Below, piece by piece: positions 1-64,000 of a stretch of DNA of 64,000 nucleotides. The stretch is from an uncultured Thermoleophilia bacterium (lineage in GTDB: Bacteria; Actinomycetota; Thermoleophilia; Solirubrobacterales; CAVPYU01), in assembly GCA_963710065.1 (NCBI GenBank), contig CAVPYU010000009.1, forward strand, positions 127,065 to 191,064, in the 5' to 3' direction. Position 1 is the first letter of the stretch. Each line of letters begins with the position of its first letter. A program made the translations under genes and the position numbers. Under the pieces are notes generated by a model. The model saw nothing but the letters and a program-made list of their open reading frames with translations. It was not told the origin of the DNA and searched no databases.

Positions 1-538
1 GCACTGCACACGTGTCGATGTCTGCACCTTCAAACAGGTCCTTCTCCCTTCCTGGCCTGGGGGAGCGCAGCCTAGCCACACCAAGATCAATAGGACGGAC
101 AAAAGATATACCTTGGACCCCAATACTCCACGTGAGTCTCACTGGTACCTCGCGCGTCATATCAAATGCCGTACATACCGCCTCATCAACGAAGGGGCTG
201 AGGTCTTCTTTTTCTGACCATTTGAATCGGCCTAATGCAAGGAAAAGGATCGCCGCTCCGACATTCAAATGACCAATGTTGATTGCCATACCAGTCGGGT
301 GCACTAGCCAGTTTTTAGGATCAACTAGTTCTCGGAAGTTTTGGTTGATAGCGAGTAGGTCCCCGACCTGACTTAGTTCACCCTGAGCCGATTCTGGGAG
401 AAGCTTTAGTACCGAGCTTTCGTTAAATAGATCTCTCGATCGCACCTCGTTAACGTCTAAGAGCTGAGCTACCTCATGCAACTTCCGGATTGCTGGATGC
501 AACTCGTCAGGTAAAGGCTCAATCGCAGATCTATTCAT
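1..538 (-). CDS. hypothetical protein (3' end runs off the window edge)
   Basis: ATG at 538-536 opens a minus-strand frame (MNRSAIEPLPDELHPAIRKLHEVAQLL...) with no stop down to position 1. It is absent from the supplied ORF track because it has no stop in the window. It lies directly downstream of hsdR. No motif recognised. Confidence 0.4.
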   Translation of the reverse strand, partial: MNRSAIEPLPDELHPAIRKLHEVAQLLDVNEVRSRDLFNESSVLKLLPESAQGELSQVGDLLAINQNFRELVDPKNWLVHPTGMAINIGHLNVGAAILFLALGRFKWSEKEDLSPFVDEAVCTAFDMTREVPVRLTWSIGVQGISFVRPIDLGVARLRSPRPGREKDLFEGADIDTCAV

Positions 539-657
539 AGCTAGATTCTTGGTTTCGTGTCAATACCAACGGCGTGATCGAGTGTTTAGGCAGCGGCCTT
601 TTATGCAGTTTCTCCCACAAATACGGAGTAGGTGGAACTTGCAACGTCGGCACTCTC

Positions 658-2979
658 TCACACCGCCTCTTGGTAGAGGTATTTCTGGAAGCCCGTGAAG
701 ACTTTCCCGATTTCCTCGGGTTCACCGAGATCAGCCACGGCATCAGAAAAAGAGTCGTGGTACTTAATCCGTATCAATGCTCCCAGCTTGTTCTCGTCGA
801 GCTCCTCGACCCCAATGTTCACATAGTGCGACAAAACAAAGTCGAGGAAGACCTGTTGTCTGCTGTTGAAATGTGTGCTGATGGCTACCTTTGCCTTCAT
901 CGCACGTTGCTCGCGGGTGAGCGTTGGCAGCGCATAGGCTACGTTCGCGAGCACGTCGAAGAGATCGCTGTCTTCGGCATCGATGATTCTTCTCATCTCA
1001 ACCATCTGTTCTTTGCAGAACCCCTTTTCGGCAAGGCCTTGTAATAGCTTGGCACGGGTCTTTGGAACGCACCACAGTTCGCGAAGCTCTGCTTCATTTT
1101 TGAAGAACTGCGGCAACTCACCGAAGAGCAGTTCAAGGAACTGCTCTGAAGACATCGGCGTGCCGTCGGGGTGCCAAAAGCTGGTGGCCATCGTGTGTTG
1201 GATATTGCGAGCCCTACCATCGGCAAGCTTGACTTTGATCTTCGGCCTACGTGGCACTGGCTCGGGGTATTCGTTTGGGGGTTCAGGCGGTGCGGGGGTC
1301 TGAGGGCCTGCCGGAGGGTACGTTGGTTCGGGTTCAAGTGGCTCGCCATCCCACTCAGGATCGCTGAAGTGGTGGTGAGCATTTACAAAGTCGTAGATGG
1401 TGAAGTAGTTCTTGCCATCGTAGAGCCGTGTTCCGCGTCCAATGATCTGTTTGAACTCAATCATCGAGTTAATCGGGCGCATTAGGACGATGTTGCGGAT
1501 GTTGCGTGCATCAACGCCCGTGGATAGTTTTTGCGAGGTAGTCAACACGGTAGGAATAGTTTTCTCGTTGTCCTGAAACTCCCGAAGGTATTGATCTCCA
1601 AGAGTGCCATCGTTGGCCGTGACGCGATGGCAGTAGTTCGAGTCCTTGCCTGTCTTCATCTGGTTGATCAGATCGCGCACAGCCAGGGCGTGATCTTGGG
1701 TTGCGCAAAACACCAACGTCTTCTCATTCTGGTTGATCTGCTCCATGAACAGTTTTACGCGATGTGCTTCACGCTCCTTGATCTCGATGATCTTGTTGAA
1801 ATCGGTTTCAGTGTAGAGCCTGCTGGTTTCGATCTCGCCCTCAATCAGCTGATCGTCAGGGGTGTAAACATACTCGTCGAGAGTCGTGGAAAACTGTTTG
1901 ACCTTGAACGGAGTCAGGAAGCCATCGTTAATGCCATCCTTGAGAGAATAGACATAAACGGGTTCGCCGAAATAGGTGTAGGTGTCGGCATTGTCTTGGC
2001 GTTTGGGCGTGGCGGTAAGGCCAAGCTGTACGGCCGGAGCGAAGTAGTCGAGAATGAAGCGCCAGTTGCTTTCATCGTTTGCACCACCGCGGTGGCATTC
2101 GTCGATGACGATGAAATCGAAAAAGTCGGGCGGGTATTGGCCAAAGTAGGGACTGGGCTCGCCCTCTTTAGGCGGGCCGCTCATGAAGGTTTGGAAGATG
2201 GTGAAAAACAGGCTGCCATTCTTAGGCACCCTGCCTTTGTTGCGGATGTCCTTAGGTTCGATGCGAATCATGGCATCTTCCGGGAACGGGGAAAAGGTGT
2301 TGAAAGCCTGGTTGGCGAGGATATTTCGGTCGGCAAGAAACAGAATGCGTGGGCGACGTGATGTCTCTCGGCTTAAGTTCCACCGGCTGTGGAAGAGTTT
2401 CCACGCTATCTGAAAAGCAATGAAGGTCTTTCCCGTTCCTGTAGCCAGAGTCAACAAGATCCGCTGCTTGTTCTCGGTGATGGCCTCCATTACGCGATCG
2501 ATAGCGATGTCCTGGTAGCACCGCGGGCCATATGTGCCACCCTTGTCCTCGAACGGCACAGCAGCGAAATGATCTCGCCAGTCGTTCGCTTCCTCGAACG
2601 CTATGTCCCAGAGTTCATCCGGCGTCTGATAGCACGGTAAGACGCTTTCCAAGCCGCTCTCCATATCGATGCCGTAGATGCCTTGCCCGTTAGTGGCGTA
2701 GGCAAAGCGGATACCCATCTTGTCGGCGTAGTTTTTAGCTTGGGCGACACCCTCGGTCAATTGTCTGTTCCAGGCTTTCGCCTCAACCACCGCCAACCTG
2801 TGATTGCGATAGATCAATACGTAGTCCGCGGTGAGCAGCTCACCGCGTTTGCCGTGGGCTTCGATCCGGCCAAGCGTGATCGGATATTCACGGCGAATCC
2901 TGCTGCCCTCGACGACGCCCCACCCTGCAGCCTTCAACGCGGGATCGATGTGCTCAGCTCTGGTCTCGGCTTCGTTCAT
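658..2979 (-). CDS. hsdR: type I restriction endonuclease subunit R
   Basis: 773-aa ORF. It has the typical HsdR opening MNEAETRAEHIDPALKAAGW, helicase motif I ATGTGKT, DEAH-type box VIDECHR, LGLTATP and motif VI QIIGRGTR. It is the last gene of an hsdM-hsdS-hsdR row. Confidence 0.93.
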   Translation of the reverse strand: MNEAETRAEHIDPALKAAGWGVVEGSRIRREYPITLGRIEAHGKRGELLTADYVLIYRNHRLAVVEAKAWNRQLTEGVAQAKNYADKMGIRFAYATNGQGIYGIDMESGLESVLPCYQTPDELWDIAFEEANDWRDHFAAVPFEDKGGTYGPRCYQDIAIDRVMEAITENKQRILLTLATGTGKTFIAFQIAWKLFHSRWNLSRETSRRPRILFLADRNILANQAFNTFSPFPEDAMIRIEPKDIRNKGRVPKNGSLFFTIFQTFMSGPPKEGEPSPYFGQYPPDFFDFIVIDECHRGGANDESNWRFILDYFAPAVQLGLTATPKRQDNADTYTYFGEPVYVYSLKDGINDGFLTPFKVKQFSTTLDEYVYTPDDQLIEGEIETSRLYTETDFNKIIEIKEREAHRVKLFMEQINQNEKTLVFCATQDHALAVRDLINQMKTGKDSNYCHRVTANDGTLGDQYLREFQDNEKTIPTVLTTSQKLSTGVDARNIRNIVLMRPINSMIEFKQIIGRGTRLYDGKNYFTIYDFVNAHHHFSDPEWDGEPLEPEPTYPPAGPQTPAPPEPPNEYPEPVPRRPKIKVKLADGRARNIQHTMATSFWHPDGTPMSSEQFLELLFGELPQFFKNEAELRELWCVPKTRAKLLQGLAEKGFCKEQMVEMRRIIDAEDSDLFDVLANVAYALPTLTREQRAMKAKVAISTHFNSRQQVFLDFVLSHYVNIGVEELDENKLGALIRIKYHDSFSDAVADLGEPEEIGKVFTGFQKYLYQEAV

Positions 2980-2988
2980 TTTCCCCTT

Positions 2989-4218
2989 CTAGAGCCGTCC
3001 CGCGAAGGCCTGGGCCAAGAGCGACTCTTTCAATGCATCCAGCGCGGCGATCTTACTCATATTGAGGGATTCAAGACGCAGTGTCTCAGTGCGATAGGAG
3101 TCCAGCCTGGTGACGATGGCTTCCTGTTCTTCCATGGCCTCGGGGTATCTAATGTCGAAGTTTTCGATCTGTGCCTTGGTGATTGCCTGCCTCGTTGAAC
3201 CGCCTTCTTCGCTCGTGCGCAGCAATCGGTCCTTGTACGGTTTCGAGATCAGAAGGTAATGCAGAAAACCGGGGTCCAACCTTCGGACAATTGGTCTAAT
3301 AATCGCAACGTGCTGATTGACCCGGGCGGGCAGCACATCTTGTGGGACGACACAACAGCGAGCCACTGAGGCGCCAGTAATGTTGAGTAGAACGTCGTCG
3401 CACTGTACTTCAACGTTCCTCAAATCGTTGGCTTGTTGCTCGCTGAGGAAGGCGAGTTTGGGATACTGGAAGCCCGGATCGTGAACGTTCAAACTTCGAA
3501 TTAGTGAGATTCCTTCCGATTTGTAGGACTTTTTTCCGCCGCGCGGGGTCGCGCCGCTGCCGATCTTTGTAGTCAGAGGCTTCAGCTCGCTCTCAACCCA
3601 CCCCTCTCTGCGCTCACTGAATACAGACTGAAGATGGCTATCGAAGAGGGCACGTGCATTTTGGAGGTTCTTTTCGGCGTTGGCTTTGGCGGTGGCGATG
3701 CCCTCAAACGCTTCGTCGAGGATGCCGACGATCTGTTGCTGTTCTGCAAGCGGAGGGACCGGGATTGGGTAGCGTTCGATGAACTCTTTTGCAACACGCT
3801 TGTGCCCAACAGCGCCCGACATACGCGCTGCGCCTTCTTTCCGGAAGGCCTCACGAGATAGGTAGTAGTAAAGCCATTCATCGCGGAGAGTCTCGTCGGC
3901 GCGCAGCACGATGTATTCGCTGGACCCGAAACCGATCCCATTTGTCAGTCCTTGCGCTATCCCAAGCTTTCCGTTTTCGAAACAGGGCGTGATCTTGGCG
4001 AGTAAGACATCGCGTTCCGTAAAATAGGTGTAATTCCCGGCGACTGTGGAGAGAGGTTTCGCGTGATTCGCTCGCACAAACTTTTCGTCAATGCCCATAT
4101 CCTCCATCGGCAGAAAGGAAACCAACTCATCGCCGGAGACCTTGTCGCGAGCTTCGCTTTTCGGCGGCTTGATCTGGCATGCTTCACCCAGTGTCTTCAA
4201 CGGCCACGCTGTCTTCAT
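2989..4218 (-). CDS. hsdS: type I restriction-modification specificity subunit
   Basis: 409-aa ORF with two variable halves. Each half is followed by a conserved helical spacer (PPLAEQQQIVGILDEAFEGI... and EEQEAIVTRLDSYRTE...). There is a 4-nt overlap with the hsdM stop. Confidence 0.9.
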   Translation of the reverse strand: MKTAWPLKTLGEACQIKPPKSEARDKVSGDELVSFLPMEDMGIDEKFVRANHAKPLSTVAGNYTYFTERDVLLAKITPCFENGKLGIAQGLTNGIGFGSSEYIVLRADETLRDEWLYYYLSREAFRKEGAARMSGAVGHKRVAKEFIERYPIPVPPLAEQQQIVGILDEAFEGIATAKANAEKNLQNARALFDSHLQSVFSERREGWVESELKPLTTKIGSGATPRGGKKSYKSEGISLIRSLNVHDPGFQYPKLAFLSEQQANDLRNVEVQCDDVLLNITGASVARCCVVPQDVLPARVNQHVAIIRPIVRRLDPGFLHYLLISKPYKDRLLRTSEEGGSTRQAITKAQIENFDIRYPEAMEEQEAIVTRLDSYRTETLRLESLNMSKIAALDALKESLLAQAFAGRL

Positions 4219-5669
4219 AGAAGATCCTTGATGCCCTCCATCACCTTCGCACTCTCCGCATCCAGAGCGGCGATCTCCTTCATGATCTCCTCCGGACTAC
4301 GGTGCGAGATTTCCTCAGCATTGTTTGGATTTTTAACCGAGAGGTCATAGGTAGTCTGGTCGATGGTATTGACATTGACACTCCAGGACTTCGGTGAATT
4401 GGCGAAGGTCTTCTGCAGCTGGACGAAATCGGCCAGGTCGGCGTCGTTGAGCGGGTTGGTCTTGCCGAGGTTGCGGCCGGGATTGAGCTGGTAGAACCAG
4501 ATCTTGCGCGTGGGCGCACCTTTGTCAAAGAATAGAACCACGGTCTTGACGCCCGCGCCCTGAAACGTGCCGCCAGGGCAGTCGAGTACTGTGTGCAAGT
4601 TGCAGCTTTCAAGCAGCATCGTGCGCAGACTCACTGAGGCGTTGTCGGTATTGGAGAGAAAGGTGTTTTTTATAACGACGCCGCCGCGCCCACCGGCCTT
4701 GATCATCTTGATGAAGTGCTGAAGGAACAGGAAGGCCGTCTCGCCAGTACGTATTGGGAAGTTCTGCTGCACCTCCTTTCGCTCACTGCCACCGAAGGGC
4801 GGATTGGCCAGCACTACGTCATAGCGATCCCTTTCCTGTATGTCAGCGAGGTTCTCAGTCAGTGTGTTTGTATGGACGATGTTGGGCGCCTGGATGCCGT
4901 GCAGAATCATGTTCATGACACCGATGACGTAGGCGAGGGCCTTTTTCTCCTTGCCGTAGAAAGTGTCGGTCTGGAGCACATCAAGGTCTCTTGTTGTGAG
5001 CTTTCCTTGTGATTTTAGGTATTCGAAGGACTCGCAGAGGAAGCCCGCGGAGCCGACAGCGCCGTCGTAAATACTCTCGCCGATTATAGGCTGAACGACC
5101 TTAACGATCGCGCGGATCAGGGGCCGCGGTGTGTAGTACTCGCCCCCGTTGCGCCCCGCATTACCCATCTTGTTGATCTTCTGTTCGTACAAATCGGATA
5201 GCTCATGCTTTTCTTCTTGGGATCCGAAGCGCAACTCATCGACGTAATCGATGACATCCCGCAGGTTGTAGCCACTGGCTATCTTGTTTTTGAGTTCCGA
5301 AAATATCTGCCCGATCTTGTATTCGATCGTGTTAGACCCACTTGCCCTCTGGACAAATCCGCTTAAATATGGAAACAGTTTGTTATCTACAAAGTCGGTG
5401 AGGTCGTCGCCGGTTATTGCGGTGTTGTGATCGATCTCGCCATCCTTGTCTTTCGGCGCAGCCCAGCTCTCCCAGCGATAGGGCTCTTCGAGTATGTATA
5501 TGTACTGATTGCCTTTCAGCTCCGCTTCTATCGCTTTTTCCTGTTCCAGTTCGTCGAGATACTTCAGGAAGAGGATCCAAGAGGTCTGCTCGGTGTAATC
5601 AAGCTCGGTTGTGCAGCCAGCTTCGTTCCGGAGCACGTCATCGATGTTCTTGAAGGCTTGCTCAAACAT
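4215..5669 (-). CDS. hsdM: type I restriction-modification N6-adenine DNA methyltransferase subunit
   Basis: 484-aa ORF. N-terminus FKNIDDVLRNEAGCTTELDYTEQTSWILFLKYLDELE, SAM motif DGAVGSAGFL, catalytic motif VLANPPFGG. Confidence 0.93.
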   Translation of the reverse strand: MFEQAFKNIDDVLRNEAGCTTELDYTEQTSWILFLKYLDELEQEKAIEAELKGNQYIYILEEPYRWESWAAPKDKDGEIDHNTAITGDDLTDFVDNKLFPYLSGFVQRASGSNTIEYKIGQIFSELKNKIASGYNLRDVIDYVDELRFGSQEEKHELSDLYEQKINKMGNAGRNGGEYYTPRPLIRAIVKVVQPIIGESIYDGAVGSAGFLCESFEYLKSQGKLTTRDLDVLQTDTFYGKEKKALAYVIGVMNMILHGIQAPNIVHTNTLTENLADIQERDRYDVVLANPPFGGSERKEVQQNFPIRTGETAFLFLQHFIKMIKAGGRGGVVIKNTFLSNTDNASVSLRTMLLESCNLHTVLDCPGGTFQGAGVKTVVLFFDKGAPTRKIWFYQLNPGRNLGKTNPLNDADLADFVQLQKTFANSPKSWSVNVNTIDQTTYDLSVKNPNNAEEISHRSPEEIMKEIAALDAESAKVMEGIKDLL

Positions 5670-5901
5670 GGGCGTGAAGATCCGTGTGGATCATATTGGA
5701 ATGCCAGTCAAGTCGCATTGCGTGGCGCTTGAAGAACAGCAGCGTGAAGATGCAGCTCTTAAAGTCAGTCCGGTCGATAGGCCCACCGAGTATGTTGGCG
5801 AACTCCCAGAGATGGGCTTCGAGTTCGGAGGGACCCACTCGAGTGGAAGCAGCCTTGCCCGACGGTATTGACGACTTTGCCTTCGCAGCGCTGGGTGGCA
5901 T
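5662..5901 (-). pseudogene. vestigial N-terminal fragment of a second type I methylase (HsdM_N-like)
   Basis: The 79-aa ORF contains ELEAHLWEFANILGGPIDRTDFKSCIFTLLFFKR. This fits the conserved LW..A..LRG...(Y/F)K....L(L/F)F(L/F)KR opening of HsdM proteins. Similarity then stops. It overlaps the start of the intact hsdM by 8 nt. Confidence 0.5.
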
Positions 5902-5905
5902 TTGG

Positions 5906-8047
5906 TCAGTCCTCTCCGTTTATGTGCTCTTTAGACCCGCTCAGATCGGACGAGGCCAGATCAAGCAGCGCTTCACGAATAGCTTGCGAACTTTGCTCAA
6001 CTTCCTTGGCATAAGACTCTGCCTGCTCAATCTCTTGAAGCATATCCCAGAGCCGGTCGGCCGCCTCCAGCGGAATGACTGGGATCTCAAGCTCACGGAT
6101 GTTTACTCGTGCACGGGAGGCTGATCCCAAGGATGACATCTTTACAAAGCGTCGGTTGCGAGGACTTTGTAGGAATGCCGCTAGGACCTCGGGGCGTGCC
6201 CATTCTCCCTTAATGCGCAGCGCTTGTAGCGGCTGGGCTAGCACGTGTCCGCCCTCTTCATCCACCACCGCAATCTGCTCTCCACTCCCAGGCGACATGA
6301 TGATGTCGCCTGGCATGGTCAGAGTGGGCTTCGGCTTGATACCCGTCGCGGCTGCGTAGCACGGTTTGCTAGCGGTCTTGATCCCTTCACGGATATCTCG
6401 CGCGCGCAATATGCGTACACCTTTGCCGAGGCGGTGCTCAGACTTCACATGCACGCCCCGAATGACTTGCGCAAGATCGTCGGATACTAAATCTTCCACT
6501 CGAACCCATCTGGGTTCCCCAGTCGCAGTAAAGTGCTGCTGGTTCGGTGCCTTCGCTTTGCCCAAACGCCTACCGGCACGCTCAAATTGCTTGCTGGCTT
6601 CCGCAAGCCTCTGCCGCACTTGTTCGAGGGTCGCGGCATCGGGTTCCTCGTAGACCCAGCGTACAGGGGTGAGGTTTGTGTCTCGTCGCAGGAGTTCAAG
6701 CGTGGGTATTGCACGTGCGATCCTGTGACTTTCCTGCGGGATGGTACCTTGCTGCCGCCAACTCTCCAAGACGCTCGCTATTTCATCTGAGAGCTGTGCG
6801 TTCAGGGACACACGGTCCTCCCCGGTACTCGCATTTGCGTCAATGAAAAGGACTGATCCCGTGCCGGCTTTTGGTTGGCGCACTACCCATAGGGCAAGCG
6901 GAATAGAAGTGCTGGCAGCTATACCTGGCGGTAGGCTCACCACCGCTTCAACCGCTCCTTGGCGAACTAGTTCGCTACGTATCTCTGCCTCCTTGCCTCC
7001 GCGAAACAGAGTGCCAGCCGGGGATACAATATATCCAGAACCACCGGGCGCCAAGTGGTATATGACATGCTGAATCCAGGCGAAGTCGGTATTGGTCGCG
7101 GGGGGTGCGCCAAATTTCCACCTCGGATCAGTCATTGATTCTGCAGGCAATCTAAGTTTGACGCCGTAAGGCGGATCGCAGACCACCAGATCCGCGTGAA
7201 GTCGAGGAAACGCATCAGCGAGAAGGCTGTTGCCGCAGATCAGCTCGGCATCGATGTCGTGCACAAGCAGTCGCTGTCTTGCGATTCGCCACGCGTGCAG
7301 ATTGAGTTCCTGCCCCACGAGCGTCGGTTGCTTTCGTTGCTTTTTGGCGAATTCGAGCAAGATGCCGGCCCAGCCTGCGGCCGGATCAAATACCGTCCTT
7401 GCTTGGTCCCCAGCTAACGTCATGAGCAGCTGGGTCAATTGGGGACCACTTGTTGCTTCTGACCCCCTGTGGCCGGTGCCGTGACGCATTGTCAGCATTG
7501 TCAGAGCGAGCTCGAATATTTGAGAAATCTTGTCTTGCCTGGTCGCGAAGGTGAGATCAAGAAGTTTGCTTGCCGTCGCTGATTCGATTTCAACAATCGG
7601 TGTGAACACATTTATAAGGTTGGGATGGTGCCCCTCGATAGCGGCAACCAACCCGCGAACGTCGTCGAGCGCAGGGGCCTTCGTTGGAGTTTCGCGGAGC
7701 GAGTCCTGTTCTTGCGATCTCCAGAAGTAAGTTAGGGAAAGGCCTGAACAAACAATTTCTGCATGGAGCTCAAGTGGCACCTCGCTGCGCAGCAATTCGG
7801 CAGCAGTCCACAGCCTGAGCTGCTCGCCTAGCGGCTCTTGCTTCCGGTCATGTTCGGAGAGCCATTCTTGAACCTCGGCAAGATAAAATAGGTCTCTGCC
7901 TCCTTCGGTCTTCCGACTAGGGCTAGGGAAATCCTTGTGGCGACGCCGCCAATTGCTAACAGCCGAAGGCCTGACTCCGGCAAGATCGGCAATTTGTGAC
8001 ACGCTGATGTTTGGTTCCGTCTTCTGAGATTGCTTGTCAGGTGTCAT
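5906..8047 (-). CDS. HTH-fused N6-adenine DNA methyltransferase with C-terminal HsdS-like target-recognition domain
   Basis: 713-aa ORF. It has an N-terminal excisionase/MerR-like HTH (ISVSQIADLAGVRPSAVSNWRRRHKDFP), SAM motif I VFDPAAGWAGILLEF and motif IV VVCDPPYG. The C-terminal ~230 aa look like a single TRD plus a conserved helix (LEIPVIPLEAADRLWDMLQEIEQAE). Its start overlaps the stop of the upstream NYN gene (ATGA). Confidence 0.85.
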   Translation of the reverse strand: MTPDKQSQKTEPNISVSQIADLAGVRPSAVSNWRRRHKDFPSPSRKTEGGRDLFYLAEVQEWLSEHDRKQEPLGEQLRLWTAAELLRSEVPLELHAEIVCSGLSLTYFWRSQEQDSLRETPTKAPALDDVRGLVAAIEGHHPNLINVFTPIVEIESATASKLLDLTFATRQDKISQIFELALTMLTMRHGTGHRGSEATSGPQLTQLLMTLAGDQARTVFDPAAGWAGILLEFAKKQRKQPTLVGQELNLHAWRIARQRLLVHDIDAELICGNSLLADAFPRLHADLVVCDPPYGVKLRLPAESMTDPRWKFGAPPATNTDFAWIQHVIYHLAPGGSGYIVSPAGTLFRGGKEAEIRSELVRQGAVEAVVSLPPGIAASTSIPLALWVVRQPKAGTGSVLFIDANASTGEDRVSLNAQLSDEIASVLESWRQQGTIPQESHRIARAIPTLELLRRDTNLTPVRWVYEEPDAATLEQVRQRLAEASKQFERAGRRLGKAKAPNQQHFTATGEPRWVRVEDLVSDDLAQVIRGVHVKSEHRLGKGVRILRARDIREGIKTASKPCYAAATGIKPKPTLTMPGDIIMSPGSGEQIAVVDEEGGHVLAQPLQALRIKGEWARPEVLAAFLQSPRNRRFVKMSSLGSASRARVNIRELEIPVIPLEAADRLWDMLQEIEQAESYAKEVEQSSQAIREALLDLASSDLSGSKEHINGED

Positions 8048-8502
8048 GCCGCCTCTAAGCTACGAGGCGATACTACAGCAGGGATTTCGAGGTCGAGAAA
8101 ATTGATGTCTCGTACCGCCAACCGCAAACGCCTCGAAATCGATTCTCGTCGAGAGACAACTGATACCCCGCAGCCTGCAGCTTGCAGCTTTGCGCAGTGG
8201 ACCGAGAAGATACCGTCGCCGGAGCCAAGCACAACATGATCAAATCTGTTGGCGAGGTGCTCACGCTCGAGTACATCGATGAGCGCTATGTCGGCACCGT
8301 CCGGTCCTGATCCGACCAACCTGCGCGCAGTTCTGTCCCAGCCCATCCAGGTCGGAGGTGCGGCAAAGTGACTTGACGCGATTACTACTTGATCTTTTGG
8401 ACCAAGGTTCGCAACTTCCACGTAGCGCTGCTCGAGCCAAGCAACCTCCTGAATCGTAAATGCGGTTTTTCCCATGAGATTTTCAATATCGATGAGATGC
8501 AT
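8044..8502 (-). CDS. NYN/LabA-like (PIN-fold) nuclease-domain protein
   Basis: The ORF spans 8044..8592. The start is placed at ATG 8502, which has GAGGA 6 nt upstream. MHLIDIENL..., VVIASSH..., VVLGSGDGIFSVHCAKLQAAGCGVSVVS fit the NYN-domain strand/acidic-residue pattern. It is translationally coupled to the methyltransferase gene. Confidence 0.65.
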   Translation of the reverse strand: MHLIDIENLMGKTAFTIQEVAWLEQRYVEVANLGPKDQVVIASSHFAAPPTWMGWDRTARRLVGSGPDGADIALIDVLEREHLANRFDHVVLGSGDGIFSVHCAKLQAAGCGVSVVSRRESISRRLRLAVRDINFLDLEIPAVVSPRSLEAA

Positions 8503-8759
8503 GGTCCGTCCTCTGGACCTTAGTTCAGGGGGCGTCACGTGTAACGCCATCTGGTTTATGTGTGTATCTTTCATAGCCAGAGTGTGACACACTACTCAAC
8601 TAATGTCAAGTGTTAGCTAAGTTCACAGTAATTTTCCTTGTTATTAACAAACTTCGTTTCACCATACCAGTTGCCGCACAGTCCAGTCGTATCTGTTCCA
8701 GTGTTTTGCAGCTGATATCAAGCATTCAACAAGTGCGGTCGTCCTTGGCCTGGTTGTAT

Positions 8760-9430
8760 CCTCCACCTTTAGTAAGGGTTTCATATGTTGTTGATCGCGG
8801 TGGGGACCGCCATCACCGGCGGCCCCCCGCACAGATCCCAGCGTGCGCGTTTAATGCACTGGGCTCCAGCCTTGGATGCGAACGTCAAAGCGAGCGTCTG
8901 TGCTGCTAGTCGCACACGGTCAAGCGCACTTGACTTGACTCAAGCCAGCACTGAGTCCGGAGCGTTTTTTGCTTACCGTGTTTTCCTTGGCCGGTCCCCT
9001 TTCCTCCACTACCCCCTCTGCTGCTTGCGCGGCTTTGTTCGGTAGCTTCGCAGGTACTACGGAACCATCAGATTTCCCATGATCGTGCATCGAGGGCTTG
9101 CGGTCTTGGCCTTTCCCTCGCGGCCCGTCCTTACCATTATCAGGACGGGCGATCATGGGATCTCCCGGTTCTCGCGCATGGAGATCTCACGTGCTTGCTG
9201 TGGGTTCTTCGACCGCGCGGAGTTCGATGGCAGCTCGCATATAGCTCGGCCTTCGGTATTGCCTTCCGCCTGTCTTGAGGGCGTTGGCACTCCGGGTGTG
9301 GTCATTTCGCGGCTCTATAGCCTAAGCCTGCACGTACCTTTGTCAATGCTTCGCCGACGTCCTTGCGGACGCCAACGCGTGACTCAAGGCCACTGTGGGT
9401 TGCTACTCCTTCAATGTAGGGCACTTTCAT
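8760..9430 (-). mobile_element. group II intron 5' remnant (ribozyme domains I-III plus first ~60 codons of the intron ORF, no reverse transcriptase body, no domain V seen)
   Basis: The minus-strand ORF 8920..9156 gives HGKSDGSVVPAKLPNKAAQAAEGVVEERGPAKENT. After a frame change it gives LDRVRLAA. This is the leader I recall preceding many bacterial group II intron RT/maturases. The upstream ~270 nt are non-coding and GC-rich, with a GTGC... candidate 5' end near 9424. No RT motifs or domain V hairpin lie downstream. Confidence 0.45.
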
Positions 9431-9766
9431 CCCCTTCTCCATGCCGGTTTATCCCGGCGCTCCAAGACCTGACCCTTTAACTCTCCGTTCCCACGCTACC
9501 TATGCAGTAAAGAGTCTGTAATCCCGCCGCACAAGTGCATTGGCTCAATCTGGCGTTCGGAACTGACATTCGTCGAACACTCCCTTATTATGTAGCCAAG
9601 CGGCGTTCGAGCGATTGGATCGCGGAGACGCACGAGCTACAGTGGGTGTCTACACTCAGGTCATGATGAGCTGTGATTGTCAGAGAGCGCTTCCTGAGCA
9701 GACACTCGTTAGTGCCTGCCACAGGGAGGAAAATTCCAAGAATAACCCGAAAATAGCCACTATACG

Positions 9767-10459
9767 ATGACCGCAGTAGGAAGAAGATATAAGAACTACC
9801 CACAGACCCCGGAGTCCCTGGGCATCTACCCTGCGCATCGTGTCGGAGCTCTTGCTGGCGTCTCAGGATACACGATTGGTCAATGGGCGCGATATAGGTT
9901 CATCCGGCCCACCTACTACAAGGGACGACCAGCGCATCTATACACATTCAACGACATTGCTGAAGCTATCGTGGTCCACTGGCTGCTAAATAAGGAATTT
10001 ACCTATGAGCAGATTCACATGGCCATAAATCATGCGCGTGAGGAGTACCCTGAGTGGCCGTTGCTCAAGGCGCCGCTCGGAGTTGCGCAGCATGCTGACG
10101 ACGAAGGCGATCCTCGCGGAATAATTGCTCAGGAAACCAAGAGGGGCGTCTACATCGATGTGAGTCGCCCCGGTGATCAGATCACATTGAAGCCGCAGTT
10201 CTTTCATGACGTTGCGATTATGCTGCGGACGGGCGGATGGATTGCCAGTGAACTCAACCTCAAGCGGATAGAGGTGAACCCGGAGAAGTTAGGCGGAGCG
10301 CCGACTTTGAGGGGACATCGATGGCTGATCGAGAGCGTCGCGCAGATCGCAGCGGACAAGGAGGGATGCACAATCCTCGTCGATGACTACGGACTCGACA
10401 AGCGCGACCTGGACGAATCAATGAGCTGGGTCAAAGCGGCTACCGCTCTCGTTCACTAA
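9767..10459 (+). CDS. MerR-like HTH + DUF433 domain protein (antitoxin-like)
   Basis: 230-aa ORF. The C-terminal VNPEKLGGAPTLRGHRWLIESVAQ fits the DUF433 signature. The N-terminal YPAHRVGALAGVSGYTIGQWAR is HTH-like. Confidence 0.7.
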   Translation: MTAVGRRYKNYPQTPESLGIYPAHRVGALAGVSGYTIGQWARYRFIRPTYYKGRPAHLYTFNDIAEAIVVHWLLNKEFTYEQIHMAINHAREEYPEWPLLKAPLGVAQHADDEGDPRGIIAQETKRGVYIDVSRPGDQITLKPQFFHDVAIMLRTGGWIASELNLKRIEVNPEKLGGAPTLRGHRWLIESVAQIAADKEGCTILVDDYGLDKRDLDESMSWVKAATALVH

Positions 10460-10472
10460 ACGGTCTGGCGAC

Positions 10473-10886
10473 ATGCCGCTACTAGTTCTTGACGAACAGC
10501 TTGAGCGGAGTCAACTAGTTGATGCCCTTCGGGATCGCGGTATGGACGTCGCCACAGTAGGCGACTTCGGCGTGTCTGGCCGACCTGACGCCGATGTCGT
10601 CCGCAGCATCGATTCTGAGCGCAGAGGCCGTTGGATCCTCGTAACAATGGACCTGACCATCGTGGAGGATTACCCAGGGTTCGACTGGAGCCGGTACACG
10701 ATCGCTTGGATCCGTCCACACGAAGGTCTAAGTGGCGCGCAGGTTGAACAAGCGAAGGCTGAGATTCTTCATCGCCATGCTCACGCGATTCGCAAGATGG
10801 CTAATGGCGACCACCATACTTTCACGGTAGATCGCCACTCCAAATCCCCGCCGAGCTTGAGCTACATGACTCGCAAGCGGATCTAA
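10473..10886 (+). CDS. DUF5615 / Mut7-C-like PIN-fold protein (putative toxin partner of DUF433)
   Basis: 137-aa ORF starting 13 nt after the DUF433 gene. MPLLVLDEQL...DVATVGDFGVSGRPDADVV...WILVTMD resembles DUF5615 proteins, which usually pair with DUF433. Confidence 0.6.
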   Translation: MPLLVLDEQLERSQLVDALRDRGMDVATVGDFGVSGRPDADVVRSIDSERRGRWILVTMDLTIVEDYPGFDWSRYTIAWIRPHEGLSGAQVEQAKAEILHRHAHAIRKMANGDHHTFTVDRHSKSPPSLSYMTRKRI

Positions 10887-10974
10887 GTAGGACGAGCACA
10901 CCCGCTTTGCGGTCTGTTGACCCATGCGTTGACCCAAGCCCGTTTTTGGACACCCTGAAAATATTTCTACACAC

Positions 10975-11000
10975 GAAAAAACCCGCCATATCCGGCGGGT
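10975..11000 (-). terminator. rho-independent terminator downstream of the tRNA-Met remnant
   Basis: On the minus strand: ACCCGCC-GGATAT-GGCGGGT followed by TTTTTTCG. It lies 8 nt beyond the displaced tRNA 3' fragment. Confidence 0.6.
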
Positions 11001-11008
11001 CTTTCGCT

Positions 11009-11053
11009 ATAGCGGGGGCAGGATTCTCCCTTAAGACCTTTGGGTTATGAGCC
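11009..11053 (-). repeat. degenerate copy of the 3' 45 nt of tRNA-fMet (displaced att-type repeat / island boundary)
   Basis: It aligns in the same orientation with 28522-28566. The first 18 of 18 nt are identical (ATAGCGGGGGCAGGATTC), the T-arm segment is decayed, then 14 of 15 nt match through the anticodon loop (TT(T/C)GGGTTATGAGCC). Overall about 38 of 45 match. Confidence 0.7.
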
Positions 11054-11216
11054 ACATTTTGGTTTGTTGGTTTGCGTTGGGGAGTCCGGGATTGTCGATT
11101 TTGATGCGGGTTAACGGAGTTGCATGTGTCGTGGTTTGCGGCTTGGGAGGGGTGGTTGCGGTGGGATTCGTTTGGCGTGTGTTTGGCCCAAAGCCCGCTA
11201 CGAGAGGCGTTTAGAT

Positions 11217-11725
11217 CTACCCAAATACAGCAGCAAGATGCGAGAAGTCGCCGCTATCGACAGTTGTAACAGCCTTGATCTCGATCCCAACTATGCGTCC
11301 ATCGTCCGTCTCGGCGATGATATCGATCTCGCTACCTGTGTGCGCTCGGTAGTGATAGAGACTTATGCCGAGATTGTCAGCGAATCGGGCCGCTTGGCGG
11401 ATCAGCTCATTGACCGCGAATGTCTCCAGGAGTGCACCGGTGCTGACAGAGGTCGGCTCGGCAAGCTTACTCGGGGTCGTCCCCACCAGATAGGCAGCCA
11501 GTCCTGTATTGACCAAGTAGCTTTTTGGATGCGTGGCAGTTCCTCGACATGCCGAATATGACTGAACTCGGGCACGTCGCGTTGCGTGACCGCTCGCAGT
11601 AGATGGTCTCCCGCATGCTGAAATTCGTCGACGACTACAGGGCCAGGACGATCGAGGAACGTCCGAGGGTCGGCAAGGCAGGCGGCCAACTCGGTTTCAT
11701 CGTCGAGCGTCACGAAGGAGCCCAT
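11217..11725 (-). pseudogene. AAA_14/DUF4143-family ATPase, internally deleted and frameshifted
   Basis: ORF 11402..11725 gives VTLDDETELAACLADPRTFLDRPGPVVVDEFQHAGD (ATPase N-terminal region). ORF 11217..11516, in another frame, gives LLETFAVNELIRQA...LYHYRAHTGSEIDIIAETDDGRIVGIEIK (DUF4143 C-terminal region). The two frames overlap over 11402-11516 and the locus spans only 509 nt (~170 codons), versus ~400 aa for intact homologues. Confidence 0.6.
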
Positions 11726-11932
11726 GCCATCAACGAAGCATATTTCATGTTGGAATCATTGCGTTTTTCATGCCCACGATCTCGATTTTCTCCCTCGGTT
11801 CTCCTTTATTGAGGGGGAACTGACCCCGGCGGCTATGGCAAGATATCTAACTACTACTTGATAAGAATACTGACATCGACTATTGTAGGGGTGTCGTAGA
11901 ATTGACTTGGTTCTGCGATAAAGGAGGCCGAC

Positions 11933-12701
11933 GTGCTGTCAGAATTCATACAACAATTGCGCAAAGAACGGGGCATGACCCAGGAGCACGTGGCGTCCCG
12001 GCTGGGCTTCTCTCGCCCTACTTACGTTCAGGTTGAGGCAGGGTCGCGCGATCTTACGATCCCCGAAGCATCAAAGTTGGCTGAGGTCTTAGGTATCTCC
12101 ATGGATAGCTTCCTGCGCGAGGAGCGTGAGCTTGACCCCGAGGTGATATTGGAGCCGGCCAGGCCAGAGCCCAGACACGATATCAGTATTCGTATCCCAG
12201 AGTATCGTGTGAACAAGTTAAAGCAGGTTCTGCTGTACGTGTTACAGAAGGTAGGCGCCAAGCCAAACGTAGGTGAGACAGTTATTTACAAGCTCCTTTA
12301 CTCCAGACATTTTGACTACTACGAAAAATACGAGGAGAGCTTGATGGGTGCAACATATCAAGAACCACCACGGCCCTACACCGGCCGGGTTTACTGAAGT
12401 TGTGGAGAAAATGAAAGCCGAGAATGAGTTGATTGAAGTAAAGGATCAGTACTTCCATTATCCACAGAAAAAGTATTTGCCCCGTGTGAATCCCGACCTT
12501 TCTGCGCTGACGGGCCGTGAACTGGAGCATATAGACGAAGTCCTGGCTCGCTTGGCCGATAAAAATGCAACCGAGATAAGTAAGTACTCCCACGGCGATA
12601 TCCCCTGGATCTCACAGAAGGCCGGCGAGAAGCTGAGTTACGAGAGTGTTTTGTATCGCGACGAAAAGTACTCCGTGCGTTCAGATGACGATCAGCTTTA
12701 G
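11933..12701 (+). pseudogene. XRE-HTH + Panacea (DUF4065, SocA/PanA-like) antitoxin, split by a frameshift near 12350-12360
   Basis: ORF 11933..12397 has an XRE HTH (LRKERGMTQEHVASRLGFSRPTYVQVEAG) and the start of a DUF4065-like domain (KLKQVLLYVLQKVG...IYKLLY). The domain continues in the +2 frame (ORF 12348..12701, IKNHHGPTPAGFTEVVEKM...). Confidence 0.6.
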
Positions 12702-13038
12702 TGAAACTCCTGAGTTCAAAAAAGATTTCAAGCGGCTGGCAAAGAAATATCGGTCTCTTGACGACGATCTTTCTGTGTTCAAACGAGTAGTAGCCCAGAT
12801 ACCGGAGGGCAATAGCAGGTACTTTGCACAACTGAGAAGAAAGAATACCTCTGTAATTATCAAGACTCGTTTGTTTTGCCGGTACCTCAAGGGGAAGTCT
12901 CTGTGAATAGTGTATGCCTGGCGACGGGACCAGAAAACGATTGTGTTTATCGAGCTCTACTTCAAGGGTGACAGAGAAAACGAGGACGCGGAGCGGATAG
13001 ATCGTTACTGTGCTGCGCTTGGCAAAGATGGAGGCTGA
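12685..13038 (+). pseudogene. RelE/HigB-type toxin with an in-frame TGA at 12904-12906
   Basis: MTISFSETPEFKKDFKRLAKKYRSLDDDL...CRYLKGKSL*IVYAWRRDQKTIVFIELYFKGDRENED. The stop sits where the family has KGKSGG(Y/F)R(I/V)IY. The ORF overlaps the end of the Panacea gene. Confidence 0.6.
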
Positions 13039-13058
13039 GTCATGTGATCTGACCTTGA

Positions 13059-13377
13059 CTCGCCGGCGCCGTCCTCGTCTTCCCACGCCTTGAGCAAACG
13101 CATCGTGTCCTCGGAGGTGCAGAGCTTGGCATAGGTGGCGGCCCGCCCGCCCATCGACTCAAGGAAGCGTCCCAGTCTCGCCGCCACAGCACGTTTGCGC
13201 TCGACCGGACCGACGTGAGCCACTTGCAAGGGAGCTGGTACCAGAGGAAGATCTGCAGCCGGTAGCGGCTGATCGCGACCGGCGCCTCAGGGTCCTCGCG
13301 GGGTGCGATCCACTCAAGCGCCCCCTCGACGTCGCGTGCCGCATCGAGATCATGCTCGCCCAGCTTGGCGAGAGCGT
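13059..13377 (-). pseudogene. duplicated fragment of the N-terminal region of the 469-aa gene at 16970-18379
   Basis: It is near-identical at the nucleotide level to 17996-18308, with a 5-nt insertion (CGGAC) that breaks the frame. The translated fragments are LAKLGEHDLDAARDVEGALEWIAPREDPEAPVAISRYRLQIFLWYQLPCKWLTSV. Confidence 0.8.
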
Positions 13378-13472
13378 TGCGGCCTCGCGGGGTTCCAAAT
13401 GTCGCGGAATCCACCCTCGTATCCGCGATCACGTCGTGGTTCGATTGACATGTGTTTGACAAGCACACAAGG

Positions 13473-13811
13473 TCAGGCGGTAACCCGCTTGCTCTGCCGC
13501 TTTGGCCCGCGCGGTGTGAACGAAATTGTCTCGTCGTTGAACTCGACATCCGCTCGCAGCCGTCCGCCCAACGCGGCTACGTAGCGTTGCAACGTCGAGA
13601 TGTTGAGGTCCTGAGCCCGCTTGATCGCCGACACCCGCTTCTGTGTTACTCCAAGGCGCTTCGCAAGCTCTGTCTGCGACAAACCCCGAGCCTTACGCAG
13701 CTCATACAGCCGGATGGCCCCGAGCAAAAGCGCCTTCTCGCGCTCGATATTTGCACGACGCTTCGGATCTGCAAGAGCCTCACGCTCAAGATCGCGGAAA
13801 TTCTTAGCCAT
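13473..13811 (-). CDS. XRE-family HTH protein (orphan HigA-type antitoxin-like)
   Basis: 112-aa ORF with LRKARGLSQTELAKRLGVTQKRVSAIKRAQDLNISTLQRYVAALG. Its start codon is 5 nt from the inverted-repeat tip at 13816, so any upstream partner gene has been replaced. Confidence 0.7.
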   Translation of the reverse strand: MAKNFRDLEREALADPKRRANIEREKALLLGAIRLYELRKARGLSQTELAKRLGVTQKRVSAIKRAQDLNISTLQRYVAALGGRLRADVEFNDETISFTPRGPKRQSKRVTA

Positions 13812-13815
13812 CTCA

Positions 13816-14045
13816 GGGGTCAGGTCCCAAACGGTGCGCTACATAGGTAGGTCCTATCAGATATTCCTGTGCGGGGCGCTCACTTTGAGTCTGCGACTAA
13901 CCGTCGAGTGGTGGCAACCGAGCGCTGAGGCCACCTGACGCATCGAATATCCGTACTCAATGTGTGCAACCTCGATCGCATCGTCACGAGTCCGTGCTTT
14001 GATCAGTTCATTCAAAGGCGGCCGACTACCTCGCAGCTGCCTCCC
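13816..14045 (+). mobile_element. Tn3-like terminal inverted repeat plus decayed resolvase/transposase-type C-terminal HTH (longest version of the miniature-element interior)
   Basis: It starts GGGGTCAGGTCCCAAACGGTGCGCTACATAGGTAGGTCC. The minus-strand frame reads outward to the IR: GSRPPLNELIKARTRDDAIEVAHIEYGYSMRQVASALGCHHSTVSRRLK. No right end is present. Confidence 0.6.
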
Positions 14046-14097
14046 TGAAACTCCAGCGGGCGCGTCGATTGATAACCTGCTAAAAGGTGGCTCAGAC

Positions 14098-14391
14098 ATG
14101 GATAGGCTCGATGGCGACTCAGGCCGTGACCGCATATACGGAAACGGCGGCAGAGACAGTATCAACGGCTATGCAGGCATTGACACGATCGAGGCCGGAG
14201 AAGGAAACGATGCTGTCTACCCCGGTGAAGGCAATGACCTGGTGTACGGAGACGGTGGTGATGATTTAATCTATGCTGCCGGCGATAGTGGAAATGACAA
14301 GATCTACTGCGGCGACGGTACAGACACTGTAGTCGTAGACGCAAGCGACCAGTACTTCGACTGCGAGAATGTATCGTTTTTTCCCAGTTGA
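14098..14391 (+). pseudogene. C-terminal fragment of an RTX-type calcium-binding repeat protein
   Basis: DGDSGRDRIYGNGGRDSINGYAGIDTIEAGEGNDAVYPGEGNDLVYGDGGDDLIY...YCGDGTDTVVVD...CENV are GGxGxD-type nonapeptide repeats. There is no signal peptide or N-terminal domain. It abuts the mobile-element fragment. Confidence 0.55.
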
Positions 14392-14584
14392 TTCGTTCGT
14401 GAGAGCAAACTGACCAGTAGTTACTTATTTAAGGCGCATAAAAACTTGGCTCCTTGCTCCTTATTGAAGTAGCGTGGCTCTAGCAGCGTGGCTCACTGGT
14501 GCATACTCACCAATAAAGATTTGGCTAGGTGGTGCTCGTTGTGGGTAAGCTACTGTGAAAGAATAGAGCGAAAGGATCCGAACA

Positions 14585-15298
14585 GTGCCCACAATCGAAG
14601 CAACCGATACCGTCGGGGATATCGTCACCCGAGAGCCGTCGCTTTCGCGCCTGTTCGAAGAGAGCGGAATTGACTACTGCTGCGGCGGTGGCAAGACGCT
14701 CCGCGAGGCCAGCGAGGAGAAAGGAGTGGAGACTGACGCCCTTATCGAGCGGCTCAGAGAAGCGATCTCGTCCTCCCCGGCCGAAGAGGGGCCCAACCCC
14801 TCCGATCTAAGCCTGTCCGAACTTGCCGATCACATCGTCCGGACCCATCATGCCTACCTTCGGTCGGAGTTTCCGCGCCTCGATCGGATGACCCGCAAGG
14901 TTGAGGAGGCACACGGCGATCGCGAGCCGCGGCTTGCCGAAGTTAGAGACACCTTCGCAGAGCTGGCTGAGGAGTTGACGACACACATGATGAAGGAGGA
15001 GCAGATCCTTTTCCCGTTAATCAGGAGTCTTGAGGCGAACGAGAGGCCGTCAGATATCGGTCCTCCAACGATTGCCGGCCCGATCGCCCAGATGGAGTTG
15101 GAGCACGATCAAGCAGGAGAAGCGCTTGAACGGTTGAATGATCTTTGCGACGGCTATACCCCTCCCGGGTGGGCATGCAACACCTACCGTGCGATGTTGG
15201 ACGCACTGCAAGAGCTTGAGAAGGATCTTCACCTACATATACACAAAGAAAACAACATCCTATTCCCCCGAGCGCTTAAGCTCGAAGAAGGCTCTTGA
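14585..15298 (+). CDS. iron-sulfur cluster repair di-iron protein (RIC/ScdA/YtfE family)
   Basis: 237-aa ORF with a GTG start. N-terminal ScdA_N motif GIDYCCGGGKTL and hemerythrin-like repeats (HHAYLRSEFPRL..., HMMKEEQILFP, HIHKENNILFP). Confidence 0.85.
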   Translation: MPTIEATDTVGDIVTREPSLSRLFEESGIDYCCGGGKTLREASEEKGVETDALIERLREAISSSPAEEGPNPSDLSLSELADHIVRTHHAYLRSEFPRLDRMTRKVEEAHGDREPRLAEVRDTFAELAEELTTHMMKEEQILFPLIRSLEANERPSDIGPPTIAGPIAQMELEHDQAGEALERLNDLCDGYTPPGWACNTYRAMLDALQELEKDLHLHIHKENNILFPRALKLEEGS

Positions 15299-15527
15299 GG
15301 TTCAGCCTGATGGAGGTTGGTCAAGCTGCCCGCGTGTACTCCGAAAACCTTACTTCAAGCCGCAGCGGATCTGGGCGCTCGCTTACCTGCCTTGGCTGGT
15401 TGATGGGGCTGCCGTCGAATCCCTGTAGGCCGGTTTTCAGCATCTGCCCATCGGACTGTTTGAGCAGCCGCCGGGAGATGTGAACGACTCCGCCAGGATC
15501 GATGCCGAGCAGGTTGGAATCGTCACC

Positions 15528-15795
15528 GGGGTCAGGTCCCAAACGGTGCGCTACATAGGTAGGTCCTATCAGATATTCCTGTGCGAGGCGATCTCTTTGA
15601 GTCTACGACTAACCGTCGAGTGGTGACAACCTAGCGCTGGGGCCAGTTGACACACCGAGTATCCGTACTCAATGTGTGCAACCTCTATAAGTCCTTACCT
15701 CGAGCGATTTCACCCCTGTTTAAAAGCAAAACCCAAGCAGCCCGGGTTTGAGCCCAGCCGAACAACTAACAACGCACCATTTTAAGCCTGACCCC
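15528..15795 (+). mobile_element. complete ~268-bp miniature inverted-repeat element (Tn3-derived TIME-like), copy 2
   Basis: The left end is GGGGTCAGGTCCCAAACGGTGCGCTAC. The right end is ...GCACCATTTTAAGCCTGACCCC (an imperfect inverse). The interior is homologous to 13854-13975 and to the copies at 19.1, 24.1 and 25.3 kb. Confidence 0.75.
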
Positions 15796-16106
15796 GACGA
15801 TGATGGAGCGAAGTGAGGCTCTCACTCAGCGTATCAAGTTCCTCCGCGGTCCGCTTTCGTGCTCTTAGTGGTCCTGTTCATAAGTACGGTGACGTATTGC
15901 CGAGCGAAAATCGAGCAGGTCTAGGACGCAAGGAGCCGGAATAGTAGTGACTATTTCGGCGACTGAGGACGACGAGATGCGAAGATTTGCAGCCGGCAAT
16001 ATGTTGCAGTATTTGTGAATAGGACCACTTAGCAAGTTCGGAAAGTCTCGGCCACTCTTGGCACCGAGTCGCTCAAGCGGGCTCTTGCCGCTGGACGCCA
16101 CGGAAG

Positions 16107-16805
16107 TTACGCCACCGCCCGCAGCGGCGCCTCCAGGATCCACGGGACGTCTACGCAGCGCTCCAGGAGAGGGCGGAATAACTCCTCGTGATCCTCTGTC
16201 AGTGGGATGTGGCGAAGATCCGGCGAAAGGGAACTCACATGAACATTCCGGAGGCGATCGCTGAAACCGTCAAGCAAATCGGTCGCAACCGACATGTCCG
16301 GCTTGATCGACCAGGCATGTGCGATGTCGAAGCAGAATCCCGCCTTGGGAAGTTCCGCAAATACGGCAGCCAGTTCTTCGCGAGTTCGACCTGAATCTTT
16401 GCGAGCGTCCAAGTTCTCAAGCAGAAGCTTCCGCCCCAGGATCCGGTATCGATCTGGCCTTTCGATCGTGCCCGGGTGCATAACGATTCCACCCGCCCAC
16501 TGCGCCAGCTCGCATAGGACTGTCACAAGCTCTTCCTCGTCCATTTGGCGATCCTTGGATGGGCCGTGGATGCTCAGGTAACGGAACGGCAATCTAGGAG
16601 CCTTGCAAATGTAATCGCGGAGCGGAGAGAGTTCCGTCTCCGACAGAGCAGACAGCTCCACCGCAAACGGGGAAACCTTCCATGCTTTTGCAATCAGGGC
16701 CTTCCAGTCACCTCGCAGCTCCTCCATATACCCGGTCGAGGCGCCGATTGGGTGATGGTGCAAGAGTATTGACTTACCTCGCTCTGGTCTTGTCGCAACC
16801 ACCAT
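16107..16805 (-). CDS. xylose isomerase-like TIM-barrel protein (sugar phosphate isomerase/epimerase family)
   Basis: 232-aa ORF. FAVELSALSE..., LSIHGP..., LLLENLD... and FCFDIAHAW follow the AP_endonuc_2 / TIM-barrel metal-ligand pattern (H, E, D/H, E). Confidence 0.65.
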   Translation of the reverse strand: MVVATRPERGKSILLHHHPIGASTGYMEELRGDWKALIAKAWKVSPFAVELSALSETELSPLRDYICKAPRLPFRYLSIHGPSKDRQMDEEELVTVLCELAQWAGGIVMHPGTIERPDRYRILGRKLLLENLDARKDSGRTREELAAVFAELPKAGFCFDIAHAWSIKPDMSVATDLLDGFSDRLRNVHVSSLSPDLRHIPLTEDHEELFRPLLERCVDVPWILEAPLRAVA

Positions 16806-16900
16806 ATTAATTGACTTTAGCAGCGGCTACTGACGTGCGAAGTACGCTGTGAAGTGCCCTCAATGGCGTGTATCAGTAAGGGGGCGCGCCACAGATTCTC

Positions 16901-16914
16901 TTGGGACCTGACCC
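16901..16914 (-). repeat. solo inverted-repeat tip of the miniature-element family (reverse orientation)
   Basis: The reverse complement GGGTCAGGTCCCAA equals positions 2-15 of the element IR. A short imperfect tandem duplication follows (GACCCTGGTGG / CGACCCCGGTGG). Confidence 0.4.
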
Positions 16915-16969
16915 TGGTGGCGACCCCGGTGGTGGCTCCCGGGGCACAAGGGGTGTTCCGACGCCCGCC

Positions 16970-18379
16970 TCACATCGGCTTCGCCGGTGCCAGGGCTCGC
17001 GATCGGAGCGCCAGCCGCAACGCCTCGCGGCCCGCTCGCATCAGCGTCAGGTCGCGGCGGGTGAATCCGGTCTCGTGATCGTACTCATGATCGTAACGAA
17101 CTAGTCCGAGGGCGTCAGTTACCCTGATGAGCCCGGCGGCGGCGCCAGCGACGTCTTCCACCCAGGGCGGCTCTCCGTCAGTGTTCCAGCCATCGGCTAC
17201 GATCGCCGCGTGGACGGCCGCTTCCATCTCGTGCCGGTCGATGGTCTCGTGGCTGAGCAGTACCGCGGCGGCCAGTTCCTGAACCGTACCCTCGAAGCCG
17301 TCACCTGCAAGCAGATGGGGGGCGCCGGCGTGGAGCAGCGCCTCGGGATCGTGACGCAGTGTTTCGCCACGCCTGGTTAGGACAAGCTTGCGCCCGCTGC
17401 GCCGCAAGAGGCGCATCCGCCGAACCAGCTCGTGGACCTCGCAGAGCGCGATTACTTCGCCCTCGCGGTACGGCGGCCCGAAGAGGTCGGCGTTGCTCCA
17501 CCACTCCGGGAACCGCTCGACGGCTGCGCGGACAAGGGCACGGCTGAGCGCACCCGTTTGCGTCAGGGCGAGGCCCTCCGCGGCCACATCGAGCAGCCAG
17601 GTGAGCGGCTCCAGCGCCTCCCTATCCATCGCGGCCGCCCCTCCGGGCGACTCGGGCCCCCGCAACAGGGGCTCGACCTCCGCCACGATCGCCCGCCGCT
17701 CTTCGCTGCCTCGGCGGGCCCAGCTCTCCAGCCGCTCCTCGGCAATTATTTCGAGTGGGGTACGCGCGCCGAGCTCGGCGCTCGGCCGGCACAGGAGCGC
17801 GGAGACGAACTCTGCTTGGCGCCGCTTGAAGCCGCGCTCTTCGGGAACCAGACGCCCCGCCTCCACGGCCCGCTCGAGCTCCAGCGCAACCACGTTGCGC
17901 AGCCTTGCCTCCTCCAACCCCATCACCGAGCCCCACTTGATCGCATCGGTGTCCGGTGGCTCGATCCCCGAGGCTTCGAGGCTATCCCGCAGCAGCTCGC
18001 CGGCGCCGTCCTCGTCTTCCCACGCTTTGAGCAACCGCATCGTGTCCTCGGAGGTGCAGAGCTTGGCATAGGCGGCGGCCCGCCCGCCCATCGACTCAAG
18101 GAAGCGTCCCAGTCTCGCCGCCACAGCACGTTTGCGTTCGACCGACGTGAGCCACTTGCAAGGGAGCTGGTACCAGAGGAAGATCTGCAGCCGGTAGCGG
18201 CTGATCGCGACCGGCGCCTCAGGGTCCTCTCGGGGTGCGATCCACTCAAGCGCCCCCTCGACGTCGCGTGCCGCATCGAGATCATGCTCGCCCAGCTTGG
18301 CGAGAGCGTACCTGACGGTCTCCGGCGATAGTTCTATCGGCATGCGCACAGTCTGCCCGATCCGGTCACTCGTTGGCAA
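16970..18379 (-). CDS. hypothetical protein (469 aa), no recognisable domain
   Basis: Long ORF with coding-like composition. Its N-terminal ~105 codons are duplicated as a pseudogene at 13059-13377. The start may be the internal Met at codon 13. Confidence 0.65.
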   Translation of the reverse strand: MPTSDRIGQTVRMPIELSPETVRYALAKLGEHDLDAARDVEGALEWIAPREDPEAPVAISRYRLQIFLWYQLPCKWLTSVERKRAVAARLGRFLESMGGRAAAYAKLCTSEDTMRLLKAWEDEDGAGELLRDSLEASGIEPPDTDAIKWGSVMGLEEARLRNVVALELERAVEAGRLVPEERGFKRRQAEFVSALLCRPSAELGARTPLEIIAEERLESWARRGSEERRAIVAEVEPLLRGPESPGGAAAMDREALEPLTWLLDVAAEGLALTQTGALSRALVRAAVERFPEWWSNADLFGPPYREGEVIALCEVHELVRRMRLLRRSGRKLVLTRRGETLRHDPEALLHAGAPHLLAGDGFEGTVQELAAAVLLSHETIDRHEMEAAVHAAIVADGWNTDGEPPWVEDVAGAAAGLIRVTDALGLVRYDHEYDHETGFTRRDLTLMRAGREALRLALRSRALAPAKPM

Positions 18380-18415
18380 GCTACATCGCCTTCTAGCAGT
18401 GACGAGCTAAGAAAA

Positions 18416-19064
18416 ATCGGTTTGGTATTGCTTGTTGAGACCGATTGAGCTAATGAATCCGTCCGGGGACTAAAATCGCACTGCATACTTGAGCGGCGCG
18501 TCGTTGAGGCGGCGGAGGCGGCCCTTGCTGAGAAGAAGTACGTTACCTCCATTGACATACTCGTCGGCATCGGTTGGTTGACGCCGCGACATGTAGGCGA
18601 GTGGTATCAGGGACGATCCCCTTGCCTGGAACGAGCGGCACAGGCAAACCTCAACAAAATATCCAAGGCGATGAAGTTCTTCCGTCGCTGGGCCGAACAA
18701 CGTGGTCTCAAGCCAAGCGAGACAGCTTATGTCGCACGCACACGCGACCGGCGGCAACTTCGTTTCAGCAAGAGCGGCGACCCCAGCATTGAGCGCGCTT
18801 ACCGGACGCACTGGGTGTCGCCAGATCTGAGCAAGAAGAGGCGGGAGCAGCTGCTGGCTCGAGAAAGCCGGCCACCGGGTCTTGTCGTTGTCTCACCAGT
18901 CAATGAGTGGTCCTGCTCGGAGTGTGACGGTACCGGGGACTTCCTGATTATGGAGGAACAGGGGCCGGTATGCCTTGGCTGCGCGGACATGGGCCATCTG
19001 ATATTCCTTCCCTCCGGGGATGCCGCACTCACCAGGCGCGCGAAAAAGGCGAGTTGCCTGTCCG
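18416..19064 (+). pseudogene. truncated duplicate of the DUF2293 gene at 21814-22743
   Basis: It is near-identical to 21695-22414 but lacks ~75 bp that include the GTG start. It ends where the miniature element begins (…KKASCLS then IR). Confidence 0.85.
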
Positions 19065-19069
19065 TCTCA

Positions 19070-19365
19070 GGGGTCAGGTCCCAAACGGTGCGCTATATCT
19101 CAGGGGTCAGGTCCCAAACGGTGCGCTACTTAGGTAGGTCCTATCAGATATTCCTGTGCGGGGCGCTCACTTTGAGCCTGCGACTGACCGTCGAGTGGTG
19201 ACAACCGAGCGCAGCGGCCAGTTGGCACATCCAATATTCGTACTCAATGCAATCTCTGCAATTCCTTACCTCGAACGGTTTCACCCCGGTTCAAGGCAAA
19301 AACCAAGCAGCGCAAGCTTGAGACCGGCCGAAGAACTAACAACGCACCATTTCAGATCTGACCCC
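19070..19365 (+). mobile_element. miniature inverted-repeat element, copy 3 (both junctions tandemly duplicated)
   Basis: The left IR is present twice, 33 nt apart (GGGG at 19070 and 19103). The right end ...CACCATTTCAGATCTGACCCC is followed by a second GATCTGACCCCGATGA unit (to 19386). Confidence 0.75.
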
Positions 19366-19462
19366 GATGAGATCTGACCCCGATGAGGAGCGCAATCCAA
19401 TCCCAAAGATGTTTGACACAGCCGAAAATCGGTATATCTTAGAAGTAGAGCGACTTAAAACC

Positions 19463-20668
19463 ATGGGACATGGACGACCCAGATCTGTATTTTTATCAGT
19501 GATCATCACGGTGATCGTACTGATGCTGCCCTCGACTGCTGGTGCAGTCACATTTGGCTCAGATCTAAACGCACATCAGTCGAACTCAAACGTGACCTGT
19601 GGAGCCGTCAATATCTATCAATATGCCGGCAGGGTCGGTTGCAGCTCAGGAACGAGCGGTAACTCCGTAAACCCGGGCGATACATCGGCCTCACATGTCA
19701 TTCCATTCGCCGACCCACGTGCAAACGGCGACCAGTACGGCACAATCACCCAGGTTACTTTTAAGCCGGCCCCGGGTGCCCCCGCCGGCCCGGCCCGACT
19801 CAGCGTCGTTGAATACATCCGAGACGCCAACAGCACCGCAAACCCCGGCTTAGCGCAGGACATCGCCGATAGCGCGAACTTCACGATGGCGCCGGGCGCA
19901 GACGGCCTGGTGCATGTCGCGACAAACCTGCCCGCTCGCTCGCTGTACAACGCAAACGACAACTCTTATCGCTTTGACGCTCTCTTCCTCTCGATGCTCG
20001 ACAACACCACACCGATCCCGGCAGACCTCAATAGCACTTTCCTCTCGGGGTGGATCAGCCCGTACGTCGACATCCCGTCATCCCAGGGCGACCTCACTGT
20101 GCCTCTGCCGGCCGATCGGCAGGGCGTGGGCTGCTGTGGCTTCGGTCCATACCCGTTCTACGTTACGGGAGCCTGGCCCGTCCTCGGCGAGGTTCTGATG
20201 CAAGCTGAGCTGATAGTCAACCCGAACGGTGGAGGCGGTGGAGACGGAGACGCAGGTGGCGACGGAGGAGGCGCAGGTGACGGTCAGATTGGCCCTCTGA
20301 AGTTTGGCAATGGCCGAGTTGTAGGTAACAAAGTGGTCCTGCCGGTCACATGCGCACTTGATGAAACCTGCAAAGGACTGCTGCGGCTGCTGAGTCAGGG
20401 GAAAAATGTCGCGACGACCGCGAAGAAAAAGAGGGGTAAGGGGACAAAGAAGACAGTTGTCTATGGCCGCGTCAAGTTCAAGATCCCGGCTAATAAAAAG
20501 CGAAATATCAAAGTCAAACTCACAAAGGCCGGTAAGAAGAAGTTACGCCGGCGCACAAAGGTGCGGCTGCGCGTCAAGGCAACTATCGGCAAGCAGGTTT
20601 CAACCGCAACTGTGACAATAAAGCGCAAGAAATCTGGCCGCAAAAAGTCTGGCGGAAAGCGAAAGTAA
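19463..20668 (+). CDS. secreted protein with extremely basic C-terminal module
   Basis: The ORF spans 19367..20668. The start is placed at ATG 19463, giving the signal peptide MGHGRPRSVFLSVIITVIVLMLPSTAGA. There is a Gly/Asp linker, then KKKRGKGTKKTVVYGRVKFKIPANKKRNIKVKLTKAGKKKLRRRTKVRLRVKATIG...KRKKSGRKKSGGKRK. Confidence 0.65.
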   Translation: MGHGRPRSVFLSVIITVIVLMLPSTAGAVTFGSDLNAHQSNSNVTCGAVNIYQYAGRVGCSSGTSGNSVNPGDTSASHVIPFADPRANGDQYGTITQVTFKPAPGAPAGPARLSVVEYIRDANSTANPGLAQDIADSANFTMAPGADGLVHVATNLPARSLYNANDNSYRFDALFLSMLDNTTPIPADLNSTFLSGWISPYVDIPSSQGDLTVPLPADRQGVGCCGFGPYPFYVTGAWPVLGEVLMQAELIVNPNGGGGGDGDAGGDGGGAGDGQIGPLKFGNGRVVGNKVVLPVTCALDETCKGLLRLLSQGKNVATTAKKKRGKGTKKTVVYGRVKFKIPANKKRNIKVKLTKAGKKKLRRRTKVRLRVKATIGKQVSTATVTIKRKKSGRKKSGGKRK

Positions 20669-20703
20669 TAGCGTAGGGGTATGCACCACCGGGGTCAGCC
20701 ACC

Positions 20704-20788
20704 GGGGTCAGGTCCCAAACGGTGCGCTACTTAGGTAGGTCCTATCAGATATTCCTTCGCGAGGCGATCTCTTTGAATCTGCGGCTAA
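20704..20788 (+). mobile_element. left-end fragment (85 bp) of the miniature element, copy 4
   Basis: GGGGTCAGGTCCCAAACGGTGCGCTACTTAGGTAGGTCCTATCAGATATTCC... Homology stops at 20788. It is preceded by the 13-nt junction duplication CACCGGGGTCAGC/CACCGGGGTCAGG. Confidence 0.7.
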
Positions 20789-20814
20789 AGATGAGCGACC
20801 CGGGGATGTTCCGT

Positions 20815-21216
20815 TCAGCATGGACTTTCGACTTGGAGACCGACAAGCTTCGCCGCTTCCGCCATCCGTCGATCATAGGTCACGAGCACCGAGAGCTCGT
20901 CGCCGAGCGCGAGACCCGAAGCAATGTGGATCGCATCGAGGCTACGAATTGCCTCGATATCGAGCATTGCAGCCGCGTCCAAGAGATCGTCGTCCAAGTG
21001 GATGATGTCCACGTGGTCGAGCAGCTGCCTGGCACGCTTCGTAGCAGCGGTTCCATGCGGCCGTACGGCACGGACAACCTCAACGCGCGCCAGGGCACAC
21101 GACACCCGCTCCGGTCTCCGAGACAGATAGCGCCGAAGAACGTCAGACTCCGTTTCATCGACGACCAGCTTCACTATCGCGGACGAGTCTAGGTAGACAA
21201 CCGGCTCAGCGTTCAT
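20815..21216 (-). CDS. vapC: PIN-domain toxin VapC
   Basis: The start is placed at the internal Met (MNAEPVVYLDSSAIVKL...). The acidic PIN residues are present (D near the N-terminus, E, D...SLDAIHIA). It overlaps the antitoxin gene by 11 nt. The longer ORF to 21390 overlaps vapB out of frame. Confidence 0.85.
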   Translation of the reverse strand: MNAEPVVYLDSSAIVKLVVDETESDVLRRYLSRRPERVSCALARVEVVRAVRPHGTAATKRARQLLDHVDIIHLDDDLLDAAAMLDIEAIRSLDAIHIASGLALGDELSVLVTYDRRMAEAAKLVGLQVESPC

Positions 21217-21487
21217 CCTCACGAGCCTTGGAGAGCGCCTCACTCGGCAGCTGCACTCGCGCCGCGGGCTTGAGTGGCTTGCCCAGATCGAGTAGATCGC
21301 CCGCTGCAGGGGTGAGGCGCCCGCTTGCGGCCAACCTTTCCAGTCGACTCCCGTTCGGAATGGGAGTGAGCAGCGCGACCGGCCGGCCATGATCCGTCAC
21401 TTCAATCGTCTCTCCGCGCTGGACCTCGCGAAGGTACTTGCTCGCCTGCTGACGCAATTCCCGCACGCCAATTGACCTCGTTGCCAT
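21206..21487 (-). CDS. vapB: Phd/YefM-family antitoxin
   Basis: MATRSIGVRELRQQASKYLREVQRGETIEVTDHGRPVALLTP is the Phd/YefM signature. A 6-4-6 palindrome GTGCTA-CTTA-TAGCAC (21489-21504) sits directly upstream of the start and is operator-like. Confidence 0.8.
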   Translation of the reverse strand: MATRSIGVRELRQQASKYLREVQRGETIEVTDHGRPVALLTPIPNGSRLERLAASGRLTPAAGDLLDLGKPLKPAARVQLPSEALSKAREDER

Positions 21488-21813
21488 AGTGCTACTTATA
21501 GCACAAGTCTCTCGACATTTCAAGTAGGCGCCGCTCAGGCACCATCACACTAAACCACAACTTCCGATAGTGGGAGCAGAGCACAGCTTATTCCGACGGC
21601 AACAACCTCATGAACCGTATGGTTATTTGAAAAGACGTCGATCGACGTTCATGAAGTGGTGGAGTTCCTGTTTCGTAGCGACATGCAAATAGGCGGTTTG
21701 GTGCTACCTGTTGAGACCGATTGAGCTAATGAATCCGTCCGGGGACTAAAATCGCACTGCATAAATCAAGGCAACGACACCAGGAGTGAGCAAGGAATGA
21801 GAGCGACGTAGCC

Positions 21814-22743
21814 GTGACCACGCTTGCGGTTCAGAAACTTGAGCGGCGCGTCGTTGAGGCGGCGGAGGCGGCCCTTGCTGAGAAGAAGTACGTTACCTCC
21901 ATTGACATACTCGTCGGCATCGGTTGGTTGACGCCGCGACATGTAGGCGAGTGGTATCAGGGACGATCCCCTTGCCTGGAACGAGCGGCACAGGCAAACC
22001 TCAACAAAATATCCAAGGCGATGAAGTTCTTCCGTCGCTGGGCCGAACAACGTGGTCTCAAGCCAAGCGAGACAGCTTATGTCGCACGCACACGCGACCG
22101 GCGGCAACTTCGTTTCAGCAAGAGCGGCGACCCCAGCATTGAGCGCGCTTACCGGACGCACTGGGTGTCGCCAGATCTGAGCAAGAAGAGGCGGGAGCAG
22201 CTGCTGGCTCGAGAAAGCCGGCCACCGGGTCTTGTCGTTGTCTCACCAGTCAATGAGTGGTCCTGCTCGGAGTGTGACGGTACCGGGGACTTCCTGATTA
22301 TGGAGGAACCGGGGCCGGTATGCCTTGGCTGCGCGGACATGGGCCATCTGATATTCCTTCCCTCCGGGGATGCCGCACTCACCAGGCGCGCGAAAAAGGC
22401 GAGTTGCCTATCTGCGGTGGTGGTGCGTTTCAGTCGCTCACGCAAACGGTATGAACGCCAGGGAATCCTGGTCGAGGAGACGGCTATCTTTCCCGGTTGC
22501 CCCGGTAGGCGAGCGGAAGCCATCGCGCACCACGCCGGCGCACGCAGCAGTGGCAGGGTGGGACGGACAGCAGCAGCACGCGCCCTCGACCCCAAGGTGA
22601 TAGAGCTGGCGGTTACTGCGTCAGTGCGCCATAGCGATACGCCATATGACGAGCTACTGATGTCCGGGCTCGGCCGGGAGCAGGCACGTACACAGGTACG
22701 ATCCGAGGTTGAGACGATTCTGGATAGCTGGCGAAATCCATAA
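21814..22743 (+). CDS. DUF2293-like protein with central Cys-cluster
   Basis: 309-aa ORF with a GTG start. CSECDGTG...VCLGCADMGH is a zinc-ribbon-like motif. The C-terminal VRHSDTPYDELLMSGLGREQARTQVRSEVETILDSW resembles DUF2293. Confidence 0.6.
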   Translation: MTTLAVQKLERRVVEAAEAALAEKKYVTSIDILVGIGWLTPRHVGEWYQGRSPCLERAAQANLNKISKAMKFFRRWAEQRGLKPSETAYVARTRDRRQLRFSKSGDPSIERAYRTHWVSPDLSKKRREQLLARESRPPGLVVVSPVNEWSCSECDGTGDFLIMEEPGPVCLGCADMGHLIFLPSGDAALTRRAKKASCLSAVVVRFSRSRKRYERQGILVEETAIFPGCPGRRAEAIAHHAGARSSGRVGRTAAARALDPKVIELAVTASVRHSDTPYDELLMSGLGREQARTQVRSEVETILDSWRNP

Positions 22744-22812
22744 GGGCCTCGAATAACTCCCCTTGATCGTTGAGACAGGACCTCAATCCTTCGCTTCCGG
22801 CTACAGTGAAAC

Positions 22813-23343
22813 TCAACCCGGATTAGCTTCTTGTTCAGATAGCTGTGAGTTGTACTGATCCATGAATCCATCCACAGCCGCTTGGTCGGTCATGTCAACT
22901 CCAGCCTGCTTCATTGCCATAACGAACGATTTACTCGGGCCCCACAGACCGCTATCACCTGCAGCTTGAAGCATCTCATCGGTCCAACTCTCTACAGAGG
23001 CAACTGTCTCGTCGGTCGCCGCCTGAGGGATGTTGCGACGCTCACCCGCATACTCAATCCAAGCCCGAAGAATGTTTGGCACACATTTGAAGAACTCCGT
23101 CTCACAGGTGGCCTTTCTTGGCAACCAGCTGGCCATGAATATCTCCGCCTCAAGCGAGGATTTGGCAAGCGCCATATCCCGGCAGATCGCTGTGGCCACT
23201 TCGTCCACTCCGCCGGCTGGATCCGACCGAGGATGATTGGCACCGCGAAGCGTTGTCTTATCCTTCTTAGCCGCCCGGCGCTTACCCTTGTTCGGTGACT
23301 TACGCTTACGCTGCTTTGGCTTTGGTTTTCGACCTTTAGCCAT
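22813..23343 (-). CDS. hypothetical protein with Lys/Arg-rich N-terminus
   Basis: 176-aa ORF, MAKGRKPKPKQRKRKSPNKGKRRAAKKDK... followed by an acidic helical region. No motif recognised. Confidence 0.5.
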   Translation of the reverse strand: MAKGRKPKPKQRKRKSPNKGKRRAAKKDKTTLRGANHPRSDPAGGVDEVATAICRDMALAKSSLEAEIFMASWLPRKATCETEFFKCVPNILRAWIEYAGERRNIPQAATDETVASVESWTDEMLQAAGDSGLWGPSKSFVMAMKQAGVDMTDQAAVDGFMDQYNSQLSEQEANPG

Positions 23344-23413
23344 CCGCGTACTCTAACCGGCGTAGCCTAAGATAGTAACCCTTCCGGCCTTAACTCAATG
23401 GTTACTGCTACTA

Positions 23414-23430
23414 TACTCATGATATGAGTA
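23414..23430. promoter_or_regulatory. 7-3-7 palindrome overlapping the vapB start codon (candidate autoregulatory operator)
   Basis: TACTCAT-GAT-ATGAGTA. The ATG of the RHH antitoxin gene lies in the right half-site. Confidence 0.35.
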
Positions 23431-23681
23431 AGCGATTACAGGTTTTACTTGAAGAGTCGGAGTTCGACGACCTACGAGAGGCCGCCCGGCGACAGGGAGT
23501 CCCGGTATCGGAGTGGGTACGGCGTGCGCTGCGAGAAGAACGTAGGCGTGAGCCCAGAGGCGATATTGACAGCAAGTTGCGTGCAGTCCGTGATGCGGCT
23601 CGACATGAGTTCCCAACTGCAGAGATTGACCAAATGTTGACGGAGATCGAGCGGGGACACGGTAAACACGTTTCTGGATGA
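23424..23681 (+). CDS. vapB: ribbon-helix-helix antitoxin (VapB/CopG-like)
   Basis: 85-aa [41 protein letters not shown]. There is a 4-nt overlap with the downstream PIN gene. Confidence 0.8.
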
Positions 23682-24079
23682 TCCTCGTCGACTCCAACAT
23701 TCCGATGTATTTGATTGGCGCGGAACATCGTCACAAGATAGACGCCCAGCGCCTACTGGAAAGGGCGTTGTCCAAAGATGAGCGGCTGGTGACCGATGCG
23801 GAAGTACTCCAGGAGATCTGCCATCGTTACACCGCGATCGACCGGCGTGAGGCGATCCAGCCCGCATTCGACGCGATCCTCGGCGTTATTGACGAGGTTC
23901 TTCCCATCGATCGCATCGATGCAGAAGCTGCGAAGGACATCGTCCTACGATACACGTCACTTTCCTCACGGGACGCAATGCATACTGCCGTCATGCACAG
24001 ACATGGCATCGATCGAATCATGTCATTCGACCGAGGATTCGACACCTATCCCGGCGTCGAAAGGTTGAGTCAATGGTAA
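23678..24079 (+). CDS. vapC: PIN-domain toxin VapC
   Basis: 133-aa [15 protein letters not shown]..., TDAEVLQEI..., [11 protein letters not shown]..., IMSFDRGFD give the PIN acidic quartet pattern. Confidence 0.85.
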
Positions 24080-24108
24080 GAGTTCAGCACGTCACTGAGG
24101 TCATCACT

Positions 24109-24371
24109 GGGGTCAGGTCCCAAACGGTGCTCTACTTAGGTCTTGTCAGATATTCCTGCGCGAGGCAATCACTTTGAGTCTACGGCTAACCGTCGAGTGG
24201 TGACAACCTAACGCTGAGGCCACCTGACGCATCGAGTGTCCGTACTCTATGTGTGCAACCTCTATAAGTCGTTACCCCAAGCGGTTTCACCCCTGTTCAA
24301 AGTAAAACCCAAGCAGCGCGGTCATGAGCCCAGCCGAACAACTATCAACGCACCATTTCAGACCTGACCCC
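24109..24371 (+). mobile_element. complete miniature inverted-repeat element, copy 5
   Basis: GGGGTCAGGTCCCAAACGGTGCTCTACTTAGG ... GCACCATTTCAGACCTGACCCC, 263 bp. The left junction has the 12-nt duplication TCACTGAGGTCA/TCACTGGGGTCA. Confidence 0.75.
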
Positions 24372-24412
24372 GTTGATGTTCGAGTTCCGGAGGGCCTGCT
24401 GAAGTATTGAAA

Positions 24413-24901
24413 TCAGCCGCTTCTCCGCTCCTCTTCCGTTAGTGCAGCAATATCCTCGAGATCTTCTGGCCGACCGCTTGCTCGCTTCATGGATATCAGA
24501 TCGTCGAGGCCGACAACCGCAATGTCCATCTTGCCAAGCTTGACCTGCAGTGAATGTTGACGCAACTCGTCGTACGGTGGAGCACCCGGGGCATCATGGA
24601 GCACGTCGATAGGGCCATGTTTTGAAGAGAACTGCCATAGGGTCGCTCGCGGGAGCATTGTTGCGTCAATTTCTTCTCCCTCGTGGCCCGGATTCAGAAC
24701 TTGAGCTTCAAGTGCATTGAGAGCGTCCGCAAGTCGTTGAAGATTTGATCGGTCTGGCTTGGGAATTACATCGATGTCTACCGTCGTGCGCATATGCCCG
24801 TGCGTCTGTACCGCCATGCCACCAACAAGAACGTAGTCAACGTCGTGTTCGGCAAGAGCCTGGAGAATCTGCTCAGCGTCTAGTGGAGTGTCAGTGTCCA
24901 C
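24413..24901 (-). CDS. nucleotidyltransferase-fold protein (putative toxin of an HTH/NTase pair)
   Basis: The ORF spans 24413..25030. The start is placed at GTG 24901, which overlaps the stop of the upstream HTH gene (GTGGACACTGA). DVDYVLVGGMAVQTHGHMRTTVDIDVI fits the GG...(S/T).D.D pol-beta NTase motif. Confidence 0.6.
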   Translation of the reverse strand: MDTDTPLDAEQILQALAEHDVDYVLVGGMAVQTHGHMRTTVDIDVIPKPDRSNLQRLADALNALEAQVLNPGHEGEEIDATMLPRATLWQFSSKHGPIDVLHDAPGAPPYDELRQHSLQVKLGKMDIAVVGLDDLISMKRASGRPEDLEDIAALTEEERRSG

Positions 24902-25220
24902 GAACCGCTTCCTGTCCCGCCCTTCGCAGTTCGCCAGCAAGCCGGTTTGCCGATAGTGCGATTTGCATGCGATCTGTAAGTGAACGACGTCTGAGGTCGG
25001 CAAGATGGATTGAGTCGGCTCTGCTTTCAAGCGGCCGAGGCTGAGGCTTTAAGACATAACCCATAGCCATAAACAGCGCGCAAACGGTATCCCAGCGCGG
25101 ATCTGTTAAGCCCCGCTCGATTCTGCTCACTGCAGCTTGGGTCATGCCAGCTCTACGTGCCAGCGATCGCTGGCCTATCCCTGCTCGTTCGCGATAGCTA
25201 CGTATAGCCGAACCGATCAT
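24891..25220 (-). CDS. XRE-family HTH protein (putative antitoxin)
   Basis: 109-aa ORF, IRSYRERAGIGQRSLARRAGMTQAAVSRIERG. Confidence 0.7.
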   Translation of the reverse strand: MIGSAIRSYRERAGIGQRSLARRAGMTQAAVSRIERGLTDPRWDTVCALFMAMGYVLKPQPRPLESRADSIHLADLRRRSLTDRMQIALSANRLAGELRRAGQEAVRGH

Positions 25221-25284
25221 CTGATATATTAAAGTATATCGGTTTTATGACGACGTCCGTTTGATCGAGGTTTGGCATATCACC

Positions 25285-25518
25285 AGGGTCAGGTCTAATC
25301 TGGTGCGCTACTTGGGCAGGTATTGTCAGATTTTCTCCGTGGAGCTATCACTTTGAGTGAGTCTGCGACTAACCGTCGGGAATCGCTATACGCAAAGATC
25401 GAGCCACGCTTCTAAAAGTCCTTACCTCGAGTTGTCTCACCCCTGTTCAAAGCAAAATCCCAAGTAGCACGGATTAGATACGGGCCGAATAACTGATCAT
25501 GCACCATTTCAGACCTGA
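25285..25518 (+). mobile_element. degenerate miniature element, copy 6, right IR interrupted by IS256-family insertion (remainder at 26916-26927)
   Basis: AGGGTCAGGTCTAATCTGGTGCGCTACTTGGG ... GCACCATTTCAGACCTGA | IS | (C)AGACCTGACCCC. Confidence 0.65.
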
Positions 25519-26915
25519 AGTCAAGTAGAACCTAGTGGTGTAACTTCTCATCGTCGGTAGTAACGGCTTCTAGCTCTAGCTCTCTCACCTCCTCTCCATG
25601 TTTATCTGTATCGCCTCTGTCGTAGACAGAGGCGAGCGAATCAAGCGACAGATAGCGTCGACTGACAAGCCACTCATCGTTCTGCTCGATAAGTAGTGAT
25701 CCAACAAGACGGATCACCGATTGGTCGTTGGGAAAAATTCCAACGACATCGGTTCTTCTGCCGATCTCGCGGTTAACCCTCTCAAGTGGATTGGTGGACC
25801 TCAGTTTTCTCCAGTGCGCCTTGGGAAATGCGTAGAACGCAAGCAGGTCTTCCTCTGCAGCTTCAAGCAGCTCGGCCACCTTGGGAGCCGCTCTCTTGAG
25901 CCGCTCGAGCACTTGGCCCACACGTTCGCTTGCCTGCTTGCGATCTACCGCGTTGAAGACCTCTCGCAAGGCAGCCGACACCAGACCACGTTCCGATACT
26001 CGGCAGTGCTGATGCATGTCTCTGACAAAATGAACGGTGCATCGCTGCCAGGGACAGCTCAGAACCTGGGCTATAGCGTTCTTCAAGCCCTCGTGGTGGT
26101 CTGATGTGCAAAGACGTACTCCGGTAAGGCCGCGAGTCTTGAGCGATCGTAAGAACTCCATCCAGAAGGCCTTCGACTCCACCTCGCCCAAGTCAATGCT
26201 TATTACCTCTCGCCTTCCTGTCTCATGGACTCCGTAGGCGACTACCAGCGCCTTGGGATAGACATGACCCCTGTCTCGTACCTTGACCTGCTTAGCATCC
26301 AGCCATAGGTATGGGTACTCGCCCTCAAGTGGTCGGCTGTTAAAGACCTCCACCTGTTCATCGAGCCCCTTGCAAAGTGCGGATACGCGATCCTTGGTCA
26401 TGCCCTGGATGCCCAGCTGCTCCACAAGGCGATCCACCTTGCGTGTGGATACTCCGTTGACGTATGCCTCCATCACCACACTCACGATTGCATGCTCCGA
26501 CCGGCGTCGAGGTTCAAGGAAGCTTGGGAAGTAGGCGGATCCCCGACGTTTCTTGGGGATCGCAACCTCGATCTCACCTACACGGGTCTCCCAGCCTCTC
26601 GGCCGATAGCCGTTTCTGTGCGAGGTCCGTTCGGGTGAGATCTCACCCAGTCCAGCCCCTATCTCGGTCGAGATCTCGGCTTCCATCAATTCGCGAACGA
26701 CTACCTCTACCGCTTGGCGCAGGAAGTCTCCGTGCTCGCTTTGCAGCGCATCGGTAACTACATCGGCTAAGGTCGATATCTTGTCTTTGGCCATCGTGGT
26801 GTGCTCCTCTCGTTAGTCGATTTGTCATCAACCGACGAGTTTGGGGCCCACGGTGGTCGGAACTAAATGACAGCTCCTACGCGGGCGCCGTTACACCACT
26901 TATACATACGTGACC
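25519..26915 (-). mobile_element. IS256-family insertion sequence (1397 bp) with 8-bp target-site duplication
   Basis: The terminal inverted repeats are (A)GTCAAGTAGAACCTAGTGGTGTAAC and (G)GTCACGTATGTATAAGTGGTGTAAC (reverse complement of the right end). The direct repeat AGACCTGA is at 25511-25518 and 26916-26923. It carries a single transposase ORF. Confidence 0.85.
25532..26794 (-). CDS. IS256-family (Transposase_mut/MULE) transposase
   Basis: 420-aa ORF with family hallmarks: SAYFPSFLEPRRRSE, LWLDAKQVKVR, LCTSDHHEGLKNAI, WQRCTVHFVRD, NPLERVNREIGRRT. Confidence 0.92.
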   Translation of the reverse strand: MAKDKISTLADVVTDALQSEHGDFLRQAVEVVVRELMEAEISTEIGAGLGEISPERTSHRNGYRPRGWETRVGEIEVAIPKKRRGSAYFPSFLEPRRRSEHAIVSVVMEAYVNGVSTRKVDRLVEQLGIQGMTKDRVSALCKGLDEQVEVFNSRPLEGEYPYLWLDAKQVKVRDRGHVYPKALVVAYGVHETGRREVISIDLGEVESKAFWMEFLRSLKTRGLTGVRLCTSDHHEGLKNAIAQVLSCPWQRCTVHFVRDMHQHCRVSERGLVSAALREVFNAVDRKQASERVGQVLERLKRAAPKVAELLEAAEEDLLAFYAFPKAHWRKLRSTNPLERVNREIGRRTDVVGIFPNDQSVIRLVGSLLIEQNDEWLVSRRYLSLDSLASVYDRGDTDKHGEEVRELELEAVTTDDEKLHH

Positions 26916-27038
26916 AGACCTGACCCCAGGGATGACCCCAGGGACGACGCCGGGGATGGCTGCTGCACAGACTTTTCGAACTTGCCCCTGACGAAACCCC
27001 TCCCTGCCCCTCCGGCATCGTCTGATTCGTCTTGTTTC

Positions 27039-27605
27039 ATGTTGCACAACACGCTACAATCACTACTAATGATTCAACCTGCCGATATCTACATCCTCGC
27101 CGGCGTCATCGCCAACGAGAGTGAGAAGTGGACGCTGCGCGAGCTTGCCGGGAAACTCTTCGTCGACCACACGCTAGTCCACCGCGCACTCAGGCGAGCC
27201 GAAGCCTCTGATCTCTACTCATCCTCCAAGAAAATGGTGCATCGGCCTAACTTCGAGGAACTGCTCGTGCACGGCGGACGGTTCCTCGCACCGGCAAGGC
27301 CGGGCGCGCTAGTTCCCGGAGTGCCGGCCGCATGGGCGGCAGAGCCGATGCGATCGCTCATCCATGAAGCTTCGAGTGATCCTCCACTCGTCTGGCCCAG
27401 CCCTGAAAGCCGCATCCGCGGCCAATCTCTCAGGCCGCTCCATCCAGCTTGCGTTGAGGCGGTCGCCACGTTCCCAAGCCTTGGCGAGCTCATGTCGGTG
27501 ATCGACTCTCTGCGCGCGGGCGATCTACGAGTTCGCCGCGTCGCAGCTAAAGAGTTACACGACATTCTTCGACGCAACCCTGTTCCACGGCAGGCGGTCG
27601 CGTGA
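27039..27605 (+). CDS. winged-helix protein (AbiEi-like putative antitoxin/regulator)
   Basis: The ORF spans 26910..27605, but its first ~40 codons lie in IS/element-end sequence, so the start is placed at ATG 27039 (alternative 27069). ILAGVIANESEKWTLRELAGKLFVDHTLVHRALRRAE is wHTH-like. There is a 4-nt overlap with the downstream NTase gene. Confidence 0.5.
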   Translation: MLHNTLQSLLMIQPADIYILAGVIANESEKWTLRELAGKLFVDHTLVHRALRRAEASDLYSSSKKMVHRPNFEELLVHGGRFLAPARPGALVPGVPAAWAAEPMRSLIHEASSDPPLVWPSPESRIRGQSLRPLHPACVEAVATFPSLGELMSVIDSLRAGDLRVRRVAAKELHDILRRNPVPRQAVA

Positions 27606-28312
27606 GCGCCGAACTCCTTGAGCTCGCAGCGTCTGCACTCGGGTCACTCGTAGATGACGTCGTGTTCGTCGGTGGAGCGACGATCCACCTATGGCTAACT
27701 GAGCCTGGCGGGCCACCAACGCGCTCGACTGACGATGTCGACGTTATCTGCAACGTCGCGAGCATCGTCGATTACTACAAGCTCGCCGAACAGCTCCGGG
27801 AACACGGCTTCGCCGAAGTCATGGAGGAGCCCGTGGTATGCCGCTGGCAACACCGAGAGACCGGACTCATGCTCGACTTGATGCCGACCGAGGAGACTGT
27901 GCTCGGTTTCTCCAACCCATGGTACGAGCTTGCCATGGAGGGAGCCGTCAAATGCGAGCTGCCGTCAGGGGCGCGGATCCGTGTCGTACTCCCGCCAGTA
28001 ATCTTTGCGACCAAGCTTGCTGCCTGGAAGGGACGCGGTCGGGGTGACGTACTAAAGAGCCTTGACGTGCACGACATCGTCGTCCTGATCGACGGTCGCC
28101 CACAGCTCACAGACGAACTCGCTGCTCAGTCGCCAAAGTTGCGCGAATACGTCGCACTCGAGCTTGCCTCGCTCCGCAACGACCCCTACTTCGACTATGT
28201 CATCCAGAGTACCGTTCGGGGTTACGGGCAACTCGCTGCGGATCGAGCAACCATCGTTGAAGGCCGAGTGGCTGAAATTCTCGAAGTGCTTGGACGAGGC
28301 GGTGGCAAATAA
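27602..28312 (+). CDS. nucleotidyltransferase-fold protein (AbiEii/DUF1814-like putative toxin)
   Basis: 236-aa ORF with a GTG start. VVFVGGATIHLWLTEPGGPPTRSTDDVDVI fits the GG...R.T.D.D NTase motif. It has a helical C-terminal domain. Confidence 0.6.
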   Translation: MSAELLELAASALGSLVDDVVFVGGATIHLWLTEPGGPPTRSTDDVDVICNVASIVDYYKLAEQLREHGFAEVMEEPVVCRWQHRETGLMLDLMPTEETVLGFSNPWYELAMEGAVKCELPSGARIRVVLPPVIFATKLAAWKGRGRGDVLKSLDVHDIVVLIDGRPQLTDELAAQSPKLREYVALELASLRNDPYFDYVIQSTVRGYGQLAADRATIVEGRVAEILEVLGRGGGK

Positions 28313-28521
28313 TCGCCTATTGATGAGTGTGGAGCAAGCTGTCACCGTCCTTGTCGCTGACTTTGACGTGCGGGTTGTCAGCCTACGAGGAGAGCTGTTC
28401 CGTCACTTTGCTCTGGGTCACAACCGTGATTACCAGCCTATGACATCGGTCTAAACTGTCCACTATATCTTGAGACATGTGTCCACGATGTCCCGACACA
28501 TCACAACTGCAGAAAACTTGA

Positions 28522-28595
<74 letters not shown>

Positions 28596-28707
28596 TCGCT
28601 ATGGGAAATATAGCAGTGAAAGGTGGTGGCGATCGTTCGGGATCGGGGTTGCAAGGGTGCTCTCGCTGTCGTTCGCCGTCTGGAGGCCTGGGTTTCGCCT
28701 TCGGTCT

Positions 28708-29118
28708 TTAGCCGCTGGTGTTTAATGCACAGTCTAGGTCTTCGTAAATATCAAACACGCGATCTGTTGAGGTCAGGCCAAACATGTTGCTGGCTGGGCC
28801 TTTTGGGCGCACTATCGCCAGCCTTAGCTCCCTCTGTTCTGCGTCGCGTTTGAATCCAACAAGAGCGCTGAGTACTGTGGAGTCGAAGTAGTCAACATCG
28901 GATAGATCTACGACCACCAGGCCGACCGCTTGCTCCAGACAGTCGCGCAGAAGCTTGCGTAACGCCTGTAACGATCTGATATCGATAGACCCACTCAGTC
29001 GTAATGCACATCCTTCTAGGCCAGAGTTCAGGTGCTGCAGCTGGTGCCTAATCCCACCTGTCGAAGCTCCCGACGCTTCAAAATAATCGTGTTCTGCTTG
29101 GTGAACCATGACAGTCAT
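28708..29118 (-). CDS. STAS-domain protein (anti-sigma-factor antagonist-like)
   Basis: 136-aa ORF. LRLSGSIDIRSLQALRKLLRDCLEQAVGLVVVDLSDVDYFDSTVLSALVGF is a SpoIIAA-like pattern. Confidence 0.7.
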   Translation of the reverse strand: MTVMVHQAEHDYFEASGASTGGIRHQLQHLNSGLEGCALRLSGSIDIRSLQALRKLLRDCLEQAVGLVVVDLSDVDYFDSTVLSALVGFKRDAEQRELRLAIVRPKGPASNMFGLTSTDRVFDIYEDLDCALNTSG

Positions 29119-29242
29119 CCATAACCCCCTACTGTGGCAACAACACCACTCGTCGATAGTTTCGTACTAGAGGTATCACTTTAAGTTGGTGATCGGACAA
29201 CTTCACGCGCTGGCTAAGAACCTATCCCCATTGGGATCGGCT

Positions 29243-29668
29243 CTAAAGACTTACGCACCCGCCGCCACCGACTGGTGTGAAGCCGATTCTGCGGTTGTTC
29301 TTGTGCGAGCTGAGTACGATGCGTGGATCCTTCCACTTTCCCTTCCAGCCTGAGTTGACCTTGCCCCTGATGCAGCGTTTGACGATCCGGCGAGTCTTCT
29401 TACAGCCGACCTTCTTTGCAAGGATATCGATCGCCCCGCCTTCACCTTCGGGCTTTAGCCTGACCGTCACGTTCTTGCATTTGCGGAGTGCCGCCATATC
29501 CACGTCCGTACCGGCCTGTGCGGCTGAAGCAAAGGTCACTCCCAGCTGTCCCAGCGACTCGTCGCCAAGCACGCTGTCTTGGACAACGATCTTTGACTGT
29601 GCAGAAGCGGTGGCGACAAACGCTACGCCGACCACTGCCACACATACGACTGCAAACGATCGCTTCAT
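29243..29668 (-). CDS. small secreted basic protein
   Basis: 141-aa ORF with signal peptide MKRSFAVVCVAVVGVAFVATASA. It is Cys- and Lys-rich. No motif recognised. Confidence 0.55.
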   Translation of the reverse strand: MKRSFAVVCVAVVGVAFVATASAQSKIVVQDSVLGDESLGQLGVTFASAAQAGTDVDMAALRKCKNVTVRLKPEGEGGAIDILAKKVGCKKTRRIVKRCIRGKVNSGWKGKWKDPRIVLSSHKNNRRIGFTPVGGGGCVSL

Positions 29669-29755
29669 CTCTGTTTAGAGATTACTGCGAAGCTGTTTTT
29701 GATGCAATGGCCACGAATAAATAACAGTTGCTCTGATAGCTGATAGCTTAGATAG

Positions 29756-30310
29756 GTGCTTTGTGCCGCCCTACACAACTTCCGTAGCCTCTACAACGTC
29801 GGCTCGGTGTTCCGTACGGCTTCCGGCGCCGGTTTTGAGCGTCTGTATCTTTCCGGATATACCGGCGCCCCACCGGAAAGGCGGATAAGCAAGGTGGCAC
29901 TCGGCGCCGAGGAAGAGATCCCGTTCGAGCGCATTAACGACGTCGATGCCCTTTTGGAGGCTTTGAAAGGCCATCATGTGGTGCTGCTCGAGCAGCACCC
30001 TGACTCTGTCCTTTACTCCGAGATGGAGATCGACTCTTTAAAACCGGTAACCGTTGTTTTAGGCGAGGAGTTATTCGGTGTCCCGGATGAGCTTGTCGCA
30101 CGGGCAGACGTTGTCGCCGAGATCCCTATGGCCGGCAAGAAGGAGTCGCTAAACGTCGCATCGGCGTTCGCGGTCATCGCCTACGACATGGCGACCAAGC
30201 AGGGCACGATCAGCCCGGATAACTTGCGCTCGCACCACTCCTCCACCCCACCTCGCCCGGAAGTGCTTACAAAGGGCCCGACACTTGGAGAATCACCGGA
30301 CACACAGTGA
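29756..30310 (+). CDS. SpoU/TrmH-family RNA 2'-O-methyltransferase
   Basis: 184-aa ORF with a GTG start. NVGSVFRTASGAGF (motif 1), VVLGEELFGV (motif 2), IPMAGKKESLNVASAFAVIAY (motif 3). Confidence 0.8.
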   Translation: MLCAALHNFRSLYNVGSVFRTASGAGFERLYLSGYTGAPPERRISKVALGAEEEIPFERINDVDALLEALKGHHVVLLEQHPDSVLYSEMEIDSLKPVTVVLGEELFGVPDELVARADVVAEIPMAGKKESLNVASAFAVIAYDMATKQGTISPDNLRSHHSSTPPRPEVLTKGPTLGESPDTQ

Positions 30311-30397
30311 GCTTGTGCCCCAAGTTTTTACTGCTATTTAGCCTCGAAGTCCCATTATTATTAGTAGGGGCACTAAAAGCGCCAAGTCTGGGGAACT

Positions 30398-32524
30398 ATG
30401 TCAACTACGGGTACTAAAAGGCATGCGATAAACCTGTCGGCAGCTCTGCTTGTGGCAGCTGTTTTACTTGCGATGGTTGCGACCGCACAGGCTGCTGGTG
30501 CGATCGGCAACGGAAAGATCGCCTACTCGTATGGGGAGAACCTGCAGCTCGATCTCTACACCGTGGAGCCCGACGGGTCTAACACAACGAAAATTACTGA
30601 TCAGGAGTTCAGGGTCAGCAGTCAACCTGTCTTCTCGCCCGACAACACCAAGGTCGCATACATCTCGTACCGCAACGGAAACAGCGACATCTACGTCTCT
30701 TCGGCAGACGGCACCAACCAAACGAGGCTGACGACCAATCCCGGACCGGATCTGAGCCCGTCGTGGTCTCCGGACGGCACAAAGATCGCATTTGGCTCGC
30801 TCCGTGGTGGAAATGAAGATATCTATGTAGTAAGTGCTGACGGCTCGTCTGCAGCGACCAGAGTAACGACCGACTCGGGGCGTGACATGAAGCCGATCTG
30901 GGCCCCGGATGTCTCTGACCCAAAGATCCTGTTTTCCAGAACAACGGGCACTGACAATGAGATCTATACGATCGATAGCTACGGATCTGACGAGCTGAAG
31001 GTTTCAAGTGGCACCGGTACCGATTCCGATCCAAACTGGTCTCCCGATGGAACAACGATCGTTTATACGTCATCTCGGTCCGGGAATGCAGATATCTACA
31101 CGGTCGATTCATCGGCCTCAAACGAGACGCAGATAACCGACTACCCAGAAAACGAACAGAGGCCAGTCTTTTCTCCTGACGGGTCGAAAATCGCGTATGA
31201 GACATCAAAGGACAGCCCCAGCGCATTGTGGCCCGACGCACCTTGGCCGCCCGATGTGCCGGGCTGCCCGGATTCCTGGCTCTGCCAAGATGCGCCGATC
31301 TACACACAGGGCGAGGTTCGAAAGATGAACACGGACGGTACTGACGATGAGCTTGTTGTGAGGTTGCCCAGCAACGATTCATCCACAAGCTCGATCTGGG
31401 GCATAGATTGGTCACCAGACGGGACAAAGATATTGGCGACCGCCAGCGTTTTCGGAAACGTCGATCTCTATCTGGTCGATTCGGACAGAGACCTGAGCCA
31501 AGGGATCTCCTGGAGCTGGATCAATCGAGACATCACCCGCGACGAACAACTCGACTGGATGCCCAACTGGTCGCCGGACGGTACCAAGATCGCCTTTACT
31601 TCATACAGGACAGGTACCGGTGAGATCTACATCCTCGATAGCTACTACGGCTCCTTTACTGAATCGGTGAAGAGAAAACTGACCGATCACCGGGGTGCAA
31701 ACTACGAGCCAAGCTGGTCGCCGGACGGTGAGAAGCTCGCCTACGCGTCTGATCGCGGTGACGATGTAAATATCTACTCGCTCAACACCCGGACCTCGGC
31801 CATCACCAGGTTAACGGAGTCGATGACCATCGGCGATACTCTCGACTACGAGCCGAGCTGGTCGCCGGATGGCGCCAAGCTCGCCTTTATCAGAAGGCTG
31901 ACCGGCGAAGAGAGAAAGGCCAGCCAGATTTTCACGATCAGCGCAAGCGATGGTTCCGGCCTGCAGCAGTTGACCGATCACTGGCTGGGCGCGCAAGATC
32001 CCGACTGGTCGCCCGATGGGACGAAGATCGTCTACTCGGCAGGCGCTCCAGTCAACAGGGACGAAATCTACGTGATGGACACGGACGGCTCCAACCAGAC
32101 AAAGCTCGCAGACAACGGCAAGGAGCCCGCGTGGTCGCCTGACGGGTCGAAGATCGCGTTCACATGGGGCAGGACTATCCACGTGATGAACGCTGACGGC
32201 ACCGGCCAGACCCCGTTCCATCAAGGAATCCACCCCGACTGGTCGCCCGATGGACAGAAGATCGTGTTTTCGCAAAGCAGCTCGTCGTACTCGCAAGATT
32301 GGACTGTCTACTTTGCCGATGCAGACACCGGCGGCAACGCGACCCAGGTCTCATCGACCAACTTCGGTCTGTACCCAAGCTGGCAGCCGATCTCGATCAC
32401 AAAGCAGGGCCCTGGACCAAGTGATCGCCCGTCGCATGCTGAGCATGAGACAAGCGGCGACAAGAAGCCGAGCTCAACCTTCGGCAAGACCCGCACAAGA
32501 CCGTTCAAATACCGAAAGCTCTAG
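30398..32524 (+). CDS. secreted PD40/TolB-like beta-propeller repeat protein
   Basis: 708-aa ORF with a signal/anchor sequence (AALLVAAVLLAMVATAQA). More than 12 repeats of the (S/W)SPDG(T/S)KIA(F/Y)....G..(D/E)IY type. Confidence 0.85.
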   Translation: MSTTGTKRHAINLSAALLVAAVLLAMVATAQAAGAIGNGKIAYSYGENLQLDLYTVEPDGSNTTKITDQEFRVSSQPVFSPDNTKVAYISYRNGNSDIYVSSADGTNQTRLTTNPGPDLSPSWSPDGTKIAFGSLRGGNEDIYVVSADGSSAATRVTTDSGRDMKPIWAPDVSDPKILFSRTTGTDNEIYTIDSYGSDELKVSSGTGTDSDPNWSPDGTTIVYTSSRSGNADIYTVDSSASNETQITDYPENEQRPVFSPDGSKIAYETSKDSPSALWPDAPWPPDVPGCPDSWLCQDAPIYTQGEVRKMNTDGTDDELVVRLPSNDSSTSSIWGIDWSPDGTKILATASVFGNVDLYLVDSDRDLSQGISWSWINRDITRDEQLDWMPNWSPDGTKIAFTSYRTGTGEIYILDSYYGSFTESVKRKLTDHRGANYEPSWSPDGEKLAYASDRGDDVNIYSLNTRTSAITRLTESMTIGDTLDYEPSWSPDGAKLAFIRRLTGEERKASQIFTISASDGSGLQQLTDHWLGAQDPDWSPDGTKIVYSAGAPVNRDEIYVMDTDGSNQTKLADNGKEPAWSPDGSKIAFTWGRTIHVMNADGTGQTPFHQGIHPDWSPDGQKIVFSQSSSSYSQDWTVYFADADTGGNATQVSSTNFGLYPSWQPISITKQGPGPSDRPSHAEHETSGDKKPSSTFGKTRTRPFKYRKL

Positions 32525-32539
32525 TACGATCGATCGACT

Positions 32540-33475
32540 GTGCGCGTTTCTGTCATCGACATAGGCACCAACTCCACCCGCTTACTCGTCGCAGACGTGG
32601 AAGGTATGAAGCTAGAAGAGATCGAGCGCACAACAAGAGTTACAAGACTCGGCCACGACGTAGACAGAAGCGGAAGGCTTGATGCAGACGCCGTTGCCAG
32701 GGTCATGTCAGCGCTTGAGGACTACACAGAGAGGATTTCCGCGCACCACTGTGAGCGAACTTTGACAGTTGCGACCAGCGCCGTACGTGATGCGGTAAAC
32801 CGGGATGAATTTGTCGATCAGGTAAGGAGCCGCTTCGGATTGGACGTCGTTGTCCTAAGCGGCGAACGTGAATCACTCCTTACCTATAGAGGTGCAACAC
32901 ACGGGCACGATGCAAAGAGCGGCTCAAATGGACAGACGCTGGTTATCGATATCGGTGGTGGCTCCACCGAGTTCATCGCCGGCTCGGGCGCAGATGTCTC
33001 ATTCCACACATCCACCCAACTCGGTTGCGTCCGCCACAGCGAGCGCTCGCTGTTGGACGATCCACCAAGCACAGATCAGCTCAACCGACTGGCCACGGAG
33101 GCAAAAGAGATCGTCCAATCAAGCGCGGCCGACCATCTGAAACAGCCCATATCCAACGCGATCGCCGTCGCCGGCACCGCCACCTCGCTTGCGGCGATAG
33201 ACCAGAGGCTGCACCCCTACGACCCCAGCCACGTGCACGGCTATAGGATCACGCTGGAGACATGCAGATCGATACTTGAATGCCTTGTGGCCGTTCCGCT
33301 TGCCGAGCGAGCAGAGATCGTCGGCCTGCACCCCGATCGGGCACCCACGATAGTTGCCGGAACGGCGATCCTTACCGCCTCGATGGAGGTGCTTGGGCTA
33401 GGCTCGGTTGAGGCCAGCGAGCACGACATGCTGCACGGCGCCGCACTCGCAAATGCAGCGGAAATTGTGTCCTAG
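32540..33475 (+). CDS. Ppx/GppA-family phosphatase
   Basis: 311-aa ORF with a GTG start. VSVIDIGTNSTRLLVADV, LVIDIGGGSTEF and GTATSLAA are ASKHA-fold motifs. Confidence 0.85.
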   Translation: MRVSVIDIGTNSTRLLVADVEGMKLEEIERTTRVTRLGHDVDRSGRLDADAVARVMSALEDYTERISAHHCERTLTVATSAVRDAVNRDEFVDQVRSRFGLDVVVLSGERESLLTYRGATHGHDAKSGSNGQTLVIDIGGGSTEFIAGSGADVSFHTSTQLGCVRHSERSLLDDPPSTDQLNRLATEAKEIVQSSAADHLKQPISNAIAVAGTATSLAAIDQRLHPYDPSHVHGYRITLETCRSILECLVAVPLAERAEIVGLHPDRAPTIVAGTAILTASMEVLGLGSVEASEHDMLHGAALANAAEIVS

Positions 33476-33675
33476 ACGCATGTTCGATGGATTTTGTTCC
33501 ATTTCTGCGGATACTCAGTAATAGCGGGAGCAGTAATCCACGAAAGCGGAGAGCTTGCACCCGCTACATAGGCTCGAGCGATTGCCGTGAAATAATCGGC
33601 GCCTCCCGCCGCTCGAGTTGTACAGGGTCCCCTCAAGGCACGTACCCCTGCCCGTCCTGTTGGGACCTGAGAAAG

Positions 33676-33710
33676 AACGACCGGCACATGAGGTGCCGGT
33701 CGTTTTGTTT
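33676..33710. terminator. bidirectional rho-independent terminator between convergent genes
   Basis: AACGACCGGCAC-ATGAG-GTGCCGGTCGTT is followed by TTGTTT on the plus strand and preceded by the complement of a T/C-rich run (GAGAAAG, read as CTTTCTC after the hairpin on the minus strand). Confidence 0.7.
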
Positions 33711-33749
33711 GCAGATATCTCTAAAAGGGACGGCACCGGTCCCCACCGG

Positions 33750-35414
33750 TTAGGCCAGGTTGGCCTTGCGTGGATATGCGACTTCCGGATCGGTCAGAAC
33801 GTTGACACAGGCCGGGAGGCCGGACTCAAATGCTCGTTCCAGGGCGGGCCGCAGCTCGTCCGGCTTCTCGACCAGCTCGCCGTGTCCTCCCAGCGCCTCG
33901 ACAACCTTGTCGTATCGGGTCTTCGGCCTCAGCTCCGCAACCACCGAATAGCCGTAGAGGAACTCCATCGGATGCTTCTCCAGCGCCCAAATTCCGTTGT
34001 TTCCGATCACCGAGACGATCGGCAGCCCGTGTCGTACCATGGTGTCGAACTCCATACCGGAGAATCCGAATGCACCGTCTCCCTGCAGCAGGCAGACCTG
34101 GGAATCGGGCCTGGCAATCTTGGCTGCTATCGCGTAGCCCGGGCCCGAGCCAAGACAGCCGAAGGGGCCGGGGTCCAGCCAGCAACCCGGCTCGTAGGTC
34201 TCGATCGCCTTACCGGCGTAGGAGACGAAATCGCCACCATCGCCGACAACAACTGCGTCCCTGTCGAGTATCTCGTTCAGCTCTTTGTATATACGCAACG
34301 GGTGGAGCGGCGCTCGATCGTCCAATAGATCGTCTTCCTCTTTCGCACGTCGTGATCTCTCCTCGCTGTCGATCTCTTTCAGCCATTCGCTGGTGCGGTC
34401 TCTGCCTGTACCGGAAGAGACCGCGACCTCGCGGATCTTCTCCAGTGACCCACCGATGTCGCCGTATGCCTCGATAGCAGGCTCACGCTGGAGCTGACGG
34501 TCGGGCTCGGCAAAATCGATCACCACTATCTCTGTCTGGTCACCGAACGCACCACCGAAACCGAGGCGGAAGTCCATCGGCACACCGATGACCAGTGCCA
34601 CATCGGCACCCTTCAAGGCCATCGAGCGGGCTCTAGAGAAAAAGCACTCATGGTCGGCCGGTAAACAGCCGCGGGCGAGTCCGTTCAAAAAAACAGGAAT
34701 TCCAACTGCCTCGGCCAGCTCTTTCAAGGCCGTCTCGCCGTGGCTCCAGTAAAGGTTTGTACCGGCCATGATCGCCGGGCGCTCTGCCTGGGCAAGAAGC
34801 AGCGCCGCCTTCTCCAGCGCGGTCGGATCCGCCTGAGAGGCCTTGTGGGCCACAGGCGATTCCTCCTCCGGTTCGTCTGCTTCCGAGAAAACAATGTCAA
34901 GTGGAAAGTCGAGGAATGTTGGACCGGTCGGCGCAGTCGAGGCGCACTGCAGCGCCTCATCGACCATCGAGGGGATCTCCCCAGTCACAAACGCCGTCTC
35001 GGCCAGCTTGGTCAGAGGCCGTACAAAGGGGATGTGGTCGATCTCCTGAAGCGATCCTGCGCCCCACCTCATCTGCGGAGCACGTCCTCCCAACACCAGC
35101 ATCGGTGAGTTGTTTTCGCTTGCGCTTGCGATCGCGCTCATTCCGTTGGTGACCCCTGGGCCCGCCGTCAAGGCACAGACACCGGGTTCACGAGTGACCT
35201 TGGCCCAGCCCTCTGCAGCAAAGGCCGCCGTCGATTCGTGGCGCGTATCGACGAAATCTATGCCCTCTTCGCGACAGCCGTCGTAGATCGAAAAGAGGTG
35301 TCCACCGGACAGTGTGAAAAGCTTGTTAACACCGGCAGCAGCCAGCCTTTTTGCGATCAACCTGCCGCCGTGTAGCTGCGCCGTTTTCTCTTCGGTTTCT
35401 TCCTCGGTCGCCAT
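33750..35414 (-). CDS. thiamine-pyrophosphate-dependent enzyme (acetolactate synthase / oxalyl-CoA decarboxylase family)
   Basis: 554-aa ORF. N-terminal TPP-PYR domain ([25 protein letters not shown]) and C-terminal [14 protein letters not shown]...N Mg-TPP motif. Confidence 0.85.
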
Positions 35415-35533
35415 CTTGCGAGACTACCGCATCGAATTGATGCAAGCGCAACTTACTCTGTTGCAAGAGGTTTACTACGGGTGAGTGTCGAAGCGTTTAG
35501 GTCTAACAAGACCCGTTGGGAGGTCAAAGTAAA

Positions 35534-36292
35534 ATGTTTAAACGATCAGGCAAAACTACAAATGTGGTATTGGCGGCGGGAATTCTGGGGCTATTAATCT
35601 CGGGGTACGCGGTTGGTGCCACCGGAGACCCGTTGCTGGTAGGAAAATCGACTACAGCCGGTACCGACAAGCAGACCGTGTTGAAGACCAACAACGACAA
35701 GTCGGGCTTCAACGGTTACGGGTTCAGGGTCCAGAACAAAGCTACCAGCCACGGCGGTGGCGCGTTGATGTCCTGTTACACACCGGATGCAGGCTGCTTT
35801 TACGGGACGAATAAAAGCACCGCCACAAACGGTGGTCCCGGTGTGAGGGCAAGGTCGGACAAGGGTATCCCCTTGGACATCATCAATGCCGACACAACCA
35901 AGGCACCGATCAAGACCAACTCGAGCGTCAGGGTCTCAAACCTGAACGTGTCGAACTCGGGGCAGCTGGAAGGCCAGAGACCGCAGCGTTATGCGGCCGC
36001 CGGCGCCAAAGTTGACCTCAACGGTAACGCCCTAGCAACACCCACCGCATATGGGCTCGACACGACCCTGGGCGGCGGAGGCGGCGTTCAGAGAAACGCA
36101 GCCGGAAACTACACAGTGTTCCTGACCAGCCCGTCGGATCAGTACCTGGTCCAGGTAACACCAACCACTGTCAACATAAGGTGTGCCGTAACTGCGGTGT
36201 CGAACGTCGCTGGCAATGTGACGATCGACTGTACGAACGATGGTGGCGTCGCAGCCGACACCGGATTCTACTTCTCGGCCACCCAGCCGTAG
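35534..36292 (+). CDS. secreted protein of unknown function, tandem paralogue A
   Basis: ATG 35534 has GGGAGG ~10 nt upstream (the track ORF starts at TTG 35516). It has an N-terminal anchor/signal and shares long identical blocks with paralogue B (QTVLK.NNDKSGFNGYGFRVQNKA, GGGALMSCYTPDAGCFYGTNKS, NADTTKAP, SNSGQLEGQ). Confidence 0.7.
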   Translation: MFKRSGKTTNVVLAAGILGLLISGYAVGATGDPLLVGKSTTAGTDKQTVLKTNNDKSGFNGYGFRVQNKATSHGGGALMSCYTPDAGCFYGTNKSTATNGGPGVRARSDKGIPLDIINADTTKAPIKTNSSVRVSNLNVSNSGQLEGQRPQRYAAAGAKVDLNGNALATPTAYGLDTTLGGGGGVQRNAAGNYTVFLTSPSDQYLVQVTPTTVNIRCAVTAVSNVAGNVTIDCTNDGGVAADTGFYFSATQP

Positions 36293-36317
36293 ATAGAAAA
36301 ACATCAGGTAATCGATT

Positions 36318-36346
36318 ACGGGGCGGGCAACCGCCCCGTTTTCTTT
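36318..36346 (+). terminator. rho-independent terminator
   Basis: ACGGGGCGG-GCAA-CCGCCCCGT followed by TTTCTTTCC. Confidence 0.75.
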
Positions 36347-36441
36347 CCCTATTGTTGCCCTCTTGTAAGCGTCTGATTCTCGGGTTAGTTTAGGAGCTCA
36401 GGTAGGAGAGCCATAGAGCGCTCACAGGCGAAGGAGGAAAG

Positions 36442-37194
36442 ATGAAATCTCAAAGCAAGACCAAACAGGTAGTGATCGCTGCAGCGATACTGGGCTTTTT
36501 GATCTCAGGATTTGCGGTCGGTTCCACTGGCGATGCGCTGCGGGCCGGAAAAACTGTCACCGCGGGGTCCGACAGGCAGACCGTCCTGAAATCAAACAAC
36601 GACAAGTCAGGTTTCAACGGCTACGGCTTCAGGGTCCAAAACAAGGCGAAGAAAAACGGTGGAGGAGCGTTGATGTCGTGCTACACGCCGGACGCCGGCT
36701 GCTTCTACGGAACCAACAAAAGCAGTACAGGTGGACCGGGTGTAAAGGCACGGTCTGACAAGGGAGTTCCACTGGAGATCTCAAACGCCGATACGACAAA
36801 AGCGCCGATGACCGTCAACTCGAGTGTGAGGGTCACCAATCTACACGCTTCTAACTCGGGGCAGCTGGAAGGACAGGGACCGGAGCACTACGCATCGGCC
36901 GGAGTTCGTGTATCAACCGCCGGCGCCGTGCTCAATCCGGGCTCATACGGACTGGACACCGCTCAGGGTGGCGGTACCGGAGTTGCTCGCACCGGAGTCG
37001 GGACCTATTCGGTCTGGCTGCCCAGCCCATCCGACCAGTACCTGATCCAGGTCACCGCGGACTCCATTCTCGCCAGCACCTGCCAGGTGAGCCTGGTGCT
37101 CAACACCAGTGGGCTGACATCGATCACCTGCCGCAACGTCACTACCGGCGTCGCTGCGGATTCTAACTTCTACTTCTCGGCCACAAAGCCCTAG
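36442..37194 (+). CDS. secreted protein of unknown function, tandem paralogue B
   Basis: 250-aa ORF with an AAGGAGG RBS. See paralogue A. Confidence 0.75.
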   Translation: MKSQSKTKQVVIAAAILGFLISGFAVGSTGDALRAGKTVTAGSDRQTVLKSNNDKSGFNGYGFRVQNKAKKNGGGALMSCYTPDAGCFYGTNKSSTGGPGVKARSDKGVPLEISNADTTKAPMTVNSSVRVTNLHASNSGQLEGQGPEHYASAGVRVSTAGAVLNPGSYGLDTAQGGGTGVARTGVGTYSVWLPSPSDQYLIQVTADSILASTCQVSLVLNTSGLTSITCRNVTTGVAADSNFYFSATKP

Positions 37195-37217
37195 CCAAGT
37201 AAATAAGCGCGATTAAA

Positions 37218-37247
37218 GACGGGGCGGGAAACCGCCCCGTCTTTTTC
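37218..37247 (+). terminator. rho-independent terminator (near-copy of the one at 36318)
   Basis: GACGGGGCGG-GAAA-CCGCCCCGTC followed by TTTTTC. Confidence 0.8.
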
Positions 37248-37248
37248 T

Positions 37249-38484
37249 ATGCAAGAATGCTCTTCCTTCATGCAACGGACAAACGACAAATTGCCAGCGA
37301 TATCAAGCAGCGCGTGGAAGCGGTTGGCAGCCTGCACCGCTGCTGCAGCACTGTTACAGATCGACGGTACGCTGATCACGGTAGCTCTACCGTCGGTTGA
37401 AACATCGCTTAATGTCAGCTCCGACACGGTTGCCTGGGTCCTGACTGCTTATTTTGCATCCTACGCAGTTGCGCTCTTCCCCGGAGGTAGGCTGACCGAC
37501 AAGATTGGATCACGCTCAGTCGCACTCTTTGGCCTTGTACTGTTCGCGCTCGGCGCCCTGATCGGAGCAGTCGCTCAGAGCTTCACGGTACTAATAGTCT
37601 CCCGTGTTGTCCAAGGTATGGGCGCGGGACTGGTAAGCCCGGCAACCCTCGCGGGAGCGGTGAGCGGTTTTCCCCCAGAGCGGCGGGGCTCGGCGCTTGG
37701 AATATGGGGAGCGGCCTCCGGTGCATCGAACCTGGCTGGGCCACTGCTCGGGGGTGCGCTCGTTGTGATCAGCGGTTGGCGTGCCTGCTGGTGGGCGCTG
37801 GTACCGTTGAGCGTGATCGCCATATACCTTGTCTGGCAAAGCGTTCCCGGTACTGTCCACTTCGACGAGACTCCCGATGTCGAGGATCTGCGTAAGCGTG
37901 TGGTGGCAGCCGGGGCGGTCGTCGCAGGGCTGACCTTCACAGTCATGATCGGCGCATTCTTCCTCGCACAGCAGTACCTCCAGCAGGTGGCAGACTACTC
38001 CGCGCTGGGCGCCGGTGCAGTTCTGATGATCGTTGCACTGTTGGTTGTGGTAGCAGCTCCAGTCGCGGGACGGCTGTGTGATCGCGTCGGCGAGCGGTGG
38101 CCCGCGGTGGCAGGATTCTTGCTTACTGCAACCGGTTTCCTGGTGCTCGGCATCCCGGGGGTTCCTCTGGCCGGCATCGAAGCACTTCCCTTGCTCGCCC
38201 TGGTGGGGGTAGGGCTGGGACTTCTATTTACGCCGGCGTCGCGAGCCGCTCTAAACGCTGTTTCCCAGAGACAACACGGTCGCATCTCGGCGGTGCTGTC
38301 TGCCGCTCGATTGTTCGGCGCCGCAGTCGGGTCGATCCTCGCGGGAGCTGCCGTCTCTACCGGTGTAACCGCAGATAACGTCAAGAGCGCCCTGCTCATT
38401 GCAGCCGCGATCTGCATCGTTCTAGGGCTTCCCTTTGCGGCCCGCTTGGGCAAGCCACGCCTCGCCGATACAAGACCGGCGTAA
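37249..38484 (+). CDS. MFS transporter
   Basis: 411-aa ORF with ~12 hydrophobic segments and the MFS motif A-like GGRLTDKIGSR. The start could be the Met at 37270. Confidence 0.85.
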   Translation: MQECSSFMQRTNDKLPAISSSAWKRLAACTAAAALLQIDGTLITVALPSVETSLNVSSDTVAWVLTAYFASYAVALFPGGRLTDKIGSRSVALFGLVLFALGALIGAVAQSFTVLIVSRVVQGMGAGLVSPATLAGAVSGFPPERRGSALGIWGAASGASNLAGPLLGGALVVISGWRACWWALVPLSVIAIYLVWQSVPGTVHFDETPDVEDLRKRVVAAGAVVAGLTFTVMIGAFFLAQQYLQQVADYSALGAGAVLMIVALLVVVAAPVAGRLCDRVGERWPAVAGFLLTATGFLVLGIPGVPLAGIEALPLLALVGVGLGLLFTPASRAALNAVSQRQHGRISAVLSAARLFGAAVGSILAGAAVSTGVTADNVKSALLIAAAICIVLGLPFAARLGKPRLADTRPA

Positions 38485-38494
38485 CTTACAAGAG

Positions 38495-40033
38495 TCAGGA
38501 TTTGTGCGCAGTGCTTTCCGCAACCGCAACTGGCATCGCGTAGAGCTCAACTGGCTCGTCCTTGCCCTTGAGCATCACAGGCTCTCTTGGCTGGAGAATC
38601 GTGCTGTCGTTCAACCGTTGGTAGGTCTCTGCCGAGATCAGGAGCCGATCGCCTGTCTTGCGGGTGAACTCCTCGATGCGAGAGGCAACATTCACGGTGT
38701 CACCGATAACACTGAACTCCAGCCTCCCACCACCACCGACGCTGCCCGCAATTACTTTGCCTGAGTTGATACCCATGCCTACTTCCAGCTCGTCACCGAA
38801 CTGGTCGCTTATCTCGTGAAGTATCTCCTGCGCCGCACGCAAGGCCCGGTCTGCATGATCTGCATGTCTTTCGGGTGCGCCGAAGACCGCCAGCAGACCG
38901 TCACCGATGAACTTGTTGGCGTGCCCACCGTGCTTGTGCAGCACCGGCACGATGCACTCGTAGAAGCTGTTTAGCAGGTTGACGACCTCACGTGGGCTTG
39001 AATTGGACGCGATCGCAGTGAAGTCGCGGATATCGGCAAAGAGAACCGACACATCTATCTCCTCGCCCTCAAGCAACTCACCCTTCTCCATCACACGTTC
39101 GGCAACCCTGGTGCCGACGTAGCTTCCAAAGGCCTCGCGCAGGCGCTCGCGCTCAGCTATGCCGGCGACCATCTCGTTGAAGTTTCTGGCAAGTGTGCCG
39201 ATCTCATCGCTCGATGTAATCGGAACACGCACGTCGAGATCGCCTTTCGACACGCTCTGTGTAGCTCGTACCAGTTCATGTACCGGAACCAGTATCGATC
39301 TCATCAGCAGAATGGTCATCTCCAAGGCAATGGTGAAAGCCACGGCAACGACGATCAGTACATCTACTCCCAAGCCAAGGATTCCACCCTGTTCGTTTGC
39401 CGACAGACTGGCAACCACCAACCCTGTTATTACGCTGATCATTGGCAGACTCATCAAGAGCTTCCACTTGAGCGGTAGAACACTCGGTCCCCCCGGTAGC
39501 TCACCGGGCATCGACTGTGAGATCCGAACTACGACCGGTCGCATCCCCAACTCCAACGCAAAGTAGTGCAGGACGAAGGCGTAGGCGACCGATGCGCAGG
39601 TGGCAACGTAGAGAATCGCTGTCTCGGTGATGCTCAAGTTGAGCGCGAAATAGGCGTAGATCGCGACCGGCAACGCAATCGATATGAACGGCACAATCTT
39701 TGCCTTTTTAAGAAAGTTGGCCGGCATCGAGATAGCCGACTGCCAGGCTTCGATCGTCTGCGCGGGACCTTTGCTTCCAGCTAGCCAACTTTTAACTGAG
39801 CGCAGATACGACGCGATGCGGATGGTTGCCACCAGCATCGTCAAGGCGACCACCGCTTCCGAGAAGATCAAGAAGCGAACGAACTCGCCACTGGGAAAAT
39901 CCACGTATGCCGTCAGGAACAAACAGGCTCCGGCGGTTATCAAAAAAGCCGCCTGAAGCTCCAGAACGACAAAGGCCACAGGGTATCTGGGCCCAAGCCA
40001 ATCCAATGCCGCTGTCAGTATTCGTTGACGCAT
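38495..40033 (-). CDS. membrane-bound class III adenylate/guanylate cyclase with HAMP domain
   Basis: 512-aa ORF with N-terminal TM segments, a HAMP domain (VPVHELVRATQSVSKGDLDVRV...SSDEIGTLARNFNEMV) and cyclase motifs VLFADIRDFT, KFIGDGLLAVFGAP, GINSGKVIAGSVG. Confidence 0.9.
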   Translation of the reverse strand: MRQRILTAALDWLGPRYPVAFVVLELQAAFLITAGACLFLTAYVDFPSGEFVRFLIFSEAVVALTMLVATIRIASYLRSVKSWLAGSKGPAQTIEAWQSAISMPANFLKKAKIVPFISIALPVAIYAYFALNLSITETAILYVATCASVAYAFVLHYFALELGMRPVVVRISQSMPGELPGGPSVLPLKWKLLMSLPMISVITGLVVASLSANEQGGILGLGVDVLIVVAVAFTIALEMTILLMRSILVPVHELVRATQSVSKGDLDVRVPITSSDEIGTLARNFNEMVAGIAERERLREAFGSYVGTRVAERVMEKGELLEGEEIDVSVLFADIRDFTAIASNSSPREVVNLLNSFYECIVPVLHKHGGHANKFIGDGLLAVFGAPERHADHADRALRAAQEILHEISDQFGDELEVGMGINSGKVIAGSVGGGGRLEFSVIGDTVNVASRIEEFTRKTGDRLLISAETYQRLNDSTILQPREPVMLKGKDEPVELYAMPVAVAESTAHKS

Positions 40034-40073
40034 ACCCCCATATTGTTACGCATATTGTGATAAGAATCCCGAT

Positions 40074-40499
40074 ATGAGTGAAACTGATAACACCATGAAG
40101 TTAGCCCGTATGACCACCGCGATGATGTCAGCGTTCGATGCTGGCCTGGGAGCGGTCTCGCTTTTCAAGCCCGAGCTGCTGGAAAAACTGCTCGGTCTTG
40201 AGCAAGACGAGAGTGGCCGTGCGATGTTGCAGAGGACAGGAATCATCTGGCTTGCGTACTCAGCAGCTCACTGTGTAGCCTTTTCCAGGGGACGCAGTGG
40301 TGACTGGACTACGCTTGCCTGGATGCGTGCGATGGAGATACCCGCAGATCCTATATGGGCCCTGCGTAACAGGAAACGACTGAAGCCGCGAGGCCTTGGG
40401 ACGTTGATCGGCTTCACGCCGACAGTAAACATCGTATACACAGCACTCTTTGCAGCAGCAGCGAAAAAGGCGAGAGAAAAAGAAGCAGCAAACGAGTAA
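40074..40499 (+). CDS. hypothetical small membrane protein
   Basis: 141-aa ORF with hydrophobic segments. No motif recognised. Confidence 0.45.
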   Translation: MSETDNTMKLARMTTAMMSAFDAGLGAVSLFKPELLEKLLGLEQDESGRAMLQRTGIIWLAYSAAHCVAFSRGRSGDWTTLAWMRAMEIPADPIWALRNRKRLKPRGLGTLIGFTPTVNIVYTALFAAAAKKAREKEAANE

Positions 40500-40559
40500 G
40501 CCGTACCAAGGCAAGCTCTTACGCTAAGTATCAACCGCTCTCAGAAGCGGCTATAGACA

Positions 40560-40641
40560 TGCCCGGGGCGGGAGTCGAACCCGCATACCGCTAGGGCAGG
40601 TGATTTTAAGTCACCCGTGTATACCGTTCCACCACCCGGGC
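40560..40641 (-). tRNA. tRNA-Leu (anticodon TAA), long variable arm, CCA not encoded
   Basis: The reverse complement is GCCCGGGTGGTGGAACGGTATACACGGGTGACTTAAAATCACCTGCCCTAGCGGTATGCGGGTTCGACTCCCGCCCCGGGCA. It has a 7-bp acceptor stem, anticodon stem GGTGA/TCACC with loop CTTAAAA, and T-arm GCGGG-TTCGACT-CCCGC. Confidence 0.9.
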
Positions 40642-40776
40642 GCGGCAACATCCAGTATAAGGCTGCAGGCGTAACATGACGATACATCTAGCGTACCTAT
40701 ATAGAGAGCTGCCTAAATTTCAATTAGACAGGAACCTTCGGCATGGTACGGTGTTGTTATAAGTAGAAAGGACCAC

Positions 40777-42318
40777 GTGGGTTCAACGACGCTAAAAGAA
40801 AGCGCCCGACGAGGAATATTCGCGGGCCGTTCGCCGCTACTGCGGCTACAGTCGGATGACCGGCTGGTAGCGCTTGTCCGAGATGGCAACGTTGCAGCGT
40901 TTGAGAACCTGTTCGAGAGATATCGGTCCAGGCTACTCGCCTTCTGCAGGCATATGCTGCGATCACAGGAGGATGCAGAAGACGTCCTGCAGGAGGTTTT
41001 TGCCTCTGCCTACAACGCTATGCGCGCTGACGATCGTAAGATTCAGGTTCGGCCATGGCTATACAGGATCTCCAGGAACAGATGCCTCAACCATCTACGC
41101 CGACCGGTCCACGAGGGTCAGGATACGATCGATGCCCGCAGCGACGGCAACGGAACGACCGATGACCGCGTACAGAACCGTGCCGTCTTCCGCAACCTGG
41201 TTGCCGATGTCGGTGAACTGCCAGAGTCACAGCGCTCCGCCTTGCTACTTAGAGAGATAGACGACCTCTCCTACGATCAGATCGCCGATGCGATGGAGAC
41301 GACGATTCCAAGCATTAAGTCACTGCTGGTCAGAGCACGAGTCTCACTCGCAGAGGCGGCCGAAGCGCGTGAGATGACGTGTGATGAGGTCAGGATTGAG
41401 CTGGGCGAGGTTGCCGAAGGGTTGAAAAAGACAACGCCACCGGTTCGCCGACACGTACGTCAGTGCGAACAGTGCGCGAAGTTCAAATCGAAGCTTAAGA
41501 GGACAACCAGAGATATGCATGCGCTGTTTCCAGCGAGCACGCTTATCTTGTTCAAGAATGTCATCGCTGCCAAACTGGCCGCTCTTACGGGTGGTGGCGC
41601 CGCGACCGGTGGAGGAGCCACGGTCGGAGGAGGCGCTGTTGCGGGTGGCGGTACTGCCATAGGCGGAAGCGCTGCTGCCGGAATTGGCGCCGCAGCCGGA
41701 GGCGCTGCGCTGGGCGGCGCAACGGCCGGTAGTGTGGCTACTGGAGTCGGCGGCGCGGCGATCGGAACCAAGATCGCAGCGACAGCTGCGGCAGCTGCGA
41801 TCGCTACCGCGGGTGTTGCTGGAGTTACGAATAATTCACCAACCGCTGACCAACACGCCGTAAAACAAACCAAGTCTAAGGTTGCCCAGGTCAAGGTGAG
41901 TAGCGCAACGGTGACGACGGCAGCACCTCAGGTGGAGGTCTCAGAGGCAACCGTTCAACCCGCACCGCCCGAGGTTCCACAGACACCGGTCCAACCGGCT
42001 GAGAGCCAAGTACCACCTGCTGGCGATACTGCTCCTGCCCCGGCTGACGAGAATGACGACAAAAAGGTTGCCGAGGAAAAGGGTGAGGCAGAGCTTGATA
42101 ATGAGCCGGCCGAAGAGACCGCAGAGCCGATCCCTCCAGCCGAAGGAACCGGCAAAGGTACGGCAACACCGCCCGAGACAACTCCAGCCCCACCGCCACA
42201 AGGAGGGCCAAGCCCGCCACCGCCGGATCCGCCTGCTGAAGGTGACGGCGATGGAGGCGCGGCGCCAGAATCGGACCCAGGTTCAGAATCCGACCCCGAC
42301 ACCCCTCCGGCCGAGTAG
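40777..42318 (+). CDS. ECF sigma factor fused in-frame to a zinc-finger anti-sigma (ZAS) domain, TM segment and Pro-rich tail
   Basis: 513-aa ORF with a GTG start. It has sigma region 2 (DVLQEVFASAYNAM...WLYRISRNRCLNHLR) and region 4 (LPESQRSALLLREIDDLSYDQIADAM). These are followed by MTCDEVRIELGEVAEG...HVRQCEQCAKF (zf-HC2), a Gly/Ala-rich hydrophobic stretch and a PAPPE/PPPP tail. Confidence 0.85.
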   Translation: MGSTTLKESARRGIFAGRSPLLRLQSDDRLVALVRDGNVAAFENLFERYRSRLLAFCRHMLRSQEDAEDVLQEVFASAYNAMRADDRKIQVRPWLYRISRNRCLNHLRRPVHEGQDTIDARSDGNGTTDDRVQNRAVFRNLVADVGELPESQRSALLLREIDDLSYDQIADAMETTIPSIKSLLVRARVSLAEAAEAREMTCDEVRIELGEVAEGLKKTTPPVRRHVRQCEQCAKFKSKLKRTTRDMHALFPASTLILFKNVIAAKLAALTGGGAATGGGATVGGGAVAGGGTAIGGSAAAGIGAAAGGAALGGATAGSVATGVGGAAIGTKIAATAAAAAIATAGVAGVTNNSPTADQHAVKQTKSKVAQVKVSSATVTTAAPQVEVSEATVQPAPPEVPQTPVQPAESQVPPAGDTAPAPADENDDKKVAEEKGEAELDNEPAEETAEPIPPAEGTGKGTATPPETTPAPPPQGGPSPPPPDPPAEGDGDGGAAPESDPGSESDPDTPPAE

Positions 42319-42364
42319 GCCTTTCAAGTAGTTTGTCTTTTAGCAGACTACGATAGGGGGTTGT

Positions 42365-43183
42365 ATGGGCAAGACGGTTAACGTAGGCGACATCGACCTC
42401 TACTACGAGTTCCACGGCTCTGGAGAGCCTGTTCTCTTCGTTCACGGCTTGGGCGCAGACCGCCAGTCCTGGATGTTCCAGGTAAAGCAGATGAGTGATC
42501 GGCACCAGCTGATCGTTTTCGACAACCGCGACGCCGGCAAAAGCTCGCGCAGCCCGAAAAACTACGACATTAGGCAACTAGCCGATGACACACTTGGACT
42601 GATCGAAGCCCTCAAGTTAAAGCGTTTCCATCTTGTTGGATCCTCGATGGGAGGCGCGATCGCACAAGTTGTCGCACTGTCTGCGCCAGAAAAGCTTGCA
42701 TCGCTCTCACTTCTTGGCACCTACCACAGCGTCGATCCAAGCATGAGGTCAGCGTTCGACGCCTGGGCAGACATCTATCGAGCGGTGACCCGTGAACAGT
42801 TCTTCCGCGCCTGGTTCCCGTTGATCTACAACCGCAAGTTCTGGGTTGAAAATCCTGAAACGATCGAAGAACTTATGCAGTTCACGATCGACAATCCGGA
42901 TGCCCCCGATGCAGATGCACTGGATCGACAGACCAAAGCAGCAGTTTCTCACAACGCAACCGACCTGCTGAAGGAGATCAATATACCGACACAGGTTCTC
43001 TGTGGCCAAGCAGATATGTTGACTCCCTCGAATATCTCAAACGAGATCGCGACCGCAATCCCCGACGCCCATCTCAAGAGCTACCCAGATACCGGACACG
43101 CGTTCTTCATCGAGAAAGCTACTGAAGTCTGTGCAGACCTTGGAGGTTTCTTTTCCAAGCACCCGGTCGGCAGCTCCAGCTAG
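42365..43183 (+). CDS. alpha/beta-fold hydrolase
   Basis: 272-aa ORF with HGLGAD, the nucleophile elbow VGSSMGG and a C-terminal GH. Confidence 0.85.
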   Translation: MGKTVNVGDIDLYYEFHGSGEPVLFVHGLGADRQSWMFQVKQMSDRHQLIVFDNRDAGKSSRSPKNYDIRQLADDTLGLIEALKLKRFHLVGSSMGGAIAQVVALSAPEKLASLSLLGTYHSVDPSMRSAFDAWADIYRAVTREQFFRAWFPLIYNRKFWVENPETIEELMQFTIDNPDAPDADALDRQTKAAVSHNATDLLKEINIPTQVLCGQADMLTPSNISNEIATAIPDAHLKSYPDTGHAFFIEKATEVCADLGGFFSKHPVGSSS

Positions 43184-43210
43184 CGACAGGCCGAAACAGC
43201 TCAACTGCAG

Positions 43211-45571
43211 TTACTTCTTGCTCCTCTTCTTCTTCGCCTTCTTGATCTTCGCCTCATCGGTGGCTTTGTTCTTGCGATCGGTCGAGGCGGTGAAGGTGAC
43301 AGTGCTCTTCTTTGAAGGGTTGCGCAGGAACTTCCCTCTGTCTGTGAGTGAGAGCTCAATCTTCTTAAGTGCGTACTTAGTCGGTAGACGCTTGATTTGA
43401 AGATAACGAGACTTGATCTTGAATTGCAGCTTCTTTACGTCTTTTTTGTAGCGACTGTAGGCGCGCTTCAGACTGGCCTTCTTTTTACCTTTTGCCTTGC
43501 GTATCTTGCGCTTGAAGCTCTTTGCTGTGCCTTTGCTTGGATATGCCTTGATACGGCCACGCTTGGCTAGAAGCCTTACTCTTCTGCTTTCTTTCTTGCG
43601 TTTAATGAGAAGAGTTCCTATCTCAAAGCCCCTCTTCTTGTATCTGCGTGTCCTGCTCAAGCGCATAATCTGCTTGGTAGATGCCTTGAGAGTCTTCTTC
43701 TTTGAGTTGCCCAGCTTCAGTTTGAACGTCTTTAGCTTCTGTGGGTCTTTAAGCTCATACTCTGCATCGAGGGCTGTATATGCTTTTGTGCGGCTGGTAG
43801 ATAGATCTATGGATAGATCTGCATCTGGTGTCTCAAGCGTCCTTACAGTGCCTCCTATGTCTATAGATGAGCTGTATGTATGGGTTGCTCCATTCCAACC
43901 CTCAAAGGAGACCGAGTAGGGATATCTTCCCGGAAGAGCGTTTCTGAAGATGCTCCCTCCTTGTTTGTCGTCGATCGATATCTGAAACTCAGATATCGGT
44001 ACCTGTGGTAGCTCGCCCGAGGTGGCAGAGACGACACCGTTTGCTGCATCTATCCGTGCACTCAAAGGGATCTCGATCGGGATCGCTTGATTTCCGACCC
44101 GTCCGTTAAGAGAGATCGTCATACCCAGTGTGCCGTCTGAGCGTGGACTCCGTAGATAAAGGTTCCCTGTGAATGCGTTGGGTGATATCGGTGATTTAGC
44201 GACTGCTGTGCCCAGGTTTGACCCTGCAGGGCACTGGTGTACGGCGAGTGAGTCGTCGCAGGTCACCAGGTTGTCGATGTTTACAAAGAACTTGGGTAGG
44301 GTCATAGAGACGCTCTTCATGTGTGCCTCGCCGTAGCTTTGCCTTATTGCGATATCTATCTTCGGCACGTCTCCTGTGTTGTATGTGCTTAAACTAATCG
44401 GTGATTGGGGTGCGAAGGGAAGTGCGGCACAGTCGGTTATGTTCAGGGAAGTTGAGCCAAACTTGGACTTCGTACCAGGAAAGGTCGCAGTAGCTTCCGG
44501 TAACAGCGGCCAACTGGTAAAGGTTGCATTGAAGACATCGGGGCCGCAATCTGTCGAGTTGGTGAGGAAGTGTCTGTTCAGTGAGGCGCCCTTCTTGCCA
44601 TTTAAGGCCAGGTCCATCTCACGAATGTCGAAGTAGGCATTCGCCGGCACCCATGGAAATCCACCATCGGGATCCCAACCTCGTTTATAGCGCTCGGTTG
44701 CACCCGTGTATCTAACTATTCCCCCTTGGCCAAGATACGGTTTTCTATTCCAAATTCGGGCCTGCGCCTCGGCCTGTATCTGTCTTGGAGCCTCGGATAC
44801 CTCGGTCCTGACGCTCAAGTCACCATCGACTGAGATATCCACCCTCACAACGACAGGATCGGCCTTTACCTCCAATGAGGAAACACTCACCACTTCTTCG
44901 GTATTGGCACCACTTGGGATGTCGTTTTCAAACTCGGAGACATCGTATGTGGAGCTATCCGTGGGACTACCGTCACCTAATGCTTGTTTGCAGACCTCGC
45001 CTATCGGGTACGCGGTGTAGCAACCGGTCCAACCAATGCGCTGAATTTGAGGATCGATCACCATCCATAGGCTCGCTGCTGCACTTTGATGTGGAGGAGC
45101 CATGTAGACCTTGCCAGTAGTGGGAAAGTTGGGAAATGTCCAGGTCCTTACATTCGACCCGCCGATCACCCTGTATATCTGTGCATCGATCTTTGCATCG
45201 ATCGTGCCGATCTCGCTGGTGGATGCACAAGAGTCGTTTTGGGCACTTACGAAGTCACAGATAGTTGCTGCCTGAGGATTACCCATAACACCGCGGTCCA
45301 TCTTGATCGACACCGTTCGTACTTGAAGCTCGTCCTCGACCCGCCATCCTGCATTGTCGCTCGGTTTGTCGATCTTGAATGAAAGCTTGTCTGGAGATGC
45401 ACCGGCACGAAGATCGTCAGATCTAACTGACAGTGATGGCTCAAAGGTAGGTTCTGCTGCTCGTGACACTCCGGTCAGGCCAACTGTAAATAGAAGGAGG
45501 ACTGCGGTGGTCGTAGCGCCAATCGCTCGTCGGTGTCCCCGTAGTGCAACTGGTGTCGAAATCCTTCTCAT
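43211..45571 (-). CDS. large secreted protein with ~190-aa Lys/Arg-rich C-terminal module
   Basis: 786-aa ORF with an AAGGAGAG RBS and signal peptide (...LLLFTVGLTGVSRAAEP). The body has no recognised domain. The tail reads LKLGNSKKKTLKASTKQ...KRKIRKAKGKKKASLKRAYSRYKKDVKKLQFKIKSRYL...KIKKAKKKRSKK. Confidence 0.75.
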   Translation of the reverse strand: MRRISTPVALRGHRRAIGATTTAVLLLFTVGLTGVSRAAEPTFEPSLSVRSDDLRAGASPDKLSFKIDKPSDNAGWRVEDELQVRTVSIKMDRGVMGNPQAATICDFVSAQNDSCASTSEIGTIDAKIDAQIYRVIGGSNVRTWTFPNFPTTGKVYMAPPHQSAAASLWMVIDPQIQRIGWTGCYTAYPIGEVCKQALGDGSPTDSSTYDVSEFENDIPSGANTEEVVSVSSLEVKADPVVVRVDISVDGDLSVRTEVSEAPRQIQAEAQARIWNRKPYLGQGGIVRYTGATERYKRGWDPDGGFPWVPANAYFDIREMDLALNGKKGASLNRHFLTNSTDCGPDVFNATFTSWPLLPEATATFPGTKSKFGSTSLNITDCAALPFAPQSPISLSTYNTGDVPKIDIAIRQSYGEAHMKSVSMTLPKFFVNIDNLVTCDDSLAVHQCPAGSNLGTAVAKSPISPNAFTGNLYLRSPRSDGTLGMTISLNGRVGNQAIPIEIPLSARIDAANGVVSATSGELPQVPISEFQISIDDKQGGSIFRNALPGRYPYSVSFEGWNGATHTYSSSIDIGGTVRTLETPDADLSIDLSTSRTKAYTALDAEYELKDPQKLKTFKLKLGNSKKKTLKASTKQIMRLSRTRRYKKRGFEIGTLLIKRKKESRRVRLLAKRGRIKAYPSKGTAKSFKRKIRKAKGKKKASLKRAYSRYKKDVKKLQFKIKSRYLQIKRLPTKYALKKIELSLTDRGKFLRNPSKKSTVTFTASTDRKNKATDEAKIKKAKKKRSKK

Positions 45572-45622
45572 CTGTCTCTCCTTGCTTTACCCCTATTTTG
45601 CTTGCTCTTTGTTGCCTAATAA

Positions 45623-45672
45623 GTGGTGTCCACGTCGCCCAACAAACGACGACGTGGACATACCACTTTTTT
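45623..45672. terminator. strong intergenic hairpin between the 486-aa and 786-aa genes (T-tract on plus strand, A-tract on the gene strand)
   Basis: GTGGTGTCCACGTCG-(12 nt)-CGACGTGGACATACCAC followed by TTTTTT on the plus strand. Confidence 0.5.
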
Positions 45673-45682
45673 CTTTATCTAA

Positions 45683-47071
45683 CTAGCAACCTTGGTATTC
45701 ACCTGCCGATTTCCAGACGATCTGTCCGTAGTCACGGTTGGTTGTGTGACGCCCGTTTAACGGGTTCCACTTGTTGTGGACAGGGACACTGTCAAGCCAG
45801 CTAATGTGGATTGCTGAGTAGGTTGCCTTGTCACCATTAGAGCATTGGCCAGGTGCAGGATTGGTAATCAGGTGCCTGCCACCGGAGCCGATGCCACCGT
45901 TGAAATTGAGCTCGAACCGCTTCAGCTGAATCCAGACACCGAGCGAACCGCCGCCGATGTCTACATCGTCCTTGTTCCTGGGTAGGTCGAGCATCGTGCC
46001 CTTTACGTAACCATTGGCCTGCTCCAAGCCAATCTCAAGAACCAGGTCATCCCCGGTCTGTGCTCCAAGCAGCCTTGAATCGATGTATGCATGCAATGTA
46101 CCGATCTGGCTACCTGAACCAACGCTGGTTACACATACCGACCCACTGATCGGCTGATCTTGAAAGTTGAGCTGCGGCCAGTCCTTCAGGTAGAAACTGG
46201 TCAATGAGCTTACGGTTCCAACCTTTGCAGGCGATGCGTCACAGCTCTCCTTGGAGTTTTGACCACCAAACGGTGTACCAGTACTGCTCGTAACACCGGG
46301 GTCAAGTGTCATACCCCTTGGAAAGTTGAAGTAGACATCCTTGATCGGAGCATCGTCTGTGTGCGCCGAGTAGTCCGTCGTAATCGTGACATCACCCGTG
46401 CTCTGACCGGCCTGCAAGCTGTCAACATCGAACAAGACTTTCGGCTGGAATACACAGTCCGATGTATTGTTCAACTGAATCGACGCTTGGTCTACCCACT
46501 CGAACGGTAACTCGTAGTCCGATGTCCTGTAGTCGACGTCCGGTCCGCCCGGGTTGCGTTGGAATCCGGTATTGGTCTGCAACAGGTAGTCGCCACTCGA
46601 CGAAGAACCGCACGATAGCTTTCCAATACTCCTCTCAGACTTGCCGGTCGAGCCCGACCTGATCCAGTCCCAGTACCAACAGCGTGTGTTTGCCGGAACG
46701 CTCGAGCAGTCGAGGGAACGAACGCTACTTGTACGCTGACCGCTATTTTTGACCTTGCCACCTAAGCGACTGATCTTCTTCGTCGTCGGTGTCTGGCCAA
46801 GGTACTTTGACAGGCGGTTTAGCTTCTTCAGCGCGCTCTTTGAAGGCTGGCCCTTGGAAGCAACCGGCTTGTCACCGGAAACCGTTTCGTCCGGCGCCGA
46901 GACAGCCTCGCCCTTTTCAGGAACAGAGATGTTCTTCTTTATTACCTTGTTGTTCTTTTGAACAGGCTTTTGCTTGCTCGTGAACTTACCTGCCTGCGCA
47001 GCAGGAGCGATCATCAGCCCCACCGTTAGACCGGCCACGATAAAGCCGTATAGAGTGCGATTCCTTTGCAT
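45683..47071 (-). CDS. secreted protein of unknown function
   Basis: The ORF runs to 47143. The start is placed at ATG 47071 (GGAGG RBS), giving signal peptide MQRNRTLYGFIVAGLTVGLMIAPAAQA. It has a Lys-rich N-terminal linker and a Cys-containing body. No recognised domain. Confidence 0.7.
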   Translation of the reverse strand: MQRNRTLYGFIVAGLTVGLMIAPAAQAGKFTSKQKPVQKNNKVIKKNISVPEKGEAVSAPDETVSGDKPVASKGQPSKSALKKLNRLSKYLGQTPTTKKISRLGGKVKNSGQRTSSVRSLDCSSVPANTRCWYWDWIRSGSTGKSERSIGKLSCGSSSSGDYLLQTNTGFQRNPGGPDVDYRTSDYELPFEWVDQASIQLNNTSDCVFQPKVLFDVDSLQAGQSTGDVTITTDYSAHTDDAPIKDVYFNFPRGMTLDPGVTSSTGTPFGGQNSKESCDASPAKVGTVSSLTSFYLKDWPQLNFQDQPISGSVCVTSVGSGSQIGTLHAYIDSRLLGAQTGDDLVLEIGLEQANGYVKGTMLDLPRNKDDVDIGGGSLGVWIQLKRFELNFNGGIGSGGRHLITNPAPGQCSNGDKATYSAIHISWLDSVPVHNKWNPLNGRHTTNRDYGQIVWKSAGEYQGC

Positions 47072-47213
47072 CTTTTTACCTCCCCGTAAAAAGTTGTTTG
47101 CTTTTAAGGAAAATTGACAAGAGCCACTGCTGACTTCCTCCATTGGATGACTGCAGTAACTCCCCTACTTAGTAGAAGGCAACTTTTGGCACAAATGGCA
47201 GTGAGAAATTTTT

Positions 47214-47867
47214 CTAGAAGCGGAAGCTCTCGAGAACGGTCTTTGCCAGACCCTTTGCACCGACCTGCGTCGCACGATCGAAGTCGGCGGATTTGCCGGC
47301 CAGAGCTGTGATCACAACTCCACCCGACGCGTCGGGCCTAGGAAGGAGTATCAAGCGGCCCAGGATCTTGCCCTTCTTGAATTCTACGCCTGGCATAGGT
47401 GCGGCGGTGGCCGTGAAAAAGAGTTGATAGGCGTTCATGTTGCCGACCTTTGTCCAGCCTTCCTGCAGAAATCTGTATCCAGGGTATTCGCGCTCGGTTC
47501 TCTGTCTGTAGCGCTCCATCAGTATCGGCAACTCGGCGACCTTCAAACTTGCATCACCGTCTGTTTCCAGATAGCCGAAACTCACTTGCTCACGCAGTTT
47601 GCCGTCGCGTTTGGACGTGAGGACAACGTAGTTGCGCTCGTCGCCTACGTCCACCCCGGTCTTTTTTTGGAACTTCTTCGAATAGTCGAACTTGAAGCTG
47701 ATCTGCGGCATCCCTAGATCGTCGGCCCGATCGGCGGTCATCTTGAAGCTCGCGTTGTTTGAGATGCCACAGCCGGTGAAAGCCGCGACAACTATAAAGA
47801 AGCTTGCCAGCAACCCCAACCCAGGGAGAGTGATTATCTTTATTGGTTCTAGCTGTGAACTCTTCAT
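47214..47867 (-). CDS. lipoprotein of unknown function
   Basis: 217-aa ORF with a signal peptide and lipobox-like AAFTGC. Confidence 0.65.
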   Translation of the reverse strand: MKSSQLEPIKIITLPGLGLLASFFIVVAAFTGCGISNNASFKMTADRADDLGMPQISFKFDYSKKFQKKTGVDVGDERNYVVLTSKRDGKLREQVSFGYLETDGDASLKVAELPILMERYRQRTEREYPGYRFLQEGWTKVGNMNAYQLFFTATAAPMPGVEFKKGKILGRLILLPRPDASGGVVITALAGKSADFDRATQVGAKGLAKTVLESFRF

Positions 47868-47881
47868 ATTCGAGATATCAC

Positions 47882-49108
47882 CTAGATCCGGATCGTCCGA
47901 CTCATCGACGGCGCTGCGACCGCGATCGCCGCAACGACCCAGAATATTGTCGCGATCCGGTTTACGTTCGCCGGGTTGTCGAGCATGCTAAATGCAAAGA
48001 ACCCGACCAGAGCAATAAGGGCAGCAACCGAATACCGGTTTCTATCAAGCGCACCGCGCAGAGATTTCACAATCAGAGCAATTGATATCCAAAGGAGCGA
48101 TAAAAAGGCGACCGGACCGGCCTCGACCCACCATGTCAGCCAGAAGTTGTGGGCGTGCCTGAACGACGACTTTGGATACGCCGCGTTGAGGGCATCTGCA
48201 GCGCGGCCGAGGCCGACACCGAACAACCTGTTCAAGTCGATCACTTCGAACGCGGTGCTGTAGGCGCGTGGGCGACCAAAGCCGCTGACCAGCTTGCCTG
48301 AAGACAGAAGGACGCCGACAAGCAGCGCGGCAACCGCCACACCGAACACCATCAGGATGCGAGGCCGCAGACTGGGCTTGGTGGCATAGAGAGCGACCAG
48401 TATGCCAAGGATCGCGGCGCCTATCCCCGCTCTGGAGAAGGTGAGAACCAGACCCAGGCATGCAAGACCGACAAGGCCCCAGACCACGACTTTGAGTTGC
48501 AGAGTACGAACGACTCGGGCACTGAGTGCAGCGATCGGTGCCAGAAGTAGAACGCAGGTTGCCAGCAGGTTGGGGTTGGCAAACGATCCTATCGCCCTGG
48601 TGATCGATCCATCCGGCGGCCCTGCCAGGTCGGTAACTGGCGTGAAGCCGACCCGGTAGAAGCCGGTGTGCTCACCCTGTGCGAACTGTGCGACGCCTTC
48701 CGAGGCCGCCGCAGCGACACCCACCAGCGCAACAAGCGCAAGTGCGTCCATGGCGTTCACATCGGTTCTACAAAGGGCGACGACCAGGTAAAAGAGTGCA
48801 ACAGACTCAATCAGGAAACGAAACTGCGCTCCTCCCATGCCTGCCTTGATCGTCGCCAGCAAAGCGAAGATACATAGAAGCGCGATCGGGATCTCCAGCC
48901 CAGTCACAAAGATCTTCCATTTCAGGCCGTGCAGTATCAGTATCGACCCAAGCCCCATGATAATCAGCAGGCGCGCAAGGGTTATCTTGAATACGCTGTC
49001 GATCGGTAGAAGCTCTGTCGCAGAGCCAAAAAGCATCGCGCAAGCAGCCACCAGCGGTACCGTCGCAAGAACCGTCCGCGTTCTACTGCTCAAGCGAAGT
49101 TGCTCCAA
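47882..49108 (-). CDS. O-antigen ligase-like (Wzy_C domain) polytopic membrane protein
   Basis: 408-aa ORF with ~10-12 TM segments. A periplasmic loop carries FSRAGIGAAILG...H.HN (…SSFRHAHNFWLTWWVEAG), typical of the WaaL/Wzy_C family. Confidence 0.7.
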   Translation of the reverse strand: MEQLRLSSRTRTVLATVPLVAACAMLFGSATELLPIDSVFKITLARLLIIMGLGSILILHGLKWKIFVTGLEIPIALLCIFALLATIKAGMGGAQFRFLIESVALFYLVVALCRTDVNAMDALALVALVGVAAAASEGVAQFAQGEHTGFYRVGFTPVTDLAGPPDGSITRAIGSFANPNLLATCVLLLAPIAALSARVVRTLQLKVVVWGLVGLACLGLVLTFSRAGIGAAILGILVALYATKPSLRPRILMVFGVAVAALLVGVLLSSGKLVSGFGRPRAYSTAFEVIDLNRLFGVGLGRAADALNAAYPKSSFRHAHNFWLTWWVEAGPVAFLSLLWISIALIVKSLRGALDRNRYSVAALIALVGFFAFSMLDNPANVNRIATIFWVVAAIAVAAPSMSRTIRI

Positions 49109-49144
49109 TTGACAGCTGTTCGACCTATGTTCTCGATAACAGTC

Positions 49145-49825
49145 CTATATCGAATGTGACTGGCCCGGCTCCAACACTACGACCTTGGTCGATCCCTTTG
49201 ACTCAACGTCCGACTTGAACGCGTTCGGATCGCTCTCGATCGGTGGGAAGGTGTCGAAGTGCATCGGGATGACCTGCTTCGGCCGTATCAGCTCAACGGC
49301 TGTAGCTGCATCTACGCTATCCATGGTGTAGAAGCCACCGATCGGGACGAGGGCCAAATCGATCGGCGTACGATCTGCAACCAGCTTGAAATCTGAAGTC
49401 AGCGCCGTATCGCCCAAGTGATAGATCGTCTTGCCGTCGATGCCCACCACAAAGCCGTGTGCAACCGTGCATGGGCCACCCTCTATCTGAGAGGTGTGGA
49501 TCGCTGGAACAAGCTTCGCCCAACCACCATCGAACTCCACCGTACCGCCGATGTTGGCTCCCTGGTTGCCACCGGTAGCACCCTCGGACTCACACCATCC
49601 AGTTAGTTCAACGGTCCCGGCGATCGGTGCACCGGTTCGCTTGGCTATCTCGATCGTGTCGCCCAAGTGATCGAAGTGACCATGAGTCACCAGAATCTGC
49701 GTCGGATTCAACTCATCATGCGATGCCGACGCCTTTGGGTTTTCCGAGAGAAATGGGTCTATCAGAATCTCGGTCCCGTTGTTCGATATCTGAAAGCACG
49801 AATGACCATGCCATGTAATTTCCAC
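49145..49825 (-). CDS. metal-dependent hydrolase, UPF0173 (MBL fold)
   Basis: 226-aa ORF, MEITWHGHSCFQI...ILIDPF...ILVTHGHFDHLGD. Confidence 0.85.
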   Translation of the reverse strand: MEITWHGHSCFQISNNGTEILIDPFLSENPKASASHDELNPTQILVTHGHFDHLGDTIEIAKRTGAPIAGTVELTGWCESEGATGGNQGANIGGTVEFDGGWAKLVPAIHTSQIEGGPCTVAHGFVVGIDGKTIYHLGDTALTSDFKLVADRTPIDLALVPIGGFYTMDSVDAATAVELIRPKQVIPMHFDTFPPIESDPNAFKSDVESKGSTKVVVLEPGQSHSI

Positions 49826-49930
49826 TGATACCGCCTCCTTTAACCTATACCCTCACGCAACGCTACTAAAGCTCAGGTCACTTTGGGACTGACGCTTGCG
49901 TGATGACAGCCATGCGGCTCGGTTATCTCC

Positions 49931-51082
49931 TCATTCAGGGCCTGCAGTCGGGCTCGCACCAGTTATCTTGACGATCTCGCGTACAAGATCCCGTAGATCC
50001 TGTTTTTTCTGCCAGAGCTTCAGTTGCCGCTGCCCTCCCGAGCCGTTTGCGATCATGTCCTCAATGCCCTCCAACTCACGGTCGGCACCGAGCTCTTTCG
50101 CGTGCGGTGTAAGTCTTTTCACCAGCCGCCTTGCCAGATCGACCGCAGATACCCGTTTGCTGTACGGAAGGTCCACCAGCTCGCCCTCCAGGCCATAACG
50201 GGCCGCAAGCCATTTATTTTCATCGAGCAGCTCGTACGGATATCGAGAAAGCTCCTTACCGTCATCGAAGTGCTCGCAGATCTCCTTGACCATGGCCAGA
50301 ACCAGCGCCGTGAGCGCCATGGTCTGCTCAAGCCTCGTCTGAGCATCGAGGACCCTGATCTCTACGGTTCCGAAGTTGGGATGGGGTCGCACATCCCACC
50401 ACAGATACGTGTAATCGTCGATCACACCCGAGCGAACCATGAAATCCACCCGATCGCTGAAATCTTCGTAGTTCTCGTACCTGGGAGGAATACCGACCCT
50501 GGGAAAGGTACGGAATATCGGTGTTCTGGTCGAAAGTATGCCGGTCGGCTCGCCTCGCCAGAAAGGTGAGTTCGCCGATAGCGCCAGCAAAACCGGCAGA
50601 TGTACTCGCATTCCGTTTGCAACGTGTATCGCCTTCTCAGGATCATCTACACCGACATGCACGTGCATTCCGAACAGAAGCTCCTGGCGAGCGATGAAAC
50701 GGAGCGACTTGACCAGATCTCGATAACGCTCCCGTGCGACAATTCGTTGTTCCTCCCACTTGGAGAACGGATGTGTGCCTGCCGAGCCGATCAGAAGATC
50801 TCTTTCCACCGCGGTTTTACCCACCTGTCGACGAAGAATCGACAGCTGCTCGTAGTTCTCGTCGAGCTTTGAACACGGGCGCGTTGCGATTTCGAGCACC
50901 GACTCCATCAGCTCTGGTTTGATCTCGCCCGCGGCATTAGACGGCGCCGCTTCTAGCATCTCCTCAACGCGGTTGACCAGACCCATCGTCTGGCTATCTA
51001 TGATCATTAGCTCTTCCTCCACACCAATCGTGTAGAGGGGACCGGTAAATCTATGCTCCACGGTTTGAGAGCCTACTGCCAC
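49931..51082 (-). CDS. carboxylate-amine ligase, YbdK/GCS2 family
   Basis: 383-aa ORF with TIGVEEELMIID, ELMESVLEIAT, GMHVHVGV and NFGTVEIRVLD. Confidence 0.85.
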   Translation of the reverse strand: MAVGSQTVEHRFTGPLYTIGVEEELMIIDSQTMGLVNRVEEMLEAAPSNAAGEIKPELMESVLEIATRPCSKLDENYEQLSILRRQVGKTAVERDLLIGSAGTHPFSKWEEQRIVARERYRDLVKSLRFIARQELLFGMHVHVGVDDPEKAIHVANGMRVHLPVLLALSANSPFWRGEPTGILSTRTPIFRTFPRVGIPPRYENYEDFSDRVDFMVRSGVIDDYTYLWWDVRPHPNFGTVEIRVLDAQTRLEQTMALTALVLAMVKEICEHFDDGKELSRYPYELLDENKWLAARYGLEGELVDLPYSKRVSAVDLARRLVKRLTPHAKELGADRELEGIEDMIANGSGGQRQLKLWQKKQDLRDLVREIVKITGASPTAGPE

Positions 51083-51141
51083 CGCCGGATTTCTTCCATA
51101 TACTCCGTACGGCTTAACCTTCTAAGGAGGATGTATTCAAG

Positions 51142-52062
51142 ATGGAAGTTCAGACCGCCGAACAACAGTCACTTCTGGCAACCCTGCCCGCCGGCAAGCG
51201 AACCAGGCTTAGGCGCCTGCTCTATGAGTTTGGCCCCGGCGATGGCGGCTTCCTGCTGTTTCTACCTCTAGATCAGGGGATCGAGCACGGTCCACGCGAC
51301 TTTTTCCCCAACCCGGACTCCAAGGATCCTGAGTACGAATTCCGGTTTGCTGCAGAGTCTGGTTACTCTGCGATTGCCTGCCAGATAGGCATGGCAACCA
51401 AGTACTACCCGGCCTATGCCGGCCAGCTGCCTTTGCTTTTGAAGATCAACGGCAAGACCGATATTCCATCCTCGGACGAGGCCTTCTCATCTCTGAACGC
51501 CTCTGTCGAAGACGCGGTGCGCCTGGGTGCGGATGCCGTCGGCTACACGCTCTATGTAGGTTCTCCCAGGCAAGATGAGGACCTGAGACAGCTGCAGAGC
51601 GTTCGCGAGGACTGCGACCGCTACGGGATGCCCCTTGTGGTTTGGAGCTACCCGCGCGGAAAAGCAGTGGATGCCAAGGGCGGAAAGGAAAGCTTCTACG
51701 CAATCGACTATGCCGCACGCATGGCCATGGAGATGGGCGCAGACGTAATCAAGCTCAACATGCCGAAGGTGAATCCGGAAACGGACAAGGATGCTCCCGC
51801 CCCGTACAACGAGATGGAGATCACCCAAGAGGAGGCCATCCGTCAATGTGTTGCCTCTGCGGGCAGGTCCCTGGTCATACTGTCCGGTGGCTCAAAGGTT
51901 GACGACGAGACCCTGCTGGGTCAGGCGAAGATGATTATGGAGGCAGGTGGCTCTGGTTGTATCTTCGGCCGCAACGTCTGGCAGCGTGAGTGGAGTGACG
52001 CCAGCCAGATCGTGGGCCAGATCAAGGAGATCCTGCAAAAGAACAGGGTACGTATCCCCTGA
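51142..52062 (+). CDS. class I fructose-bisphosphate aldolase (FbaB/DhnA family)
   Basis: 306-aa ORF with LPLDQGIEHGP, LLLKINGKT, DVIKLNMPK and the C-terminal GGSGCIFGRNVWQ. Confidence 0.8.
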   Translation: MEVQTAEQQSLLATLPAGKRTRLRRLLYEFGPGDGGFLLFLPLDQGIEHGPRDFFPNPDSKDPEYEFRFAAESGYSAIACQIGMATKYYPAYAGQLPLLLKINGKTDIPSSDEAFSSLNASVEDAVRLGADAVGYTLYVGSPRQDEDLRQLQSVREDCDRYGMPLVVWSYPRGKAVDAKGGKESFYAIDYAARMAMEMGADVIKLNMPKVNPETDKDAPAPYNEMEITQEEAIRQCVASAGRSLVILSGGSKVDDETLLGQAKMIMEAGGSGCIFGRNVWQREWSDASQIVGQIKEILQKNRVRIP

Positions 52063-52089
52063 TCAAAAAACACGCAAGAGTTCGACCGT

Positions 52090-52137
52090 CCCTTCAGCCA
52101 GGTTCAGGTATCTGGCCGAAGGGGCCGTTTTTTTCTT
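52090..52137 (+). terminator. rho-independent terminator after the aldolase gene
   Basis: CCCTTCAGCCAG-(10 nt)-CTGGCCGAAGGGG followed by CCGTTTTTTT. Confidence 0.7.
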
Positions 52138-52140
52138 TTC

Positions 52141-52626
52141 TTGATCGCAGTAACCGCAGCCTTGGCCTTGGTCGCGGTTGGCTGCGCCGGCCGTGGCAAT
52201 CTGGAGAGCGCTGAGAGCGTCGATGCCAAGGTGACCCGCGTTGTCGACGGGGACACTGTCAAGGTCTCTGTTGATGGCAGGACCGAGACAGTGCGCTACA
52301 TAGGGATCGATACCCCGGAATCTGTCAAGCCGGATGAGCCTGTCGAGTGCTATGGCGAAGAGGCTGGCAAATACAACGAGGGACTCGTTGAGGGCAAGGA
52401 GGTACGTCTTGACTTCGATTCAGAGAGGCGGGACCGCTTCGGCAGGCTGCTTGCGTATATCTATTTACACTCATCCCCTGGCAAGTCCATCAACGAGGTT
52501 CTCGTGCAGAGGGGATATGCCCGCACCTTGACGATCGAGCCGAACACTCGACTTGGCAAGCGCCTGGACAGACTGGAGAGGCGCGCCAGGGAAAAGGGGC
52601 TAGGGCTTTGGACCGAGTGCCCGTGA
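52141..52626 (+). CDS. thermonuclease (staphylococcal nuclease homologue), probable lipoprotein
   Basis: 161-aa ORF with a TTG start and lipobox-like LVAVGC. VVDGDTVKV...VRYIGIDTPE...GEEA...RDRFGRLLAYIY are SNase motifs. Confidence 0.85.
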   Translation: MIAVTAALALVAVGCAGRGNLESAESVDAKVTRVVDGDTVKVSVDGRTETVRYIGIDTPESVKPDEPVECYGEEAGKYNEGLVEGKEVRLDFDSERRDRFGRLLAYIYLHSSPGKSINEVLVQRGYARTLTIEPNTRLGKRLDRLERRAREKGLGLWTECP

Positions 52627-52628
52627 TT

Positions 52629-54890
52629 TCAGCTCTGTGACGCGAGCCTGAATGACTTTATCCTGGACGTTCTGGAGGGTTTGCGAGCCCGCGAGAACAG
52701 TGTGACCAAGGCCGGCAACACCAGCAGCGTTGCAATCCAGCTAACGATGATGATCGACGTGAGCAGTGCTCCGACAACCAGATAGGGCACCAGCGTGGCA
52801 AAAAACAGTGGAATAAATCCAATGACGATGATCAAGGCATTCCTGGTCAAAGCTCGGGCAGGCTCTTCAAAGAACTTCTGTAGAGCGGCAGCAGTTGAGC
52901 CGAATTCAGGTCGCAACTCACGATAGCGCTGTACGAAGTGAATGGCGAAGTCGACGCCGATGCCGAGCACAAGGGTGGAAAGAACCGCCATCGGCATGTC
53001 GTAGTCCTTACCGCCATAGCCAGCTACCCCGTATACAACCAAGATTGTTCCAAGCACCGGCAGCATCGACAACGCAGCCCAACGTAGAGAACGAAACAGC
53101 ACGAGCATGAGCAACAAAACCACACCCAGGGTCGAGAGAAAGGCCTTCAACATTCCCGAGACCATCTTGTCCTGCCAGACGAGATTGAGGTATGTCTCCC
53201 CGGCCCACGCAGTACTTATCCCGACAGGCAAGGGGTGCTCGTCCAGATAGGTGTTTGTCCTGTCAACGACTCGCTGCATCGCCTGGTTGTCCCCTTCCTT
53301 CATCGTCAATTGAAGGTTGGCCTCGCGATGGTCTGGGGTGATCAGATTCCGGATAGGCCCATACTTGGAAGACAATTGAGCTACGGGTAAATCTGCATAC
53401 GTAGTTGTTTGGCCGACCACATCGATGCGCGTCCAGTGCCTCTGCAGGCCAGTGACAGCGTCTATCGTTGTGGAATTCGTAAGGGTTCCTGGGCGCTCGG
53501 CTTTGAGTATCAGGCTGGCGTTGTATGTTCCGTTGAACTCGCGAGTAAGTTCTTCAGTTGCTTTACGAATCTCGCTTCCACTCTTGAACCATCGAACCGG
53601 GTTGTCGTTCACTGAGATTTGTGTGACGCCGGGTACGGCTATTAGCAATATCAAGATGAAGCCGACTACAAATATCCACGGTCGGTTGGTGGTCAATCGG
53701 CCTATCTGCTTCAGCCCGCCTGTCAGTATACGATTGCCTCCCGCGATCCCTTCTGTCGAGATGCGCTGTAGACTATCCTCGCTCAACAGCATCACAAACG
53801 CCGGGAGAAACAGCATAGTCAGCGCCCATGCAAAAAACACTCCGATTGCGATGAAGGCACCAAATACCTGCACCGGTGGGATAGGCGCGAGGGTAAGCGA
53901 CACAAAGGCAACTGCGGTGGTAAGCGAGGTGAATGTGATCGGCAGGAAAAGCTCTTTATAGACGGCACGAAGCGTTTCGTGTCTGTCCTTGTAGCGGGGA
54001 TAGCGATCAAAGAACTCACTGAGAACATGGACGCTGTCGAGGATCGCGATCGGCATGAGAAAGATCGGGATCATCGAGCTCATGATGTGCAAGCTGAAGC
54101 CCGAACCGATCAGGAGACCCATGGTCCAGATAACGCTGAGCATGGTCAGGGCCATGGCGGCCGCTGCAAACGAGATCTTGCGAAAGAAGTAGAACATGAG
54201 GAGAAAGATCAGCATGCCGGCCAGGGGAGCGAGCACCGCCATCTGGAGAAACATGTCATGTCCAAAGGCCTCCTCCGCAAGAGGTAGCCCGGCAAGATAA
54301 TGCTCCGTACCGTCAAGACCACGACTCTTGTCCACCAGCTCGTTGATCGACGATGCAACGTTATTTGCCTCGCCTTTGCTCTTCAACGGGATAAAGACGG
54401 CGAGCCCGGTTCCGTTGGCCGAAATCACACGTCCGGCCAAGAGTGCATTTTCTTCCACGGAACTCTCGATCGTGGCAATATCGGTATTTGAAAGTGGACC
54501 GGGTGGAGTCTTCGCAGTCGACATGAAACTGATGACTCCATCCGGCACGGTTCCGTCGATCGTCTTGATATCGTCGATCAGTTGCGCCGTTGCTGCGAAC
54601 TGCTTGGGAGTGAGTTTGCCTCGATCACTGATGATCCCCAACATGATCATGTTCCGAGTGCCGAAGTCATCGCTCACTGAGCTGTTGAGAACGCGCGTAG
54701 GATCGTCGCTTTTGAGCATGTTCTCCGGGTCGGTATCGATTTCGACTCCGGTAATGAGCGCTCCAAGCGCAAGCGTTATCACTACGGCAGCAAAGATGAC
54801 GCTCTTGGGCCGCCGCAACCCCAACCCGACGATGGCGTTGCCGGCAGAACTGAGCCACGATGGATTATTATCTTCTCTAAATCGTTTCAA
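52629..54890 (-). CDS. MMPL/RND-superfamily membrane transporter
   Basis: 753-aa ORF with two 6-TM bundles (SSD-like), each preceded by a large extracytoplasmic loop. Confidence 0.85.
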   Translation of the reverse strand: MKRFREDNNPSWLSSAGNAIVGLGLRRPKSVIFAAVVITLALGALITGVEIDTDPENMLKSDDPTRVLNSSVSDDFGTRNMIMLGIISDRGKLTPKQFAATAQLIDDIKTIDGTVPDGVISFMSTAKTPPGPLSNTDIATIESSVEENALLAGRVISANGTGLAVFIPLKSKGEANNVASSINELVDKSRGLDGTEHYLAGLPLAEEAFGHDMFLQMAVLAPLAGMLIFLLMFYFFRKISFAAAAMALTMLSVIWTMGLLIGSGFSLHIMSSMIPIFLMPIAILDSVHVLSEFFDRYPRYKDRHETLRAVYKELFLPITFTSLTTAVAFVSLTLAPIPPVQVFGAFIAIGVFFAWALTMLFLPAFVMLLSEDSLQRISTEGIAGGNRILTGGLKQIGRLTTNRPWIFVVGFILILLIAVPGVTQISVNDNPVRWFKSGSEIRKATEELTREFNGTYNASLILKAERPGTLTNSTTIDAVTGLQRHWTRIDVVGQTTTYADLPVAQLSSKYGPIRNLITPDHREANLQLTMKEGDNQAMQRVVDRTNTYLDEHPLPVGISTAWAGETYLNLVWQDKMVSGMLKAFLSTLGVVLLLMLVLFRSLRWAALSMLPVLGTILVVYGVAGYGGKDYDMPMAVLSTLVLGIGVDFAIHFVQRYRELRPEFGSTAAALQKFFEEPARALTRNALIIVIGFIPLFFATLVPYLVVGALLTSIIIVSWIATLLVLPALVTLFSRARKPSRTSRIKSFRLASQS

Positions 54891-54912
54891 GCTACTGCCT
54901 CAATCCGGCCCA

Positions 54913-55590
54913 TCAGACGGCCTTGTCTCCTACTTCAATATCGAGTCCTTGAGCCTTCCAGTCGGGTACACCTTCCTTTAGCCTCGACGCTTCATAGCCG
55001 TGTGCATGAAGCAGCTCAACTGCCTCGACCGCCAGCAAGCAATACGGGCCGCGACAGTAAGCAACGATCTCACTTTCGTGTGGAAGTTCTTTTAGCCTCC
55101 GCTCCAATTCCGTCAGCGGAAGCGAGATCGCCCCGGGAATATGACCTGAACGGTACTCGTCGGGTGGCCGGACATCGATGACCGTAGCCTCGCCACTGCG
55201 TACTCTCTCAAGCAGATCTGCTCCCTCGACCGGCTCCATCACGTCGCGATCTTTAAAGAACTCCCTTGTGGTGCGTTCGATATCCGCAAGATGGGATTCG
55301 GCGATGTTCCTCAGTGATCGGAAGAACTGGCAAACCTCATCGTCAACCAGGCTGTATGTGACGTAGTGCCCTTCCTTTGTTGCATCAACAAGTCGTGCAG
55401 AGCGCAGAACCTGGAGATGCTGCGACGTGTTTGCAAGGGTCTGATTGGTCTCCTCGGCCAGTGCCTCAACCGTGCGCGGACCCTGACAGAGCAGGTCGAT
55501 CAGCTCGAGTCTGCGGGGGCTGGAGACTGCCTTGCCGATAAGGGCAAGCTGTTCGTAGATGGCGTCTTTGAAGCCACGCGCTGATTCCAT
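54913..55590 (-). CDS. ArsR/SmtB-family regulator fused to a rhodanese domain
   Basis: 225-aa ORF. wHTH LIDLLCQGPRTVEALAEETNQTLANTSQHLQVLRSARLV. C-terminal rhodanese with active-site loop VAYCRGPYC. Confidence 0.85.
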   Translation of the reverse strand: MESARGFKDAIYEQLALIGKAVSSPRRLELIDLLCQGPRTVEALAEETNQTLANTSQHLQVLRSARLVDATKEGHYVTYSLVDDEVCQFFRSLRNIAESHLADIERTTREFFKDRDVMEPVEGADLLERVRSGEATVIDVRPPDEYRSGHIPGAISLPLTELERRLKELPHESEIVAYCRGPYCLLAVEAVELLHAHGYEASRLKEGVPDWKAQGLDIEVGDKAV

Positions 55591-55606
55591 GGACCATCAA
55601 GATAGC

Positions 55607-55644
55607 AGATAATTCAAGTAATCAATAGATTACTTGAATTATCT
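55607..55644. promoter_or_regulatory. perfect 17-4-17 palindrome upstream of the ArsR-rhodanese gene (candidate operator)
   Basis: AGATAATTCAAGTAATC-AATA-GATTACTTGAATTATCT, 17 nt upstream of the regulator start codon and 13 nt downstream of the permease stop. Confidence 0.5.
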
Positions 55645-55657
55645 ATATCAGATGCAT

Positions 55658-56422
55658 TCAGAGCTCACGTAGCTGATGATCAGAAGTGAAGAAGCCCCTG
55701 TAGGCAAGCAGCGACGCTGTCATCGCCGATATCGTGACGCTACCCAGCAGCGCGTACAGGAGAATCAGCTGTAGCTTAACCGCATCGAGAGGGCTTGCGC
55801 CGGCCATCAGCATACCAACCATAGCTCCGGGAAAGAAGACCAGTCCAGCGGTTTTTGTCGAATCGATCAGGGGTATCGTGCCTGAACGCAGACTTCTAAC
55901 GATGACCCCCTCCGATGCACGCCTGCTGGTCGCTCCCAAAGACAGTTTCGCTTCGATCTCAGCACGGCCGGTTTCAACTTCGTCGGCCATCCGGTTCAAA
56001 GCAACCGAGGCAGCATTCATTGCGTTACCGATCACCATCCCCCCAACCGGAATGAGGAAGCGTGGCTCAGGCGCGAACACACCGAGCACAACCACCAAGC
56101 CAAGTGTGGTTACGGCTGCCAGGGTCAATGCCAATGCAATTGGGATGACACAAGCCGGTACGGCACGAGCCCGGTGCCTGGCCGTATAGGTGCCGAAGCC
56201 GACCATTACCGCAAGCAGAATCAGAACAAACCAGATTTCGTCCCGATCGAAGATGAACTGGATCGCAAAGCCGATAGCGGTCAGTTGGACAAACGCACGC
56301 GCAGTCGCTGTAACGATGTCAACTTCCAGTTTTGTCCGCTGCCACACTGCTATCAGCAGCGCGATCGCAACCAGGGCCAGCGATGCGACAATCTGCCAGA
56401 TGTCTATCTGCGATCCCCTCAC
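55658..56422 (-). CDS. ABC transporter permease, UPF0014 (FetB/YbbM-like)
   Basis: 254-aa polytopic ORF with a 4-nt overlap with the upstream ATPase gene. IPLIDSTKTAGLVFFPGAMVGML matches the family core. Confidence 0.75.
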   Translation of the reverse strand: MRGSQIDIWQIVASLALVAIALLIAVWQRTKLEVDIVTATARAFVQLTAIGFAIQFIFDRDEIWFVLILLAVMVGFGTYTARHRARAVPACVIPIALALTLAAVTTLGLVVVLGVFAPEPRFLIPVGGMVIGNAMNAASVALNRMADEVETGRAEIEAKLSLGATSRRASEGVIVRSLRSGTIPLIDSTKTAGLVFFPGAMVGMLMAGASPLDAVKLQLILLYALLGSVTISAMTASLLAYRGFFTSDHQLREL

Positions 56423-57099
56423 TGCACGATCTCTGCTTCGGTCAGCCGGTTCAACGCCTTTACGGTATAAGCTTTCCCGCCCTCAAGTTTCACCACCGAA
56501 TCAGCGATCCTTTCGGTCTGGGCCTGATCGTGTGTAACGAGCACCATCGGTAGTGACAGCTTGCCGGCAAGGTCGATCAGTGTTCCTTCAACGGCCGATG
56601 TCGTTTGTTCATCAAGGGATGCGGTGGGCTCATCGAGTAGGAGCACATCTGGGCGTAGCGCGATTGCCCTCGCAAGTGTTACGCGCTGCTGCTCCCCTAC
56701 AGAGAGCTGAGTTGCTTCCCGCTCGGCAAACGACGGGTCGAGTGCGACCAGCTCAAGTACCTCTGACACATTGACAGATCGAGCTGCCAACTCGGTGCCA
56801 AAGGTAACATTGCTGTGTACCGTGCCCGTAAACGGTGTCGGTATCTGTGGCATATAAACCGCTCGCCGGCGTAGGTCAAGAACACCCAGGTTTTTAATCG
56901 GTTGCCCTTCAAAGTAGATCGCACCCTCGTCCGGCTCGGCAAGCCGGTTCAGCAACCGCAGCAGCGTGGACTTCCCTGCCCCCGATGGCCCCAGAATGCA
57001 GGTAATTCCCTGATTTACACAGAGGGCAAGGTCGTCCAGAACCAGCCGTCCCCTCCGGGAGGCCGATACATGGTCCAGTCTGAAAAGCTCTCCTCTCAC
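56419..57099 (-). CDS. ABC transporter ATP-binding protein (FetA/YbbL-like)
   Basis: 226-aa ORF with Walker A GPSGAGKST, signature LSVGEQQR and Walker B LLLDEPT. Confidence 0.9.
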   Translation of the reverse strand: MRGELFRLDHVSASRRGRLVLDDLALCVNQGITCILGPSGAGKSTLLRLLNRLAEPDEGAIYFEGQPIKNLGVLDLRRRAVYMPQIPTPFTGTVHSNVTFGTELAARSVNVSEVLELVALDPSFAEREATQLSVGEQQRVTLARAIALRPDVLLLDEPTASLDEQTTSAVEGTLIDLAGKLSLPMVLVTHDQAQTERIADSVVKLEGGKAYTVKALNRLTEAEIVQ

Positions 57100-57230
57100 A
57101 ACGGCAATAATGCCAGATACGCCGAGTACTTGATTGCAAGTCTAGTTACGATGGAGTATTACCATCACAACACATGGCTTCACTGCAGACCGAGCACAGG
57201 CGGTGGCTAAGTTAGCGGCAAGCCCCTGCT

Positions 57231-58361
57231 CTAGTACCGAAGTACAGCGCCGATAGAGCCCATCTGCTCCATGTCGTCATGGTGTCGGACAAATAGGACT
57301 TCGGCTGATTGACCGAGCGCTGACTCGACTGCAGATTCAACTATGTCCTCGTGGTGCATCATGCCTTCGCCGTCGATCGGGCAGTCGCCGTTTGTACTTC
57401 CTAGGTAGCCGCACTGGTGACAGGCCGCTCCTGTAACGCGATAACCGGACTGCACTAGCAGCACTTCCACTCTTTTCTCATTCAGCACGTCGAGGGTGTC
57501 GGACAGCCCAGTGACACCGCGACCGCGACCTCCAACTCCGGCCTGCAGCCTATCCAGCCGCTCACGCTCTCTTTGGCGCTCGTCCTCCTCGATCGCTGGG
57601 CGGACCGTTTCGACTATCTCTTCAACCGTTGCATGCTCTAGATCCAAGTCCAGAACTGCCGCCGTACGCTCCCGAAGGTAGGGATGAAGCGTTTGCTCGA
57701 TTTCGCTCTTCAGCTCCTTCGTCACAGACAAGATCAGCCGCTGTATCTGACCTCGCTTATATAGCTCGAACACAACGTTGGCTGCTTTCTTTAAGTGGTC
57801 ATGCGTCTCTTTTTCTATACCCCTTTGAAACCTTGCTTGCGACCAGCCGCCCTGGCTATGCCACCTGTGAACGTCGTTCTGAATAGTCAGAACCTCGCTC
57901 AATCCTCCGGCTCCACCTTCTAGCACTCGAGCCGACCTGCGCGTTACTGCAAGCACGCTATACCCATCGTCTTCCGTGTGAGAGAGGAGCGGCTCGATAA
58001 ACGGCGACTCCCCTACCACAGCCTCGCTGTTGACGCTGCGTACCAGCTTTACGACCTCGAACAGATCCAGCGACCCGGAACAGAACAGTGCCACTCCGTG
58101 GGCCCCCTTCGCATCGAAATCTTCACCAAGGTATTCGCGAACTTTCTGAACGTCCGTTCGCAACTGCTTGTGCTGATCGTCACTTAGTTGACCGTTAGCG
58201 CAAGCATCTTTATCCACTTCATCGAGCAGCGACCGAACCTCGATACTGCGATTCCTGCCTGTTGCGAACATGCTCGGATCCAGGTTTATATAGACGCTCA
58301 GCACCACAGAACCCGGTGCTTTGATGTTCGCTAGCTCACGAAGACGAGTTTTGTCAATCAT
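57231..58361 (-). CDS. bacterial eRF1-like (baeRF / Vms1-like) family protein
   Basis: 376-aa ORF. The opening LRELANIKAPGSVVLSVYINLDP is typical of baeRF proteins. The central region has a GGWSQARFQR-type segment. The C-terminal eRF1-domain-3-like region carries a Cys cluster (CHQCGYLGSTNGDCP). Confidence 0.55.
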   Translation of the reverse strand: MIDKTRLRELANIKAPGSVVLSVYINLDPSMFATGRNRSIEVRSLLDEVDKDACANGQLSDDQHKQLRTDVQKVREYLGEDFDAKGAHGVALFCSGSLDLFEVVKLVRSVNSEAVVGESPFIEPLLSHTEDDGYSVLAVTRRSARVLEGGAGGLSEVLTIQNDVHRWHSQGGWSQARFQRGIEKETHDHLKKAANVVFELYKRGQIQRLILSVTKELKSEIEQTLHPYLRERTAAVLDLDLEHATVEEIVETVRPAIEEDERQRERERLDRLQAGVGGRGRGVTGLSDTLDVLNEKRVEVLLVQSGYRVTGAACHQCGYLGSTNGDCPIDGEGMMHHEDIVESAVESALGQSAEVLFVRHHDDMEQMGSIGAVLRY

Positions 58362-58448
58362 CCTTCAACCAATAGCTTACCCTTAAACGGCACCATTTTG
58401 GTCCTCTCTTTACCATATGTAAAACCGGCCTTTGCTACGGTGAGCACC

Positions 58449-58688
58449 ATGGCCACACGACATAGCCTCCAGCAGTTGGAGCGTGATTTCAAACAAGAAG
58501 TGGTCCGCGAACGTAGCCGCCGGGAAAACTTGCATGAGCAAGTTCATCACCGGTCAAGGAAAAGGCGCGTCGAGCGGGTTAAAAAGCACGGGCTTCTCCG
58601 GTTCTTGGCGCTTATGACAACGATCGTCGCAACCGCTGTATTAGTGACTCTGGCCATGTTTGAGACACTTGCCAGACTGCTTGGCTAA
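58449..58688 (+). CDS. hypothetical small membrane-anchored protein
   Basis: ATG at 58449 lies within the TTG-started track ORF. It has a charged N-terminal half and a C-terminal TM segment (LLRFLALMTTIVATAVLVTLAMF). Confidence 0.4.
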   Translation: MATRHSLQQLERDFKQEVVRERSRRENLHEQVHHRSRKRRVERVKKHGLLRFLALMTTIVATAVLVTLAMFETLARLLG

Positions 58689-58755
58689 GCGTCATAAGTA
58701 GTCGTCAGGTGCATCAACGCTTTGCCTCGGCCCTTGGAGGCCATGTCATTATTTT

Positions 58756-58950
58756 ATTGGATCGTGGAAGCGGGTTTCGTAGTTAGGGTACGGCAGTGCC
58801 GTTTACTACCGCCCCAGCATAGAAATTCCAAATCGTTGGAATTTCTTCCCAAATCATTGGGTTACGGAAGCGGGGTTCGTAGTGAACTTCGAACAGTGCC
58901 GCTTGCTACCGCGCATGCATAGAAAACCCAAATCATTGGGTTTTCTTCCC
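58756..58950. repeat. two tandem ~95-100-nt structured repeat units (candidate sRNA or csrA 3'-UTR element)
   Basis: Unit 1 (58756-58850) and unit 2 (58851-58950) align over their whole length. Each ends in a 10-bp hairpin: GAAATTCCAA-ATCG-TTGGAATTTC versus GAAAACCCAA-ATCA-TTGGGTTTTC, with two compensatory pair changes. Both are followed by TTCCC. The conserved core is GGAAGCGGG(G/T)TTCGTAGT. Confidence 0.8.
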
Positions 58951-58973
58951 TTGCCAATTTTTTTAAGCCGCCT

Positions 58974-59204
58974 CTATTGGTCACCCGTCGACATCTGCTC
59001 GAGCGCTTCATCTACCTGTTCCCGACTGTTCTCGTCAGCCTTCTCTCGTTGAATCTCAAGATAGACCTCCTTACGGAAAACGGGGATGTCGCGTCTCGCC
59101 TCGATACCGATGCGGACCTTTTCGCCCATGACCGAAAGCACGGATATCTCTATCTCGTCTCCGATCATGATGCTCTGATTAGGCTTACGTGTTAATACAA
59201 GCAC
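58974..59204 (-). CDS. csrA: carbon storage regulator CsrA
   Basis: 76-aa ORF, MLVLTRKPNQSIMIGDEIEISVLSVMGEKVRIGIEARRDIPVFRKEVY, closely follows the CsrA consensus. Confidence 0.92.
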   Translation of the reverse strand: MLVLTRKPNQSIMIGDEIEISVLSVMGEKVRIGIEARRDIPVFRKEVYLEIQREKADENSREQVDEALEQMSTGDQ

Positions 59205-59317
59205 TTGGGCGCCTCCCTGGCCAAGTCGTTGTTTTTATACTAAAGCAGCTTGCAGCTAACTTTGCAAGGTGTTTTCTTAAATCTTTTCTAACGCTAACTG
59301 GTAGACTCGCCGCTAGT

Positions 59318-59749
59318 TTGTCAAAATCGCCAAACATAGAGCAGATCAAGGAGTTGGTTGAACAGGGTCGCACGGACGCGTGGATCGCGCACAGCCTAGA
59401 AATCTCGGGTACAGAGCTGCTCGAACACAAGATCAAACTGGGCCTAGCTGTGCCACCACCTGTCGAAGAGAGCCTCGATGAGGATGAACCAACTGACGAG
59501 CCCGTCAGCGAGCCTGAACCGGCAGCCGCTGACAAGCCAGAGAAGCCGCCAGCCAAGGACAGGTCAGAAAAACCGGCGGCGGTTAAAGAGTATGAAGCGT
59601 CTTTCGAGCACGGCGAGACAGACGGATACGGCCTCTGGCTAGACCCGGCGGTGCAGGACGACCCCGTGTACAAAAAACACTGGGCCAAGCGTAAGTCCGT
59701 CGTTGTTTCGTTTGAAGATAAAAAGATAACAATTCGCCCCTCTACTTAA
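59318..59749 (+). CDS. hypothetical acidic protein
   Basis: The track ORF 59189..59749 overlaps the csrA start. A TTG at 59318 in the same frame gives (M)SKSPNIEQIKELVEQGRTDAWIAHSLEISGTELLEHK (HTH-like), then an acidic Pro/Glu linker and a conserved-looking C-terminus. The start is uncertain. Confidence 0.4.
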   Translation: MSKSPNIEQIKELVEQGRTDAWIAHSLEISGTELLEHKIKLGLAVPPPVEESLDEDEPTDEPVSEPEPAAADKPEKPPAKDRSEKPAAVKEYEASFEHGETDGYGLWLDPAVQDDPVYKKHWAKRKSVVVSFEDKKITIRPST

Positions 59750-59768
59750 TAAACTCCTGAGCGGCGTA

Positions 59769-60773
59769 TTAATTACGCAATTTCACCCTATGTCTACGCA
59801 TCTTCAAGGTTCTAGTTTTACCGTGCGCAGACTTTGCCCTAGCCCTTGGAACTGTCGACGGAACCGTCGATTCTGATGCATCAGGTGGCAGGTTGATCGG
59901 GTTCGGCGTACTGGATGGTGAGCCTTCTGGCTGACAATCACGTTGGTTTTCAAAGAAAGCCCACTGGACCGGGTTCTTGCTCTTGTCCCAGCTGTGTCCC
60001 ATGCCGTTGAGCGTAATGAGCGTGCTCTCGCTGTGGCCGTTGAGCTGCAGTTGGGACACAAGTGACTGGCTGTGTTCGTATTTCGCGTCGCTCGGGTCGT
60101 CGGTCGAGTGGATTAACATCCCGTTCACTTCCGGTGGTGCCTGTGGCACCGGGATCGGCCATGTATAGATACCGAACTCGACAAAGCCCCCCGAGTGGAA
60201 TCCGAATGCTGCGATCTGGTCATTTAGCACCGTAGCCGCGTAGTAGCTGAAGCTCGCGCCGAACGAGTGACCTGTCGTGTAGATGGCACAGCGGTCGACG
60301 TTGTAGTTTTGGTCGATCAGATCTATTACCGCGGTCACAAAGTCGAGATCCTGAGAATCGGTGCGATCGCTGGCAAGTACATGTGGAATATCCCAGTGCT
60401 TGCCGGCATTGACATAGACATAGTTGCCGATGCTCTGCTCCGGCAGAACCAGCGAATCGGGGAAGACGACGATGAAGTTCTCGTTATCGGCGATGCTCTG
60501 CCAATCGTATGTGGCTGACGCTGCTGCATCTGCGCTGCTGCCGAAGCCGTGAAACATGAAAAGCAATGGAGTCGGCTTGGTTGGGTCGAGACCTGTTGGC
60601 AGGTGAACTATGTATTGACGCTCTATTCCACGTACGGTTACCTGCTTCGTCTCGTCTGCAACGGCGTCGACAGTTTGCAGTCCTGGCATTGCACATACAA
60701 GCAGAGCAAGCAGCAACGCCGAGACCGCCGTCCTCAACGCTCGTAGCTGATTGTCCTTGTACGCATCCATCAC
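59769..60773 (-). CDS. secreted esterase (PHB-depolymerase/LpqC-like alpha/beta hydrolase)
   Basis: 334-aa ORF with a signal sequence, LLFMFHGFGSS, nucleophile elbow TGHSFGA and a short basic C-terminal tail. Confidence 0.75.
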   Translation of the reverse strand: MMDAYKDNQLRALRTAVSALLLALLVCAMPGLQTVDAVADETKQVTVRGIERQYIVHLPTGLDPTKPTPLLFMFHGFGSSADAAASATYDWQSIADNENFIVVFPDSLVLPEQSIGNYVYVNAGKHWDIPHVLASDRTDSQDLDFVTAVIDLIDQNYNVDRCAIYTTGHSFGASFSYYAATVLNDQIAAFGFHSGGFVEFGIYTWPIPVPQAPPEVNGMLIHSTDDPSDAKYEHSQSLVSQLQLNGHSESTLITLNGMGHSWDKSKNPVQWAFFENQRDCQPEGSPSSTPNPINLPPDASESTVPSTVPRARAKSAHGKTRTLKMRRHRVKLRN

Positions 60774-60847
60774 TAAAACACTTCCTTGTATAAATAGCGA
60801 GCTTCAAAGTACCAACTAATTACGGTTAAAATATCCGCCGCCGCCAG

Positions 60848-62617
60848 CTAGCGACTAAAATTAGTTTCCGCTCGGCTTTTTCCTGGAACAACGCCGGCTA
60901 TCACTTTGTACAAGCCTCTATCTTTTGGCACACTCAATAAGTACCTATTGAGTCCCCGCTTGCCACTGACTATCTTGCGCGATGCCTGTACCTTACTCTG
61001 GCCGCTTTTCTCCCCTCCGTGCCTGCATGTGACGATTCTTACCCGAGCCTCACCGCTGAGATTGAATCGGACAACGAGTCGAAGCCGGCGCCTTTTGCTT
61101 CCGTTCCTGCCTCGCACCGTCACCCGTTTCACCCTCGCCTTAAGCTTGCTGACCTTGGCTCGTCGCCCTTTTTTTCCTAGCAACCTCGATGAAGAGGCAA
61201 GAGCTCTACCCGCTGTTGTACTACAAAGATCCTTTTTCACGCACGATCCCGCTACGGCGCCGTTCTCGTACGGGCCGATATCGACCGTCTTGCCCTGTGG
61301 CCTTGTCCTGCATTCCAGGTCGTTTGCTGGGGCGCCGACCGATGTACCGGCGTCGATCGCCGGGCTCGAGTCCTCGAGGTGAAAGTCAGAAAGCGCAGAT
61401 ACAAAGCGTGGGTTTGCATAGAAGCTGTCCCCTCCCTGCCCGGTTCGCCTCTGCCAGAGGCCCGAATCGATATCGGTTTTTGAAAAACAGTTCTCGCCCG
61501 ATAGGAAGCTGGCGTCGATTATGCAGTCTTCCCGGTACGGGTCGTAGAAGAGATTGTGGTCTGACGTCAACTTCACACCGGGGCTGAAGTAGACGAGCGC
61601 ACCGCCGTTTTCCGGCACCGCGTTCGCGAAGATCGTGTTTCGGATCTTGACCGTCATAGCCTTACTCTCACCATATCCACCGAAGACCGCCGTATAGCCA
61701 TAGCTGCGAGTGTTTGCAACCAGGCTATTTATGACGGTTACGGAACCGCCCGGGGGCATGGAAACGCTGTCCATGCCGTGCCCCGCGCTGATCGAGTTCT
61801 CCAGCTTGCTGTCACGACCCCAGAGTTTGATGCCGTCACGGGTCGTGTCGAGACTTATCACCCTACGGAGAGTTGTTTTATCCGATTTGAAGTCAAAACC
61901 GTCTCCTGGACCCCCTTTGGCAGATGAGTCTCTGGCGACGATGTCCGATCCCTTCTCGACCGCGAACGCGTCGACTGCTGTGTCGTTACCTGAGCCGTTT
62001 TCAGTTGCATGCACGCGGGTTATTCGAAGACGCTTGCAGCCGGCGTCGCCCGGCATTGGGGAACAGTCGAAGCCCCCTGTTGCGTTGTTTTTTAATGAAA
62101 CGTCTTGCACCCGCGTTCCGGTTCCGCTCCAGAGCCGGATGCCCGTGCCACCGTTGTCTGCGATGGTCAAGTTCTTCATCGTCAGGCGATCTGCGGTCGC
62201 TGCGCCGACAACGCCGTAGTCGCGAAAGCTCTTTATCTCGAACCCATCGACTGTCGTGTCGGAATGGATGTTGAAACCGTGGCTCTGCTCAGCCCCTTTT
62301 CCGTTGAGTACGACTTTCTCTTTTTGATACGCCGAGAATCTGATCGGCTTTCGTTTTGTACCTGCTGCCTCAACCTCGACTCCCTCTCTATAGGTACCGC
62401 CGCGCACAAACACAGTGTCACCGGCCCTGACACGCTCTGCAGCGTGCTGTGGCGAGCGCCAGGGGCGTTCTAAGGTGCCAGGGTTTGCATCGTTGCCACC
62501 AGTCGCAACGTAGTACGTAGCAGCACCTGCAACCTGTGCTGTGACCGCTCCGATCGCCGATAAAGCAGTGAGCGATGTGAGGACTGCGGTTATCGATAAA
62601 AGTGACGATCTGCTCAT
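60848..62617 (-). CDS. secreted right-handed parallel beta-helix protein with basic C-terminal module
   Basis: 589-aa ORF with a signal peptide, then YYVATGGNDANPGTLERPWRSPQHAAERVRAGDTVFVRGGTY (DUF1565/pectate-lyase-like opening) and repeated beta-helix turns. The tail reads LLGKKGRRAKVSKLKARVKRVTVRGRNGSKRRRLRLVVRFNLSG.... Confidence 0.8.
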   Translation of the reverse strand: MSRSSLLSITAVLTSLTALSAIGAVTAQVAGAATYYVATGGNDANPGTLERPWRSPQHAAERVRAGDTVFVRGGTYREGVEVEAAGTKRKPIRFSAYQKEKVVLNGKGAEQSHGFNIHSDTTVDGFEIKSFRDYGVVGAATADRLTMKNLTIADNGGTGIRLWSGTGTRVQDVSLKNNATGGFDCSPMPGDAGCKRLRITRVHATENGSGNDTAVDAFAVEKGSDIVARDSSAKGGPGDGFDFKSDKTTLRRVISLDTTRDGIKLWGRDSKLENSISAGHGMDSVSMPPGGSVTVINSLVANTRSYGYTAVFGGYGESKAMTVKIRNTIFANAVPENGGALVYFSPGVKLTSDHNLFYDPYREDCIIDASFLSGENCFSKTDIDSGLWQRRTGQGGDSFYANPRFVSALSDFHLEDSSPAIDAGTSVGAPANDLECRTRPQGKTVDIGPYENGAVAGSCVKKDLCSTTAGRALASSSRLLGKKGRRAKVSKLKARVKRVTVRGRNGSKRRRLRLVVRFNLSGEARVRIVTCRHGGEKSGQSKVQASRKIVSGKRGLNRYLLSVPKDRGLYKVIAGVVPGKSRAETNFSR

Positions 62618-62691
62618 AACACTGGGTACTCCTCCTTACCTACATAGTGCTACGCATTCGTCGTTAAAACAAGTGCAAAAGAAAAGTAGGG

Positions 62692-63063
62692 CTATCGACG
62701 CTCTAATCCCTCGATAATAAAGAGCCTCTCTCCTGGCTTGACCATACCCATGCGTCGAGCCTGGGCCTCGAAAGTACGTGAGTCGTTTAACCCCTTGACC
62801 CTTTGTTTGAGATCACGGTTCTGCTGCCTCAGCTGTCCCAACTGCGCACTTGCACGTTGGTCCGCTTTGCGCTGGGTCCAGTATGAGGAGATGGGCTGGA
62901 TATAGCTGACGAGTACTGCTGCGATAGCCACCACAAGAACGACACGACCGAACCGCTGCCAGTTGATCCTTGGTTTGCGCGTTCGGCTTCGTTTGCCGGT
63001 AGAACGCTTGCGCCGTACGGCGGGTCGACGCGATCTGGTGGATTTTCTAGCCGAGCGGGGCAC
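62692..63063 (-). CDS. ftsB: septum formation initiator (FtsB/DivIC family)
   Basis: 123-aa ORF with a basic N-terminus, a single TM segment, a coiled coil (LGQLRQQNRDLKQRVKGL) and the MGMVKPGE motif. It sits directly downstream of eno. Confidence 0.8.
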   Translation of the reverse strand: MPRSARKSTRSRRPAVRRKRSTGKRSRTRKPRINWQRFGRVVLVVAIAAVLVSYIQPISSYWTQRKADQRASAQLGQLRQQNRDLKQRVKGLNDSRTFEAQARRMGMVKPGERLFIIEGLERR

Positions 63064-63077
63064 TAGTGGTCACTTCG

Positions 63078-64000
<923 letters not shown>

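Follow-up and report, generated by a model that had tools for sequence, protein, structure and literature searches.

The window, the whole stretch of 64,000 nucleotides analysed here, carries a gene for an NYN-domain protein whose end overlaps the start of a gene for a DNA methyltransferase with its own target-recognition domain (TRD), and both lie upstream of a complete hsdMSR operon. The question raised by this locus is whether the pair represents a non-canonical restriction or defence module, as proposed in the original prediction, an accessory of the type I system behind it, or two genes that happen to be neighbors.

The NYN and HTH-methylase genes of the window

An NYN gene whose active site appears intact shows translational coupling to a gene encoding a helix-turn-helix (HTH), an HsdM-like methyltransferase, and half an HsdS in one polypeptide (Table 1). 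The pair is found on the minus strand as ORFs 8044..8592 (a GTG ORF) and 5906..8047, and these ORF coordinates confirm the predicted overlap of the two genes by a common ATGA at 8044-8047. The genes downstream follow with gaps of 4 and 9 nt and overlaps of 4 and 8 nt (4 nt between hsdS and hsdM), and no terminator-like sites were found on the minus strand between 5500 and 9000. The complete hsdMSR set and the vestigial hsdM announced by the original prediction were both recovered as Pfam matches, the latter as the 79-aa HsdM_N fragment at 5662-5901. The NYN-methylase pair is more than a mere neighbor of the type I genes; both belong to one densely packed string of genes, with the pair at its front.

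Table 1. Predicted promoter elements, genes, and protein domains of the gene string, listed in the direction of transcription.
Feature	Position	Strand	Details
Promoter/operator region	8581..8627	-	sequence read; same layout in related loci
TGTGA-N7-TAACA box	8611-8627	-	one mismatch to TGTGA-N7-TCACA
-35 TTGACA	8604-8609	-	followed by 17-nt spacer
-10 CACACT	8581-8586	-	inside palindrome AGTGTGTCACACT (8581-8593)
NYN (LabA-like, PIN-fold) nuclease gene	8044..8574	-	176 aa (most likely), single domain; Pfam PF01936, AF2, Foldseek
HTH-HsdM-like-half-HsdS methyltransferase gene	5906..8047	-	713 aa; start overlaps NYN stop by ATGA
N-terminal winged HTH, aa 11-66	7850..8017	-	motif IAxxAGVxPSAVSNWRRRxxDFPxP
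Helical N-domain, HsdM-N-like, aa 74-212	7412..7828	-	LWxxxxxLR motif; AF2 model, conservation
N6-adenine methyltransferase domain, aa 218-465	6653..7396	-	Pfam N6_Mtase 3.6e-51
One TRD between two long helices (half HsdS), aa 471-708	5924..6637	-	PADLOC Specificity_I 6e-12 (aa 489-696), AF2
hsdM remnant, 79 aa	5662..5901	-	N-terminal ~40 codons of earlier hsdM; Pfam HsdM_N 4.6e-6; BLASTP
hsdM, present type I system, 484 aa	4215..5669	-	Pfam HsdM_N and N6_Mtase; PADLOC MTase_I 7.7e-163
hsdS, 409 aa, two TRDs	2989..4218	-	Pfam Methylase_S; PADLOC Specificity_I 3.8e-90
hsdR, 773 aa	658..2979	-	Pfam ResIII, Helicase_C, EcoEI_R_C, weak HSDR_N

The upstream protein had been described as a single NYN/LabA-like domain of about 150 aa; the domain assignment stands (Pfam, AF2, and Foldseek), while the protein is most likely 176 aa long with its start at ATG 8574, because upstream of the ATG at 8502 there is still a conserved Arg, the conserved, predicted leaderless promoter stops 6 nt short of 8574, and the gene called in the database has 176 aa as well. 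Pfam NYN (PF01936) presented 30.2-30.3 bits against a cutoff of 24.2, with only the C-terminal half of the profile aligned; no second domain was found by Pfam, and a profile of the NYN family matched 2QIP (E = 1.1e-4). A PIN-like alpha/beta fold is supported by an AF2 model (pLDDT 93.6) whose top Foldseek matches were LabA-like 2QIP and the MARF1 NYN structures 5YAA and 6FDL (TM 0.54-0.66, probability 1.00), the best PDB folds, 2QIP and MARF1 NYN domains, reaching TM 0.63-0.66. The MARF1 NYN domain is an RNase, as are the characterised NYN domains (bioRxiv 10.1101/2024.01.29.577857). PADLOC assigned the protein only to its generic NYN model (PDLC01154, 1.8e-5), and it has no targeting domain of its own; the best 150 family members are 124-273 aa long and match in one stretch that covers most of the profile.

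Putative catalytic residues in the 176-aa numbering are D29, E31, N32, D92, D95, S118, and D120. Across 111 sequences (and in a numbering other than that of the 176-aa protein), D5, E7, N8, D71, S94, and D96 were conserved in 109-110 and D68 in 94; the check for loss of the catalytic acidic residues therefore found them kept, and the active site is under strong constraint. Where the SGDxDF motif usually has its second Asp, the window protein has an Ile (SGDGIF, versus SGDGDF in 2QIP).

For the downstream protein, the predicted three-part architecture of HTH, N6-adenine methylase, and one TRD was borne out by Pfam, PADLOC, and AF2, even though HTH_17 itself remained below threshold (17.3 versus 27); the HTH, which is the most conserved block of the HTH-methylase family, is supported by the PADLOC mad1 model (5e-6) and by the AF2 model (aa 13-65). 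The AF2 model (pLDDT 90.3) presented a beta-rich TRD between helices 471-497 and 660-708, and Foldseek aligned it to HsdM chains over approximately 490 columns; Pfam HsdM_N did not match the 713-aa protein. A profile built from NYN-linked methylases mostly missed the N-domain region in methylases without NYN. PacII M1 (7VRU_A) was the best PDB sequence match. Since motif I (FDPAAGWAG) and motif IV (DPPYG) are both canonical, the window methylase probably lays down its own m6A mark.

A conserved pair ahead of changing type I genes

An HTH-methylase adjoins NYN in 69 of 116 NYN loci, which answers the check on co-occurrence in other genomes; the NYN-only loci essentially form one derived cluster, with a different neighbor in place of the methylase. 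Among 59 same-strand pairs, 41 overlap, by 4 nt (ATGA/GTGA) in 32 cases and by 1 nt in nine, and the pairwise identities of NYN and methylase correlate (r = 0.78; this value was reached in 0 of 999 Mantel permutations). Judged from these comparisons, the two genes are a conserved, co-inherited, translationally coupled unit. The unit is located on plasmids, genomic islands, and defence-rich DNA of Actinomycetota, with toxin-antitoxin genes, SIR2-HerA, recombinases, and relaxases as neighbors, and no phage or viral-contig copies were found. As had been suspected, PADLOC, NCBIfam, and the literature yielded no named system or description that covers the pair.

The ATG at 8574 lies 6 nt past the -10 element, so a leaderless transcript is predicted, and TGTGAA/TTCACA boxes flank this predicted promoter. 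All 11 exact copies of TGTGA-N7-TCACA in 1.79 Mb of loci are located upstream of NYN in NYN+methylase loci, and none was found in 43 NYN-only loci; the density of the box is 1.35 per kb upstream of NYN versus 0.02 per kb in the background (68-fold). HTH-methylases without NYN show the same enrichment of the half-site in their upstream regions (4.1 per kb), whereas it is not enriched upstream of NYN-only genes (0.6 per kb). The boxes thus track the HTH-methylase and not NYN, suggesting autoregulation. In the window alone, the enrichment of the single one-mismatch box is not significant, and a generic sigma-70 scan did not call the promoter at 8581..8627. The module presents specific palindromic boxes at its own promoter, as expected of an autoregulated HTH-methylase module; it is apparently self-regulated, and autoregulation through these boxes is a likely role of the HTH, one that the original prediction did not include.

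A second HsdM-type gene follows on the same strand in 28 of the 37 same-strand pairs with enough downstream sequence, while nine of these 37, as well as most divergent pairs, occur without any type I genes. The earlier description of the surroundings as a defence island fits the plasmids, islands, and defence-rich DNA listed above; it understates the type I set, which, with 28 of 37 same-strand pairs running into hsdM, is more than context. The five-gene order of the window recurs on the Dietzia, Mycolicibacterium, and Corynebacterium plasmids pDK2035-69, pJCM12272, and pBL90. The type I sets behind the pair belong to different families in different loci; between Dietzia and Gordonia, identity is 65% for NYN and 67% for the methylase but 27% for HsdM and 21% for HsdS. 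The type I cassette, to judge from these identities, is exchangeable, and the window hsdR is part of such a separate, exchangeable hsdMSR set. The 79-aa stump matched, by BLASTP, residues 2-45 of the second methylases of loci L038, L033, L016, L147, and L002, and belongs to a family of HsdM proteins of about 500 aa found after NYN-methylase pairs in related loci. These matches indicate that the type I set of the window has been replaced once and that the "vestigial hsdM" is the stump of the displaced one.

Restraint, restriction, or control

We tentatively favor, at somewhat less than even probability, a reading in which the NYN protein is a PrrC- or toxin-antitoxin-like nuclease that is restrained by the methylase protein and serves as a backup for type I restriction. 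The operon would be transcribed from the leaderless promoter between the TGTGAA/TTCACA boxes, to which the methylase's own HTH would bind in autoregulation; NYN and methylase would be synthesised at a constant ratio and bind each other; NYN, most likely an RNase, would be the effector, and what restrains it would be the methylase protein and not a methyl mark. Disabling of the methylase or of the type I core, for example by DNA-mimic anti-restriction proteins or through loss of the element, would then free NYN and arrest the cell; in the manner of PrrC or of a toxin-antitoxin pair, the two genes would back up and stabilise type I restriction. Ocr and ArdA are known to bind type I methylase cores (PMC9613975; also structure 7EEW). 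The reading also draws on the coupling and co-inheritance of the pair ahead of exchangeable type I genes, the promoter boxes, an NYN that stays intact while motif IV of the methylase is degenerate in many relatives, the nearness of the fold to an RNase, the mobile and defence-rich context, and PrrC and HEC-09 as precedents. Several points count against it: an order of nuclease first and 713-aa partner second is foreign to classical type II toxin-antitoxin pairs; as an antitoxin, a TRD-bearing protein of 713 aa would be costly; HEC-09, the nearest precedent, showed no defence against the phages tested; and the second Asp of SGDxDF is missing in NYN.

A more specific version casts the HTH-methylase-TRD protein as a type I methylase core that serves as decoy or sentinel and for which catalysis would be dispensable; it would keep the NYN RNase inactive and let it go once Ocr/ArdA-like DNA mimics or other insults hit type I cores. 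In our view, this version is doubtful. If true, the pair would be a portable guard that moves ahead of interchangeable type I systems, and NYN would be the first abortive-infection effector built on this domain to have a defined sensor.

We consider it similarly doubtful that the pair is a true restriction system, in which the methylase-TRD protein would mark its own sites and recruit NYN as nuclease subunit to unmethylated incoming DNA. The window methylase has canonical motifs and its own TRD, the tight coupling suggests a complex, and NYN has no targeting domain of its own; moreover, members of the HTH-methylase family without NYN pair with other nucleases, including a PD-(D/E)xK protein of pPIWI-RE islands. 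However, approximately 15 of the 60 partner methylases, four of them close relatives of that in the window, lack the aromatic residue of motif IV while NYN is intact, and such a loss in about a quarter of cases should be lethal in a real restriction-modification pair. Degenerate forms of motif IV include EPPAG, DPPLG, EPPLG, EPTIG, and DPPAA, among others, and the motif begins with E or H in approximately 25 of the 60 relatives; since EPPFG may still support catalysis, the number of inactive methylases is possibly overestimated, which tells against the favored reading. Judged by motifs, a protective methylase is not indispensable wherever the nuclease is kept across the family, and the unequal constraint on NYN and motif IV argues against a simple relationship of nuclease and cognate methylase across the family. 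All stand-alone, divergently transcribed pairs of Streptosporangiaceae have kept a canonical NPPF motif, which speaks for restriction and, being compatible with a methylation-dependent relationship as well, against the favored reading. Between close relatives, on the other hand, the TRD has not diverged beyond the other parts of the protein (identity 0.92 versus 0.89 and 0.54-0.78 versus 0.64-0.78, TRD versus other regions, for the few close pairs at hand), and characterised NYN domains cut RNA. The NYN/PIN fold is not known from any restriction enzyme; NYN would be a new nuclease fold for restriction if the reading were true. What holds of the original proposal of a restriction or defence module is the conserved, coupled unit, whereas an NYN gated by methylation misfits the family as a whole.

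Rather improbable is a control cassette for the type I operon, in which the HTH-methylase would act like a C protein or an autoregulating methylase of the M.SsoII type and NYN would trim the polycistronic mRNA, resulting in late or low hsdR expression upon entry into a new host. The promoter boxes that track the HTH, the position of the pair as the first genes of type I operons, which belong to several families and lie on transmissible plasmids, and the reported link of LabA-type NYN proteins to regulation of gene expression (PMC5499597) are all consistent with such a role; yet the pair also occurs alone, in the nine same-strand and most of the divergent cases described above, and a regulator would not need a methylase fold together with a TRD.

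It is very unlikely that the downstream type I enzyme takes up the HTH-methylase as an alternative M (or M+S) subunit, comparable to PacII M1/M2, and thereby gains another specificity or another kind of mark, NYN being an accessory factor. PacII M1 is the best structural-database sequence match, three methylase genes lie in a row in loci L016, L033, and L147, and some relatives encode a TRD-less methylase of 530 aa together with the half-S as a separate gene of about 200 aa (Pfam Methylase_S 1.4e-11). However, type I families have been swapped behind a constant pair, which argues against specific subunit contacts, and the pair is also present where type I genes are absent. Finally, an orphan methylase beside an unrelated RNase-like neighbor, the alternative named at the outset, is extremely improbable, since it is contradicted by comparison across many genera, where the two genes stay adjacent, overlap at stop and start, diverge in step, and share a promoter that carries a box specific to the module, even though public records annotate the two separately ('NYN domain-containing protein' and 'N-6 DNA methylase') and one NYN clade lives without the methylase.

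Likeness to known systems

Weak to moderate profile matches to mad1 (a small HTH), mad2 (a type I-like methylase), and mad5 (specificity) recall the methylation-associated defence system MADS, in which mad6, mad7, and mad8 are mandatory in the authors' model (bioRxiv 10.1101/2023.03.30.534895). Identity with MADS was rejected, as mad6-8 are absent and the proteins fit type I models with much higher scores; the gene string of the window contains no corresponding kinase, ATPase, or nuclease genes.

With type I cores, including M2S1, half-S, and M-S arrangements as well as PacII M1M2S, the methylase shares the HsdM-like fold, a putative N-domain, an N6_Mtase domain with motifs I and IV (in the window), and an HsdS-type TRD between two long helices. 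Unlike in these cores, M and half-S form a single polypeptide that is extended at its N-terminus by an HTH, the methylase adjoins NYN and not an hsdR of its own, and motif IV is degenerate in many relatives.

Among the autoregulating controllers of restriction-modification in type II systems are C proteins and methylases that, as M.SsoII does, bear an HTH at the N-terminus. The module resembles them in its own HTH and in palindromic boxes at or over the operon promoter, to which the HTH would bind; it differs in that its HTH forms part of a type I-like M-S protein and that the first gene encodes an NYN nuclease. VapBC modules similarly combine a PIN-fold nuclease with a DNA-binding partner, a promoter operator (putative here), a location on plasmids and islands, and exchangeable partners; here, however, the nuclease gene comes first, and the partner is a 713-aa methylase and not a small labile antitoxin.

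HEC-09 is an NYN protein embedded in the methylase-containing Hma system and presented no defence in the reported tests (Payne et al., bioRxiv 10.1101/2024.01.29.577857). The likeness lies in a MARF1-like NYN with conserved aspartates inside a methylase-containing defence operon; however, HEC-09 carries an HTH-like domain at its own N-terminus and its host system is Hma, while here it is the methylase that bears the HTH, in a type I setting, and the PADLOC HEC-09 model did not match the window NYN.

PrrC in the EcoprrI type I locus, along with RloC, is an RNA-cutting effector in or at a type I operon and a proposed silent backup; the type I system keeps PrrC inactive until it is itself disabled by Stp (bioRxiv 10.1101/2024.01.29.577857). 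PADLOC models for PrrC and RloC gave no match. As with PrrC and RloC, the proposed effector here is encoded within a type I operon, in 28 of 37 same-strand pairs and on the three plasmids; but whereas PrrC combines an ABC-ATPase with an anticodon nuclease, the proposed effector of the present module is a bare NYN domain with an HTH-methylase-TRD protein as its partner.

The NYN–methylase pair and its two proteins

The module formed by the NYN gene and the HTH-methylase gene is real and widespread; its function is a matter of conjecture. In the window, the two genes share the predicted ATGA, and both the complete hsdM-hsdS-hsdR cassette and the vestigial hsdM of the original prediction are found downstream, the latter as a short HsdM_N fragment. 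Genes in the string downstream of the pair lie close together, with 4- and 9-nt gaps or 4- and 8-nt overlaps between neighbors, and a terminator scan found no terminator-like sites on the minus strand between 5500 and 9000. The NYN protein, previously put at about 150 aa, is most likely 176 aa long and initiated at the ATG at 8574, since the public gene call has this length, a conserved Arg is encoded upstream of the ATG at 8502, and only 6 nt separate the end of a conserved promoter from 8574.

Features of the module and of the downstream type I cassette (window positions)
Feature	Position	Strand	Basis or relation
Box, one mismatch	8611–8627	-	Cross-locus comparison
Predicted -35	8604–8609	-	Cross-locus comparison
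Predicted -10 (CACACT), inside palindrome 8581–8593	8581–8586	-	Cross-locus comparison
Predicted NYN start (ATG)	8574	-	6 nt past promoter end
NYN ORF (long form)	8044..8592	-	Stop/start ATGA at 8044–8047 common to methylase ORF
HTH-methylase ORF, 713 aa	5906..8047	-	ORF overlapping NYN stop
HsdM_N fragment, 79 aa	5662–5901	-	Pfam
hsdM	4215–5669	-	Downstream of fragment
hsdS	2989–4218	-	Downstream of hsdM
hsdR	658–2979	-	Downstream of hsdS

NYN was the sole Pfam match of the upstream protein (30.2 bits, as compared to a cutoff of 24.2), and its AF2 model (pLDDT 93.6; input alignment of 53 homologues) had the LabA-like protein 2QIP and the mouse and human MARF1 NYN domains as best PDB neighbors (TM 0.63–0.66), bearing out the prediction of a NYN/LabA-like domain and nothing else. 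The family comprised 633 clusters at E ≤ 1e-30 in a representative-sequence library (clustering at 50% identity); the best 150 members were 124–273 aa long, with each profile match forming one single stretch. Of the putative acidic active-site residues, on which the original prediction had hinged, most are conserved; D5, E7, D71, and D96, as well as N8 and S94 (numbering of the 152-aa form), were kept in 109–110 of 111 NYN sequences, and D68 was kept in 94 of 111.

The downstream protein likewise showed the expected combination of HTH, N6-adenine methylase, and one HsdS-like TRD. N6_Mtase matched at 3.6e-51, with FDPAAGWAG and DPPYG, and HsdS profiles matched aa 489–696 (6e-12); HTH_17 itself matched below threshold, in a region also matched by the PADLOC mad1 model. 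The AF2 model (pLDDT 90.3) contains a winged HTH (13–65), a helical N-domain (74–212), a Rossmann domain (218–465), and a single beta-rich TRD flanked by helices 471–497 and 660–708; the nearest structures were HsdM subunits, including PacII M1 and the Ocr-bound Vibrio vulnificus methylase. The HTH is the best-conserved block of the protein, and no TRD hypervariability was found; between close relatives, TRD divergence did not exceed that of the other regions.

Motif I was intact in 60 partner methylases, while motif IV was variable. Canonical (D/N)PP(Y/F/W) was present in 26 of the 60; approximately 25 had a motif IV starting with E or H, among them a stable clade with EPPFG that is carried on Mycobacteriales plasmids, and approximately 15, including four close relatives of the window protein, had no aromatic residue (EPPAG, DPPLG, EPPLG, EPTIG, DPPAA, and others). 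All divergent stand-alone pairs carried NPPF. Taken at face value, these patterns suggest that catalysis by NYN is essential to the module everywhere and that methyl transfer by its partner is not. A plain relation of nuclease and protective methylase across the whole family is hard to square with the retention of the NYN residues beside a relaxed motif IV, but is possible for members like that of the window, with DPPYG. It is doubtful that NYN is a true restriction subunit; if it is, NYN would represent a new fold for restriction enzymes.

A conserved box and promoter upstream of NYN

At many loci, a TGTGA-N7-TCACA palindrome was identified upstream of NYN, abutting or overlapping a -35 TTGACA, followed by a 16–18-nt spacer, a -10 NANNNT, and an in-frame ATG or GTG 5–8 nt later; this position of the start codon suggests a leaderless transcript. 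With one mismatch allowed, the palindrome had a density of 0.02 per kb over all fetched loci (1.79 Mb) and of 1.35 per kb in the approximately 290 bp upstream of NYN in loci with both genes; all 11 exact copies were upstream of NYN in such loci. A copy was present upstream in 26 of 67 NYN+methylase loci, as compared to none of 43 NYN-only loci. Upstream of NYN+methylase operons, the half-site TGTGAA/TTCACA reached 4.3 per kb, an approximately 20-fold enrichment; the enrichment was just as high upstream of HTH-methylases without NYN (4.1 per kb) and was absent upstream of NYN-only genes (0.6 per kb), suggesting that the box follows the HTH-methylase, with or without NYN. We infer from this distribution that the boxes are probably binding sites of the methylase HTH, through which the protein would control its own operon. 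The single one-mismatch box of the window is not significant when taken alone, and a generic promoter scan called nothing at 8581–8609, since CACACT matches TATAAT at only three of six positions; the promoter call therefore rests on the cross-locus comparison.

Two other assignments of the box were considered. A CRP/GlxR site has the same half-sites; however, CRP sites have N6 spacing, while the box has N7 spacing, accompanies the module in different taxonomic orders, and follows the HTH-methylase, and this assignment was set aside. It is also less likely that the box represents the methylase's own target, as it is conserved where TRDs are only approximately 25% identical and the HTH is conserved. 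Other palindromes were found in divergent Streptosporangiaceae pairs and in the NYN-only clade. Five such divergent pairs (loci L040, L049, L029, L070, and L080), located among housekeeping genes (e.g., three large trehalose-synthesis/debranching-like genes, identified by eye from sequence), contain GTCGATTCCATCAAC or GTTGATGGCGTCAAC between the two genes, and several of the NYN-only clade members inspected (loci L005, L018, L025, L047, and L056) contain a palindromic promoter motif, CCATG...CATGG. An operon under such putative self-control might also be read as a control cassette, with NYN processing the mRNA of the operon, a role that we regard as rather unlikely.

Type I context, cassette exchange, and conservation

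For 37 same-strand pairs, the sequence extended 2.5 kb or more downstream; in 28 of these, a second HsdM-type gene was located on the same strand within 3.5 kb. Plasmids carrying the module were found in Corynebacterium, Rhodococcus, Mycolicibacterium, and Dietzia. Three of them, Dietzia pDK2035-69, Mycolicibacterium alvei pJCM12272, and Corynebacterium glutamicum pBL90, have an annotated five-gene string of NYN, HTH-methylase, hsdM, hsdS, and hsdR, in that order, and Rhodococcus plasmids carry the pair alone. Neighbors of the module include serine recombinases, relaxases, SIR2-HerA, and toxin-antitoxin genes; no match was found among the phage genomes and viral contigs of INPHARED and IMG/VR. 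The module is a widespread two-gene accessory that stands first in type I operons of plasmids and islands of actinobacteria.

Between Dietzia and Gordonia, NYN and methylase are 65% and 67% identical, while the downstream HsdM and HsdS are 27% and 21% identical; the pair has been retained and the type I cassette has changed. In the window, residues 19–59 of the 79-aa fragment match residues 2–45 of an approximately 500-aa HsdM family, which is encoded by the gene after the pair at five other loci (L038, L033, L016, L147, and L002); no relatives of the window's present HsdM were found among these five. Judged from sequence, the fragment is a remnant that records a swap of the type I cassette. 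Some relatives contain two extra methylase genes in tandem, and this row of methylase genes resembles M1M2S non-canonical type I systems (PMC9613975); it is nevertheless improbable that a methylase that has kept its NYN partner through such cassette changes is an extra subunit of the downstream type I enzyme.

The surroundings of the module in the window include a group II intron remnant (8920–9560, minus strand) directly upstream of the NYN promoter and on the same strand; Rfam RF02005 (domains I–IV) matched at 9203–9427 (168.8 bits), the reverse-transcriptase ORF is truncated, with 78 aa left (8920–9156), and no match to a 3′ part of the intron was found in the window. A toxin-antitoxin-type pair (DUF433/MerR-like and DUF5615/PIN_10) adjoins the module both in the window (9767–10886, plus strand) and at locus L083 (7637–8712), and on M. 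alvei pJCM12272 an annotated DUF433 gene and then a hypothetical gene are located upstream of the same five-gene cassette. At 11933–12701 (plus strand), an HTH_3 ORF (154 aa) overlaps a SocA/Panacea antitoxin-domain ORF (117 aa) in a different frame, and the two look like one frameshift-split gene. The window also contains an approximately 320-nt direct duplication (97–99% identical; 13059–13377 and 17996–18309, the latter within a 469-aa ORF at 16970–18379) and three copies of a 166-nt element (86–100% identical; 13811–13976, 15523–15688, and 19098–19263).

A scan of one genome per species identified 80 NYN loci, nearly all in Actinomycetota; with plasmid and metagenome loci, the total was 116. 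The co-occurrence of the two genes, proposed as a check in the original prediction, was borne out, with an HTH-methylase gene downstream on the same strand in 59 of the 116 loci and divergent in 10 (Streptosporangiaceae); it was absent in 47, of which 28 fall into a single sequence cluster that has another conserved neighbor, while nearly all other clusters are methylase-linked. Among the 59 same-strand pairs, the stop/start overlap was 4 nt in 32 and 1 nt in nine, with most others within 12 nt. Pairwise identities of NYN and methylase were correlated (r = 0.78), a value reached by none of 999 permutations, and that the two are unrelated neighbors is scarcely credible.

A methylase-side metagenome scan (seeded with the N-terminal 200 aa) identified 80 loci, with NYN directly upstream in approximately 32. 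NYN-less relatives (loci L094, L100, L103, L108, L121, L131, and L160; L120, L123, L130, and L150; and L145) neighbor other conflict genes, including PD-(D/E)xK, DinG, and REase genes of pPIWI-RE islands (PprPDDEXK 3.7e-175, PprDinG 5e-216, PprRE 3.6e-71), kinases (Ser/Thr, PD-T4-6 or mad6-like), and SNF2 helicases, suggesting that one methylase family partners with several different effector sets. A NYN clade from Trebonia and relatives (loci L008–L031, e.g., L012 6898–7758) contains no methylase; its approximately 286-aa neighbor is conserved, mostly divergent, without a Pfam domain, and showed no similarity to the methylase (hhalign probability 0.4%). On Rhodococcus fascians pFiD188 (L167, 6425–12230), a distant NYN homologue is flanked by a DNA cytosine methyltransferase gene on one side and by two DUF4407 genes on the other, a NYN-next-to-methylase arrangement of a different kind. 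At locus L168 (JBAIGP010000008.1), a NYN ORF (7351–8001; family profile score 1e-58) is uncalled in the public genome; this module has the same box and promoter, is preceded by a tRNA-like gene (identified by eye), and is convergent with a gene for a 570-aa PLD-family protein. Annotation pipelines thus overlook the NYN gene in at least one genome.

Proposed working and relation to known systems

Type I systems rank with the most common defences of bacteria, and few of the accessory modules riding with them are understood, PrrC being the classic case; to our knowledge, the NYN nuclease fold has no established defence role in bacteria. The reading that we prefer, tentatively, is that NYN is an RNase effector restrained by the methylase protein. 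NYN and methylase would form a complex in which NYN is held in check, the methylase HTH would autoregulate the operon, and NYN would be released upon loss of the element or upon inactivation of the methylase protein or of the type I core. This preference draws on the known activity of the fold, i.e., RNA cleavage by MARF1 (bioRxiv 10.1101/2024.01.29.577857), and on the relaxed methylase chemistry of many relatives, as well as on the toxin-antitoxin-like operon layout, the exchangeable NYN partner, and the generic association with different type I families. It also draws on PrrC, PARIS, and Gabija, which are precedents for sensing restriction inhibitors (bioRxiv 10.1101/2024.01.29.577857), and on the binding of type I methylase cores by Ocr and ArdA (PMC9613975); an entry showing an Ocr-bound type I methylase core (7EEW) is among the structural neighbors of the methylase. 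If NYN is such a restrained effector, the module, which joins a NYN nuclease fold to a methylase often catalytically relaxed in appearance, would provide a function for bacterial NYN domains and a new way of backing up restriction. The predicted operator and leaderless promoter represent experimental handles whether NYN is this effector or a restriction nuclease.

In public records, the two proteins bear just the generic names "NYN domain-containing protein" and "N-6 DNA methylase". The literature found to link NYN to type I R-M, to HsdM, or to abortive infection was limited to the candidate HEC-09, for which assays reportedly showed no phage defence, and to general remarks, for example on PIN-like genes in the vicinity of type I subunits (PMC5499597). 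In line with the original prediction, which knew NYN as the effector of no named defence system, no PADLOC model for HEC-09 or PrrC matched, the PrrC architecture is absent, and MADS was represented only by weak matches to mad1, mad2, and mad5, with the mandatory mad6–8 absent. By profile and fold, the module belongs to the NYN family and to the HsdM/HsdS families, and we rate it as an accessory nuclease module embedded in R-M operons. The closest parallels to its proposed working are PrrC-EcoprrI and PIN-type toxin-antitoxin pairs, and its proposed control is like the autoregulation of C proteins or HTH-methylases, but the module belongs to none of these groups.
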